Shown: positions 1 to 64,000 of the stretch, one piece after another
Layout: each line of letters opens with the position of its first letter
Position numbering within the stretch: position 1 is the stretch's first letter
Assembly: GCA_036172245.1 (NCBI GenBank)
Contig: JAYWIR010000004.1
Span: 5,766,001 to 5,830,000 of the forward strand
Reading direction: 5' to 3'
Length of the DNA stretch: 64,000 nucleotides
DNA from: Raillietiella orientalis
Taxonomy: Eukaryota
Notes under the pieces: model-generated
What the model saw: the letters and a program-made list of their open reading frames with translations, nothing else
The model's database searches: none
Told to the model about the DNA's origin: nothing
Translations under genes and position numbers: made by a program

Positions 1-3000
1 TTAGCATGTGGTGCTTTGACATTCCTCTGCCTTCGAGCTTATTCTGCAACGCTGATTTTTAGATTTGTATAGAAAATGGGTCTCCAAAACCAAGTGAAGA
101 TCCTGACAAATTGAACGACGGCGGTACAGGAGTCAGTTACGGTGAGTGATAGGAGGTAAAATACGCCTCATGAGAATACTGATTTCACTGATGATGCCTG
201 AAGAATTATACGCTGAGAACGCCAAACGATAAGAGCTGAAGTGGAATTTACGAACTGCCATGATTGATTCGCCATTCTGTAATGAATTCATTGGGAATCA
301 TGCAAAGCTCAGGGATCTGTATCATGCATGCCTCTCAACACAAAAAATCCCATTGAGTTAACAGCAGTCGTCTCAGCTGTCAGCACAAGCATGCGCAAAC
401 AGATAAAGTTAGCGAAAGACTTTTTCGTCTGTGAGATTCCATCCTAAGTACTGTGCATGGGACCAAAGTACTGGAAGACAGAAACTTCTTCTTACCGATT
501 AGATTCTCCAGCAATATCTTTATACAAATTTTGCTCTCTAGAAGCTGCATCAGGATCTCTCTGGACCAGCACAAGTACACACTGTTTTCCACTGCAGTGA
601 TGGAAACCTGGAAAGTGATTTGACGTCAGTATTTTAGGCACCCCGTTGCCAGTGATACGTTTCCGAAAGCACATTCAGCAAGAATGGATTCTCCACTGGG
701 GCCAATCTCTATAATTCCGAGATGTCTGTGTTCGCACCGCTTCTCATGGGATGAGTGATGATGCGTGTGCTCTTTGGAAGAGATGCGCAGGTTTGGTGTT
801 TGAGCTTTTAAAGTTCGAAAGCGAGAGCTAAAAAGCAGCCGTCTTGCCAGCAGTAGAGGAGCTGAGAAAACCGAGTGACCTCACCAGGCACAAGGAAGGC
901 ATTCGTCATTCATGAAATCCAAAAAAAAAAAGAACTTCCTTGCTACCAACCTTGAGAAAACTAAAGCCGAAGAAACAAACTGGTGGTCAACCGTGGGGGA
1001 GAGGAAAGTTTCAGGACCAACAGAGAGTCCCTCCGGAGGGGGTTTCCCATGCGGACAAGAACTGAAGAAAATTTCCATCTGGAGGGAAATTTCGAAGAAA
1101 TCTCCACCTCTTTCTGCAAGCCTCGCGAGTCGGTTGAGGAAGTGGGCGAACTTTGACACCTGGGAAAGTCCTCAGAGTCGATCATGGACCGTTGCTTCTG
1201 AAGCAGTTTTCCTTGAGAACCCCTTCGTCTGAGTGAGCAGCGGTATCGCTCAGACATCAATTTTCGTTCCCGATGCACTCCCCCATCGCCCGGGGAATCT
1301 TCGGCGCTCCTGAGTGACCTCGTCATTTTCTGGATCTCGCGATCCCAGTCAAGGATCCTACAGCAGGTTTGATCCTGACACGAGTGTTCTTTTGGGAGTC
1401 AACTGGGCAGCCAATTCCTCACGTCCACTCTCCTTATGGTGTGACTGCACTGAGTCCTTGAAATGACAGCTCAGGCAGACTTCTGTGACAACCAACTCCC
1501 TAATTCTTGACGGCGGCATTTACTGTCTCGAGGGTAATCAGGTATTCTGCTTTGTGTGGACGCTACTATCCCAGCAGGAGCAACAGCAAGAACAAAATAA
1601 ACTACCTTCCTGGTCTCGTCCACCTGATTTTGTGAATGGACCAGTGGGTTCTCTCTGAATCATTTCCCGCTTGATTCTCGCTCCGGATCATGGAGTGATG
1701 AGTCGCAGATTTGGATGCGGGTCGGGGAGTAATGGACCACTTCACCTATAATGCAGATTCACCACCTGCGTTCTTCGGGAAGGAATCGCAGTCTGATTCC
1801 AGGCTGTTGAGTTCTCCAGGGCTCAAGAGTCAGGGTCCCCTTCCTTTTCTAGTTGGCTTTCCTTTTCAGTGTCTTTCGGGAGGCAAGTTCTTTTTCAAGA
1901 CATGAATATTTCTTCTGTTCATCCTTTTTCTCTGCGGCTCCAATCAGGGAGAGCCCTCATCATGGTCCAAGGTGCAGGAAGAATTTTCTTCTTCTTCCGT
2001 AAGCATCCTCCAGATTTGATGTGTAGGGAAGGGATGTGACTCTCACATTCCTCGAAACCTTCGGGGTGCGAGGTTAGTCTGGGATCTTAGACAAAAGTTC
2101 TTGCCTTAGCAAGATGCCTCCCCCCTGGATGTCACACTCCCACAGAGTGCTGAGGTCACGGAAGCTCCATCTCGGGAACTATCTGGATTCGAAGGAAATT
2201 GCGCTTCCCTCGGGATCGGGCAGTGCTGAATTCTCAGCCTTTTCGAATCTGAGCAGCGACCAAGACGCGAGGACCGAATCTTCCGTTCCTGTGTGTCACG
2301 GGACAAAAAATTGTCGAAAGTTAGCGGACATGCGTCTTGTGTGGAAGCAGAATGCTTGATGTAGACGGAAGCAGTGAGCTCATTCAAGTCGAGTAACCCT
2401 TGTTACGCAGCAGCGGGGTGTCCCTAATTTCCTGACGCTTCTCCGCTCGCTTCCCGTAAACATGGTTTCCAACCGCCACCCTGGTGAATTTGCTGCTTAG
2501 GGTGAGTGGTTGGTGAAGAGTGGGCTACACTTCCACGCTCTCTTTTGGTGTTCCCAGCAAGCGCATATCGCTTTAGGGAGGTGCGGGGTGAACTACAACG
2601 TGGATGGCGCACCTAAGTGTCTGAGGGAGAGAGAGCGCTTATCGTGAAGTGGCGTGTACTGGGGAGGTTTCTTCGTAGCGCATCTTGAGCTCCCTAAGGA
2701 ATAAGTTCACAGGAAATCACCGCACGGTAAGGCCGTGTCCGCTAAAGGCTTTCCATAGGATATCCTCAGAAAGTCTTCGAAGGGGACTTGATGTCAGCAA
2801 AACACGCATTCGATAGCTTTCTGTACCAGCTGATGCCGAAGAGTTCGTATGTTCTTCCGAGCGTTCTCTTCTTTCGCAGTTTCCCATAATTCCGTTTCCT
2901 AGCAACAGTCTGCGGCACTTGAGCCGTCTTTCATGACTGAGCTCTCTCTGGGAATTCAAGCAAAAGTCTTATTCGAATACAGAGATCGCTAGGGACCTCG

Positions 3001-6000
3001 GAATCCTTTGTTCGTGACTTCGGTAGCCTTTTGAAATGAGGATACTGAAATCAAATCTGAGAATCTCTTGGAAGTTTGGATGCTTCAAAGGACATTGAGA
3101 GCCAATGCAGAAGAAAATACCGAAGAGCATGTTGCAGCGGGGAAGGAGTACGAGGTTCTGGACTCGGGTGATCTGCCTCAAATTCGAATTTTGTTCCATT
3201 CAGTCCTCTTTCCTTGCTCCCAATAGCGTGCATTCGACTTGCTCACAAGTCGAGTGAACGCTATTAGGATTCCGGGAAGTATTTTCGATGTTTTTCTTTT
3301 TTTCCTGGCTTTCAAAGGGCCTCATGAAGGCTGGCCAACATTTTGTTGAAGCCCTTGGTTGGTTGGAATTGCTTCGACAAAGATGACGAGAAGGGAAACG
3401 TGATGGCATGCAATCCGTTGGGAAGGTGGAAGGAAATCCACCGTCTCCCTCAGATGCCAACATCGTAAGGAGTCTGTGATGTGATCGAAGCAGTCTCATT
3501 CACCGTTCTTATGAAGTGCATACGAAATCAACAGTCTTTCCCTTGAATAATGATAAAAGCTTTCTCGTCTCTCCTCATCCCAATACTTGCCAAATGCAAA
3601 TCAGGTATAAGAAAGGAGGGATTAGAAAAGAAAAAAAAAGAAAAAAAAAAAATCAAGCAAACGAAGATTTCGACGCTCGCAACCCTCTTTCGAATATTCT
3701 AGAACCCGATTTCCATCGCCTCAAGCTGTAAATTACTCCATAATTTACATGTAGTTTACGTTCATATCTCCATGAGATCAAAGCCAGCAGCAGCCCTGTC
3801 AAAGCCAAGAACCAAGTCTTCCGAACGACATTCCGCACCATCCCCACTTATGGTATTCATGCTCGGATATACAACTGTCATTACATTCTAGCCATTGTAA
3901 ACTCCTCTTGTCTCAAGGCAACCAGTAGATCTGCACAAACAATTTATGACAGATCATGGTTTCGCAACTGGTTGCGAAACCATGAGTATTGCTCACGGGG
4001 ATCTTCAATTCTCCCATGAGCTCTCACCGGGCATAGGTTCCTGTAGCCTGCGCCACTCTTGTTTCTCTTCGCTTGCTCTTCTGGAAAGCAACTGTACCTT
4101 GCATTCGCAAGTAAGCATGTACGGTCCGTACTTTCTAGAGATGGCATCAGCAAAGCTCAAAGACACGTTGTTTGTGTCTCATTTCACGTTCAAAAAGCAC
4201 TTTCCAGATGCAAAAGCCACGTCTTGTCGACATTGGCAGCCCGGCTCTCGCCCTTGGTTTCTCAATGGGAATTCAGGGAGCACTTTGTGATCGCCGAGTT
4301 CTGAATCACGATTGCGTGTCGGAGTCAAAAGGCAGAGACTCAGCACTGTTAGAGCAAGGGCCTTACGGTGGCGGCGTAGGACTGCTGTAGTGGGATTAAG
4401 AGATCTTCCTCCGCTTGTTGCTTCTTCAATCACTTTCACACAAACCGGAAGACCGCTGCGCGCTAGCCGCGGGGGTAGGTGCCGGATGCACGTCTGTTGA
4501 GAAGCAGAAGAGGCGTTCGTGAGAGGATGGTTGAGGATGGCATTCTCGGATTCAGGAAGGAACTCATAGCCATTCGATTCAATGTGAAAGCTCGAAGATC
4601 GCTCCATCCAGTACATTCCGTCTGGCTTCATGTTCAGACGTGACAAGACGAGGATAAAAGTGAGGAATGGAAGGAGTTTGGTGAAGTTGGGTTAGGTTGG
4701 GTAGCTCTGGCTGGAAGATTTGCACCGCATGGTGGTTAGTGTATTTAAGTTACGTTAGCAATTCAATTGAGGAGGACATTCGGGAAAACCGAAAGGTTCT
4801 CAATCCCGAAACGGTAACGCTTTTTCCCACGATTAGCCATCTAAGAACTGGGTGCCAAAAACTGGAGGATCGGAAAAAACATCTGAGTTAAAAGCAATAA
4901 GATCATTAAAATTAAAGTATTTGTCTCGGAAGGGTCGAATTTCAGATATTTCAAGAGTCGAATCTGTTAAATTTTTATCTCAAATGCACAGACTCCTGTC
5001 CTTTAAAAGGAATACTGCGGATTCTTCTTGTTGGGGTGTTTACTTATGATTTCTCTTGCTTACTTTCTTCAGTGGATGAGTCCATCAAGTCCATTAAGTT
5101 GAGTCCATCTTCTAAAAAAAACATACCGAGACACCGCCTTTGGTATGCTGGGAATGATGAACGTAGGAAAGCGGTGCTGCGGCTTTCGTGGAAGCAATGG
5201 AGGAGGAGGAAAACTCGCAGAGGGCATACTCCGCTAGATTGGCTCACCCGGTAAGGAAATCCTGAACTGATTAATTCTGACGATGTGGAAAATGTGGCTC
5301 TGCAGCAGTGGGTAGAGCCACGTTTTCTGTTGCAAGAGACTTCTGCGACCAGCGCGCTGTGATGCAATAGCTGTCACTTTAGATTGCTCCGTAATGAGAC
5401 ATCAGATTGAAAGAAACGGTGAGATTAGAAAATTCCACGTATTGATGAATTTCGTTAACTCTTCTCCCTCCATTTCGGAGCAGGGGGTCTTTGTCAAGCA
5501 GGAAACAAATGCCTCTTCGAGAAGACAGTTGGCTGTTGCAAGAGACACGATGCCTCGCTCTAGACTGAGTGAACCCGTGCTGAAACCGTAGATCTCGCTG
5601 AATCGTGCTCACAAACCAACTGCAAGACCTCTGCTGTAAGAACGCGATTGCAATTTTTTACAATCATTTGAGATCATCCATTGCAAAGTTGAAACTTGAA
5701 TGATGTGTCGCTTGTTCATTGTGAGAGATGCAGCAGGGGTTGCAGATGAAATTGGTCACATCTGACATACACGTCCTACAGTTGCTTCGAGTTGTGAATG
5801 ACCATCCTTATCCAGCAAGCACTTTTTGATCTTAGTATGAGCTCTCTGTAGCTACGTAGCTGCACTAGAGATGGCTCGGAATGTTGGAGTCTGCCTCCTT
5901 CCTGGTGGGTTTTTTCCCAGATCTCCGCGTGCTTTTCAGGGTCCCTCACGTAGCTGAATCCTCACTCGTTCGAAGTGCTCGTTCATTCTCACATATACCC

Positions 6001-6300
6001 AGCCTCTCGTTCCCATAGGGACATTATGCACATCCGCTAATAGCGAGCTCAAGAATCAATGGTCTGCTGATCGTTTCCAAATGGCTGGAGCTCGTTGAAA
6101 GTGTTTCTCATAGCCTTCTCCAGTCTCCTCCGCGGAGATGTGCAACAGGATTCCACCATTAGCTGATCGATTGTAATTCCTGGAGCTGCTCGGAATAGCA
6201 ATTCATCCGCTCCTTTGCGAATTTTCCAAGTAGTGATTTTCCAATTTTCGGTTGTGAAAGACGCCGCGGGGATCTTCTCTAATCATTATCATGAATATGA
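1..6300 (-). mobile_element. Mosaic of very decayed retroelement ORF1/endonuclease remnants
   Basis: Only fragmentary zinc-knuckle-like (about 5750-5830) and APE-like (about 100-700) peptides; no intact ORF. Confidence 0.3.
3954..3985. repeat. Perfect inverted repeat, 15-bp arms, 2-nt spacer
   Basis: TCATGGTTTCGCAAC-TG-GTTGCGAAACCATGA. Confidence 0.95.
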
Positions 6301-6749
6301 TCTTTGAAAAAAAAAAATAAAAAAAAATTCACAGTAGAGGAATCAAAGAGGGGGATGACGTCAAAATGGAAAATGCAAGGAGAAAGGGACACATTACAGT
6401 AGGATGAGGTTCCATTTTTGCCATGTATCCGAACTTGCTGGTTCTCACGAAGACTAGGAGAGGCCAGTTGAAATCCGTCTGAGCGGACGAATGGAATGTT
6501 GCGACTCTGAGTGTAGACTCTACAAACAAAAGTGGTCTAAAATCTAAACTTCATGAACGGAAGCTTTTCTAGTATTTGGGATTTTTATCTCTTTCCGAAA
6601 AGTCCTAGCCCTAAGAGACGTTCTGAGATGGAGGCTGAGTCACGAGGCGCGACACCTAGAGCCAATGATTGATCCTTCGATGTCGTACGTGCGAAATTCT
6701 AGCTGTGGATTCCTCCTGCGGGAATCTTCTCGAGTCCCCTTTCCTAGAT

Positions 6750-7060
6750 CAACTAGGAAAGGAAACTCTCAATCAGGGTAAGCAGCTAACGTACCTCCAC
6801 TCTCCATACGTGTTGCACGGGTGAAGAAGGATGCGTGTGTTCCCACTCTTCATGTGATACAAGAAGCACATGCCTGACACACCGGGCTGTGATCTTAAGC
6901 TCCATTTCGCAGACAGAGTTGTCGATAGTGCGCTCTTTTCAGGAATCTCCGGTGTCCAAAATTGCATTTTCCTGATGAAAAAACACCACGCTTCGGGAAA
7001 CAATGAAGTCCTCCGCCACACGGATCTAAAGCTGCTCCGTCAAAGCGCTCTGCAGCCCGA
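6750..7060 (-). mobile_element. LINE ORF2 C-terminal zinc-finger remnant
   Basis: WRRTSLFPEAWCFF followed by frameshifted PVCQAC...H.SFFT. Confidence 0.35.
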
Positions 7061-8899
7061 GGAGGATTCGATCTCCTAGAAGAAGATTCCATCCTACGTG
7101 CTCTGTTTTTGCCTTTTTTCCACTAGATTCCTTCAGTTGCCGTGAAAAAAAAAAATTCGTCTCTAGGAGCAGTTACAAAGTTCGTAATGCCGAGGATGTG
7201 GGTTTGGTGATTGCATTGCATCAGCTGTACTCACTGAGTGCCAGTGAATACAGATGATGGTTTTGGCAGAATTAGCAAAGGAAAGTTCTGGTACTCCAGA
7301 TTGGGGAAGTACACAAGAAATGCATGAGGTGTGTAGAATCTTATTACACTGGATGGAATGTGCATTAGCAGTAAAGGGCTGTCTGTACAGTGTGCCAAGA
7401 AGGTAACTCACTGAACGTCGTGTCGGAAAGCCGACACAGCTCTCCAGTGCTGGGGTGTCCTTTTGACTTTCGCCAGTAACAAGAAAAGCATTCGAAATGG
7501 GCTTCCGTGTCCTTCTGGGGATATTCAGTGGCTTCATGTGCCGGACACGAGTATTGTTTGATTACTGTCACAGGAAGTCGAAACTGTAGAATAACACGAG
7601 ATTGCTTTATCTCTTAGCATCACGATCCTAGCTTCCTCTTTAATCCCTGAGTGTTTCTTTTAGAGAGAGGTTCGAAAGCTGATCTTAGTTAGATGGGCTC
7701 TTCTGATGAGCTAATCACAAATTGGTCTGCTTTGCTCAAAAAGTGCAATTTGGGTGGCTTGCAAGGCATGGAGATTTCCCTTTCTGTGTGTTTCCTCTGA
7801 GATCCTGTGAACTCAGAAATTCATAAGAACAAAATAAAAAAAGAGCACCAAAAAATTACACCAGGAAGAAATGAAAATTTTCGCCTGAAGTTAGAAAGAA
7901 GGAATGATCTTCGAGAATTATTCCAACAACTGGGAGCTCTGGACCCCATAAAATAAGATTTTCCATCAGTGTATTGTTTGCATTGTAAAATGAGGAGCAT
8001 CCTCTGTATTTGTAGATTGAGTGTTTGGTTGCCAAGCAAATGTTTAGAAAATCCCACACTAAAGCACGTTCTTGTGACTAATTTATCTGCAGCATTAGTG
8101 CATGCCTGTGTTCACGCTGTTGTCTAAAGAGAAACTATCCAAACTCACCAGTTCCATCCAAACACTATGATTCGGTTCCTTTTTTCCCAAGCATCTAGTA
8201 TTGTAGTTAACAAAGATCTTATGCTGCGTAGCTATCTTAATCCACAAACTAACAGCTCGTGCCGATACAGATGCTTTAAGGAGAATCTGTTGCCATTAAG
8301 AAAGGAAGGAGGAAAATTGCTTTTCTGTTCCGATATCTCAAACCGTCTCTTGCACCCATCACTTGCCATCTGTTGGCAAGGTGAGAAAGGATTTAACAGA
8401 GTGTTTCTGATCACAGATTAGCGATGACCCTGGGATGGAATGTGCAGCACCATCCTCACAGTCGCTCAACTTAGCTGCAAGGCATCGCTGCTGAAGACAT
8501 TCTTCCAACGAATTTCCACAGGAAACATGAGCTGCCGCTTCGAGTGAGGTATTCCCTTTTCCAAACTCGCCATTCATCCACACGAATCTCGTGACGAAAT
8601 TGTTTCTTTTCGCTCCTGCATCGTGAAGCCATGGTTTCATCCACAATCAAGAATCTGATTTTCAAATGTAAGGCAACGGCTCGATAAGGAAAGAATACTC
8701 GAATGACCTCTAGTTGGCAGTGACACATGAATATGTTCTTCGATGCAGATTTACTGATGCGTTTCGAATGGCTTTAGCAGTTTCTTTTTTTTTTTTTTCA
8801 AATAAAAAAAAAATAAGTTCGAGCTGCGGAAGCTGAAACCTCTCAAACAAAAGCTTGTTTTCTCTTGTTTCGGCTTCATTCTCCTTCGTCTTTGTGGCT

Positions 8900-9230
8900 T
8901 AATGCATCATCCTCGGACCTCTTTTCAAGTATGCGAATGCTATCAGGGGATATGCATGATGAAAATCTCTGAGAACACTGAACTAACTAATGCATCTCAG
9001 TTCATTCCTCACAATCATGCAGTACAGATGGGAAAATTGTTTCTGGCTGCGTTTGGAAGCGACATGCAATTTCCGGAGGTCTCTCATCCCATATTTACCT
9101 GGAAAAAGGGAGGATCTTCTTTATAAGTATTACAGTGCAACCATTCTGGAGAATCTATAAACTGATTGGGTTCGATCCAATGAAGAAAACTGTCTTGGAA
9201 AGTGACCATCATCCTGTGTGAGAAAAGAAT
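8900..9230 (+). mobile_element. AP-endonuclease C-terminal remnant of a LINE
   Basis: FTWKKGGSS followed by LESDHHPV (9195-9218; SDH motif). Confidence 0.55.
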
Positions 9231-10670
9231 TAATCTGCGACAGTGCATCATCATCTATAGTTGAGGACAACAACAACCAGCCTAGTGTTCCTCTTATCCA
9301 ACAATATTTTTGTTAATCTTTGCTAGAACTTACTGGTGATCCTTTGGACCAATTTCTCACTGAAAGTCTTAAATAATGCTGAGTTGTGGCCATGCCTTAG
9401 AAATGCGTAGCTGCAGTTTGATAGTTTCTGCATTTGCTACCTCTTCCCACCCACCCATATTCACTCTTCAAACTAAGAGAACAAATAGCACACTGTGAGA
9501 AGACATTTAGAAGGAGCGCTGCGACCTGGCAAACAGTGTTTGGGAGTTCTTGCGGTTACGAGGGAGTCAAAGTTTGAAGACGAAATTTTTCAAGATTGTT
9601 CATGGGTTGTTCCGCACACATGTTCCGGGTTGAAACGCATCGACTTGGAAAGTGAAGACCAGGTTCTGTTCTCGGGCAAGCGCGGATGTGTAAGTTGCAT
9701 AGCGGACTGCTTCGAACAGGCACCTCACATGAGCACGATGGCAGATGAAGTTTTGACTGCACGTATTTTCGTGACGATCACTGGTCTTCCAGAACTGACT
9801 CCAGTTGCTTTACGCCAATACTCCCCAACATTTCTCTTTAAGGAAGATCCCACTACCAGAGTGCATTCCCTTCATTTTCTTCATCTCAGGATGGATGCTT
9901 TCTCCTTAAGAATGAAGGAGGTTTCCAGAAATGCAGCCTGGATGACTGGAATTGCGATTTTCGCGATTTAATTCGACGCATGTCAAAGTCTCCTCTTCCA
10001 AGTCAGAATCACCCATCAGCTTGGCGTCGAGGAGGAAGAACGAGAAGGTGATTACTCAATCCTAATGTTCATTTTCAGAATACAAAGAACGAAGAAGTGG
10101 TCGAAACTGGTTCTGTTTAGAGTTCATCCTTCAGCCAGAGCGTAGCTTGACTACTAATTTGTTGCTGTGAGCGCCAAATCCTCCAAAAAGAAATACGAAT
10201 GAATGAAGCAACTCTTTTTTTTGCTTCTCTTGGGATAGGGATTAGTGGCACGCTCATTCCACCTATTACAAGGTGGCACGAGATACCACCTAAGATCATC
10301 GAATACACTTCGAAATGTTCTTCAGATGAAAAAGACGCAGATTTCTTGGAAAAAGCGTTGTTACGCTAATTGATACTGAGGATAATTGTAAACAAGAGTC
10401 CATTCTGTGTGTTTCTTTTTGTGTGCTCTGGACGAACAAAGGAGTATCAGGGATACCATGTGATGCAGCCTTTACCGAGTATTTTTTTTGAAGTTCCGTG
10501 GATTTTGAAATGAAGGAGTCAGACCTCTGTGAAGAGGCAAAACAGATCGACAGTACTGTTTCAAGTGCTTCGGAAACACTTTCGAGTGGCAAGTGGCAGA
10601 ACACATGACATTTTGGGAATTCCAAAGAATCTACCTCATAAACACTACATACAAGAGGCGTAGTTGTACG

Positions 10671-11489
10671 AAAGTCTTATAGAAAAGCATCCATGAAACA
10701 TGTGTTTGCCACAAACTCGTTCCATTCCAGGGTGAACCAAGAAAACTCGTTTATCTCCACGAGAAGTCTGCCATGCAGGTGCAAGTTTGCATATGGCATG
10801 ATGCATAGGTAAGAAGATGATCTGATCTTGATCTGATCAATGAATTTTTAGGCAAGTATATAAATTTTTAAGGCTGGTAATCGAAGAATATGATGAATGC
10901 TCATATAAGCTGTAAATAAATGATGGCTCCAAACGGGAGATCATGTTTGCTTGGAGTTTTAAGAGAAGGTGAACATTGATTTCTGTATGCCAATGACATT
11001 CGATGATGAAATTTACAGAAGAGGATGAAATAACAAAGCTAATAACATAGCTGAATGCCATATGATTAGATAGACGCAAGGCAAAACAAAAAGTTAACGA
11101 AAATGCTATACAGTAATAATCTAATAATGCATTATTAATTGTTGAAAATTCTTTCGGGTTGGAAGTGAAATAATTTACAAAGCGTTATAAACCCAAGAAG
11201 AATCAGTTCTTTAAACTTTGAATTCATGTCCAACATGTCAACAAGCTCTCTAAGTTAAACACGGAATGTTATTTGAATTGATATCACATCACGGGCACTT
11301 CTGTTCGTTTTTGCAGTTTCAATAAAGATTACTAATTATTAATACTGAAAACTGTTATGGCATTCAAAGATGTCACAACAGTTTTCAGCATTCCCTCCTG
11401 ATGGTGCCAATAATGTTGATGGTGTGTAGCTGAGTGACTGAATGATCAAAACCTTTGATTTTCAAATATAACAGGAATCAAACCCCCCA

Positions 11490-11527
<38 letters not shown>

Positions 11528-11654
11528 CAACTGACTGCACAACTCAATCGTACTCATTAAACGAATTGTAATCTTTTGAAAGTCTTATAGAAAAGTTCTC
11601 CACCAAACACGTGTTTGTCACTCAAGCATTCTATTCAGTAGCAAACTAAGAAAA
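10671..11654 (+). repeat. Diverged ~75-bp direct repeat pair (10671-10745 and 11579-11654)
   Basis: aaagtcttatagaaaag...aaaca[t/c]gtgtttg[c/t]cac...aagaaaa at both positions; a poly(A) run of about 33 nt at 11492-11525 lies between them. Confidence 0.7.
11341..11392 (-). other. Near-perfect 52-nt hairpin of pre-miRNA size
   Basis: Minus strand AATGCTGAAAACTGTTGTGACAT-CTTTGA-ATGCCATAACAGTTTTCAGTATT: a 23-position stem with two G-U pairs and one A-C mismatch. Confidence 0.5.
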
Positions 11655-14600
11655 GACAGCAACATGGAGTTTAGTTCGGAAACATTCTCAAAGAATTGCT
11701 GAAGGATGGAAGGAAGGGTGGGAATTCTGGATGTGTATTATATTTGCTCACTCCTGTGAAAGAAGCTGCTTTGGAGAATCAAGGCTGCTCATTTGTTTAT
11801 GTAAGACAAAAGAACAGAAAAGCCTAAATTAACGCAATAAGCCTTGATTGCATTTTGAACACGAAGGACAGAAGGTGGCTAAATTTCAGGAATTATCATT
11901 TCCCTCCCACATCTTCTGGGCCTCCAAGTGACAATCCAGTTCTGTTCCGTTGTGCCACGTCATCTTGAGCCGTACGCTTTCTGAATTAACGTGAAAATTG
12001 AAAGATCATAAACTTCCATCACCGAAAGAAGTGACCTTCCCTTTTGAACGCCATTGCTTTGCAGTTGAAACAGGGATGCGACCTTCGGAACTATGGAAGT
12101 CAGGTGATTTGGTGTCTACAAGTACATTCTCGTTTTGAAAGAGGCCATCACAAGAAAGAGGATAGCATCCTGTCAGCGTTCTGCCAGATTTAGCAAACCT
12201 TTGCCTATCTCTCTCGATCGTGCTTCCTGATTTGGTTGGTTTGGGCTGGTCGGAGTGTGCTCAGAGATAAACCTCAGCTAGACAAACTTCGAAATAAAAA
12301 GCTAGACATACCACCAAAGGTGAGCAAAAACTTTTGATAACGCACGATAGTACATCTTCAAAAATAGATGTATTTGGTATGCTTTGTTTGTGAAGAGACG
12401 GTTTTCATAGTCAGAATCAGGGACCAAGGACGATCAAATCCAGAGCCAAATCTAGTGATTTTGAACTCTCGGTAGTCTTAACCTTCACAAAAAGTAAGCA
12501 TTTTTTTTTTAAAAAATGGCGTTTTATTTTTAGATCCGAAAGCAATGAATCACATAGGATTCTTGAAGACTCTAGGGAACTCGGAATTTATCTATGCTTT
12601 CGCCTTATCTTTGCGGGGGATACCAATGGATCGAAAAAAGTCCCTAAGGAAAATGTGGGTTTTCAAGGAAATGTTCAGCTGGAATCCGAAAGACACCTAG
12701 GCAAGGGACTTTCGGCTTAAATCGAGAAGGCGCACCACCGCCCTCAGATCAGAAAGCTAATTCGAGAAATCCCTCAAGGAGCACTCTCTTTCGTGATCAT
12801 TCACTCCTGAATGAAATAAAATTAATTCAAGTGGATCTCCATCCGCAGAAAGAGAAACCCCGAAGACTGTCTCTCGCAGCATGATTCTATAAGAACTGGA
12901 AGCACGAATCCTCTGAAATCTCCTCTTCAGTTCACCATCGAAACTCCGAAACCGCGCCGCGTGGGTGCGGGACGCCGTGCGGGGAATTGGATTCCTGTGA
13001 GGGAAGAGACTGTGTGGAAGAAACGCCGCAGAACAACCGCATCGCAGCAGCATCATAGCAACAAGTGCGTCCAGATGTCCAGGGTAGAGTGAAAGAGTCT
13101 CTGGGATCGTGCAATTCGCGTGGAATGCCATGGTGAAAGCCAATACTGACTGATGGCTGGATACGGCTCCGCTTGGCTGATTATTCGAAACTACCTGTGA
13201 CACAGGTCCAGAGTGGAACTTATGGAGCCTCAGCAAGAAACCCTCAAGATAGGAAAGCAATCGGTTTCAATGGGAGAATGAAGAGCTCCAAGGGAATCTC
13301 GTGATTTCCTAGGAAAAATTTAACCAGCCGGATGGAAGTGGAAACCTTGATGCTTGTTCTTTCTTTTTTTTGGGGGGGGGGCGAAAGAAAACTCTATGGA
13401 CTGCTTGGACTTAAGACAATCCTCGGGAACAAAAGCACAAGTTTTTGCAATGTCTTCCTGTTTCCAAAAATAGTTTGCAGATTGCTTTCCAGGAAGAATC
13501 GCTCCATACGTTTATTTCCACCTAGATAAATTCTAGACCTATTTATCATCTTACTGGGGGAGAAGAAACGTTTCAGAGTGACACATTCGATCAGTGTTTT
13601 GAGATCGAGTATCGAAGCGATCCTTTTCGGTCCCTAGGAAGCAAAAAAAAAAAAAAAAAGGCCCCGAAAGAAACATTGGCATCCATGCAAGAAAAAATGA
13701 TAATTTATATCGGAAGCATTGAGAGGAACTCTCGAAGAGTTTCTTCAGCCCACCTCGCCATCTCTGCCCTCCTTGAAGTGCTGCATCACTACTGCTGTAG
13801 AGATGCTTTGAAAATAAATAAATTCATGAGAATCGCAGGTGAGAAGCATCAAACAAAAGTTCCATTGTTAAAATTTGCAAAAATAATGTATTAATACAAT
13901 CACCCTGACAAAGTTATTAAGTCACACTCTAAAGTTTGAACCATTGCTAATGCACCGGGCATAATCAATCAGGTTACAGTTATTGTACTCAATTGTTGTT
14001 TTTCGATTATATCTTATAAAATTGCATAATACACTGTATCATAAAAAATAATAATTGCGCGACTCCAATTATGATGATCAGAATCGCAAATGTTCTCAAT
14101 CTCTGATGCAGTACTGCAGCTACCACAATAAATGTTACCTGCAAAGGACCGCCATTGGTGAGGCTGCGAGCGGCAAGTTTCCTCATGAGTGCTAAGCTCG
14201 TTTCCCCTCCCTCCTCGGAAAGAAGACCGAGATGAAGTCCAAACCGTAGACACCAAAGATGTGAGGAACCAGAGAAGGTAGAGGGAAGATGCCGCATTTT
14301 TGCATTCAGCAATCCTCAGCACTCGCGATGCTCTCAGTGGAAGGTCAGTCCACGATTCAAAAAGGTAAGAACTGCCTCAGGAGCGCGGAGCACTGGTGCT
14401 TAGACAACTTCTGCCCCGCAAGTGGAAGATCGAGAACTGAAGTATAGACAGCTCATCGAGAACGACGATAAACCGAAAACGCGAACTTTTGCGGTTTATG
14501 CCAGAAGACTCGAGGTCGAGTGTTAAATAGGGTCCCCTACCTATGTACATCGAGAAAGTGCATTAGTCAAAATCTAATAGGTAAAAGTAGTCGATGTTAA

Positions 14601-15973
14601 ACAATAAAAGGATAGTTCACCAACAGTAGCAAAACCAAATCGATAGATCTTGAAAAAGAGTCCATGGATTACGATGATCCAAGCCTTCCAAAAGCAAACA
14701 GCCAACGAAGAATTTATAAAAAGCAATCATTACTGAGAAAAGAAGCATCCAGTGGAAAGCTTGATGCTCCTCTTTCTGGGAAGCAAACAGACCCTGATTC
14801 CTCCAGTAAATATGATGTTTACCAAAGAAAACACTTCTAGTGAACCTTTCGTATGCTTCCTAGAATGGGTCGTTTAGAAGTGTTCTAGGACCCTATTACC
14901 TACACCTGTGATAGTGGCGTAACCGGTATTATGTTATAAATGCGTTGAGTTCATCCAGCGGCATGCATGTCTTGAGAGAGTTTTCTAGATGGCCAACTCC
15001 AGTGGTCAAATCTCAAACCCAATGGTTTCTTGCATGTTGCTCTTCTGGTTTACAAAATTCCGGAGCCTCCCTTGCTATGTTTTACTTGACCTAAGACGAG
15101 AAAGTGCTTTCTCCCATCCGAGCAAGTTCAGTGCTTTGCAGGACTTCCGAGAACGGGATGTTGCGAGATGTTCAAGCCTCGGTTTCAGAAAAGTGGCTTC
15201 TACGTCAGAGGAACAAATTGCTACTGCTCGCTGGTTCCAATCTGTTCCAGATTTCCAGCTAGCTCTCCCCACCTTCTTCTGTTACTGTTCGGTCCCAAAA
15301 GATGTCACTAGCATTCCCTTAAATCTCTTGCTCAAATACAAGAAGTCGTTTTCAGAGTTTTGACTTCGATGGAGCTTGTTCATGGCGCGGGGATGAGAGT
15401 GATTGGTATCTTCACAGATCCTCTTGATTTATGAGGCTGATTCATTGGGTCTTAATATTTGTGATCAAGACGTGGATTATGAAGGCATTCTTCTCCCTTT
15501 CATCGTTCCAGGATTCTTAAAGCTTTTCCAGGATACTAAGCGGCACTAAGGTTTTGATGAAAGGAAGAACGGAACGAAAAGGTTTGCTTCAGGAGCACAT
15601 CCACAAGTTCCCTCGCCAGCCTGCGTGCTCCCGCTCGCTAATGTGCCGAGGAAGATTCATCACGTCTGTTAGCTCGTATTCCACAATTCCCAAGGGAATT
15701 CCTCTCAGCGGAGCTAACATAGAAGTGAAACTCTTTCAACTCCTCCTCTCCTATCTCATTTTCCCTGGCATGAAATGTCTGCTTGGATGTCTGCTTGAAT
15801 CTGGCTCGCAGGCGTGCTCCATCCTATTCACGCTGCCGTTCTCGAGAGAGAGATCGAAAACCTACACGTATTACTCTGAGATCTGGGTCTCGCGACCTTT
15901 CCGTGGTCAGAGGTCATGCTTATCAAGAATTATGGTAACTTGAAACAACAACAACACATACAAAAAAACTGAC

Positions 15974-16590
15974 CTTCCTTCCAGGAGAATAGATAGCTTT
16001 TGATTGCAAAGAGTATTGTGCCTGCTGGCAAACTCACGCCCAGCCTCCAGGGACATGATCACTCCTTCCTGGGTCAACTCGTGGAAATGGCTTCTGGACA
16101 CCTGCAGGGGCAAGAAAAGCTTTTCGTAGAGCTCCTTAAGGTTGCACGGCACTCGGAGAGGGATCACATGGTAAGCCAAGTAGAGAATGTGTATCGCATT
16201 TATGAACACGAAAGAGCAGTTCCAGATGAAAACGTCCATGGCGCACACGAACATCCCTGACCATATCACAAATATAAGAAAGCCGAGGCACAGTAAGGAT
16301 CTGGATATGAGAGTGCTGAGGGGAACACGATGAGGGATGAGGAACGCAGCAGCAAAGAACAGTTCTGCTACTTGAAACATAAGGTGTTGGGCTTCCCCCC
16401 AGGCGGTACACAGTTCATCTTTAGCCAGCAGGACGCGACCATCAATGATGGTCGTCTGATTCCTTTGCAGAGATGTGAAAATCAGTGACAAATTATAGAT
16501 TCCTCTCTCTTTGGGATCATTAGGAGTCTTGAAGGATGGTGTGCTGGGAGAAAAGCTGTCCATCGTGACGAACTTGTGGTACCTTTTCAT
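15974..16590 (-). CDS. Popeye-domain protein gene B, large first coding exon (N-terminus, 3 TM helices, first half of Popeye domain)
   Basis: Encodes ...CTAWGEAQHLMFQVAELFFAAAFLIP...WSGMFVCAMDVFIWNCSFVFINAIHILYLAY...ELYEKLFLPLQVSRSHF...KLSILLEGR, with N-glycosylation sequons NLS and NQT in the N-terminus. Acceptor TTTCTTCCAG| (exon starts 16612), donor GGAAG|GTCAGT (phase 2). Alternative start Met at 16563. Confidence 0.93.
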
Positions 16591-17789
16591 GGTCTCATGT
16601 TTTCTGTGATTTCTGGAAGAAAAAAAAATCCATCATTCCATCGTAACAAACAACAAACATCGTTTTAGTTGCTGTGGTTGCAGCTGTCTGTTTCTCTCAT
16701 TCGGATCAAGATATTGGAGAACGGGAACATCAGATTCGGGGGTGCAATAACAAATTCGTTCCTTGCGCGAGGAAAAGTGAAGAAACTTTTCATGTAGGAT
16801 CGGCTAGAAGATCATAAATGCACAAAAGCGGGCGATTCCTCTCAGAGGTTCAGAGGGTGCTTTCTTAAGCACTCTAACTAAACTTCTGAGAACTGAAGTG
16901 TTTTGTACTTGCAATGCAAATACATTTGCGATTCTTTTGCTTTTCTTTATGATTTTGCGATTGAGACGTGTCCTTGTTTTTCGTTCAAGGAGACACTTAT
17001 CTTATCTTTGATATTATGAGGGATGGAGCTATGGCGAAAAATCCTAGGTGTCTGTCAGCTAGGTAGGAGGAATACTCGAGAAAGAAGGCGGAAATTTATA
17101 GGAATTCAACATGATCATAGGGCGCAAGTGAATTCCCACAGATCTCCCTCAGATAAATCTAAAGGACTTCATTTTTCCTGGGGAATGTTGTAAAAAGAAC
17201 GAGGATATGAGAAATTCTCTGGAAACCCAACACTTACATAAATGCAAGTTCTAGAGCAATGCATGACGAGCAGCCGAAATCTAATAACAGATATTCCAGG
17301 TGTCCTGTGGAATTCAACGTGAGGAATTCAAGGGGAAACTAGAATGGGAAGAAAGCAAGTCATAGCGATCCTGTTGCCATTCTGTTTGCCACTGCTGCTG
17401 GGAGCGTAAAGAACTTCCACTTTCGACTTCTTTCCAGCTATTAACTGGACAAACGCAGGGCGCTCGAGAGAAGGAATAGTGAATAAAGCCAAATGGTTCT
17501 GCTGGTTTGGATCACAAAGTCTTGAGAGAAAAAAACGCGTTTTTAAGCAACAGAAAGGTAAAAACCAAATTTTGCTTCAACGGAATGGACTGAGAGCGCA
17601 AAAGAATGCTGCAAAGATCGAGGGAAGGAAAAAACCCTTGACATGACGCTTGTTGACGAGACAATAGTGCATTTAATTTTAAAATGTATGTACAATGAGA
17701 ACAGGTAGAAGTTTTAGTATTACAATGATCTTGAAGCATTTAAAACCAAAGAAATGAAAAGAAAAGGAAGATGGTAGCTGGCTGCATTG

Positions 17790-18260
17790 ACCCCACTTCA
17801 ATCAGTTGCAGCACGATCAGAACATTCTCAAACCGTCGAAAAGCTCCTGCAGGCAAACCCACGATTTTCAGAACCGATTACATGAGTGGGGTACCTTGTT
17901 CATTTAGAATACGTGGAAATTCCACAAAACTTCCCCTATCTCAATCCATCCTGGAGGAACCATTCTCAGTGGATCGAAACTCCACATCACAGAGGGCGTT
18001 CGGTTTGTGAAGTTCACCAAAGCCTTTTCTCATCGACAGCTGATATCACGTTTCATTCGAAAGGCAGGCAGTCGCACATCTTACCATCAGCCCCAAGAAA
18101 AGCAGCTTCTACGTTCCTCTAGAATAGCTGAAGGTACTGTAGACTGCGCCTTCAGGACGAGAAAAAATCTTCATACTCTCGATTATCTTGCATCTTATAT
18201 ATAACTGAAGGGTTATTGAACAAAAAAGACTCCATGTCTCTTCATAAAGAATTCCAAAAC
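17790..18260 (+). mobile_element. Decayed non-LTR reverse transcriptase fragment
   Basis: FVKFTKAFSHRQLISRFIRKAG near 18005 (DF.KAFD-like) and QKDSMS near 18222 (QGD.LS-like). Confidence 0.4.
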
Positions 18261-19097
18261 CCCTTCCCTGAAGCTTTGGAGACTAAATTTTCTGTTTCCT
18301 AAGACCAAGAGCAATACTCTAAGTAGAAATTGTCTTCGGCAACCGAAAGGATTCTTGGGCAGAAAAGCAAGAGTTCCGTTAGAAACAAAACAAATAAAGG
18401 TGCTGTCGTTCACAAAGAAAGAATTTTAACAGTGCTACTAGAGGAAGCAACACGATTTGCACAACGAGATGGTCTATGGAAGTGGATCTTGATCTTTTCT
18501 CAGAATGACCTCCATCCCATTTCATACAAGATTCCATTACTCGAACTTTTTCGTAAGAATCTTTGAAGGGATGATTCAGGTGAGAGAAATAGTCGAAGAA
18601 ATTTTCCTTGGATGCAGCAGCGATGCTAACTTCTGTTTGCTTTCTTGTTCACCACTGCGTACCCCGTTTTCATATCGTCGTCGAAAGATAAAGAGATAAA
18701 ACGCGCCAAGGATCTGCGGCTGGTCTGAGGCTCAAGTTTCGTCCAGTTTACGACCGGAATTTCAAAAGATATTTTGAGTATGAAAAGATATTTCGAGCCT
18801 CAGAAACCTCATCCGACTTGATCATGTTACTGTTTGAATCAGTGAATTCTGGAAATGTAAAATGCGCTCCATGCTAGGCTGAAGCACCTCTGGTGACTTC
18901 GAAGATTTTGTTTGGCATTCAGAATATGGGAATTTCACAAGATTATCCATGATTCCTTTCTTCCATGATTCAAATGTGATCATCCTGTAAGCGAGACATC
19001 ATGTAGAACATTCGAGAAGAAAAGGAGTATACACGCTTGAAAGATGGATGTTACTTGGACACATAGGGTTCAGGTAACATCGAGAGAAGTGCGTGAG

Positions 19098-19481
19098 CTC
19101 CAGTATCTCTTAATTCTTTCATCAATCTGTATACACACCTCTGTTCCTATCCTACGTCGTGAAAAGGTGAAGAACTTTCCTATTTCAAGAGATGAATTTT
19201 CTGAATCAGTTTTGAGTCTGGTTGCATGGGTGAGTGAAGCTATCTGGCTGAACATTAGCTAAACCGTAGATGCTCAAGCTAATGTTCGAAGAACGCATTT
19301 CCCTCGTGGATTTCGAAATCATGGGCTTGAGGTCCAGATGACTTCACTCACCCATGCAGACAGACTCAAAACTGAGTCAGAAAATTCATCTCTCGAAGTA
19401 AAGGAGATTTTTGCTATTTCGAAGGTGTGGAACAAGAACAGAGGTGGGTACAGATTGATGAAAGAATTGCAGATATTGGAG
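19098..19481. repeat. Long diverged inverted repeat (foldback), ~150-bp arms
   Basis: 19098-19247 is the diverged reverse complement of 19334-19481 (cttcactcacccatgca, cagactcaaaactga, gaaaattcatctct, tacagattgatgaaagaatt). The spacer holds an 11-bp perfect hairpin at 19250-19287. Confidence 0.9.
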
Positions 19482-21049
19482 TTTGTTTTTCATCAGATAG
19501 GAAGCACAAATCTTTGGGTTAAATGGACATAAGACATCCGCAAACCCTGCAATAAAATTTTGATTCATCAATTCGTCAGATTCACTGCAGCTCATCTTGG
19601 AAATCTTTATTCTCCATTACGTGCTTCCGACTTTGCTCCCCCTTCGGAAAAATCGTTTTCCATCTCTGATTTTGCTCATGCCTTCCTCATGATTCGCTAA
19701 TCTAATACGGCACCAATTGGAGTAATCAAATCAGAAAGCATTTTTATGTTCCCTTGGCATTGGAATTTCCCCAAATTGCCGACAGTGTTCATTCGCTTTT
19801 TCCGAACATCCTGATAAACGATATCGCATCGCGAGGCATATTCTTGCATGAAATTCGATTTCCTCTTCGTATCGAGTCGTGGTGACCACGAGTACATAGA
19901 AAATAACCTTTCCGGAAACTTCTTGCTTCAGTAAGAGCTCCGCATAACTCCGGCTTTTGCTTTGGATCGTTGTTAGTCAAGCCCGATCGTTTGTTGTCTT
20001 CTAAGGAGTTCCAACAGCCTATTCTCCTTATCCATAAGTTCGGGATTGAGTTGATTCCGAGCTTCATGAGACTTCGACGAAGATGTCTCGGAAAATGACA
20101 GCGATTTACTTTGCTCTCATGTTTTATTCAAGAGGGACTTAAAGCGAGCACCAATGCTCACTTCGAATTGCTCATTTCATCTCCCCATTTGCCAGAGTAG
20201 GAGTAGCTCTTTAGGAGTAGCTCGGAGCATTCATCTATGTTCGACACCTACCTATTTCATTGCCGACTGTGCGAAGCGCCTCTCGTTCTTTTCTTTTTGC
20301 AACGAGGGATGGGACTGCAGAGCAGCAGAATCACTCTGTGGTTCGCGAATTTCCGGAAAATCTGATCGGAAGCAGAGGGTGAGCGGCGAAAGCAGGGTGA
20401 AGGCATTTTCTGCGGTGGTCCAGGAACCACAAGTGGAACCCCAGCGGGCGCTTACTCACAAAGAGCTCCCACGATCACTCGGGTGCGCGCGGACTTTACA
20501 CAATTATCAGAGGTCTTGCGGAGTTGAGGCGATCACCTATGGTGTTTGACGATCGGATGTAGTGGCGAGCCCTCTGCTTTGATGGACATGAGAGCCAGCA
20601 TTCGCTCACGTCTAACCCGAATCGCCAGAGTCGCTACTCAGTTCCGTGAGCGAGTGGCTGAGACACTCGCTGAGCCACTGGGAAAAGAAAGAAAGAGTCT
20701 TCGATTTCCGCTTCAGCGATGGAAATTTTTTCATAGGTTGGAATGCCGCCAAACACCGAGGTGCTTTTAAGTCGTGGGAACACTGGTTCGAGAGTATGAA
20801 GCTCCTCGTGCGCGCCGGGGGCTGCACGGATATTCGAGAACTTCGTTTTTGTTTTGATATTTCGAGCGTTTCTGTTCCAGTTCCATGAAAGCTGGAAGTA
20901 GGGTTTCTTCAGTGGACTTTCGTGGGAAAAGCGGTGGATATTCAAACGCAAACTCTGCAGAGCTCTCTCCTTAGCGCAGCATGTGTGTACATGTAACATA
21001 TGTGAGCTAGCAAGTACAGTCACACACGTTACAGCCGGGATCTCAGAAT

Positions 21050-24000
21050 GCTTGTCACTTTGAGCGGTGCCAGGAAGCAGACCTGGTGGCGGCTTCACTG
21101 CTTGCGACCAGCCATTCGTATGCCAAGCGCACAACCAGCCGTGCACAAGGTCATGCCGATCGGGAGCCACGCGGCGTAAGAGCAGCTGGCCGTGACGATG
21201 ACGGACTGTTGGCGCGCAGACCGTGGTTGCGTTCGCGTTTGAGCAGGTTGGGCCATCCAATCTTTTTTTTTCTTCTCTTCTCCTCGAAAGAGAGAAGGGG
21301 AAGAAGGGGAAGCAGATCAAGGGAAGACTCCGTGCTTGTCTTCATTTCCAGGAGGTTGACTGGCCAGCGGTGATCCCTCGCGGTCATCTTCTGCACCGTT
21401 CCGGAGGTTAGCCCCCTTTTTTCCAGGATGAGCTCGCCGGCTCGGGGCGGAATGCGTTCTGGGAACGCGGAGTCCCGAGTATCGCGCACTCCACCTGGCT
21501 AGTGAGAGCTGCTTCCCCCGGTTCTCTTCACGGTTTCTCACTGTCACCGGAATCCCAAGGGGGAAGGCATTCCTCCCGCGCTCTCCCGGTCTCCGTTGCG
21601 TTGGGAGCCGGAAAAGGATCCCAGATGTTTCGGTCGACTGTGGCCCCTCTCAGCTGCCAGCCTTGCCTGAGAAGTCCCTTCGCCTCCAGCTCAGCTCTTT
21701 GCCTCTTCGTCTTCCGCGGCTGAATGAGAACCGGGGCCAGCTGGGTGTTTCGGACCGGGCCTTCTCCCGGCCTATTCCCACGGCCCGTCCCATTCCCTCG
21801 ATTGCGGCGGAAGCAGCCAGGTTTCCTCTTACTTCCCTCCCGTCTATCCTCCCCTTCTCCACCCCTTCGCGCCTCTTCGAGCCGCGCGCGGTGCCTCCGC
21901 CGAGCGCCGCTGCTTCGAGGGGACGCCGTTCCGAGCTCGGGGACTGCTCCCTCCCCTCCAATCCCCTTTCCCGGAGACGGAGTGCGATACTCAGTTTGCG
22001 AGCACACCGATCCGGCGACTGTCCGGTCCACCATCTTCTCAGCTTCCCGGAGCAGCTCGCCAGCCGGCCAGACCTCACAGCGGCCGCCGGGCGTGGGATG
22101 TGAGGCGTGCACCTCGCGTTGGGGCATTCCCGAAAATCAGCCCCTAGATCTGCCACCTTCGTCCTCTCCCCCCCGGCCTCCTTCTTCCCGGAAGATGGCA
22201 GGGAAGTGATGCTGCCTGCTCTTCTTCTCCGGACGGCTTCTGTTGCTCATGGAGTCCGCGCAGAGAGCGGCGCTTCTTTCGGCCCCGCCATCTCAGAGAG
22301 CCAGCGATAGCGCCGCCTGCTGCTGACTCCTGGCGTTCCATGCCTTTGAGTCCCGGCCTCCCTCGGCCGCTCGCTGACTCCTTTCACATGCCCACCTCTG
22401 GGCCCTTGGGATGCTTTCGGTCCACCTAGATGGACCGGAGAGCGGTGACGCGAGCTCTTTCTTCCCAGTCGTCGTCGTCCGTCGCGTTCCCATGGGATTC
22501 TGCTGTAAGTTTCAGGATTTCAGAAGAGCGCATTGCGTGGAAGCTTAGAAGAGCTGCCATCTTTTTTGTCAGGCAAAAGATGAAGATTTGAGTTTCCCGG
22601 TTCGGCTTCGTGAGGAGAGAGGAGGGAAGAGGAGAGTTGCTGAGCAACGTGCGACTGAGAGTGTCTGGAAGGGATCAGCTCCAGCTCCAAGACAGATCAA
22701 AAGCTCCGTAGGAGGGCGCTTCTGGTGCTGCGCCAACGGTCATCTTTCACAAAGGCGAGGCCCCGAGGATGGAGAGGAGACTACCGCTTCAGAAAAGAGG
22801 GCGTCGTGGGTTCCCTCTAACTGTTCTCTCCCGAAAGAGGGGAAGGTAGAGTCGATCCCCAGGTACCAGGACCCACCCGGGTCCCAAGCGTTGCCTACAC
22901 GGAGCACGCGCATCGGCGCTGCTGCTGTCACGTCTTGTCCGGGGGCACCGAAAGGGGTACAAGCACCTTGGAGCGTCGATGGGCGGCGGCTTCCACCCTC
23001 AGGGTGCCCTTACGGTCTTCCCCCTCCTCCCCTGCCGCATTTTGGCTGGGGGGCGGTGCTGCGCTCATCCGTGCGATGGAAAGACGGGCGGACGGAGCGG
23101 GGGGAGGGCCGAAACCGAGTCCCCCTGAGAGTGCTGGAAGAGCCGGAGAGAACAGCAGTCACAGGGCATCCAAGAAGCGCCCATGGGGCCGAAAATCCCT
23201 CCCCGCCGCGATTTCGAGCGCGCCTTTTCCGTGATGTCGCTGCTGGGGGTGGCAGCAGCTGAAGGGGCTCAAGGCGGGCGGTGGTGACAGCGAGTCACCC
23301 TTGCGGTCCCGTTTGGCCGCCCATCCAGATGGCAACAGCAGCGTCCGAGAGGATCCGCCATGGGGCGCGAGAAACACGGGCCGGCTTTACCAGAGGGAGT
23401 CAGGTGGATGGGGAGCAGATGCACCCCCGAGGCACAATCATCCGGCTAGGAAGGACGCGTCCTTCCCTGCTCCGAATAGGGAAGTGGCCCTCTGGAGAGA
23501 GAAGGGGGGAGGGGAAGGGCGCAGGGCGACCACGACTCGGCAACGGACACTGGCCAACCCTTGTGCGAGTCGAGTGACTGTCCGCAGGTCAAGTAAGGCG
23601 GCATTGGCACTCGAAGGAAAGGGAGGGGAGGATCCATCGCCTGGAGACCTTCTTGCCTTTCTTGCCTTTCTTGCTCACCTGAGCTCCACACTCTCGCCCT
23701 CTCTCAGAGGCAGTACCTGGGAGAGTGAGGAGATCCTAGAGTCCCAACGGCTCTTCGGAAGCTTCCTCTCCTCGAAGAGGGGGAAAAAGGAGTGATTTAT
23801 GGTACCCGAAGCGAGAGATCTCGCCGCGACGGGTCTTTCCGGGGATCCTGGATTTACGAGGCTGGTCCTCCCAGAGCAGCAGTTGGGGCTATGTTGTCCC
23901 GAACGAACGAGCTCCTCGTCGCGCTTAATCTGCTGGAAGAATGCGTTGCCCAGGACGACCGGCTCCGTCCTTCCCCCCCTTCCTCTTCTCCTCCTAGCTG

Positions 24001-26500
24001 GATTAAGAGTGGAGTGGAGAGAGAAACGCGTCTACGGATAAGGCGAATCGAGGCGCGCGGCCCCCTGCCAGCGCGCGCGCGTGCGCGCGGCTCGAGGGGT
24101 GAGAGGTGAGTCCCCCTTTCCCCCCTCCGCTTTCTGTTGTTTCAGGACGTGATTTCTCTCGGGGGTTGCTGTCCAGCGGGCCCTGATCTCCGCGTCTGCT
24201 CCTTGCCCCGTCGGAAGCTATGTTCCGCCTTCAGCCATCTCGGGCAGAGCTAGGAACTGAGATCCCATGGGGAGGCGATAGGAAGCCAAGGGAGGAGGGA
24301 GATGGGACGACAAGATAGGTCGTGGGTAGGCAGAGTGAGGGGACAGCTGGCGATCCGTGTGAGCAACGACTTCCTTCCTTCCAGTCCCAAGCCCCCCGAC
24401 AGCCGGCCCAGGACGCTCCTGGGACCCCCTCCTTAGCCCGATTCTGGGAGACAGGTTCACCTCCATACTCGGAAAAAGGGGGAAGGGGAACGCATCTTCT
24501 GCCCTCCATGTAACTCTTTCGAGGAATGCCCTTCCTTCCCGTATGGGATCGGACCGGGAGCATCGTCCGGGAGCAAAGAGTCTGGTCCTCCTTGGGATGA
24601 TGGCTTGATCCGGCTGTCCCGGCTCCCGATCCGGGAGCTGGAACGTCCCGCTGCTCCCTCCCTAGTCTCCCTCTGAGAATCCGGAAGTGTCCCACTGCTC
24701 CGCCCTATCTATGCAACTCCCTCCAGAGGAGCCCAAAGAGGTCGATCAACCCGCTTTCCCTCCTCATTTTCCTCTCCCTGGCTGCTGACTGCCCGCTCTC
24801 GAGAGAGTAGGGGAGCGGGAAGGAGGGGCCTCATGGAGGTGGTGCAGCTTCGAGCCCAGGAAGGGTCCAGGGGTCTTCCTGGGGTCGAGTTGGGAGCACC
24901 GGAGGTTGTCCGGCGGATGACTCCAGGAAGAGCGAGGAGGTGGGCGAGGAAGGAGAAAGAAAAGGCGAGGGAGATACCCGCATCCAGAAGGCGAAGAGGG
25001 GGGGAGAGAAGGGATGAAGCCGGAAGGGGTGGAAGCAGCGGCTCTCTGCGCTAGAGACTTCGCCCCCGGAGGGCGTCACCGCTCGGAGAGAATGTTCGGC
25101 TCCTCCCTCTTCCACGACCGCGCCCTCTTCGTCCTGGTCCCTCCCATCCCCTTTCGACCCTCCCTCAGCGTGCGCCGCAACACTCACCCTCCGATGATGA
25201 CCTCCCAGCCGTGGATGAGGGAGCGCCTCGAGCATCTCACCGCCAGTAGCAGCGCCGCCGTTACCGGCCGCCGCCGCCGCCTCTGCGAGCGCGTTCGCTC
25301 CGCGCATGCGCGCGCATGCCCCGTTCCTTGCCCGCGTCCCGCGCGTGTCCGCCGGGCGCGCCGTCGGTGAGAATCCTCCGAGGAAGCTTCCTCCCTCCTT
25401 CCCCAGGAGGAGCCATGGCACGAAGGGGAGAAAGGACTCCCGGCCGCAGCCTCCTTGGAGCCCAACCCTCCCGCGGTCTGGATCCCTCGGCGGAGAATCC
25501 TCTCCGGATATTCGCGCTCCTGTCGCCTCCCGCTTCTGAAACTTCTCTGAGCCGCTCGAACGGGGAAAGGAAAAAGAGGGGAATGCCGCCGCCTTCGTGC
25601 CCTCCGAAAGGTCGTTTCGTCGGGTGACGGCAGCGGCGCGCGCACCGACTGTTCTCCTCTGCCTCTCCTCCTCTCCGCGTCTTGAACCTTCGCTCCCCTG
25701 CGAGGAAGTGAAAGGAGGAGGAGATAGAGCTCAGGAACTTTGTGTGCGAGACCTTGAGTTCCCTGAGGATTGCTCTGAGTCATTTCGGGGGGCTCTCCTT
25801 TGTGTCTCCCACCCCCACCTTGCCTTCCACAAGGGCAAAGGCGGCGTCCATTCGGTCGACTCGCAGCCCCAAGGCACCGCCTCCCTCCCTCTTTCATATG
25901 CTCTCTCCTCCTTCTCCTCCTCCTGTCCACCATCAGCACCACCAACCTCTCCTCCTCTTCCGCTTCCCGGCTGCTCTTCTTGCAGTCTTCCCAGCGATTT
26001 CGAAGGAAGTCGCTTGACCGCCGCTAGTTTTCCTCCCTGCCCTCTGCTCCTCCTTTCCGTCCCCACCCCCTCTTCTTTAGGCGTCACTTGCCAGCCGACT
26101 ACAGCCCTCCGGTTGGTGCTACTAGAGGGAGTCTCCCATGATTTTCCACTGAGGCGTGGCAAGCCGAGCGGGGCTACCCCATCAGTTAGACATTCATGAG
26201 GGAGAGAGAGAAGAGTGGAGGGAGCTTCCCTCCACTCGGTCCGTCGGAAACCATGGCGAGGCACTCCCTCTTCTCAAGAGCGGTTGCAGTGGAAAGAGGA
26301 TAGGGATGGCGAGCAGGGAAAAGGGATCTGAAGCGTGTTGCAGGATCCCCTGACCAGGAGGGAAGAAGCTCCTGAGGAAGTTTCAGGAGGAAGGAAGAAG
26401 TGGGAGGGCCAGTCGTCTAAGAGAAGACCTGAGCACCATGGGATCTCTCAGGAGGAGCTCTGAAGGGAGCGATCGGGTCGTCAGGCTCCAACGTAGGTCA
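21050..26500. other. GC/CpG-rich island of unresolved (probably mobile-element) origin
   Basis: Abrupt rise in GC and CpG relative to the flanks; GCGCATGCGC at 25302-25311 and a (GC)n tract at 24071-24089; no recognisable protein domain. Confidence 0.6.
21262..22566 (-). mobile_element. GC-rich probable LINE 5' end / ORF1 relic
   Basis: Starts with AAGATGGCAGC (22553-22563; YY1-like motif found at LINE 5' ends), ATG at 22493, long overlapping basic ORFs, and ends in an A-rich tract near 21262. Confidence 0.35.
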
Positions 26501-27289
26501 GTCTTAACGCGTGGGATGTGCTCATGGGAGGGATGGAAGAAGCAGATCGATGTGTTCGGCGGGTCGGTTGGTCCCTGAGCGACGGCAGGGAGACAACGGG
26601 AGAATGCGGACTGCAGCGACCCACCCTCGCCACTGCCTGCCAGGGCATCTTCCTGAGGTAGCTTTGCGACGGTTCAAAGTCCTTCTCTCACCCCAGAATT
26701 ACCTCTGGAACTGGATTCAGGTGCAGGAGCTCTTCCCAAGATGCGCCGTAGATCTGAGGTCCTCAAACCTTCGGGCGAGCTCTCATTAGAGCTTGCGGTT
26801 CTGGGGACACTTGGAGGCAGTTTCGCTTCTCGGCCTTCCGGCAGAGATCATAGTGGAAGCACTTTCTCTGCTTCTCCAACCAAAATGGGCAGAGGCTTCA
26901 GAGTAGGAGATGGACAAAAGGCTTTCTTTTAGTTCTCGAAGGAAGGAAAGCGAAGAGCTCCTCGACATGCCCGATGTACGAATAATCTCGGTCTCCATCG
27001 CTACAGGAAGGCACATTTCAAACACTCTTCACCCTGGACTGCCTTCGGAGGGCGAAACCAGAGGGATTCTTCCTCCGGGACTCCCCCACAGCCTCCGAAA
27101 CGCTCAGAGAACGGATCGGGAGTTTTTGCAAGAACTCGAAGACCCAGGACACGCAAAACGCGCACTTTTTCTCGTCCCTTCTGTCGCTTTCTTCTTCTCT
27201 CTCCTCCGTGCAGCTCCAATGCAATGCGAAAAGTCCTTCTTGCTCGACCTACTGAGTCCCCCATCCACCTCTGACTGATCTCCCTGAGA

Positions 27290-28620
27290 ATCCGCAAGAA
27301 TGAGTAGGAATCACATCCCGGCGTCTCTCCTGGCTAACAGGGGAAAAGAAAAATATGGGATTTGGCAGCGACAAGGAACTCCAGTTGTTTACCAGGGTGC
27401 AGTGGAATCCCGAAAGGGCGGTTTCATCTATGGCATGCATTTCCACTTAAACCCTGCAATAACCCTCCTTGGATGCTGTGACCTTCCCTCATGGGTGTGC
27501 GTCCACCGTCGGCATGGAGATGCCCTTATGCTTGCTCCCTGCAACTGGATACCGACTTAGAATCCAAAAGTGACTTCACCCTTGAAACAGTTTGGACAAA
27601 TGCTGGTATTGCAGAAAAGATCTTTCTCTATGCTCATTCACGTTCTGAGGACTCAGTCTCAGCATCCAAACTCGACTGCTGTGGCCTCCGAATTCGAAGG
27701 GTCTCTGGAAAAGGACTGAGAATTTGTCCTGGAATTATCATTGAGAAAGTAAGGGACAAAAGACATCCAACAAGGTGAGAGGTGTCCTGCTGCTCGGCAG
27801 AAACTTCTAGGTGCGTAGATAACTCGGGAGGTCACGGACGCTGTGACCCCGAGTGTCCCACACCATGGACTTCCGCGCTGGGGTGAGCAGCTTGCCGTCC
27901 CTGCAGAGGATAATTGGACCCCAGAGTGCCAAAATAGTGACATCCTCCCTCTCAAGTGGCAGGAGTTAGCACTGCTGGTCCTGCATTGGAGAATCCTATG
28001 CAAAGCTCACCTTCACAAATGGAGTGTGAATGCAGACTGTGACAGGTGCAGGGAGAGAGAAACCCTCCCACACCTGCTTCTAGCCTATGCTGCCCGTTGA
28101 TCCCTTTGTGGTCGCCTCGCGATGACCCTTGGAATCCCGGTGGATAGTCCCGGGGACATTTCGAATCGCCACTTCGTACGTGCCACACTGCCGCCATCCG
28201 CGTCCCTCGCAGTTCTCTGCTGTCTTCGCAGGATCGTGGTCTGGAAGCCATCCGAGGATCGAGAGTCGCCTTGAAGACCACCAAGAAATGGCCTCAATTG
28301 GACAAAATCCGTAGCAATCTTGCCAGCATCCCAGACAGGGTGCAGAGGACGCCTCACAGAGAACTGTGACCCCTTCCTCCATTACCCCCTTTTCCACCCC
28401 GAGAAAAACTTTCCCCTCCTTTTTGTTTGTTTGTTTTTGTTTTCGGTTTTACCTTCTCCTTCTCTGCCGAAGTGGACGTTGAAAATCTCCGTACCAGCAT
28501 CTGGATGGTTGAATGTGTCCTCTTTTTGGTATGAGGTAGAGCCACGTGTTCTACCACAGAAATGTATTTTCATCATTATTTTATATAACAACAAGTGTCC
28601 CGGAAAAATCGGGTAAAACA
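27290..28620 (+). mobile_element. LINE 3' portion, same family as 43309-44263
   Basis: LPLKWQELALLVLHWRILCKAHLHKWSVNADCDRCRERETLPHLLL (CxxC...ETxxHLL finger). DNA similarity to 43309 onward (cctctcaagtg[g/a]caggagtt), shared T-rich tract and terminal hairpin. Left boundary uncertain. Confidence 0.75.
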
Positions 28621-31339
28621 CTATCATTGGGGACAGGATCAAATGACCGTCCCTGACCAGAAACAGACTCCGGTGTTCCGTTCGGGCACCATGAGAGTCG
28701 CTGGAAGAGACCATGGTCGGTGCTATCATGCTATTTGCATTCTTTCCCCTCTTCGCGCTTTTGTAAGCAGCAAAATCGCTCCAGCGGCACACGAGAGGCT
28801 GGGCTGAAGGAACGAACAGAGTCCGAAAACCCGTGGTCGTGGTCCAGCCCAGAGGCCGCTCCGGTCGAAAAAAACAGTGAGGCACCTTCTTGCCGATGCT
28901 GGTTTCGTTGCGAGAGAAGATGAAATGGGGGCGACCGACTTCTGGAATTGTTTCCACGGATCGGACAGCGTACCACACAAAAGACCCTCGTTTGTGGTGC
29001 CGACCTGTTGAGCCCCTGGCTTAAAGTGGATGAAGGTCTCGACTCCTGAACTCAGTGCCTTCAACCAGCTCAGCTCGGTCCTGGGTAGAGATGTTTCCTA
29101 GAGATGCCACCGGATGCACGAATGTTTTCTAAAATGGCGCTCGCAAGCGGATGGCTGGGGTCTTCGATTTAGGAGGTCCCATCTCGGATCGTCTGTTGCT
29201 TTGAATGGGAAGGTCGAAAGAGATGTCTAACTTTCGAGACTCGGGAAGCTCCTAGGTGGCTGGATGATTTCAGGATGACTCTTCCTCTTTTGATCTTCGC
29301 AGCCCAGTTTCTGAAGACGATCTTGCTAGTATTCAGCTTCTCCTTCCAGGGAAAGATCAGCCATCTTCTCATCCTACCTCAGATTATTAATCTCTTTGAT
29401 ATGCACAACCTTCCATCCCCAGTGAACACTGGAATTCGAACACTCAGTGAAGATGTTCATTTCTCTCAGTTCTCTGAGGATTCGCTACGAATTGGATTGT
29501 TCTTTTCATTAAGTGTTCTTAACATCTTAATTTCTTCAAGTACGTCCAACAGTCATTGTCTGCTGTTTCCTGGGAACTCAGCTTCGCTTTATTGGTAACT
29601 TACAGCCCGAGTTACTTTGTTTCACCCCTCGTACTGTCCCATTGTAAATTCATGAAAATCGAATCCCCCCCCCTTCCCTCCCCCGTTTCAAGAGGTCAAA
29701 CAAGGATCTCAGACACTTTAGGCACTTTAAACGGGAGTCTAAAGTGTATGCGATCCTTGTTTTCGATTATTTCAACTCTGATCCACTCGACTTCAGCCAT
29801 TTCTTGACCGGCATTTTTTGATTTCCTGTATAACTTCTTCGCTGTATCACGCATGGTGAGAGTAACCTACAGGAAGCATGAGAAAGCAGCTGCAACGAGA
29901 AGAGCCGTCGCCATAACAAATAACTTTATAGCTCCCTGCGCTTCCCTGTGTAACCATGACCTGCTGTATTTCCTTTTCGTGCATGGAAAGAACTCACTCG
30001 CTCATTCCATCCCAATATATCCCATCTCTAATCGGTGTGCCGTGTGATGCAGCTCACGCAGGTAGCTGCGAAACCGCTCCTCTTGTGCCTCATTAGGTGG
30101 TTTGGAGCATTTTCCCTTCTACATATCCTGCTCTTAACCACCTTTTATAAGTTTAGCTGATGCTGGAGGGGTGTTAAGCTTCTCTAGCAACAACGTGTAT
30201 GTTAATGTCATCAAAGCACGGCATCTAAGAAAAATGCTGAATTCTTACAAAGTGCACAGAAGTTGGTCCCTATGACATGGCCCTAACAGGCCTATGACCA
30301 TGAGTATTTGTCTTCAGCTTTGCCTTTTATCCTGGTTCTAATTCCGTTTTCCCGAATGTTTGCTTTCCTCGATCTGTTGGGATGTCAAGCGGGTGATGCT
30401 ACGGTGGTCTTCCAGGTTTTTGGAATCTAAATACACCATGATGGTTTTGCTTTTTCTCTCATATCGAAGGAATATGCCGGTGGCAACCTTTCTTTCTGAC
30501 TAAGACTAGATTTTCCATCCACCGCCTGAGATCCTTTCTCTCTGTCACTCTTAAGCTACCCTCCTAAAAGCAACCATTATTCCGTTTGTTGATTTGGGCA
30601 ATATTCTCTTAGGATTATGCTTCTTTTTTTTTTTTGATCCCCTTAGATTTTGAAGCTCGAGAAGTTCGTGTTTGTAGCTTAAATGAAGATGTTTCCAGAC
30701 TACCCCAGAAATTTCATTCCACTCAGACATATCATTTTGTTGGCTCACAGCACATTTGTTATGATTCACAACTTTGTCTTCCGGATTTCCTCTATGTTTT
30801 ATGTGAGCTTTCTCTAAGTATTACCTTGAGTCTTCTTGAACAATCCTTCCACGTAGAAGTTCGTGGCTGCTTGTTATTCTTAAGGAAAAAAGAAAAAAAA
30901 ACGAGAACTTTTATGCGGTTGCTCCGTTTCATGGAATCGCTTCACCCTGGATTTGGATTCCTGCTATTTGCGAGGAGATTACGGAAGACTTCGATTCAGC
31001 CACCCTGTTTTGATCACCCACTTTCCCATGCTTTTTGGCATATGCGTATTCGACCTCTTTGCGCATACGATTAACTGAGACATCTCGGACGCAGGTTTCT
31101 TACGCAGTCCTAAGTACACCGTTTCATCCATGCCCGCAAAAACTACCAATTTTCTAAGAAGTGGATTATCATTTCAGCGAGATATTGCAGAGGGCAGAAC
31201 TTGCCTATCACAATGATGCTGAACAAAGAAGTGATGTCGATTTTGGTCTTGGCTTTACGTCACCCGTAGCTATGGGTCCCCTGACTGCTTTAATAGGCCT
31301 CATCGGTTGTACTCTTTCAGATGTTCAAACTGATACAGA

Positions 31340-33480
31340 AATTTAGAATAATTCGCATAACCAACAGTAAGTGAGTGCCTATCGACATCCATTCCAAGAT
31401 CTCACACTGAGGATTAGGGAAGAAGGACGACTTCCCACGTCGTTCCTCCAGAGCAGGATGGAATTGCTGCCTAAAGGAGGAGACCTCATTATCACGCCAA
31501 CCGGTGGAAGAGGTCGATCTCCATCCTGAACATGTATGCAAGGTGGCCGGTCAAGATCTGAACCAATCCGCCTGCAAAGCCACCATGGAGGTTGTGATTT
31601 CTCCTCCAACATAGACATGCGCGGTGTCTGAACGTCGCATGCCTGATAACGTGAAATTGCGCTCGTGCGATCACCGCGTAAAACCAATACGTCGGCCGGG
31701 TTTCACAAGGCATTTGACGCAGTGGATCACGAAATGTTGGTCAGGATTTTAAGAAAGCTGAACCTCTAGAGCCATTTGTTCGAGTGTGTAAGGAACATTT
31801 CCAGGGAAGAACATCTTTAAGATCCGGATCGAAGAAACGGAAGCTATTTGGATGGAAAGGGGTATCGGTCAAGGAGACATCCTCAGTACGATCCTGTCAG
31901 CCATACACATGGAGGCGGCATCGCCCTTTATGAGCAGCGCCGCTGGACGTTTGCATGCGTCTAGAGGCTAAATTACCTGGCTTACTCCGACGATCTTCTC
32001 TTCAAGGACGAGAGGGATCAGAAAGTACTTCTGGAAGCAGTCGACTGCATTAAACAAAAATTTGGCTTGACTATCAACTCCAATAAATCAAAAATCTTGT
32101 CCACTGGTCCCCTGAATATCTTTGCATTATCGGGGCTGGGATTCCGAGCAGTGGACTACATAAAGCACCTGGAGACGCCTCCTCATCGGCAGCAATGTGA
32201 GAAGGAACCCTGGAAGAGACAAGAGAAGAGGCAAGCGAGTGCAGTGGTTCCGACTTCAACATGGAGCAGAGGGTCCACCTACAGAACGGTGTTTTGCTCT
32301 CAAAGACCCTTCTCAAAGCGGCTTTCGGCCAACATGACAAGGTGGTCCAATTGGTAACCGAACACCTTCAGAGAAAACGCTTGTGGAGGTAGTCCAAATA
32401 GAGGTTGAAACTGAGGATTTGTGTCATCACCCCAGAGGTGAAGGCGGGACCGGTATGAAGTCGCTGGGACTCATGGATGGGTGGCAACTCCTGGATTTCA
32501 ACAAAAACTGTGGTCGCTGGCAGTTTGTGGATCACAGAGTCTACTCGGAGCTACAAAATAGCTCTAATGTTCTCACTGATAGGAAGATGACAATGGGGAT
32601 CATCGTAGCATCACCCGCATGACATCGATCCCACCTAGACCAGAAAACAAGCATTCGTGAGGATCTTGCAACTCGAAATAATTCTCCAAAGCAAAGCAAT
32701 TGGGGACAGGGAACTGACCAAGGCAATTCCTTGTTTTCTATCCCTTTCACGGAAGACGGATCAATGGACGCACCAGAGACCAGCAATGGCACTCCAGGAC
32801 TGCGAAGTGAACGCAACCAATGGCAGTCTCTATGAAATGCAGCTGTTCCTCTATATCCAGTCCGTGAGAAGCAATTTACCCACAAGACACGAGAGCTGCA
32901 GCAAAATCAGGCCAATGGAGCACGGAGCAAAATAAGGAGAGAATGTATCGAAAGACGTATACCGAACAAAGAGAAAAGACACGAGGCCGTAACCAAGGCT
33001 GCTAGTCGCTTTGTGATTGCAACAGAAAACTTCGAAGCGACTGGAACTACCGTCTGGAGGACTGACCTGCCACTGGACACTGAGGACGGTCTCCTCATGT
33101 TTTATCACGGAGGAATCCTGAGTGGTCCGAGGCTGCGTCAGTGCACAGAAAACTTTCCAGAAGAGTTCTGCATACCTGAGGAGACAAAGAAACTTAGCCG
33201 CTAATGCTCACCCACCGACTGGAAAGCGGTCAAGGAGGTGACGAACCTGCAGAAGAAAAAACTAGAAGACAGAACTAGAAATGTTAGGTGGATTATTTCA
33301 AGAAGACGGCGATGCTTTTCTATACAATCCCATGGTAAGAACAACCATCACCCTCTCCATCACGGACATTGTAATAAGAAGAGCAAACATGGGAAGAAAA
33401 ACACGGGGACAGTCCTGGAAATCCTGAAAAGGAATGAAAGAAATGCATTAGTAACTCCGGAAAAGTCCCCTCCTGTACAA
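31340..33480 (+). mobile_element. Decayed non-LTR retrotransposon ORF2 (reverse transcriptase to C-terminal region)
   Basis: WKRSISILN (RPISLLN-like), FHKAFDAVDH (31701-31730), GIGQGDILS (31861-31887), AYSDD (31980-31994), FGLTINSNKSKI, then LLMFYHGGIL. Many frameshifts. Confidence 0.9.
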
Positions 33481-36479
33481 ATCGCTAGATTCTGAAAAGA
33501 ATGCAAGCTAATGGGCAAATGAGAGCGAACCTCTGCAGTCTCTAATGAAATCCCAAGGACTCGAAAGCCTGGAAAGTGAGAAAGACAAGTGAAATGAACG
33601 TTGATGGAGCGATTGAATGTTTGGTTTTGTGTTTTTTGTTTGTAAGTAAGTTAAGAAAATCACCCCACCGCTTTGGACCTAGGGAAAATTCTGGATATCT
33701 CCACACAGTGTTGATGGTTTTCGCCGTTCCATCCCCTCATAAGAAGCATTTCATGCCTCAATAAGAGTGCGCTAAGCAGTAGACGGGCAGTTTCGTGTTC
33801 TTGAGCTTGATTTAATGCAGTAGTCCTTTAATGGGTATTGGGTGACTGATAGCAGAAACCAGACCGATTGCATCATAAATAGCCATATCGGATATCATCG
33901 AACAAAAAAAAAAAAACTCGATATTCGGTGAAACCTTTTTATAACCAACTACAGTATCTGCAGTACCACCTGAATCTTTGACAGCCCCAAATATTCCGTG
34001 CCGGGAAACAAGTTGTGTACAGTTTCAGGATAAAGACTTACTCCTGCTCGTGAGGAAGTATTATAATGCATGGCCGGCACGAATCTTTTCTCAAGTAACT
34101 TTTCAAACCATTGGTCCCATGATTCCAGGCTTTGCATGAATGGAGGTTCTCAATAAACAGCCGTGAATAGGCATATGCTTGCAAAAGTCTGGCCATTCAA
34201 GAGTCCAGTGTAAATTCCCTTGCGGTACGGATGCTATGATTTTCGCGTTTCCCCACTTCCCCTGGGTAGGGTCAGTATATGTATCGATAAATTAAAGAAA
34301 TCTATCAGAAAAGATGCAGGTCGCTCTTATTATCATGATCACTGCCATTTGGTCTAACAAATGGATATCTCAAGGTTGTTGTACAGGTCCCTTAGTTTTT
34401 TTCCTGTGCTAGACCGAAATAGTCATGATATAAAACCACTAAAAAAATAATACAACTAATGAAACAGGATCGATAAAGATGCTAAAAAATCTATCAATAA
34501 AAAGTGCTGCCTTTTTTTCTATCATGATCGATAGCTAAATCTAGAGGGTATTCCCATCCATTTGTTCTTGAAGATGTTTTGCACAGAGAAGCTTTGCTAA
34601 ACCTTTATTTCTATCGAGCAGTGGTTGAAAATGCAACTCTACTTCACGTGCAAAATATTGCTATAATTGTAATCTACTTTTCTATACTCACCTTTTTAAT
34701 ATTCACGTTCTCTATATTCACCTGCATTTTTTAAAATCTAAACCACCTATCAACGGATGCGAAACGGATCTTCTAGATTATCCACAGCAGGTAAAGGGCC
34801 ACCTTCTACACTCTGTAATTTTACATCATACTTTCCACAAAGTATGCTACCTTCCATGTCAGGCCAACCCCCGAATTCATTCTTCTCATTGCAGCTGACG
34901 TACCGATTCCACGTAATGCCACGACTTACAAGTGCACCTCCAGCCACACCAAAGTCGTTGTCAACCTCACTCGTGAACCTCAATCTGGCAGACTGCCTCG
35001 CACGAATTCTTTGCAGTGCATCCATAATTGCTGAGCAGTAACTTTGATTCCTTTCTACTGCTCTTAATCTTGACTGGATTATTCGAAAAAAATAGCTTCC
35101 ATTAGTAGCCGCCTGCTCTACATAGAGACTATCAGAATATCAATTCCTATTTAATTGGTGTTCTCTAGCTCTCTCTCTACTACTACTAGCAGTTGCTTTA
35201 TTGGCTTGTCTTAATGCTTTTATTATTCTTAACCAAGAATCTTATTCTAGGTATATCCTCTTTCTAGTCCTAATCTTCCATTTTTTTCTCCATAAGCCAA
35301 GTCTGTTTCAGAGACATTTTGCTTTCCACCAAGCGGCTTGTTTAAAGCTCTAAAGAACTGCATTAAATTAGTTCTGAAGTCGAAGGTTTTCAATTGTGTT
35401 GGCTTCAACGTCATGTGAATCTGCTATTGACTGTCGATTCTGATCTGTGATTCCACACACAGTATTGGAGTTATGCTAACAAAAATGGTAATCGACAATT
35501 ATAGCAAAGATGGTAGAATTGTGTAGCCATTATAATTCTGCATATTGGGCATAAGCTTCAGCTGTGTTCTACTTGGGTATCCGAAGCACGGGGAGATGAA
35601 GCTTTTAACGCGCTTACGCAACCGAGCTCAGCGGAAGCTGCCAACATCCCGTTTGTGCAACTGAGCCAAATGTAGGCAAGATTTTGATAAAACATCGGCG
35701 TTTAAAACAAATCTCATTAATTGCAGTCTGTGCACGATGAAAGAAGCAACTCAGTTACCGACTGGTTCCCAAACGAACCGTTCTCACACTAGCTAGTTTA
35801 GGTTGCTTAAAACGGTTCCATCATTTAGATTCGTAGGAATCCATAGTATCAGGTTATCGTTAATTTGTTTGAGTATGGTAAAGAATTTAGTTTTGGTTAC
35901 ATTTTGTTAGTGGCTGCATCTCCAATAAAATCTGAAAGGCCATCATTCATATGAGTGTGTGCTCGATTGTGGAGCCAGTATGCTAGGGCAAACCCTAAAC
36001 AAGTTGAAAAATTTATGAACTCTCCCGGGCAGACTGTAAATGTTCCGTACTAGAGAAAAGAGACAGTGACTTGGGCAAATCTTCATCTTGACGGGGAGAA
36101 TACCTCTGGCCCAAGAGGCAATTCGGCTGAGCTAAAAGTAAGAAAAACACATACAGGTACAAGGCTGACAGATTAAGTTGTAACTTATGGGAACATTTGT
36201 ATGCCAATTCAAGAAAGACCCAAAGATCAAAATTTTGAATTAAAAGAGTTGGAAATTCGAAAAGCAGGTTGAAGTGTAGGGGCTACTCCAAGCAGTTTAT
36301 CTAAAATGAAGGGGAGATTCACATATCTTCCAAATAGAGGCTTCATTCATACATTGACCACATTCCATCACATTTGCATTCTGCTGGAGATCGAAGATTC
36401 ACTCTTCGTTCGTTCTTAGGAAAGTGGCGGATGCAGAGATAGCAAAAAAGAGAAATATTGGGAAAACATATTTTAGTTT

Positions 36480-37440
36480 TGGTGTCTCACAAACTCCATT
36501 TAAGTGGCTGTTATTGAAAAAGAAAAGTCCAGAAGATGAAGCTGGGGTTTGAAAGTGTTTAATAGATCCTTGATACTTAGGTTCAAATATGATACCGTTT
36601 TTGAGACTTTCGATGAACCCACGTTGTACGAGTTCTCGATTGTCTCGGGTGAGATCGATAAGAATGATTTTCTCACCACTGTAAAGGTGAGCTGCATCTG
36701 CTTTTTTGCAGCTTTGAAGGTATAGGTAGTGGACGCCTCGCTTTAAGTATAGGAACTCAGCGAAGGTGGTGTTTCCTCCTTTGCCTCGCTCGTCCTTAAT
36801 CCAGTAGATGTTTCTGTCATGTGGAAGCTTTCGGAGGATGTCGAGTACTTGGAGCTGCAGATCTTCCACTCTTGTAAGCAAGGTCCTGCCAAATAGCGTT
36901 TGGGTGGTTGGTAGCTCTGTGCAAACGGAAACACTCCTTGATGAAGGTGATGTTCTTGGAATATGGTGTGGTGTTGCAGAATGCTTTTTCTGCTCTGAAT
37001 GAGTTGGAGAATCTAAAAAGAGAGTTTGGAAACAGTGTTTGCAGACGTGTGAATGTGGAACCTCACGAGCGAGTAGTGAGTGATAGAAGAGGATGATAGT
37101 CTTGGACTTACTTTCCTTTCGTAGTTACCGGACGGATCTCCATGTCCAGTGATCCGTGTCCCCATGGTTTGGGATCTTGCTTACTGCAGTAGTCGATGTT
37201 TGACTGCTGATCCTTTTGCCTGCTCGAGATGAGAACGATGAAATGGAATCCTCCGCATCTGCGGCATTGTTCTAGGCTCGTGCAGCTGAACGTATCCTTG
37301 GAGATGAGGAGTACCTATGGCGGAGCATCCTCTTCAGATGATGGCATAAGAAGCATTTTTCTGGACTACTGCTTGATGTCATCGACCTCTCCGTCAGTGC
37401 GTAGTTATTTGTAGTGAAGCACCAGTAGTTGCATGTTGCA
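36480..37440 (-). pseudogene. rep: Endogenous viral element: decayed CRESS-DNA virus Rep (HUH endonuclease + SF3 helicase), nanovirus/alphasatellite-like
   Basis: Motifs in correct order on the minus strand: I WCFTTNN (about 37404-37424), II PHLQGY (37292-37309), III YCSK (37180-37191) then PWGHG, DRNIYWI, Walker A GKGGNTT (about 36765-36785, K to N), Walker B-like ILIDLTR, and IESLKNGIIFEPKY. Frameshifts and stops lie between motifs. Confidence 0.93.
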
Positions 37441-37479
37441 AACCTGCAAACACTGCTACCCTTATCAGAGTTTCAAGTA

Positions 37480-37530
37480 CCAAGGCCAAGGTCACGGGCC
37501 TATTTACCAGATGCCCCGTCACTTTGGCTT
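37480..37530. other. Candidate rolling-circle origin stem-loop of the endogenised CRESS virus
   Basis: Arms GCCAAGGTCACGGGC (37485-37499) and GCCCCGTCACTTTGGC (37513-37528), loop CTATTTACCAGAT, tandem CCAAGG x2 at 37480-37491. Lies about 60 nt upstream of Rep motif I. Confidence 0.55.
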
Positions 37531-39219
37531 ATTATACTGTTCACTTACTTGCAGTACCATTCCAGTGTTACGACGAAAGTTCACAGATATGCAACCTGCA
37601 TGCCCTATGCGTTTGCGTGTGGCGGATGTGAAAGTGCTGAGTAAGGGTTAAGGAGACGAATGTGTGGGATAATGATTTAATTAATGAGTGGAAAGGAAGA
37701 GGAAGAAGAGAAGGGGGGATCAACAGTGTATATATTGTTGTAACAGAAGTGGTTGAGATTAGTGCTCTCTGTTATTGCCTGAAGCGCATCGAGACCGGAA
37801 GAATGGCTGAATGTGTGTTCAATGTTTGCAAGCAAAATTTCTTGGATCCCGGTGCTAGGCAGTGTGATGGCACCCCCTTCCTGGACACTCTCTTTTCGTT
37901 TTCTGTTTCCATTTAAATCAACAGTATGAAGAAAAATTTCCGTACTTAGCTTTCAAAGAAAAAAAAAAAAGACTTTACTTGCGACTATAGGAACCTGTTG
38001 CACTGCAGCAGGATGAGAGACGGTACGCACATCGAGATAAGAGTAATTTGTACTAAGAAGAAAGATGTCATACAAGTAGCTTGGCACAGCTGCACGAACG
38101 CTAGTTCGAAAGCAGATTATCGATGGCACAATAAAACCCCTTTCTCAACAGAGAAATCCGGGTGTGAAGATTTAATAAGATAAATTTAGCAAGTGCAATA
38201 TGCTCTATCATAAAAGAGCCTATTGGTGTTGAAGTTGTTGCGGATTACCACGAAGATATGCTTAGAGAAGACCTTAAGTTAGAGAAAATCGCTAGTAATA
38301 TCTTAGTAAAATTGCCTCTTACACATGAAGGGACAGTTTATTGTAAAAAATTGTGTACAGATCATAAAATATTTCTTAACGTAACGTTATGCTTACTGCC
38401 TGCCTCAAAAGATAGTTTTGTTTCATCCTCTGCTGGTCACCTAGGTTACGATGACTTGTAGCTAATAAAAAGTGCATGCATTTTCCATTAGTGAGAAGCC
38501 CAAAGCATGTGATAGAAGCTGCAAGGCTTGGTACTGATCGAATTACTGTATCAGAAACGAATCATCCACTTATTGACTAGGGATTTGCAATATATGAAAA
38601 AGACTGAGCTGCGAAAGAGTGAACGGTCACAGGAATTTGCTACGTAAAAAAAAAAGGCAAAGTAAACCCACAACAGCGTTATTTTACGATCTGGTGTCAA
38701 AAACTAATGAGCCAATTGGTTCTTGGACTTGAAAATGAAAGTCAAGTGTCAGGAGCTACTACTCCATGCTGTTATGGCCAATATGGAAAACCTCTTCACC
38801 CGTGAAACTGGCGATCTGTCACCGCGGCCATACCTGCAACAGGCTATAAGTGCAAGTAGCTACTCAGCAGCTAGTGTACTATGGTGTACAACTTTTTGAG
38901 ATTTAGAAAAAATGCGACACGTGTGTGACAGGAACACATATGCACTTCGCTGAAGAGGCACTGCACTTTTTGTACTGAATTTTCACTGCTCCAAGGTGAA
39001 TTGAACAATTAATGGATCAGACTTTCCCATATGAGCCTCTGTTTACCATCTCAGTCAAAAGGTGGAAGACATTTTGAACAGTGGCAATTAAATTCTTGAT
39101 TTCGTGACGAGAGAGAGATATCGTTGAAATGTTGTCACTAATGCAGGCTACGGAATGCCTGAACCTAACCGTCCAACCCTTAGCAGCATGGTAGATATAA
39201 AAATAAATTTACACTTATA

Positions 39220-39900
39220 GCGTCAGAAAAATTGGATGTTCAAGAGGAAAATCACAAATGGAGCGAGCGACTGTCGAACATTATGGTCATCCACGGGAGG
39301 CAAGTTCTCGCCTACAAAAGATCTTTGGAGGAGAGGATAATCCAAAGGACCCGGGAACTTTGGCAGGAATTGGGCGCGCAATGGTCTAGGATGAATCTTC
39401 AGATGAAGAACATCAAGATCCCGAAAGAGGTGACTCCATTTGAAGCGATGGGAAAGATGAAGTGCAGGCTGGGCAACCTCGTCCTCGCTCCACAGGCGAT
39501 CGAGACATTCCTCTGGAGATCTTCCCTGCCGTCGGGCATCCAGGATTGCCTCCTGATGTTCTACCACGGAGGCATCCTGTGCGACACGAGGCTTCAGCAC
39601 TGGACCGGGAACTCGACGCGTGAGGGTCGATAGAGGACGACCTGCACATCTACACCTGCCGAACCCTCGTCCGAGATCGGAGAGTGGTGAGGCGGGAGGT
39701 AGAGATGGAGGAGGACACACCGACGCTGGAGTTCCTGCGAGGAAAGGCACAGATGTCGTGCTCCGTTACAACCCCACCATGCGGACGATCACCACCATCT
39801 TCCTGAGGAGTATCCTCATTATAAAACGAAACGGACGCAAGGACACGTGTGCAATTTCCGGGATATTTTATTAAAACTCCTGAAAAAGGAGATAAACATC
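39220..39900 (+). mobile_element. 5'-truncated copy of the same LINE family (ORF2 C-terminal part)
   Basis: WRSSLPSGIQDCLLMFYHGGILCDTRLQHWTGN matches WRTDLPLDTEDGLLMFYHGGILSGPRLRQCTEN at about 33050-33150; downstream DNA is also similar. Confidence 0.75.
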
Positions 39901-40599
39901 CGGGCGTGCGGAAGAGTTCCATCGTGGACCCTCCTGCATTGCCTGAGAATATCCAGCTGCATTTCCAGGACGGCGTAGTTTCCCACCCGCGCAGGCCGCC
40001 ATGGTGATTGGTTGTTTGGTCTGGTGCATGCGTCTGTAGTGTGGATGATTTTTTGAATAAATTCACCCCACCGCGGGCCGCATTGGGGAAACGAGGCGAA
40101 TCTTCAGCTGATAGGACCATGGGACTTTCTAGAGTTGCAAAGAAAATTTATGCGAAAGGGAAGAATTCTTTCCCTTATCAAAGAAAAGAATTTCATTGTG
40201 CGTCTGAGACTGGAAACGAATTAGAATCATTTGAAAGTGATGGAAAGATAAAACTGGTACTCCCATTTTGATTTTCGCGCCAAACTTTCCCATTGAGGTG
40301 ATCCATGGCATCCATCTGACCTCAAAGGCAAGCTTCATCTCAAAAGGCGCGAAAGCAACTCATTCGGAAAACAGAGAAAAAGGAAAAGAATCATCGAATA
40401 AGGAATCTTTGAAATTTGCTCGTCGAAAGCATTTCCTTCCCTCCACTTTCCATTCCAATGCACCAAGGCTGGAAGAATGGCGGATATTTGTTAGAATGGG
40501 TAGCGTGGGTACTTGGGAAATCTTTGCTCTGGAAATTCTTGAGGCGTTCTGTATCTGAACCAAGATATGGAACAAGCATCTGACCTCTACTAATGGCTC

Positions 40600-41365
40600 T
40601 GTGTCCAGCCCGCGTCGGAGGCTTTGTGGTTAAGGCTCCCGCGTGTGGCACCATGCGTCAAGGGTTCGAATACAGAGGCAGAAACTGACGCCACCGCGTC
40701 ATTGGGCTCCGAGTTTCTCCTGCAATGGCTCTGGTTGGCTGAGACATTCGGGCGTGGCACCGGCGGTGGTTTAACCCGGAAGGCCCATGAAGAAGGCCAG
40801 AACTCCAGAAGAGTGCAAGGAATCCCCCTGTGGGAAGCTGCTGTGCCTTCTGAATTTCGGAAGCGTCCCTTCGGGTTCTCTTGAGAGGAGTGAACAGGAG
40901 CGCTTCCCTTGAGGGTTCCCTCCGGAGAAGAAATTCCTACTAGCGGATCCTTTCTGGATTCCCTTCGGAGAAGATGAAATTGAGAGGATCACCCCTCTTC
41001 CGGGGGTCCCTCCGGAGAGAATGAGGAAGGAGATTCCCTTCGGAGACAATCAGGGTGGGAAGTGTGATCTCCCCTGAAGGTGGGATGCCTCCTCAAGCGT
41101 GAGAAGAACGGATTCTGAGCCTTCCTGGATTCAGAGGGCGGACCCCATCCCGGGGTTCCCCTATCTTGAAGAATAGCGCGCACCTTCGGCGGGTGGCGTA
41201 GAACAGTGCTGAAGAGCCACGTGCGCAGAGAGGCACGCGACCGGCTCTTGAGGTACTTAGCGTACCCAAAAAAAGAAAACCTGAAAAACCTCCAAAAAAA
41301 TGCTGGAAGGGAAAAAACAGCGAAGACAGACCCAAAAGAACCCTAAAGGATTTCCATCATCCCTA
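40600..41365. repeat. Interspersed repeat copy 1, with internal degenerate ~40-bp repeats
   Basis: Colinear with 42290-43300. Recurrent CCCT(T/C)CGGAGA core, A-rich tract and the terminus AAAGGATTTCC(A/G)TCATCC. Confidence 0.75.
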
Positions 41366-41710
41366 CGACAAGCCGAGCCTGGAAGAAGACACAGCATCAC
41401 AGATCTCAGCTTTCTGGATTCTGCTTCCATCTTTTGTGCACCATCCAAGCTGTTGCTTGCAGATGCTCGTGTTGAAGAGGTATGAGCATGCGCTAGAGTT
41501 TTGCTCTCCATTCATCCTCTGAAATCTTCGATGGTTGCTGTTTCATGCAGCACTCTCAGGAAGTGAAGAAACTGAGATCTGAGATCAACTTCTCATTTCT
41601 CTGTTGCTTGGTAAAGCAATGCAATGCAATCAACTATTCTACTGCAAAAAAAAGTCTATCTTTACGAAAAGCTGTGGAATCTTGGGTTTTGCTGTCAGAT
41701 GCTCAAATGC

Positions 41711-41740
41711 AGCATCGATGGCAAAGGTGCCATCGATGCT
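41711..41740. repeat. Perfect inverted repeat, 13-bp arms, 4-nt spacer
   Basis: AGCATCGATGGCA-AAGG-TGCCATCGATGCT. Confidence 0.95.
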
Positions 41741-42289
41741 TGCTGTCGATGCTGGGAGATCTAAACCCTCTTCTGAGATCAGTTTCCAGTTGAGAGAACA
41801 GGAAAAACTCATATGAGCCGAGACATGGACGTGAAACATGGTGGCAGCCTGTCACCTCAGGGACACTCGCGCTTTGATCTTAGCCAAAAGGCCGAGAAGC
41901 AATTTTTTGGTTAAGATCAAAGCAAGGGAAACATTCTTGGATGATTACAGAAGCACGTGAAGGAGTACCCATGGAACGGAAGCCGGCAACGCATCTTCCA
42001 AAAAGCTCGGGTGCTTAGAAAACCGCTATCCCTGGCTGCAGGCCATTGTGCATGATGAACGATCCGGAGCAGCCTTAGCATTTCGAGCTACATTTTCAAT
42101 GCATGAGTGGAAGAACCCTATCTTGAAGATAGGATGCGTGACGGAGGCAGGGTTTCACGTGAGCAGATTGGTGCCAGCAAGGCAAAAATTTCAAAATGAA
42201 TTCAAAAATTCTTTCACACCCAAGCGCAAGTCGTAAAGAAGCAGCAGCTCTGGATGTGCCGTTCTTCGATCCATCCTTGGTGCCCGTGT

Positions 42290-43300
42290 CGGAGGTCACG
42301 TGGCTGCGGTCTCCGTCTGTGGCACCGAGAGGAAAGGCGGGTTCGAATACTCGGAAAGGATCGACCCCGAGAGATGAGGGTGCTTCGTGGGTTCGAGTCC
42401 CCTCCACAATGTGATTGGCCTACATTCATTTGGGTGCTGCACTGGTAGCTGTTCAGACCGGATGCCCCGATGAGTGGCCTGGATCGGTAGTCGATCCTCC
42501 GGGTCCTTCCAGGAATCAAGGAGTGAGAGTTTCCCTTCGGTTATGCAAAGGAGCAGACCTCCCCTCAAGGGAAACTCTGCGTCTTGTAACAGGGAGCTGG
42601 TGAATTGATGATGCCTCTCCAGTGAGAAGTGAGCCGCTCCCTTCGGGGTGTGCCCCACAGAGAAAATGGGAAACGGCCCTCCGGGATCGTCTCCAGAGGA
42701 GCCGTTTCCTCCTTCAGTGGTGGGAACTCTCCATCGCGTACCATGAAGCTGGTTAGTACCCCCCGCGGGGATCGCCTTTCCAGAACACAAGAAGCGCTCT
42801 GCTCCCTTCGAGGTTCCCTTAAGAGGAGTAAACAAGGAGCAGTTCCCTTGCGGATTCCCTCCGGGAAAGAAATTCCAGGAGCGATCCTTTTCGAGTACCC
42901 TCAGGAAAAGAAACAAAGGAGAGCAGCCTGCTCTGGGAGTCCCTCCGCAGAGAATAAGGAAGAGTTCACTTCAGGGTTCTTTTCGGAGACAACTAGAGTC
43001 GAGGCTCCCTTCTGGGATCCCTCCCTAGGCGTAAGAGGAGCAAACTCGCTTTTCCGGAGCCCTTCCTAGATTCGTAGGGTAATCTCCTCCCCAGGAACCC
43101 CCTATCCTGAAGAATAAACATGCACCCCCGGGTGCCGTGGAACAGCGTTAAAGAGCTGAGTGAACCGCAGCCAGGCGCTCGACGGTTCTTGAGGTACTCG
43201 GCAAACCAAAAAAAGAAAACCCGAAAAAAAAAAAAAGGAAAGAAAGCCAGAAGGAAAACAGCGAAGACGGAAAACAACCCAAAAGGATTTCCGTCATCCT
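42290..43300. repeat. Interspersed repeat copy 2
   Basis: Shares gtggcacc..gggttcgaatac, ttcccttg..gg.ttccctccgg..aagaaattcc, cttgaggtact, aaaacagcgaagac and the terminus with copy 1. Confidence 0.75.
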
Positions 43301-43308
43301 AGGCCAAC

Positions 43309-44263
43309 CCTCTCAAGTGACAGGAGTTGGAGCTGCTGGTGTTGCATGGGGGGATCCCATGCAAAGGCGCGCCTTAACCACTGGATACGAAGGAGCATGG
43401 ATGCTCGGTGCGACAAATACGGGAAAACGGAGAACCTCCTGCAGCTGTTGTTCGACTGTGCTGCCCAACGGGATCCTTGGGGATCTCCTCGCGACGATCC
43501 GGGTGGCCCCAGGAGTATTTTCAGACGCCTCTTAGAGCGTGCCGCACTGCCGCCAGTCACGTACCTGGCAGTTCTCTGTTGTCTCCGAGGAATGCAGAAA
43601 ATCACGGAGGCAGCATGGGTGAAGGCCTGGAAATCAGAAAAGGCCGGTCAGGAATGAGGCCTGGAATCACGGAGGCGTGGAATGCAGAAAGAAGAGGCTG
43701 AAATGTCAGGGACGTCATCCACTTCCTGAGGACCGCCGCGAGATGGCCACCTGAACTATACACAGACGGAACTTGACAGCATCCTGAACAGGATGCAGAG
43801 GACGCCGGGCAACGTACTGTGATCCCTTCCTCGGTCCCCTTCCCTGTGTATAATTTCCCCTCCTTTTTTGTGTGTTTCTTTTTTTTTTTTGTTTTTATTT
43901 TCGTTTTCCCTTCGCCCACGCGCCGAAGCGAACCTCGCCGGTCTGCTCACCGGTCCTCGACAGTTCTTTTATTTTTCATTTTTGTTTTTTCTTTTTATTT
44001 ATGCCCCCTCCCCTCTGCTGCCGAGATGGACCACACCGGTCTGAGAACCGGTGACCCGGCAGGCTTTGCATATCTAGTGCGTGGTTGGACCAGTGGTCCA
44101 GCCACAGATTTTGTATATGTTTTATTCGGAAGAATACACGCCCCAGCGCACTCGGGTGAGAATCGACAGACTCGTTGCACGTCGTCGAACCAAGGGTTCT
44201 ACCGTACCAATGTAATTTTATTACTCAACGTAATAAATGGCCCGGCACAACCGGGTATTGTAA
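43309..44263 (+). mobile_element. 5'-truncated LINE (CCHC zinc-finger end + 3' UTR) with a 15-bp target-site duplication
   Basis: Zinc-finger remnant ARCDKYGKTENLLQLLFDC, T-rich UTR and terminal hairpin. Flanked by TCATCCTAGGCCAAC (43294-43308) and TCATCCTAGGCTAAC (44264-44278). Confidence 0.8.
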
Positions 44264-44289
44264 TCATCCTAGGCTAACAGTAACAACTC

Positions 44290-44720
44290 CTTGTGGGGTC
44301 GCTACTGGTCTTGTATATTATGGGACAAGGCAGTCAGTGAGCTGCTTCTGGATCAGGGTCTCCATCTGGAACCGGAATGGCTCCATCCTTCAGACGTTCA
44401 AGAGTCGATTACTTTGGCAGTTCACTTCGGCAACGTTTCTTCAGATGTGGAAGATCCGCTGAAACCATTTTTGTCCCGAACCCGTTTACCAGCTTGCATT
44501 GCAGTTTTTCCACAGAGAAATACTTTCCCTGTCCATTTCTGAAGGATCGCAAGCGCTCTGGATTCCAATTCTTCCCAGTCTTCATCGTTCCCTACTCTCA
44601 AATTTTTGTTCCGCATGCTCCACTTCAATTAGCGCGAATAATAGCCACTCTGCCCAGAGAGGCGGCACCAAGGATGGTTTCTGCAGCGTGATTCTGAATT
44701 CAGCTTATTATTCCGTGGCA
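44290..44720 (-). mobile_element. LINE (L1/Tx1-like) post-RT fragment
   Basis: DWEELESRALAILQKWTGKVFLCGKTAM resembles the W..L..K....L..W....LS..GK pattern that follows L1/Tx1 reverse transcriptase. Confidence 0.5.
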
Positions 44721-44921
44721 TGAGATGAATCTCGAAAAACTGCCCGCATCCGCTTGGTGAGTTCCCTTCATTCTCCCTCTTTTGTCCGCACCTTCAATCC
44801 CTGCACGGCTTGCAAAGCAGAGGAATTTTCCTCTCCCCTTCTTTCAGATCCCTCTCTCTTGTGTGTGCTTTCGTAGAAAGCAAACAAACCGTGAGTTTCT
44901 CCCATAATCAGAAATTATTCT

Positions 44922-44958
44922 GAGCTCGGGTGTTCTGCAGAGCAGAACACCCGAGCTC
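44922..44958. repeat. Perfect inverted repeat, 17-bp arms, 3-nt spacer
   Basis: GAGCTCGGGTGTTCTGC-AGA-GCAGAACACCCGAGCTC. Confidence 0.95.
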
Positions 44959-46001
44959 TCTTCCAAGTCCCTTCCGCAGAACCCTCTTCTAGGACAGGCC
45001 GTTGTTTTTCCGGACCAGCATGTACCTCTAATGGGGTGCTGTGGCCGGTTACGTCTCACAGATTTCAAATTCCGCTCTCGTTTCTCGCAGGATGCGGCAA
45101 CGACGACGCCACCGCTCTTGGCACTCTACCTCTGATCACCCTCCCAAGCTTCTGCAGAACTGGAAAGGTCATATGTTCTTGAAAGAAGCTTCTTATCTTC
45201 AATCAACCATCCGTTCGTCCCTTTCGTAGAACGTTCAGTTAGTCCTGAATCTTTTGAGAGAGTCGCTCTCTTCCATGTCTATGCTGCTGCTGCTTTTCTT
45301 CTTGGTCGCTGCACCGAACAAAAAGGACTAAAGAAATGAAATGCTGTATCGCTCTTGTTGTACATTTGCAGATGACAAAAATGCGTCAGTTCGAATGCTG
45401 CTGCTTGCAGCGCCACTCAGAGTCCATTCGCTCGCTTTCCCTGCGCGTAGTTTCGTCGCTGGATCCGAAGAGAGTAAAGAGTCACCTGAGATACCCGAGT
45501 GCACCCGTCGGCACCATCCTCGTGAACACCAAGAAAGCAAGACAACCGCATGCTCACATCTCCTGCTGCTGTTGGCTGTGTCGAGAGGTCTAAATACTGT
45601 ACAAAAGGAGTCGTTGATGTTTTGATGCGTGCCACCATTTGAGCAGAGTGTGTCGATTTGAAGAATCCTGAGGATGTTCCCTTTTCTTCATCCCTGTTTA
45701 AGTGTCGCTTATTCATCCGAGCTTCTACTTCCTTTTCTAATCGCGCGCAGTAGAGTTAGCTGCAAAATGGATTTCATGGAAGAGAGCCCAAATAACTCGT
45801 GTGCTGTCATTAAATGCTTCTAGATATTCGGACTTGAAGATTGTACAGATGCATGTAATTGTATTCTGAAATGAAGTACTTCCCAATGAAAATGGTTTTA
45901 TTCAAATGTGAGCAAGCAATGCGCACCACAGACAGAGGTAATTAAAAACATGATAGACGTTTCTTTGCTCTCGGTTAGTTAAGTGTAAAACCCAAGAATA
46001 C

Positions 46002-46007
46002 TTTATT
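46002..46007 (-). promoter_or_regulatory. Candidate polyadenylation signal of gene A
   Basis: AATAAA on the minus strand about 220 nt after the stop codon; a second AATAAA at 45897-45902. Confidence 0.4.
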
Positions 46008-46224
46008 GTGTAATAGAATTAATGAAATAAAATGAGCAATGCTGCCAGCTTTTGCAGCTTACTATTCAAATTAGAACCCCAAGCAAACACAAGTGTTCTG
46101 AGATGAAGTAAATAATCAACTTTTGCCCCAATCACAGACGAGGAACATGGAAGCGTAGGCATTTTTAAATCTCCATCTCGCTCAGTGTATCATTGAGTCA
46201 GTGGGAGACATTTCCAGCGTTTTC

Positions 46225-46313
46225 TTATTCACTACTGGAAGAATAAGTACTACAAGAGTAGGAGTGTTCAAGGTTTCCGTTTATTCCGCAGGGATTAGGA
46301 ACGCTTTTACTAC
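46225..46313 (-). CDS. bves: Popeye-domain protein gene A, probable terminal coding exon
   Basis: Follows a 53-nt GT-AG intron (46314-46366) in compatible phase 1: (G)SKSVPNPCGINGNLEHSYSCSTYSSSSE-TAA. Supported by splice signals and frame only, not by conservation. Confidence 0.65.
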
Positions 46314-46366
46314 CTAAAACGAGTAGCGAGACCAGTGAGAAAATTCAGCTTTTGGCAAGATCTTAC

Positions 46367-46517
46367 CTATTTTATTGCTGAATTCTTTTGGGTCGCATTT
46401 CAGCACACGCTGCTGACGGCTCTTGGCGTTTCTCTTCATTTTATCACTATCTGAAAGCAGGTGCACAAAGGAGCTGGGTAAACGAATGTCGAGATGGATT
46501 TCATGGACCGTTAGAAT
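46367..46517 (-). CDS. bves: Popeye-domain protein gene A, C-terminal exon with DIRLP motif
   Basis: 151 nt, ILTVHEIHLDIRLPSSFVHLLSDSDKMKRNAKSRQQRVLKCDPKEFSNKI(G). Acceptor TTTTTTAG|, donor AG|GTAAGA; follows a 92-nt intron. Confidence 0.88.
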
Positions 46518-46609
46518 CTAAAAAAGCCAAAGAGCTATGTAGCGGAAAAATTCTGAGATGTTACGTAATTTGCACACATATCATATGCATGATTGCTTAA
46601 TTGTTTAAC

Positions 46610-46762
46610 CTTCTTATTCATAGAATAGAGCTTAGAGACAATGTCTTGTTCAACAAGAGTCAGGAAAACATTAGCTACAAACTGGTCTTTCACGAAGAGG
46701 TATTCGAGATTGTTTCTTTGCCAGCAAAGTATGCACGAGTCATCTACAGCTATTACGGAAAC
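46610..46762 (-). CDS. bves: Popeye-domain protein gene A, coding exon (end of Popeye domain)
   Basis: 153 nt, VSVIAVDDSCILCWQRNNLEYLFVKDQFVANVFLTLVEQDIVSKLYSMNKK, containing the DI..KLY..N motif. Acceptor TTTTTTCCAG|, donor AAG|GTTAA. Confidence 0.94.
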
Positions 46763-48111
46763 CTGGAAAAAAAGAAAAAAATGAAACAATCACTTTGAAG
46801 AAATATGTTGTCTTTTTTTTTTTTTTTTTTTAAACTACAAATGCGAATGAAATGAACATCTAAATAGCACACAGATATCTAAATCCCTGCGAACATATGC
46901 AAGCGTGCTAGATGAAATGAAATGCTTTAAGCTTTCTGCTTCCATAGTCTCTTAGAGAATCAGGAAAGCAAAGTTGACGCAGAATGTTGCCAAATGAAGT
47001 ATGTTTCCAGATGAAATTGGCCGTTTTTTTTTTTTTTTTCAAATCAAAATTGGTTGGATAGTTAAATCTTCCTTTAGTGGTGCTTCATGTACCAGCTACC
47101 AGCTCTTATGCTCAGCAAAAAGTACACTTATTGGTTCAGTTTTTCCTTTGTCGATCTCTATTATGGTTCCTAATTGCAATTAATCCCATTTCGAGGAAGC
47201 TTAGCAAAGCACACCATTGGAGCAAATCCTCCTCTACTTCTAAAAATCATCACAAAGGACAATTCAACAGATATTAGCTGCAATGCCATGATTACAGAAA
47301 AGCCTGTCAAGTAGAAAACGGTCCACGTAAATTGGACGCTGATGCATCTTCAAGTGAAGCTCACTACAAATCTTTCCCATACAACATGTAATATGATGCA
47401 TAGAATCAGTGAACTACCCCTTCTATATTCATCTGGCAGACCGAACGCAAATGACGTACGTACGTACGTATGCATATGGATTCAAACTTTTATACGCATG
47501 TGGTGTGGAGTTTTACATGCGTATAAAAGTGAAGTGGATGCGAAACTGAGTGTGGGATTAGAAATTAATTCAATACATCCGACTAAGAAATAATGAAGTT
47601 GGAATTATCTGTGGTGAGCAGTCAGTTGAATGACAAACAGGTGATTGCTTCAAACCTTTAAAGAATGACTTTTATAATCACTCTTTTTATGGCCCACCTC
47701 AGTTTTTCATGTATGAGTTGTCAGTTTAGAATTCACGCCTCGACTCCAAGGGCGAACGTCTTTTAGGAGCAGCTTTTACAGAACAGTGTTCGGTATCGTT
47801 ATTTGAGGCTTAATCCCCAAAACCATTCATCCTGAAGCTTGAAATAAATCCAGAGAAGCCCAGCTAATATACTTTGAGTCTCGCCCTGAACGGAGTATCC
47901 ATCAGTTATTAATAGTCCTGAGACATTCTCGGATAGTGTTTCAATACAATGAACGTTGAGCAAATCAGTGTTTCTTCGTTGGGAGGAGAACACTCATTTA
48001 CTTCCCAGACAAAATCAGAAAATAGTCTTTATAATAAGCCGTAATTAAGTGAGGCTAATTATGTCAAGACTACTACTGGTTTGAATTACATGTTTTCACA
48101 TTCTATTCTCC

Positions 48112-48155
48112 TCAATGATTGTCTTTCTCATTGCCATGAGAAAGACAATCATTGA
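48112..48155. repeat. Perfect inverted repeat, 20-bp arms, 4-nt spacer
   Basis: TCAATGATTGTCTTTCTCAT-TGCC-ATGAGAAAGACAATCATTGA. Confidence 0.95.
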
Positions 48156-49194
48156 TCTTCCACTTAAATCGAGCCATTTCCTTAAGCACCCGACCACTGA
48201 GTGGAACTGAGAGAAATTTCTTACTTCACTGCTGTTCAGGCAGTAATGAGGGAAGATAATGTTGCTGATGTAACAGAGAATAGAAGATTACGAATAATGT
48301 TTCAAGAGCTATAATATATCATCATTCTTACTCATAAAAGAGTAATAGCAGTGTCGATAATGAACAATTGCTAACACTGATTAAAAAATTATTATTTCTG
48401 GGAAATTTCGTTCTGTTCGTTAGATAATCCTGCAACAGATTGTTTTTTGGAAAAGCAAAGCATTCTCAAATCTACATTCCCTGCTTCTTTCTGCTTTCTT
48501 TCTAAGAAATCTAGACACTATATAAATTTACTTTAACGACCAATTTTGGAAATTCCTATTTCTTTAAAATTTCTGCTTTTTTTGTCCCCTCCATTTTTTG
48601 AAGACTGCCTTCTTGAAAGCTGCAGAACTCTTCGCAAACGGAACTGTCAACGGAACTCTTTCCGATTTCTTAGTACTTGGATGAGTATCTTTCGCCTCTT
48701 TTCCAGTCACTCTTTCTTGCAATAGATAAAAATCGTGTTTTCATTTTTGAATTTATCCTATTTGATCTCCTCTGCCTTGTCAAAAGGATCTAAGATTCTT
48801 TGAATCTTCGTATTTACATGCAATCAGAAAAAATGCTCAGTAACTCGAGAGATCAGAAAGTGAGCGAACACCTCTTCTTAAACTCTTCTTTAATTCTAAA
48901 ATGTATCAGGGCTGGTTGTGGATAACTTCCAGAGCAGTAAAATAGGGAAAGCCTTCTAGCTGTTCCGATTTTACTACTTTGGAAGTCATTGCAGAGGCTG
49001 ATTTGTATTGAAGAGAAGATGACAAAGCAGTGAGTGAATCTTGACTTGGTCTTGTTGAACATCAGACTCTCTTGCAAAGGGGTACTAAATGTTTCCTGTC
49101 CGTGATCGGTGCGGCGACTCAAGCTCCAATTTGTTTCTGGTCTTCTATGATCCATCACAAACTTCATCTTCAAACAATTGTCCCTTTTCACCTT

Positions 49195-50900
49195 GTTCCA
49201 ACGACATCTCCAGAGGACTCATAAATCGTTATCACCCCTAGGAAAACTCAACCTCTGAATAGCAGACTTCTAGAACTGCATTTAAACTACTAGAACTACT
49301 AGAACCAGCATTGAAACAACAGTTAAAACTTTGAATTCCAGACAGTTCTTGACAACCAACAATCATTCGAAGCAATCATTTAAACTTGTAATTAGAACGA
49401 CTATAGATCATTAGAGAAATGAAGATTATTAGAGAAATCACCCTTGGATACAATAAATCATGAGCCTCAGCAAACGACTTCGTCTCAGAAACCGTTTTTC
49501 CACTTTGGCCACCGTGAAACGTAAGGCACTCCGGTGCAGACTTTTTACACGTTTCCAATTGAGTTTGACTTGGAACACTTCACGTTTTCAAAACTACAAG
49601 GAACAACCAGCTGTCAACCAGCTTCCATGGAAGCCATGTCACCAACGCGACCTCTGTGTTCACAGCATGGGCCATAACGAAACCGACGATACCTCTTGCA
49701 AACAAAATTAGGACTCCTTAATTCGTTGTGAGAACCACTTCACAAACCAGCACAGTCCCTCCCCCTCTTTTCTGGTCTCAAACAGCAAACTACCGAACCG
49801 CATTCACTTTCAGCACTCGTACATCTTCCGTTCCTCTTCGCAGTACATTCTTCACCTGAACCGGTCAATTCGCGTAAGAAGACGCCGATCAAGTAAACTG
49901 ACAGCCATGTGACGCCGACTTACACGTGGTCTCCGAGTTGACCCATTTGCGTTCGACACAAATATAAGCTCTGACTGACAAGTCCCCACCAGTTTCCGAA
50001 ATCCTACTTTGTGCGCATGCCAAGAGCTTAGCTTTTGGCACTCGAATCATCTCTGGACTTGGTCAAGGAGCAGTGAGTGACTTTATCGATGAGTCATGCC
50101 TCCTCTTCAGAGCCACACAGCGGTGCTTCACTATCGGCGACTTCACTCCAGACGAGGAAGAAACCAACATCAAAAACTTCATAACTGACCAAGGTCTCTT
50201 CACTGTGATTGATAAAGTATCACAACATGAGCACTCTGTGTCCAAAGATTTCACCAGCCATCAGCAATAGAAACTACTGAACTCAAAAACAAAAACGCCT
50301 CTCTGCTTAGCACATCCCGGAAGAGCTAGAAGGTCCATTCACCGAAACAGTTGATACCAGCCATATTACAACGAAGCAGAACCCATCTCACGGAGTGCTT
50401 GCAGGCAATCACCATCGAATATCGAAACCAAAGTGCCACCAACACGGAGTACCTGAACGCAATGTCTTACGGAAATGATCGAAACCACAGAAACGTTAAA
50501 GAAGACTTTTTAAAGAAAAAAAAAACTGATGCACTCAACACTCCGTTACTCTCAGAAATGTGTTCTACGATAATTCAGGACAAGCTGCTGCAGAAGAGAT
50601 GCTACACTTCCGGAGTTACAAATGGGTTGTGTTCATCGACGCCACCTGAGAGGTCGACAAGTTCCGGTCCGGTGAATGTTTAGCGAACCCCGTCTTGGAA
50701 ACCGTGTTCTTCGATGCAGTCGACGCAGTGCCGCAACGCAGCATGGGAAATCACTATTCGGTTTTCATACACAACTCCGTTTTCGTTTTCGTACACGTTT
50801 TCGTACATCGAGAGGCGTCAGCGACAAACAAATTAGGCATCCATTTGAACCAAACTTCAGTGGTCGTCGTCATCAGCAACAGTGCCATCTATGACTAATG
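49195..50900 (+). mobile_element. Decayed Helentron/Helitron-like relic (Pif1 helicase, AP-endonuclease, possible OTU remnants)
   Basis: NDISRGLIN (49200-49226; Pif1 N.D...GL.NG), FQLSLTW plus frameshifted FTFSKLQGTT (49553-49608; FPL.LAWA.T.HK.QG.T), CFTIGDF (APE GDFN-like, 50133-50144), weak OTU-like AMSYGNDRNH and GNHY (50746-50757). Confidence 0.55.
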
Positions 50901-50999
50901 GTATTGCAATCAGAAGGGCGCGCCGCTCAGCCTTCCTTAATCCAAATCTTCGAAAGAAGGAGACCTCTGCTGATAAGGAGTAGGAATGACTTGCTGCCC

Positions 51000-53900
51000 G
51001 AATCTTCTCCAGATTTCTCTGTTCTGATGCTTTCTATTGAAGTCTAGAGACTGCGAAGGCAATGCTTCCCGGACATCCTTTGCAACTTCCTGTTCAAGAA
51101 CGGATACTTAGACCATGCTATGGCTCTGTTTGGAACGAAACTGACTAGTGAATTTCTAGGCAACTTGACTATCAAACCTCTCCTGCTTGTTTTGAAGCAT
51201 GTCAAATGTCTATACACCCTTGTGGGAATATTTGGGATGGATCCAAGACACACGTGGCAACGAAGCTTAATTAATAAGCGGAACTTATGTTATGAACGGT
51301 GAAAAGATTCGGAAGTAGATGGCACTGCAAGTCTTATGAATGCGGTTTTCACTTGCAACCTATCGAAGGGATCACAGCTTCACCAAAGTGTGGCTGCTTG
51401 CTTGTGAAATGAGATGTGGCATCATCGGCATTTCCTATTCGTTGTCATCCTCTTTCTTTGTTTTCTTTTTCTTCGTCAAGAAGATTCCAGTTCACTTGAT
51501 TCTTCATTGGTTCAGCAGTTGCCATATGATGTCTGTTTTCTATAGTCAAGTGGACCAGCCCTCAAATCGGAATGGAGGCTTTTGCTGTTTCCGTCTCTTC
51601 TCTGTTGTCTCTGTGTTCTGCTCGTCCTCCTCCTCATGACTGAAAGAAAATTCCAAAGATTTAAAATCTTAGATGCCCTCGGACGTTTTGTGGGAAAATT
51701 TTCCCAGCATTAAGACATAAATCTTCCACATAATTCTTCAATCATTCTGCAAGACTGGTTTTCCTCAGCACGCAAAGCAGCATGAATTTTGGAACCTTTT
51801 AGCTTTCATCTACCAAATCAACTTCCCCAAAGCCTACCATTCACAAGATGAAAACCCGACAAACAGTACACCAAGTGGAACGTCTTCATCGGCAGGTGCT
51901 TTTTTTACGTGGCACGTCGGATGCTATTTTTCCTCGAGTTCTCTCTACACTTTTTGAAAACATCCAAAGGATCTGATCGTCGAAAGACATGAAGCAATGA
52001 TAAAAATCAATAGGCACAACAAAGAAATGCAAACTGAATCCCCAAAACGAGGTTCTTCAAATGGAAAAAAAACCAGTCTGACATGAATGAGAAGTTTGGA
52101 AGCATGAAAGGATGAGCAGAGGATACGACCAGGGACCTTTTCAAAATCTTTACAATCATTTAGAGCTTTCTGTCAGGGAATGACTGTGTTGCAGTGGTTG
52201 TCCACTTCATTCCCGACAAGAGATCAACCTCTGTGCTTATTTAGAAATCAGGAATTTGGATCCTGAAGTCTACAAGTTTTTGACTTCATCTTTTGGACGA
52301 CTAGAACGATTGGTCCCGAACTGTCAGCTGCACCTTCGAAAGATTTCAGTCTCGCATGGCACCGATTGGAAATACTGATTGATGATTCCAGACGGAGGTG
52401 ATGCTACATGCTTCCAGTTGGCTCAAAGATCCGGAACTTCGAGAGGAAACTGCTCTAAGGAAAATTCGAGATTCACGAGCAACTCGCGATGCTTGTGCTG
52501 GGTCCACTTCCAAGTTTGACGAAAGGTAAGCAAACTCTCTCGTTTGTCCTTGAACATCATTCCAGGATGAAAGCACGATTAAACTAGGAAGACTGCTTTC
52601 CATGTGGAACGGTGTTGTGGGAGCGAAGCCAGCTACGATGAACTTTGCAAGACAAGTCTGGTGTTGAAGAGAATCACATTTCTATTTTTCGGTTACAATC
52701 GCTAGTGGACAGCAAGTCCTTCACATTCCTTAAGCAGATCTCCATCCGAAATGTGGACGAACATCGCAGCACCGTGGGAAAAGGCGAATTTTTAATATTC
52801 TACATAACTTTTCGATTCCTGAACAGATGCAGCATCTTTATTGGTTCTGTGAGACGATCACTTCGCCCAAATATTTCAATTCAGATTTTTGAAATAGGTT
52901 TAATTTTTATTCCCTGTTGACCAAACTTTGTTTAAAAGCAATCTTAAGAAGTCTCTGAGGGCAATTGCCACCAATCCAATCCGAGAAGCGGGATCTTTCA
53001 GAGGTTTACGCATGAAAAAAATCACGAGAAGCGATGCGTTTATGTGAATATCAAAAAGAGAAACTCAAAAAGTTCCCCCGGAAAGTTTCCTGAAACAACC
53101 GTCTTCTAGAAGAAGCATGGGAAAAATTCTCTCAATTTCAGAAATGCTTTCCATTTTCTTTATAAATTCAAAACATGTTGCCTGCATATGCTGGCTGTAT
53201 CCTTGAATGAGTTTATTCTCTTTCCACTAAATCGGGACCCTTCCTGTCTCCTCACTCCTGATTTTCTGCTCTCCTCTAGCATGCCTCCAGCGGTTTTGGG
53301 ACTGAACTGCTCCATGGAGATTCCCACCACTTCCTCAGAAGTGTCACGAAGCTTTTGCAGACCAGAGCATTCCGGCTGGCCTTGAATTTCCATCAGCCGT
53401 CCTTCGAGCACGTACGCTCACAAAACTTCTTCAGATGACAAAACTTAACGAGAAGACCCGATATGCCTCGTTACTTCACATTCTGCTTTCGATAAAACCG
53501 ACAAGAAATTTTCAGCTTTCTTAATACAAAGATCACGCATTGCACACTCATTTTCGATCGACTGCCGAACATGCAACGTGTAATGAACGAACGAGACTCT
53601 CAGTATCGAAAGAAGAGCTGTGCTTATATGATGGTGCTGCTCTTGAGGTTCTCACGAACTGGAGTTTCACGTCAAGCAAGAAGCCAAATTGCGGTTGCCA
53701 TATCGCAGTGCAGGAAGCTGGTCAACTCGTGCTTCTTCACGCTTCGATATGGCTGCCTCTATTGGCCATCAGTCCATTTTTTTTTTTCCTTTGAGCTAGG
53801 ACCTTAGATCTCTGAGAATCACTGATGAAGCAAGCGAGGTTTTGGCACACACCGGGAGTTCGACCACTCCAAAATACTTGCTCCGGTCTTTGTCGAATTG

Positions 53901-54480
53901 GTAACCATGTTTCATGCAGTCCAACAGTGTCAACATGACTTCTTCAAGTAATCACATGAGTACTTCAATAGGCTTCAAATCGACTTCCGAGGAACCTGGA
54001 AACTCTTCTATCTGCAGCGCCTTGAGGAGGGTTTCCACGACCAGCTGCTTCTCTTTGCGAAATGAGACTGAACAGCTCAAAACATTTTATCCTCAAATTA
54101 TCGTGATTGTGAAATTATCTTGGTCATCGAGGTTTGTCTCCATTATGAAAAGAGGTGGATGCTTTGTTTTCCTCCTCTTTCCTTCTTCGGTCTCCTTGGA
54201 GGAGCAGTTTGACTCGTCGGACTCAACCGTCGAAGCATCGCTGCAGAGCAGTCGCAGATGATGAAGTGAGTTGTTGGCCTAAGCGAGGAAGATCCAGCTG
54301 TGCCTCATTCGAAAATCCTGGATTTCGGAGAGCATGGGAAATCCAGAATTCGTTCTTTGTATGTTGTCGCAGTTTTTGGACTTCACTTGTTGACGATGTG
54401 GCTTTTCGAAATGGAATCAAAACACAGGTCGCTCTCCATAAAGAGAAAAAAAAAAATAAAACCAAGAACTGAAACAAACT
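51000..54480 (-). mobile_element. Highly decayed LINE (AP endonuclease and downstream ORF2) in a gene A intron
   Basis: DTVGLHETWL (53902-53931), an APE motif. Downstream sequence gives only fragmentary ORF2-like peptides; boundaries are rough. Confidence 0.5.
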
Positions 54481-55223
54481 GAACCATTCCCTGAACCAAA
54501 AAACTACAGATTATCCAAGGACTGCAACTGAAAGGAAAGAAGCAATTCGGACCTCTTTGTCCACCTGTCAATGATGGTCACGTGATTACCAGATCATTCT
54601 CACAGTTCAGTCTCTTGTTTATCACTCAAAACACCAGTAATTTTGCAGAAGGCGGATAAAAATAAATTGCTTCCGTCAAAAATGACCTTTATGCCACGTG
54701 GAAAGGGTCTCCTACACCTTTGCCCCTCCTCCTTATGCACAAGCATTCAGTCAGTGGAACTGAATTTACCTAACAGGGTCATTTCAAAAGAAACGAACAG
54801 GGATCGCACGGACCCATGAAAGGTCCTGAACATTATTCACTGCTGTGATCACGATGGGTGGCTGCAGAACCGGTAAGAGAAAGGCTATGGCTCCTTGTTG
54901 TTGTCACTGTGGTGGTCCCTCTTATAAGCGATCTTCAACTATTGATTTTGTGCAAAAAGTATGTTGAAGAATTCTCCTATTTCTTGAGCTCTAAGAGGGA
55001 TGACTTCACAATTTTAAATGCTTTTTTTTTTTTTTTTTAGAGAAATCACGGTGTCTCAAGTGGCTTGTGCTACAAGGAGGGAAGAATGAGAACAAGCTGA
55101 TGCTCGTTTTTTAAGAAAGGTAGCAGGAGTTTGGCTTGCATCGGCGAGACATGAAGTGTAAGCAGGTCTTGAAGAGAGTCAGTCCCAAGAGCAAGTAGGT
55201 AATCTCAAGGAAAATTTCAATAC

Positions 55224-55331
55224 CTTGAATTTTTCAACGCATCTCAATCTCGTGGAGCGGAATTCTGGAGAATCCAGGAACTGGCCAGGGCTGACGTGAT
55301 GCAAGAACTGGCGATCGGAAATGACGGACAC
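55224..55331 (-). CDS. bves: Popeye-domain protein gene A, exon with DSPE cAMP-binding motif
   Basis: 108 nt, VSVISDRQFLHHVSPGQFLDSPEFRSTRLRCVEKFK. Acceptor TTCTTCAG|, donor AAG|GTATT. Confidence 0.95.
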
Positions 55332-55377
55332 CTGAAGAACTTTGAGAATAAGCTCTACATTCGCTTAACTGCCTTGC

Positions 55378-55509
55378 CTTTCCAGAAAGCAGCAGACTGA
55401 GTCTGTTAATCGTCGTCAATTCTTGTATGGCATAAGCTTCCCCAGAGTTTAAAGAAAGAAGCTGTGCGTAATCAGGACTAATAATTTTCTTGAAAAGGGC
55501 TCTCGAAAC
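55378..55509 (-). CDS. bves: Popeye-domain protein gene A, coding exon (start of Popeye domain)
   Basis: 132 nt, VSRALFKKIISPDYAQLLSLNSGEAYAIQELTTINRLSLLLSGK. Joins in frame (phase 0) after FQPLN. Acceptor TTTGAAAG|, donor AAG|GCAAG (GC donor). Confidence 0.92.
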
Positions 55510-58500
55510 CTTTCAAATATGGCTGAGATTTTGAGAACATCCAAATTTATTCTTATTCATTATGAATTATGTATGGTATCTGTATTGAAAAACTGTGTGC
55601 TGCAAGGATCATCCACTTTATTCTGGGTGCACATGTCAATGATCAAGCCTGGAGGAATCTAATCATTCCTATTAAGTAAAATTTTAGGTGGGCAACTCGA
55701 ATACATTTGTTACATTTGCTGTCTTCACATAATTTCCTAATTCTAAAGGAAGTCAGTTTTGTACCTTCTGGAAATCAGTTTGTTCGTTTCTGCTTATTTA
55801 TTTATATATTTTCCATTCTATCAAAATAATGACTCTTTCTCGTTGTTTCTTCTCAAGAGATGTTTGATCTGTAAGTTCAAAAACTGAGACTGATCGAAGA
55901 TCTCTGTCATCTTTGAATTTGGGAAGGATTCGGGTCTTGGTTTTGAAACGATGCAAAATAAATTCAAAATTGCATTCTCTAAGACTTTTCCCTTGGTGAA
56001 GTAAGCCGCATTCTTGTAAAGATCAAAAGAATCCTCCTTGTTTGGTAAGCACGAGTAGAAGTACCGAGAGACATCGATGCAATGGAAAAACAATCTTAAA
56101 ACTTTGCCCAGCAAGTCCGCCTTCAAAATCGTGGCATGTGATACCAGTGCGGGAGGCATCCATCCCACTGAGGGCGATTGCTTAAGACCAATGCCACTTA
56201 TCCAACCTGAGCTTTTCATCGAGAGTGCTGCGTTGTATCTATTATTCATCGGCTGCTTTTCTATTTTTTGCTACCTCAAAGACTGAGCATCTATTGAAGC
56301 TGCTGGAAGTGCAGCAGTAAGGAAGACAGGAGTGACTTTCGAGTAAGTGAATTTAAACTCACGAGGTCATCACAAGACGGGAACCGAAGTAACAACTAAT
56401 TGCCTGATTAAGGAGATGAAAGTGGTTAAGCGTTGCAGAAACCAAGAAACTGCACACTGAGAGTTGCACATTAAACGAAAGATAGACCATCGCCACTTTA
56501 GGCAGAAACTCCTTACCATGAAAAGATGAAGCACTATCAGCATAAATCAGGTTTCCTCATTAATGATATTTATTTCATTAATTTTCTCATACGCCCTTAA
56601 TAGCAATATTTTGTTCCTAGAAGTTTCTGATCTGATGTATTCATAAAACGGGTAATCTGGATGCGTGCGAAACAGACCACTCTACTCATAATGCTAGAAC
56701 ACATTTCTTTCCGAATTTGCTGGTATACTGGAGGATACATATTAAATAAAAACTCTTATTTAATGAGACACGCTCGACAATTTCACGTTTTAAGTTGAAT
56801 TTTACGAGCTGGTTATTCGTATTGATTCCGTTGTAATTAAAAGCCCTTTTGGGGCGCCCTGTATTTACAATGGATGGTTTTATTATTTTATATTTCCGTT
56901 TATGACCTAATAGTAAACTATTCCAGTCATGCTATAATGAACAGTTTTAGGATGGTGATGAAGGCGATGATGACAACGAGATTGTGTGAACGCAACGTTT
57001 ATGACCTAGTCGACCGTCGAACCTTTCACGGTCACGTAGTGGCAAAATGCGGCTGCACGTATCTTTCACGCGAATGGGATGCAGAATCCGTTATTTTGAA
57101 GTGTACAAGTTTTCTCGACTCTCTCTCTCAAGACCTCAGAAGTGCTTTCGTTTCTGTCGTATCACTTGATAGTAGTACAGCCTGACCTTCCGCGTGGCAA
57201 ATGGAACCTGGTACAAAAAAAATGAGGCCACTTTTAAGCCCGCGGGGTTTCCCGGAAATTCCGTCGGGTTCGCCAAACCCTTGTTATTTGCGTTTCCACC
57301 TTCCTCTTCGTTTCGGTCGGGGTTAACGTTCTTGTTTGAAGGATGAAACTTCCCTCTTGAGCCTGACTCTTAATGAGTCAGGCTCCCTTGAAGTTTTGCA
57401 AAGGTTCTGAAATTCCTCAATGAGATGCATGATCCTCTGCTGAAGAGAGCACTGCTGCTGATTCTTCTGCTAGAAAACTTGCTAAACCAAAGGGTAAATA
57501 AGGCTTGTTTGTGATCTGACTTATGAGTATGTGCGCATGGTCGGCATCTCATGTGTTCCGCTTTCGTGTGTAACCATCGCGCCATTCCAATGGTGTCTTT
57601 CCCTGCTTATCTGTTTTCAAGTTACGGATCGCTCTTTCCCCTGTTGGATAAGGGGAGACTTGCAAGCGAGTGACTTGTTGAAAATCTCAGAACGAGGCAT
57701 CCATACAGAATTTTCGCTATCCAGAGGGAAAAGCAGCTGTAGCATGTCCAAACCACAGAATTGAATAATCTTTATCAGAAGATATTCAAGAGAATTATCT
57801 TAGAGAAAGGGGAGAGAACACTTTTTTTCGCCGCCCCCCGGTTCCATTTAGAAAAGTGAAGTGCACGCGCACAGCTCGGGAGATATGCTGTTGCTGGACG
57901 TATCAGGTGTTCAGTGTCAGTTCCAAGTTTGTTGCTCAAGGGAAGACAAACAAACGAAACACTCCGGCCTTTCTGAACATCACAAGATCATGCTGAAATC
58001 ACGGATATGGGTACTGATGCGAAGAAGAAACTGCTACAGATTATCCAAGGTTTCACGAACAGGCTCATTTGTTGGCTTTCTTGCAAACTCCGGTTTGTGT
58101 ACGTTTCCCGTACGATGGCAAGTTCTCGAAAAACATCGTTGCTTGCCGAAAAGCATCGGATTGCACTACTGGTGTGGTGATTAATGAAAAAATGAGCGCT
58201 CATGAGATGAAATCTGGAATGGAAAAACTGTGTCTATACACATGCATGGTGAGGGACTGCGACTGGAAGGAAAAGATGTTTTATTATCAACAGAGAGAAG
58301 CCAGCAAGACCTACAAGCCTCTTTGTTCTTCACAGATGCTTGCCATTAAAGGAAAAGGAAATCCTCAAAGAGCATCTCATGTGTTGTCTTTTAAGTTAAA
58401 AGCATGGTACTATACGTTCGGATATCATTCCTGATTTAAGGACACATTTGTTGTGCGGATAATGCAGCGACAAAATCCGTTTGCTAGGCGTATTCTTGGG

Positions 58501-61500
58501 ATCAGGTTCGAAACGTTCTCATTGCACTTTTCGTCCTGGTGGGAGCTCCATTCTCAGACCCCAAAGAGCACAAAAGCGCTTTCTCCTTTTGACCGATCCC
58601 AATTTCGCACCCCTGACAACTCCGCAAGAAAAGATGCTTTCAGAGAAGAACGATCTTTTGACAAGTGATCTTCTAGACTTCAGCATTGTTCCTGATTATC
58701 AGTAACTGTAATGAGTATGAGTGACGAGAAATGACTGAAAAACACTCATTACCACGAGTCTCATGTATTTCTGGACTTACCCTAAGTTTAGTCGGGATAC
58801 AGGAAAGTTTCGGGGTAGCTCGAAGATTAATTTTTCTGTGATATGCGCGAAAAAATGCATAAACGGCAGACTTTCTAATGCACATAAAGTAGAACGCAGT
58901 TTGGATGCTAAATGATGGTGCTCTGTACTGATGGAATTAGCTCCAAAAGCAAGTCAAATGGCTACAGGCACATCAGAGAGGAAATTGAATTAGTCGCTGA
59001 CTCAGTAATGAAGCAGAAAGAGAAAATTGAATGCGCCTCCGGCAAAAAAGAATTTCGGAAAATAATGATGGTCTGCTATCTTCTTTTCTAGACTGTTCTA
59101 GACTGCCTTGAAATTCGCGTACAACTCTGCCGTATGCCCCACCCAAATCAATACGGCTCGGATCGGTTTTTCTGTTTGAAGCTCAGTAGCCTTCAATGTT
59201 CTCCTCTAAAGCACTTGTTGCCATAGCGCAGGATGCCACTCCTTTGCATCAGCTCTTCCGTCCACATCTCCAAAATCTCTGCGTTCTATTGTTATTCGAT
59301 GTTATAGAAAGTACCGAAAAATTGACTGGCATAAATTTTGATGAACGCTCTTGAATGGTTTTTTATGAAAGAATGATCACCGCAGCATGTGAAGACAACT
59401 GCGGTTTTTTATGAAAGAATGTGTCAATTCGTTCCAAAGTTTCGAGTGTCACTCTTCAGGCAGAAGTTCTCATGCATGGCACACCACAAAGAGTATTTCA
59501 GTTTGTTCAATCCAACTCATGGCGGGGAGTATTGTTCTGTGGATTTGATAGATATAATTATAAAGATAGGATTTGATAGATACACCCATCATGGTCAGTG
59601 TGCTGCTACGATACGTACGCTCCAGTGTTGCTTGCCATCTAAAACAAGGACAGTTCACTGAGCAATGAGAACGATTGGAGCTGACGTGTTGATGTTACAA
59701 TATGGACTGACTTCAGCGTCCGGCGGGGTTTCTCTTCCGGTGCTTTCGTCCGTATCTTAGGTGGCGGGTTCTCTCCCACGCGTCCACTCCACAATGAAAG
59801 AGCCGGGACAAAGGGCAGCACGGCGTTGAGAGCTTCGCTGTCCGACGATACAGTCAGTCCTGATCTCGTTGGATGCGACGCCGGCCAAACGAGGAGCGGA
59901 CCCTGTTTCCGGAAGATGCAAAAGTGGAAAACACGGGAGACCCCTTCGTTCCCCTTAACTTTACTGAGATTGGGACGCTCTGCATGAGCAATGACATGTT
60001 CTGCGGACCAGAAGAATTGCACAGCAGCTCCAGAAGACGGGTCTTACGGCGCGCGAACCAGAAACTGCGAACCGGCCTGCTTTGGCTGCAGTACGGATGG
60101 AGAGTTCATCCCAACAAACTACACACGAACACTGACCAAAGAGTTGTCAAATGAAAGGAAGTGCTCACGCTCGATAAAATTGGAATTCACTGCCCAGTAT
60201 TTTAACGAAATCTTCTTCGGAGGTGATCTAGTCGCAAGTTAGTGCTTGCAACCCCGTAAGGGAATAGCGAGAATAGTGTGAATTTTCGACTCAAATGATA
60301 ATGAATCTCAACTGTTGTGTGAGGTTTTAATACTTCTGTTATTAGCGATTTCGTCCAGCGCTTATGCATATTTTATTTCATTAACAGCCCGATAGGACAA
60401 AGTGCTGAAAATAGATTTGATTATAAAGGGAAGAATCAAAATAAAAAAAAAAAAAGAATACTGTATTCTCGGTTTGCGAAGAAAATGCTCGAAGCTATAT
60501 GTTCCGTTATGCATAAAGCATAGGATTTCTTCTGAGGTCTGATTTAACAAAAGCAAGACCGCAGAGGAAATCTGCAAGTAAGCGAATATACCTGGAGGAT
60601 TTTTTTTTTTTTTTTCTTTTCAAAGCTCAAGAATGAGTTGATCTTATCGTAATAAGGTACATACTGCACGCTACAGTTTAAAAGATAATGTCACGAGCAT
60701 GTACACTATATTTGAGACCTCAGCTTACGAGTACGTACTTCGTAAAACAATCCATAAATAGAAAGCTCAGAAGACTGAAACACACAAGGCACCACTTTAA
60801 ATCAATAAGCATGGCATATTATTTGTGTCACCTTTTGAAACTTGATGTTCCAAAAGGCGATGCATTTCCTTTCCTTGCTGTACATATTGCCGATTATGCT
60901 TGTGTTGACTCTTGAAGAATGGAAGTTATGTGTAAGTTAGTGGAACAGCCTTCTATTCGCTGCAATCCTTTCTTTGAACTGTGAGGGTATTCGGAGAGAA
61001 GTTCTCCGAATTCCATGTGCACTGCCATGATTTACAAGCTAAAAATGTTGGCAATGAAGCAAGAGCCCGTGTGCAGACATTTAGTAAGTGAAGTAGAGGA
61101 GCCAGGAAGGGATTCATACATCACAGCAAATCATGGGCTCTCTGCTCTCCTTTCAATTTCTTGTGGATTTTTTTTCTTAGTTTTAAGTCATTGAAGAATC
61201 GCGAGAAAATGAGCCACACGACAGCCATTGCACTCTATCATTCGGCTAAGAGGAGCTTTTATTTCTTTTTCTTTCGCAGAAGACTTCATAGGTTTTGAAT
61301 TCTAGAAGCCTCCATAGAAACTCACACGGCAATGTACACGAAAATTTGAAAACTTCCCTCTTCCTCTTAGTTTCAAAGTTAGGATACGAAAGTTTACATC
61401 ATTGTGGTAAGATTATTCCAACAAAGTCTATAAAGCATCTCTCATTCAAATATTTTTACAAAACAAAAGAAATAGCAAGCGTATAAAGTCAAGGGAGAAC

Positions 61501-63255
61501 CCAAATCAAGAAGCAAAAGCGGCATTCAGTGTAAAAAAAGGTCTAAAGATGCAAGAAGATATGATCAAGATTGCAACATTGACGAAGTAACCCCCCAAAA
61601 AATAACAAGCAGGACTTGAGATGTAAATACGGATAGTACTCAGGAACCAATCCTGGATGTCCTTAGAAACAGAAATAGGGGTCAAACCCATGGACGAAGG
61701 GTTTGATGGGGTGCTAAATTCTCAAACCACTCGGCATTTTCTTTAAGTGCAGCAGGTTTGGTATGTGAAAACTGGAAACACGAGCAGAACAAGGATGTGA
61801 ACGGGAATTACATCAACAGTGGGCACAAATGAAAAGACCAATAATTCCGGGTGTAAGCAAAAGCAGTTTGCATTGGCCTTTTAAGTTGCATCGCTGAAAA
61901 GAAGAGGAAACTTCTTCGCCTCATATTTTTTGAATCCAGAAGGATGTCAAGAGACGTGTAACTGATGGAGCTTATATTTTTGACGGCATTTTGCACATTT
62001 TTCTATTAGCTACACAACGACTATGGGTTCCACCCAAGCTCCTCCAAATTGGAACACCAAGATACCGCTACCCAAATACACGAAAAAGTGTAGATGCTTT
62101 TCTTTGAAGCAAGTGCTCACGGAAAATGGAAAACAAAAAGCATTTCCAAGAGCAGCTCCTTTTGGCGAAGCAAAATGCTCTTGTGAAGTTTTCCTGGTCT
62201 GTAAGCAAATGGTGGCTGGTGACTGATGATATAAAGCGCAGACTTGGTTTTATGGTGTTGTATAACAAATCCATATTATGCCAGCTTATTTTCTCTTTCC
62301 TTTGTAAGTGCTCTGAAGCCAAATTCCATCCGGGAGAGCACATCGTGAGAGAAACTTCACTAGGAAAATGAGCTTTACAGAATCATCACTCGTCTCACGA
62401 AGACGTGATGAAATTCTTTTTGGTAACTCTGGCATCTAGAAATTAGTTTTTCAACGTAACTGGGTTTCTTCGGCTGTCTTCTGAAAGCCAAACTGACTGC
62501 ATTGTATTCATTTTCGAATGAATGAAATGGCACATAGTGTTAAAGGTAAACTGAAAAAAACACGCCATTCCAGCGAGTTCCAGAATCTTCGAGTCTTGAA
62601 CTTCCATAGTCTCGAAAGATCTGTAATATTTTTCGAGTCGCTAAATCAAACGATGAATATCCATTCTCTCATAAAGAGAGGAGATTAAGCTTCTTCCACT
62701 CTCTTTTACTAGCACAAGTTAAGCAAGAGAAAAGTTCTGCTTTTTCTTGATTCCAACATTAATTTTTAAAGCGTTTGGGTTTTTTTATTTTTTTTACTTC
62801 AAGAAAAAGCAAAATGAAATCACGATGCAGCTGCAAGGGCTTGAATCGTCTTAAAACGAGAATTTTTCCGGATGGTTTCTAGTAAGTCCTACACTGGGAA
62901 TCGAGAATGACTAGATGGAGTAGAAAGAATGTATCCATAGGACAAAAATGGGTTGCCTTCGAGAGAACTCACGTCGGAACAACCGATTTCTCTTAGTAAT
63001 TCAAATATCCAATTACATGGTTGAGAAATGGAATGGAACTAGCTTTCCCAAGATACATGTGGGATGTTCCATTATACTTAGCAGAAGTCGTTCCTCATCC
63101 AGGAAAAGTTGTTTCTTAGTTGGGCGATTTGTGAATTTTTTTTTTTTTTTCTCGGAGAAAGTGCAAGCGTATTTACAGAACCTCTTTAGTTCAAAGACGC
63201 AAAATGTTTGTGAGCCATACAAATGCATGCATTTCAGAATCAAATCAGCACTTAC

Positions 63256-63437
63256 ATTCAAAGGTTGAAATAAAGAGGAGTAAATGACTTCCAGTTCACT
63301 TTCGAATTTCGCTGGACGCAGATGGTAGATAATGTATAATAGCTGCGCCATATTTAAGATCATAAACGTAAAGTTCCAGCTGAAAATGTCTGGGGCACAC
63401 AGCACATTCCAAGCCCAAGTTGAGTACAGTAAGAACC
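63256..63437 (-). CDS. bves: Popeye-domain protein gene A, internal coding exon (TM2-TM3 region)
   Basis: Acceptor TTTTTTTAG|GG, donor AAT|GTAAGT. 182 nt (2 nt + 60 codons) encoding (G)FLLYSTWAWNVLCAPDIFSWNFTFMILNMAQLLYIIYHLRPAKFESELEVIYSSLFQPLN, typical Popdc W..CAPD.F.WN transmembrane sequence. The upstream TM1 exon was not found in the window. Gene symbol is family-level. Confidence 0.93.
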
Positions 63438-64000
63438 CTAAAAAAATTTCGTGGGATCTAGCAGTTCTTGTTTTGATCCATACATCTTCAAACACTGAAG
63501 CAAGAAAGGCAAAAATTATGTATCGAATTGCATTTACGGTCCTATTTATTCTGTAGCTTACTGACGAAATCACTGAATAACGGTCAGATTTATCAAGTGG
63601 CATTGAACCAAGTGATCTAGGAATTTTTTTCGAGATTCACGGCCACCTTATTTCGGGCATCGCACGTGAAGTACCACAAATTACTGTTTCTTTGCCTTAT
63701 GAAACCTGTAAGATGATTGCTTCAACGGAAACATGAAGTCTTGGAATGAAAATCGCGAAAGAATACAAAACCTCGCTAGAGTACCACAGCTTCAGACAGT
63801 GATTATAAGGAGCAGCAATGTTTTTCGCTGTTTCATGTGGGTTCGAGAAGGGAGAAGAGAGAAGATGGGTGATAAAGGACCAGAGGACAAATGGGAATCC
63901 TTCAAAAATGCTTAAGCAATCGCTTTTTTTTTTCCTTTTAGGGATGTTCGAGGTTTGATTGAGCTTCCTGATTCTTCAGCCATGTCATCTTGTGCTTTCG

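Follow-up and report, generated by a model that had tools for sequence, protein, structure and literature searches.

A decayed CRESS-DNA virus Rep gene with a nanovirus-type SF3 helicase, probably integrated in the germline, between two host POPDC genes

Introduction

What kind of virus left the broken replication gene that lies between two host POPDC genes in the 64-kb stretch of DNA analysed here (the window), and how did it come to be there? A preliminary description had read the locus as the full-length fossil Rep of a nanovirus- or alphasatellite-like virus. Rep-like fossils were earlier reported from 35 eukaryote species, among them sea hare, lancelet, Hydra, mites and sea louse, together with a "nanovirus-like" clade of endogenous Reps outside the established family (Liu et al. 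2011, BMC Evol Biol 11:276). A screen of 307 invertebrate genomes found 93 Rep-like fossils (Dennis et al. 2018, J Virol 92:e00145-18), and krikovirus fossils are described from snakes, lizards, turtles, four beetles and an earwig (Kinsella and van der Hoek 2023, PNAS 120:e2303844120). The evidence set out below argues that the window very probably holds an endogenous Rep fossil of a CRESS-DNA virus with a nanovirus-type SF3 helicase, which would have entered the germline and has since decayed.

Results

A near-full-length Rep pseudogene with a broken reading frame

On the minus strand, from ~37445 down to 36510, the window contains a CRESS-DNA virus Rep pseudogene that is nearly full-length and can be read from motif I to motif C. 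The features of this pseudogene are as follows.

36510..37445, minus strand: Rep pseudogene (probable endogenous CRESS-DNA virus element), from collinear tblastn HSPs, frameshift-tolerant alignments, Pfam Viral_Rep and phmmer
37401..37424, minus strand: RCR motif I, WCFTTNNY, frame −3; HSPs with 75-88% identity to motif I of relatives
37292..37315, minus strand: RCR motif II, GTPHLQGY, of the HUQ type, frame −1, with an in-frame stop upstream of it (codon starting at 37336)
37180..37191, minus strand: RCR motif III, YCSK, with the catalytic Tyr, frame −2; HSPs 37206-37147
36768..36785, minus strand: Walker A, GKGGNT, with Asn at the Lys position (codon 36773-36771)
36645..36668, minus strand: Walker B, IILIDLTR; D75 and R78 of the 132-aa helicase piece fall on near-invariant columns
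36573..36611, minus strand: ESLKNGIIFEPKY block, characteristic of this helicase type, from the alignment with relatives
36510..36527, minus strand: motif C, LFFFNN; N123 falls on an invariant column, and detectable similarity stops here

In agreement with the preliminary description, translation shows RCR motifs I-III followed by the SF3 Walker A, Walker B and motif C in the expected order on the minus strand. The nuclease motifs I, II and III are ordered correctly yet spread over three frames (translation, tblastn). A tblastn search with 155 relatives returned 208 HSPs, all of which lie in minus frames within 36000-37500 and are collinear, in the frame order −3, −1, −2, −3; the Rep is present as a single copy in the window. 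For the 50-aa nuclease piece, Pfam Viral_Rep (PF02407) gave an E value of 2.9e-8 and 34.3 bits (cut-off of 26), while Pfam RNA_helicase had no match to the window's helicase frame at E≤1. When the 132-aa helicase piece was compared by phmmer with 1.84 billion representatives, 1944 hits at E≤1e-3 were obtained, 201 of them at E≤1e-10, with a best value of 5.9e-24. Twenty of these hits were scanned with Pfam, and Viral_Rep was found in 17 and RNA_helicase in 16. The HMM and BLASTp searches that had been proposed at the outset recovered a Cressdnaviricota-type Rep, whose helicase piece has 33-43% identity to the relatives compared.

The names attached to these relatives are coarse. In the clusters of 20 relatives that were looked up, virus naming was no finer than "Cressdnaviricota sp.", the ESM Atlas labels reach phylum level only, and the 98 hits of a profile search with alignment A1 were nearly all nameless. 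A word-indexed protein search with the 241-aa helicase frame yielded 308 candidates, none at E≤0.001, and the corresponding search of longer proteins with the 50-aa nuclease piece yielded one candidate and no hits. The locus scan in IMG/VR was built on the smaller alignment A3, A1 being too diverse, and 146 of its 170 pattern matches encode relatives. The phage collection returned one hit, the Rep gene of a 19.6-kb "Pinkberry virus" (33.7% identity), in a record that contains no transaldolase. A full-text literature search with the helicase motif strings found no relevant paper, and Rfam had no matches in the window.

The damage to the gene is extensive and of the kinds that had been described beforehand, namely frameshifts, stops and a Lys-to-Asn change in Walker A. 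In frameshift-tolerant alignments with six relatives, five matched 255-281 codons at 33-40% identity and required 4-7 frame switches, whereas P0021 matched 160 codons at 34% with one frame switch. The switches cluster near 37350-37400, 37205, 37115-37170 and 36860-36955, and one in-frame stop, the codon starting at 37336, is present in five of the six alignments. These alignments span 37445 to 36543, or to 36498 for P0005. The Walker A Lys is kept in at least 90% of the 79 relatives in alignment A2, where the window copy has Asn. No start codon was found for the Rep fossil. An arginine finger after motif C, where relatives have (K)LSxDRW ~10 residues further on, is absent from every frame of the window, and the last 30-40 residues are undetectable; this absence fits either decay or 3' truncation. 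The epithet "full-length" is a little too generous, as neither the start codon nor the last residues are seen. A working Rep can no longer come from the window copy.

A helicase type common to nanovirus-like replicons and unclassified CRESS genomes

From its motifs and alignments, the SF3 helicase is assigned to the type that nanovirus-like 1-kb replicons have in common with many unclassified CRESS genomes of 2-3 kb (33-42% identity). The fossil virus was of the HUQ (Arfiviricetes-like) kind, with a helicase that is not of the circovirus type. In the ESLKNGIIFEPKY block, E90, G95 and K101 occupy invariant columns and K93, N94 and Y102 near-invariant columns of the relatives' alignment; the block is present in the 1-kb replicons and missing from the circovirus-type Reps P0247 and P0248.

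Nearest in sequence, and with an identical motif set, are the unclassified ~2.1-2.3 kb CRESS genomes L005 and L014 and the metagenome Reps P0005, P0012, P0021 and P0049. In contrast to the window copy, which is broken and has TATTTAC in its loop, the circular genomes L005 and L014 are intact and have a second ORF, 223-297 aa long (223 aa in the 2127-nt genome of L005), as well as a canonical TAGTATTAC. No second ORF recognisable as that of these relatives was found in the window. In blastp searches with the 132-aa helicase, identities of 37-43% (80-91 bits) were obtained to L005, P0049 and P0005, and of 33-36% (55-58 bits) to three 1-kb replicon Reps; the closest relatives, unclassified CRESS genomes of 2-3 kb, reach 38-42% in the helicase.

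Ten ~1-kb IMG/VR contigs, judged by their size, single 286-aa Rep ORF and TAGTATTAC, are probably nanovirus or alphasatellite components. They share with the window R.I.W before Walker A, D..R in Walker B, E.LKNG...KY and (F/A)N in motif C. The first three of these had been singled out in the preliminary description as typical of nanovirus and alphasatellite Reps rather than circovirus Reps, and they are indeed common to the ten replicons and absent from the two circovirus-type Reps. The replicons differ from the window in motif II, where they have (I/R)H(F/Y)QG and the window has PHLQG, like circoviruses and the unclassified relatives, and in Walker A, which reads G(G)EGKT in the replicons and GKGGNT in the window.

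Comparison with the Circoviridae Rep (PCV2; PDB 7lar, 8xms) separates the two halves of the protein: the HUQ nuclease has motifs I-III like those of the window, and the helicase is not alignable by HMMER. Circovirus-type helicases carry the motifs G.PG.GKS, WWDGY, a DDF-like Walker B and ITSN. None of these is present in the window helicase, whereas P0247 and P0248 carry them, and blastp of the 132-aa helicase against these two Reps returned nothing even at E≤100. The PCV2 Rep helicase was likewise not matched at E≤1 in a phmmer search of the PDB, and the neighbour profile A1 aligns with only the nuclease and oligomerisation part of the PCV2 Rep (chain residues 14-163 of 314).

An AF2 model of the helicase (mean pLDDT of 81.1) was also searched by structure. 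In Foldseek against the PDB, the ATPase domain of PCV2 Rep was matched with an E value of 0.029 and 12% identity. In BFVD, 83 matches at E≤1e-3 were obtained; among the 50 listed, every named one is a Rep or replication protein and 27 are nameless. The first ICTV-classified BFVD hits are the banana bunchy top virus (BBTV) M-Rep, at 24% identity to the window helicase, and a BBTV satellite or alphasatellite Rep.

The fossil occupies a long branch

In the IQ-TREE maximum-likelihood tree (C20 mixture model), the fossil is placed next to L005, outside a 28-row clade with a support of 96 that contains the nanovirus-like group. FastTree instead places it weakly as sister to the 1-kb replicons, and a clade uniting it with these replicons is not rejected in an AU test (p 0.449, lnL difference 1.78). 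The fossil branch is long, at 1.7-1.9 changes per column, and the smallest starred clade that includes the fossil holds at least 21 of the 49 rows. On these trees, the fossil appears to be a long branch that falls with unclassified genomes and not within the nanovirus-like clade, with the sister position not rejected.

A candidate origin hairpin precedes rep

A 13-bp stem is found ~40 nt upstream of rep, a position that the origin of replication occupies in the closest relatives.

37485..37528, no strand assigned: putative fossil origin hairpin, with a stem of 8 + 5 bp and one C-C mismatch

On the plus strand, opposite to Rep, the 16-nt loop (37499-37514) has the sequence CCTATTTACCAGATGC, which contains TATTTAC in comparison with the canonical TATTAC. 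The fold of 37478-37536 has an energy of −9.0 kcal/mol; that of 37440-37600 has a modest z of −2.34, with 3 of 200 shuffles equally good. In L005 and L014, a TAGTATTAC hairpin agrees with it in place and relative strand: it directly precedes rep, and its nonanucleotide is on the strand opposite to Rep. A NANTATTAC motif within a stem is present in 67 of 80 related IMG/VR loci. In the 1-kb replicons, by contrast, TAGTATTAC is on the Rep strand in ten of ten. The hairpin in the window may be the old viral origin.

Hairpin and rep together make up a detectable viral stretch of ~1.03 kb. When 293 ORFs from the 80 related loci were searched against the window by tblastn, no match outside rep was better than E 0.003 and none adjoined rep; no capsid remnant was recognised by this comparison, which the fast divergence of caps makes a weak one. 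Pfam searches of 69 neighbouring frames detected only TAL_FSA and no capsid.

The locus lies between two POPDC genes and beside a transaldolase pseudogene

As had been described beforehand, the Rep fossil lies between two host genes. POPDC exons are present on both sides of it, on the minus strand, and the nearest host exon is more than 9 kb away in either direction.

63013-63636, ~55280 and 46538-46789, minus strand: exons of the upstream POPDC gene (Pfam/translation)
46538..46789, minus strand: last detected exon of the upstream POPDC gene, covering POPDC1-3 positions 115-140 of 140 with an E value of 4.5e-4, below the curated cut-off; the frame ends in a stop
15907..16632, minus strand: large exon of the downstream POPDC gene (Pfam POPDC1-3, E value of 7.6e-32)
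~9161, minus strand: further exon of the downstream POPDC gene (Pfam/translation)
38080-38580, plus strand: TAL_FSA (TalC/FSA-like) pseudogene (Pfam), oriented away from the hairpin

The CpG observed/expected ratio of the DNA in which the locus lies is 0.78, a value that suggests an invertebrate host. For the Rep stretch the ratio is 0.68, compared with 0.64-0.70 in the 2-kb surroundings; this likeness fits a long residence in the genome. The window also contains a GC-rich block, which together with the POPDC pair would fit a vertebrate host, a reading rejected on the CpG ratio of 0.78. Between 30 and 42 kb, no direct or inverted repeats of at least 30 nt were found, and the only repeats detected are old fragments at 67-75%. 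No convincing target-site duplications were found around the rep or the TAL stretch.

Besides the POPDC exons, the only items that Pfam recognises in the 64 kb are the Rep and the TAL_FSA fragment, the latter a decayed pseudogene of a short transaldolase of bacterial type, ~550 bp past the hairpin. The TAL stretch has a GC content of 38%, versus 45% for the Rep, and is bounded by A-runs at 37955-37971 and 38645-38657, which suggest a separate, retrocopy-like insertion. The length of the TAL family model is 213 aa, versus 223 aa for the second ORF of L005.

Alternative origins

Membership in the true Nanoviridae or Alphasatellitidae, with the locus as what is left in an animal of a satellite or Rep-only component of ~1 kb, is improbable. 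Such an origin would agree with the helicase signatures common to the ten 1-kb replicons, with BBTV Reps as the first classified BFVD hits, with the shortness of the viral stretch and its missing cap, and with an AU test that leaves the joint clade standing; this last result may, however, reflect long-branch pull, since both branches are long. It is opposed by the identity to the 1-kb replicons, which is lower than that to the unclassified 2-3 kb genomes, by the IQ-TREE position beside L005 and beyond the well-supported clade, by the strand of the loop motif, and by the low identity to the BBTV M-Rep. The designation "nanovirus/alphasatellite-like" is supported for the helicase type and is weakened by the closest relatives, the tree and the loop strand. 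Very unlikely is a fossil from the known circovirus-side families of animal Rep fossils, that is, Circoviridae/Cyclovirus or Krikovirus (Draupnirviridae). The only PDB hits of the 50-aa nuclease piece are weak ones to PCV2-type nuclease domains (best E value of 0.043), and the nuclease and oligomerisation domains of the neighbours match PCV2 with an E value of 1.5e-30, better than the ~6e-21 for 2hwt/6h8o, which we take to be a nanovirus nuclease domain. The helicase, in contrast, has no detectable likeness to circovirus-type helicases, and no circovirus, cyclovirus or avipoxvirus name occurs among the 50 BFVD matches listed per search, about half of which are nameless. Krikovirus Rep-like EVEs number 133 in 47 species, insects included (Kinsella and van der Hoek 2023), and resemble the window locus as CRESS Rep fossils of animal genomes that are interrupted by many stops and frameshifts. 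Their family nevertheless groups with Circoviridae, CRESSV1 and Vilyaviridae (Kinsella 2023), a description that would set the fossil and its helicase apart; for Draupnirviridae, Naryaviridae, Nenyaviridae and Vilyaviridae, the separation is indirect only. The helicase of the canarypox Rep also groups with circovirus-like sequences (Liu 2011).

An assembly artefact or contamination, in which viral DNA in the sample was misjoined to host DNA, is less likely still. A Rep-like sequence found on a short contig may stem from contaminating virus (Dennis 2018), but the fossil lies inside a continuous stretch with host-like CpG depletion, at its distance of more than 9 kb from host exons, and a replicating contaminant would be intact, not marked by 4-7 frame switches, a stop and missing key residues. 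The window's own Rep peptides, moreover, have no close exogenous relative in IMG/VR or the JGI metagenomes. The least credible source is an HUH transposase (Helitron, Replitron, IS91-like) or a bacterial plasmid Rep. HUH motifs are common to all such groups, and the best phmmer hit, P0001, is labelled as a Methylococcales MAG protein on a 3.9-kb contig. The window Rep, however, combines one catalytic Tyr with a fused SF3 helicase, whereas in Helitrons a Y2 Rep is combined with an SF1B helicase, and a helicase is missing from both Replitrons and IS91 (Craig 2023). No match was present in 72,556 PLSDB plasmids. Across 185,579 prokaryote species genomes, one peptide pattern found a single locus, which lies on a MAG contig of 1.85 kb; the relatives are contigs of 1-4 kb that have NANTATTAC hairpins. 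Finally, it is unlikely that Rep, hairpin and transaldolase pseudogene arrived together, either as a ~2.2-kb capsid-less replicon or as part of a larger element (giant virus, bacterial DNA). Equally unlikely is the particular form in which one ambisense ~2.2-kb replicon, plasmid- or satellite-like and belonging to the invertebrate or its microbe, carried a metabolic gene at the place of the relatives' capsid. We know of no replicon with a Rep and a transaldolase in place of the capsid. In favour of a joint arrival, the only two Pfam-recognisable items other than POPDC lie close together, and the transaldolase has the orientation expected of the second gene in an ambisense genome cut between both 3' ends, with a family length close to that of L005's second ORF; a giant-virus Rep (Hyperionvirus) is also found at rank 49 among the BFVD hits of L005. 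Contrary to this, no TAL-like ORF is present among the 293 in the 80 related IMG/VR loci, Reps of this type are matched by no plasmid and by almost no prokaryotic genome, the two stretches differ in GC content, and the A-runs point to a separate insertion. Old repeat fragments nearby indicate a spacer that gathers junk, and other viral or bacterial domains are absent within 30 kb.

Discussion

Taken as an endogenous Rep fossil of a CRESS-DNA virus with a nanovirus-type helicase, the locus may have arisen as follows. In the living virus, from what is known of the family, Rep would have nicked the loop of the origin hairpin through the motif III Tyr, with the HUQ motif holding the metal and Rep staying on the 5' end, and a hexameric SF3 helicase would have driven rolling-circle replication in the host nucleus. 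Virus DNA that held at least the origin hairpin and rep would then have joined the germline of an animal, probably an invertebrate, at a site in the spacer between the tandem POPDC genes. The most likely mechanism would be non-homologous recombination of the replicative form. The copy has since decayed as neutral DNA, with at least four frame switches, at least one stop, the loss of the Walker A Lys and neither a start codon nor an arginine-finger region. In this sequence of events, we infer the germline status, the mode of integration, the host group and the identity of the hairpin as the old origin.

The window fossil is a real, fairly ordinary new example of a well-known kind. Like the elements of Liu 2011 and Dennis 2018, it has readable Rep motifs, no cap and host flanks, and its long branch among divergent unclassified CRESS viruses matches the pattern of Dennis 2018. 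It differs from the published elements in keeping a hairpin that may be the old origin.

The value of the fossil is limited by a best identity of ~40% to any sampled virus, at which no particular orphan virus is assigned to this host, and the earlier expectation that it could supply a host for orphan metagenomic viruses is not upheld; hundreds of comparable Rep fossils have been published. The transaldolase pseudogene would become weightier if it were proved to be linked to the Rep. If orthologous loci exist, the well-conserved POPDC pair would make the insertion easier to find and to date. For the biology of the family, the fossil would mean that the germline of this animal lineage was once a place of replication for an unclassified CRESS virus whose helicase type is shared with nanoviruses, and it would add a further fixed host point for a group that is recorded almost exclusively in metagenomes.

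Motifs and homologues of the Rep fossil

Translation of the minus strand between 36300 and 37600 in three frames recovers CRESS-DNA virus Rep elements in their correct order, and the motifs read directly from it confirm the coordinates of the preliminary description.

Rep motifs on the minus strand of the window
Motif I, WCFTTNNY: 37424-37401, frame -3
Motif II (HUQ type), GTPHLQGY: 37315-37292, frame -1
Motif III, YCSK: 37191-37180, frame -2
Pre-Walker block, DRNIYW: 5' of Walker A, frame -3
Walker A, GKGGNT: 36785-36768, frame -3
Walker B, IILIDLTR: 36668-36645, frame -3
Helicase block, ESLKNGIIFEPKY: 36611-36573, frame -3
Motif C, LFFFNN: 36527-36510, frame -3

The 50-residue piece with motif II is recognized as Pfam Viral_Rep (E = 2.9e-8, better than the curated cut-off). 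The helicase frame gave no match in Pfam, the PDB or a word-indexed protein search. An exhaustive phmmer search of its 132-residue piece against 1.84 billion representatives returned 1944 matches at E ≤ 1e-3 and 201 at E ≤ 1e-10, the best at 5.9e-24 and the top rows at 33-45% identity. Viral_Rep was present in 17 and RNA_helicase in 16 of 20 matches scanned with Pfam, and the contigs of 20 looked-up clusters are 1.2-3.9 kb long. In a tblastn comparison of 155 Rep relatives with the window, all 208 HSPs are collinear and fall at the fossil site. The ordered series of RCR motifs I-III and SF3 helicase motifs reported earlier is therefore real, by translation, Viral_Rep, phmmer and tblastn alike, as is the Rep fossil itself. 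The best single phmmer match, a 354-residue protein on a 3.9-kb contig labelled Methylococcales MAG, carries the helicase domain twice in tandem (residues 4-99 and 214-317) without a Viral_Rep nuclease domain.

Decay of the coding sequence

Six relatives, two of them unclassified CRESS genomes of about 2.1-2.3 kb (L005, L014) and four metagenome Reps (P0012, P0005, P0049, P0021), were aligned to the DNA with tolerance for frameshifts. The first five align over 255-281 codons at 33-40% identity, along paths from 37445 or 37421 to 36543 or 36498; P0021 aligns to the helicase half alone (160 codons). Each long path switches frame four to seven times, in clusters near 37350-37400, 37205, 37115-37170 and 36860-36955, and five of the six paths contain one in-frame stop, at the codon starting at 37336. 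Nearly all of 79 aligned relatives keep the Walker A lysine; the window has asparagine. The frameshifts, stop and K-to-N change first noticed by eye are thus borne out. The long alignments show a nearly full-length fossil that spans motif I through motif C, but no start codon was found 5' of motif I, and the arginine-finger block (K)LSxDRW, 3' of motif C in relatives, is absent from all frames of the window, so that "full-length" holds for the motif span and not for these two parts. With its frame switches, stop, Walker A asparagine and missing parts, the fossil could not encode a working protein.

Lineage of the Rep

In the PDB, a profile built from 49 neighbours (A1) finds PCV2 Rep with an E value of 1.5e-30, but only across its nuclease and oligomerisation region (chain residues 14-163 of 314); chains 2hwt and 6h8o, which we take to be a nanovirus nuclease domain, score about 6e-21. 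The window's helicase has no sequence match to PCV2 in the PDB; by fold, the match has an E value of 0.029 at 12% identity. An AF2 model of the 132-residue piece (pLDDT 81.1) has 83 BFVD matches at E ≤ 1e-3, headed by CRESS Reps that are unnamed or labelled "uncultured" (30-39% identity). Among ICTV-classified matches the first is banana bunchy top virus (BBTV) M-Rep (rank 23, 24% identity), followed by a BBTV satellite Rep (rank 26) and a smacovirus (rank 41); no circovirus, cyclovirus or avipoxvirus name occurs among the best 50 of the 83 matches, about half of the rows being unnamed. The full-length Rep model of L005 (pLDDT 88.6) behaves alike: BBTV M-Rep comes at rank 20, directly before a BBTV alphasatellite (rank 21).

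A scan of IMG/VR with a 12-sequence alignment (A3) found 79 loci, ten of which are contigs of 997-1010 nt with one 286-residue Rep ORF each. At the contig end, all ten have a stem of at least 8 bp with TAGTATTAC on the Rep strand; from size, single ORF and stem, we infer them to be components of nanoviruses or alphasatellites. The helicase signatures singled out in the preliminary description are common to these 1-kb replicons and absent from two circovirus-type Reps (P0247, P0248), to which the window's helicase has no match. Judged by sequence, the fossil helicase is thus of the nanovirus/alphasatellite type and not the circovirus type, as proposed. Its identity is 33-36% to the 1-kb replicons versus 37-43% to L005, P0049 and P0005.

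For trees, the fossil was bridged with X at each break. In FastTree (124 rows) it belongs to a weakly supported cluster next to a clade (support 99) in which the 1-kb group falls. IQ-TREE under a mixture model (49 rows) joins it to L005 and P0021 with support 88, while the 1-kb group lies in a clade of 28 rows (support 96) that excludes the fossil. The fossil branch is long (1.7-1.9). An AU test does not reject one clade of fossil and 1-kb group (p = 0.449). Among the sequences compared, the nearest relatives are unclassified 2-3 kb CRESS genomes. About half of the lineage call stands, namely the helicase type; candidate membership of Nanoviridae or Alphasatellitidae is not shown.

Other identities

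Grouping with plasmid or transposon HUH proteins had been named as a refuting outcome and was not found. In the account of Craig (2023) drawn on here, Helitrons pair a two-tyrosine Rep with an SF1B helicase, Replitrons are without a helicase, and HUQ is a hallmark of Arfiviricetes viruses and of some pCRESS3 plasmids. The window instead combines a single tyrosine motif with HUQ and a fused SF3 helicase, and a transposase was rejected. A plasmid Rep was likewise rejected: none of 72,556 plasmids matches the helicase, and the neighbour pattern occurs in one 1.85-kb MAG contig across 185,579 prokaryote species genomes. The one match in 50,697 phage-collection records is a Rep gene of the 19.6-kb "Pinkberry virus" (OP947160.1). 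This tailed-phage-like genome has two genes annotated as replication-associated protein (4208-5101 and 15255-15851), one product being 33.7% identical to the window's helicase over 99 residues; here a CRESS-type helicase sits inside a much larger virus.

[quoted passage not shown] Set apart through such published descriptions, a krikovirus origin is unlikely, because the window's helicase is not of the circovirus-like type.

A putative origin hairpin

About 40 nt upstream of the expected rep start, 37485-37528 folds into a hairpin whose stem (8 + 5 bp) contains a single mismatch; its 16-nt loop reads CCTATTTACCAGATGC on the plus strand. The surrounding 161-nt fold has a z-score of -2.34, and 3 of 200 shuffles fold equally well. 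In related IMG/VR loci, NANTATTAC lies in a stem at 67 of 80; L005 and L014, among the fossil's closest, have the hairpin just upstream of rep with the motif opposite the rep strand, and the window is alike. Since its loop motif is non-canonical, the hairpin is held to be a likely, putative fossil origin.

Host setting and the neighbouring transaldolase pseudogene

Three minus-strand frames match Pfam POPDC1-3: 15907-16632 at E = 7.6e-32, 63013-63636 at E = 3.7e-24 and, more weakly, 46538-46789. With Popeye-domain-like exons near 55280 and 9161, these indicate two tandem POPDC genes. The last detected exon of the upstream gene ends in a stop at about 46.5 kb, and the downstream gene has a large exon at 16.6 kb preceded by a GC-rich block. 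The fossil, with roughly 9 kb separating it from the first gene and again from this block, is called intergenic on the detected exons; its reported position between two host genes is upheld. CpG observed/expected is 0.78 for the whole window, 0.6-0.95 in each 2-kb bin and 0.68 in the Rep stretch, similar to its flanks. CpG depletion in vertebrate genomes is much stronger, so the window-wide value makes an invertebrate host more probable.

The GC-rich block (20000-28000; 54-63% GC, CpG observed/expected 0.62-0.95) holds many stop-free frames of 120-300 residues on both strands with no Pfam match, and may be a promoter island or GC-rich repeat. Plus-strand frames 32836-33204 and 39184-39633 (35% identity over 100 residues, E = 1e-15; 82-nt DNA match), neither with a Pfam match, are old copies of one repeat family flanking the Rep and transaldolase (TAL) stretch. 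Dispersed direct repeats at 67-75% identity pair 27947-28450 with 43308-43895, enclosing a 15-kb stretch with the fossil, and 40866-41362 with 42803-43299; they are too divergent to be called LTRs. Frame 31965-32357 (+) has a YSDDLL-like stretch recalling reverse transcriptase, with no Pfam match at E ≤ 0.01.

Transaldolase-like pieces on the plus strand
About 38120: IIDGTIKP, in another frame
38168-38458: 97-residue frame, Pfam TAL_FSA (E = 4.5e-9), NCBIfam TIGR00875 (fsa_talC_mipB; E = 2.9e-9)
About 38500: SPKHVIEAARLGTDRIT, in another frame, TIGR00875 positions 165-185 (E = 0.09)
37955-37971 and 38645-38657: A-runs of 12-17 nt, 686 nt apart, bracketing these pieces

The 97-residue frame matched 14 PDB sequences of 212-243 residues, all named transaldolase and none an animal long-form enzyme; the best are presumably prokaryotic short-type enzymes, and its ESM Atlas neighbours are bacterial. 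With at least three frame pieces and an internal deletion, 38080-38580 (+), 550 bp from the hairpin and pointing away from it, is a decayed short-type (bacterial/archaeal-type) transaldolase or fructose-6-phosphate aldolase pseudogene of about 500 nt. Candidate sources are symbiont DNA, a retrocopy of a horizontally acquired host gene, and cargo of the same replicon. A retrocopy may account for the A-runs, one as its poly(A) tail and the other as an A-rich target site; a clear target-site duplication was not seen around the stretch. The closeness of Rep and TAL fragment is striking because, POPDC exons aside, nothing else is Pfam-recognisable among 332 frames scanned, and it speaks for a joint origin. 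Such an origin is nonetheless quite improbable, given that none of 293 ORFs of related loci is TAL-like, that GC is 38% in the TAL stretch versus 45% in the Rep, and that A-runs lie at both edges of the TAL stretch and old repeat fragments around it.

Precedent and meaning

Rep fossils of invertebrates are already on record. Liu (2011), in the portion consulted, counts 302 Rep-like sequences in 35 species, with hosts including sea hare, lancelet, Hydra, Trichoplax, Varroa, sea louse and filarial worms. The part of Dennis (2018) used here gives 93 from invertebrate assemblies, about 60 judged endogenous; their branches among divergent CRESS viruses are long and poorly resolved, and none has a cap. 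The Raillietiella orientalis element is one more example of this known kind, and as such of modest interest.
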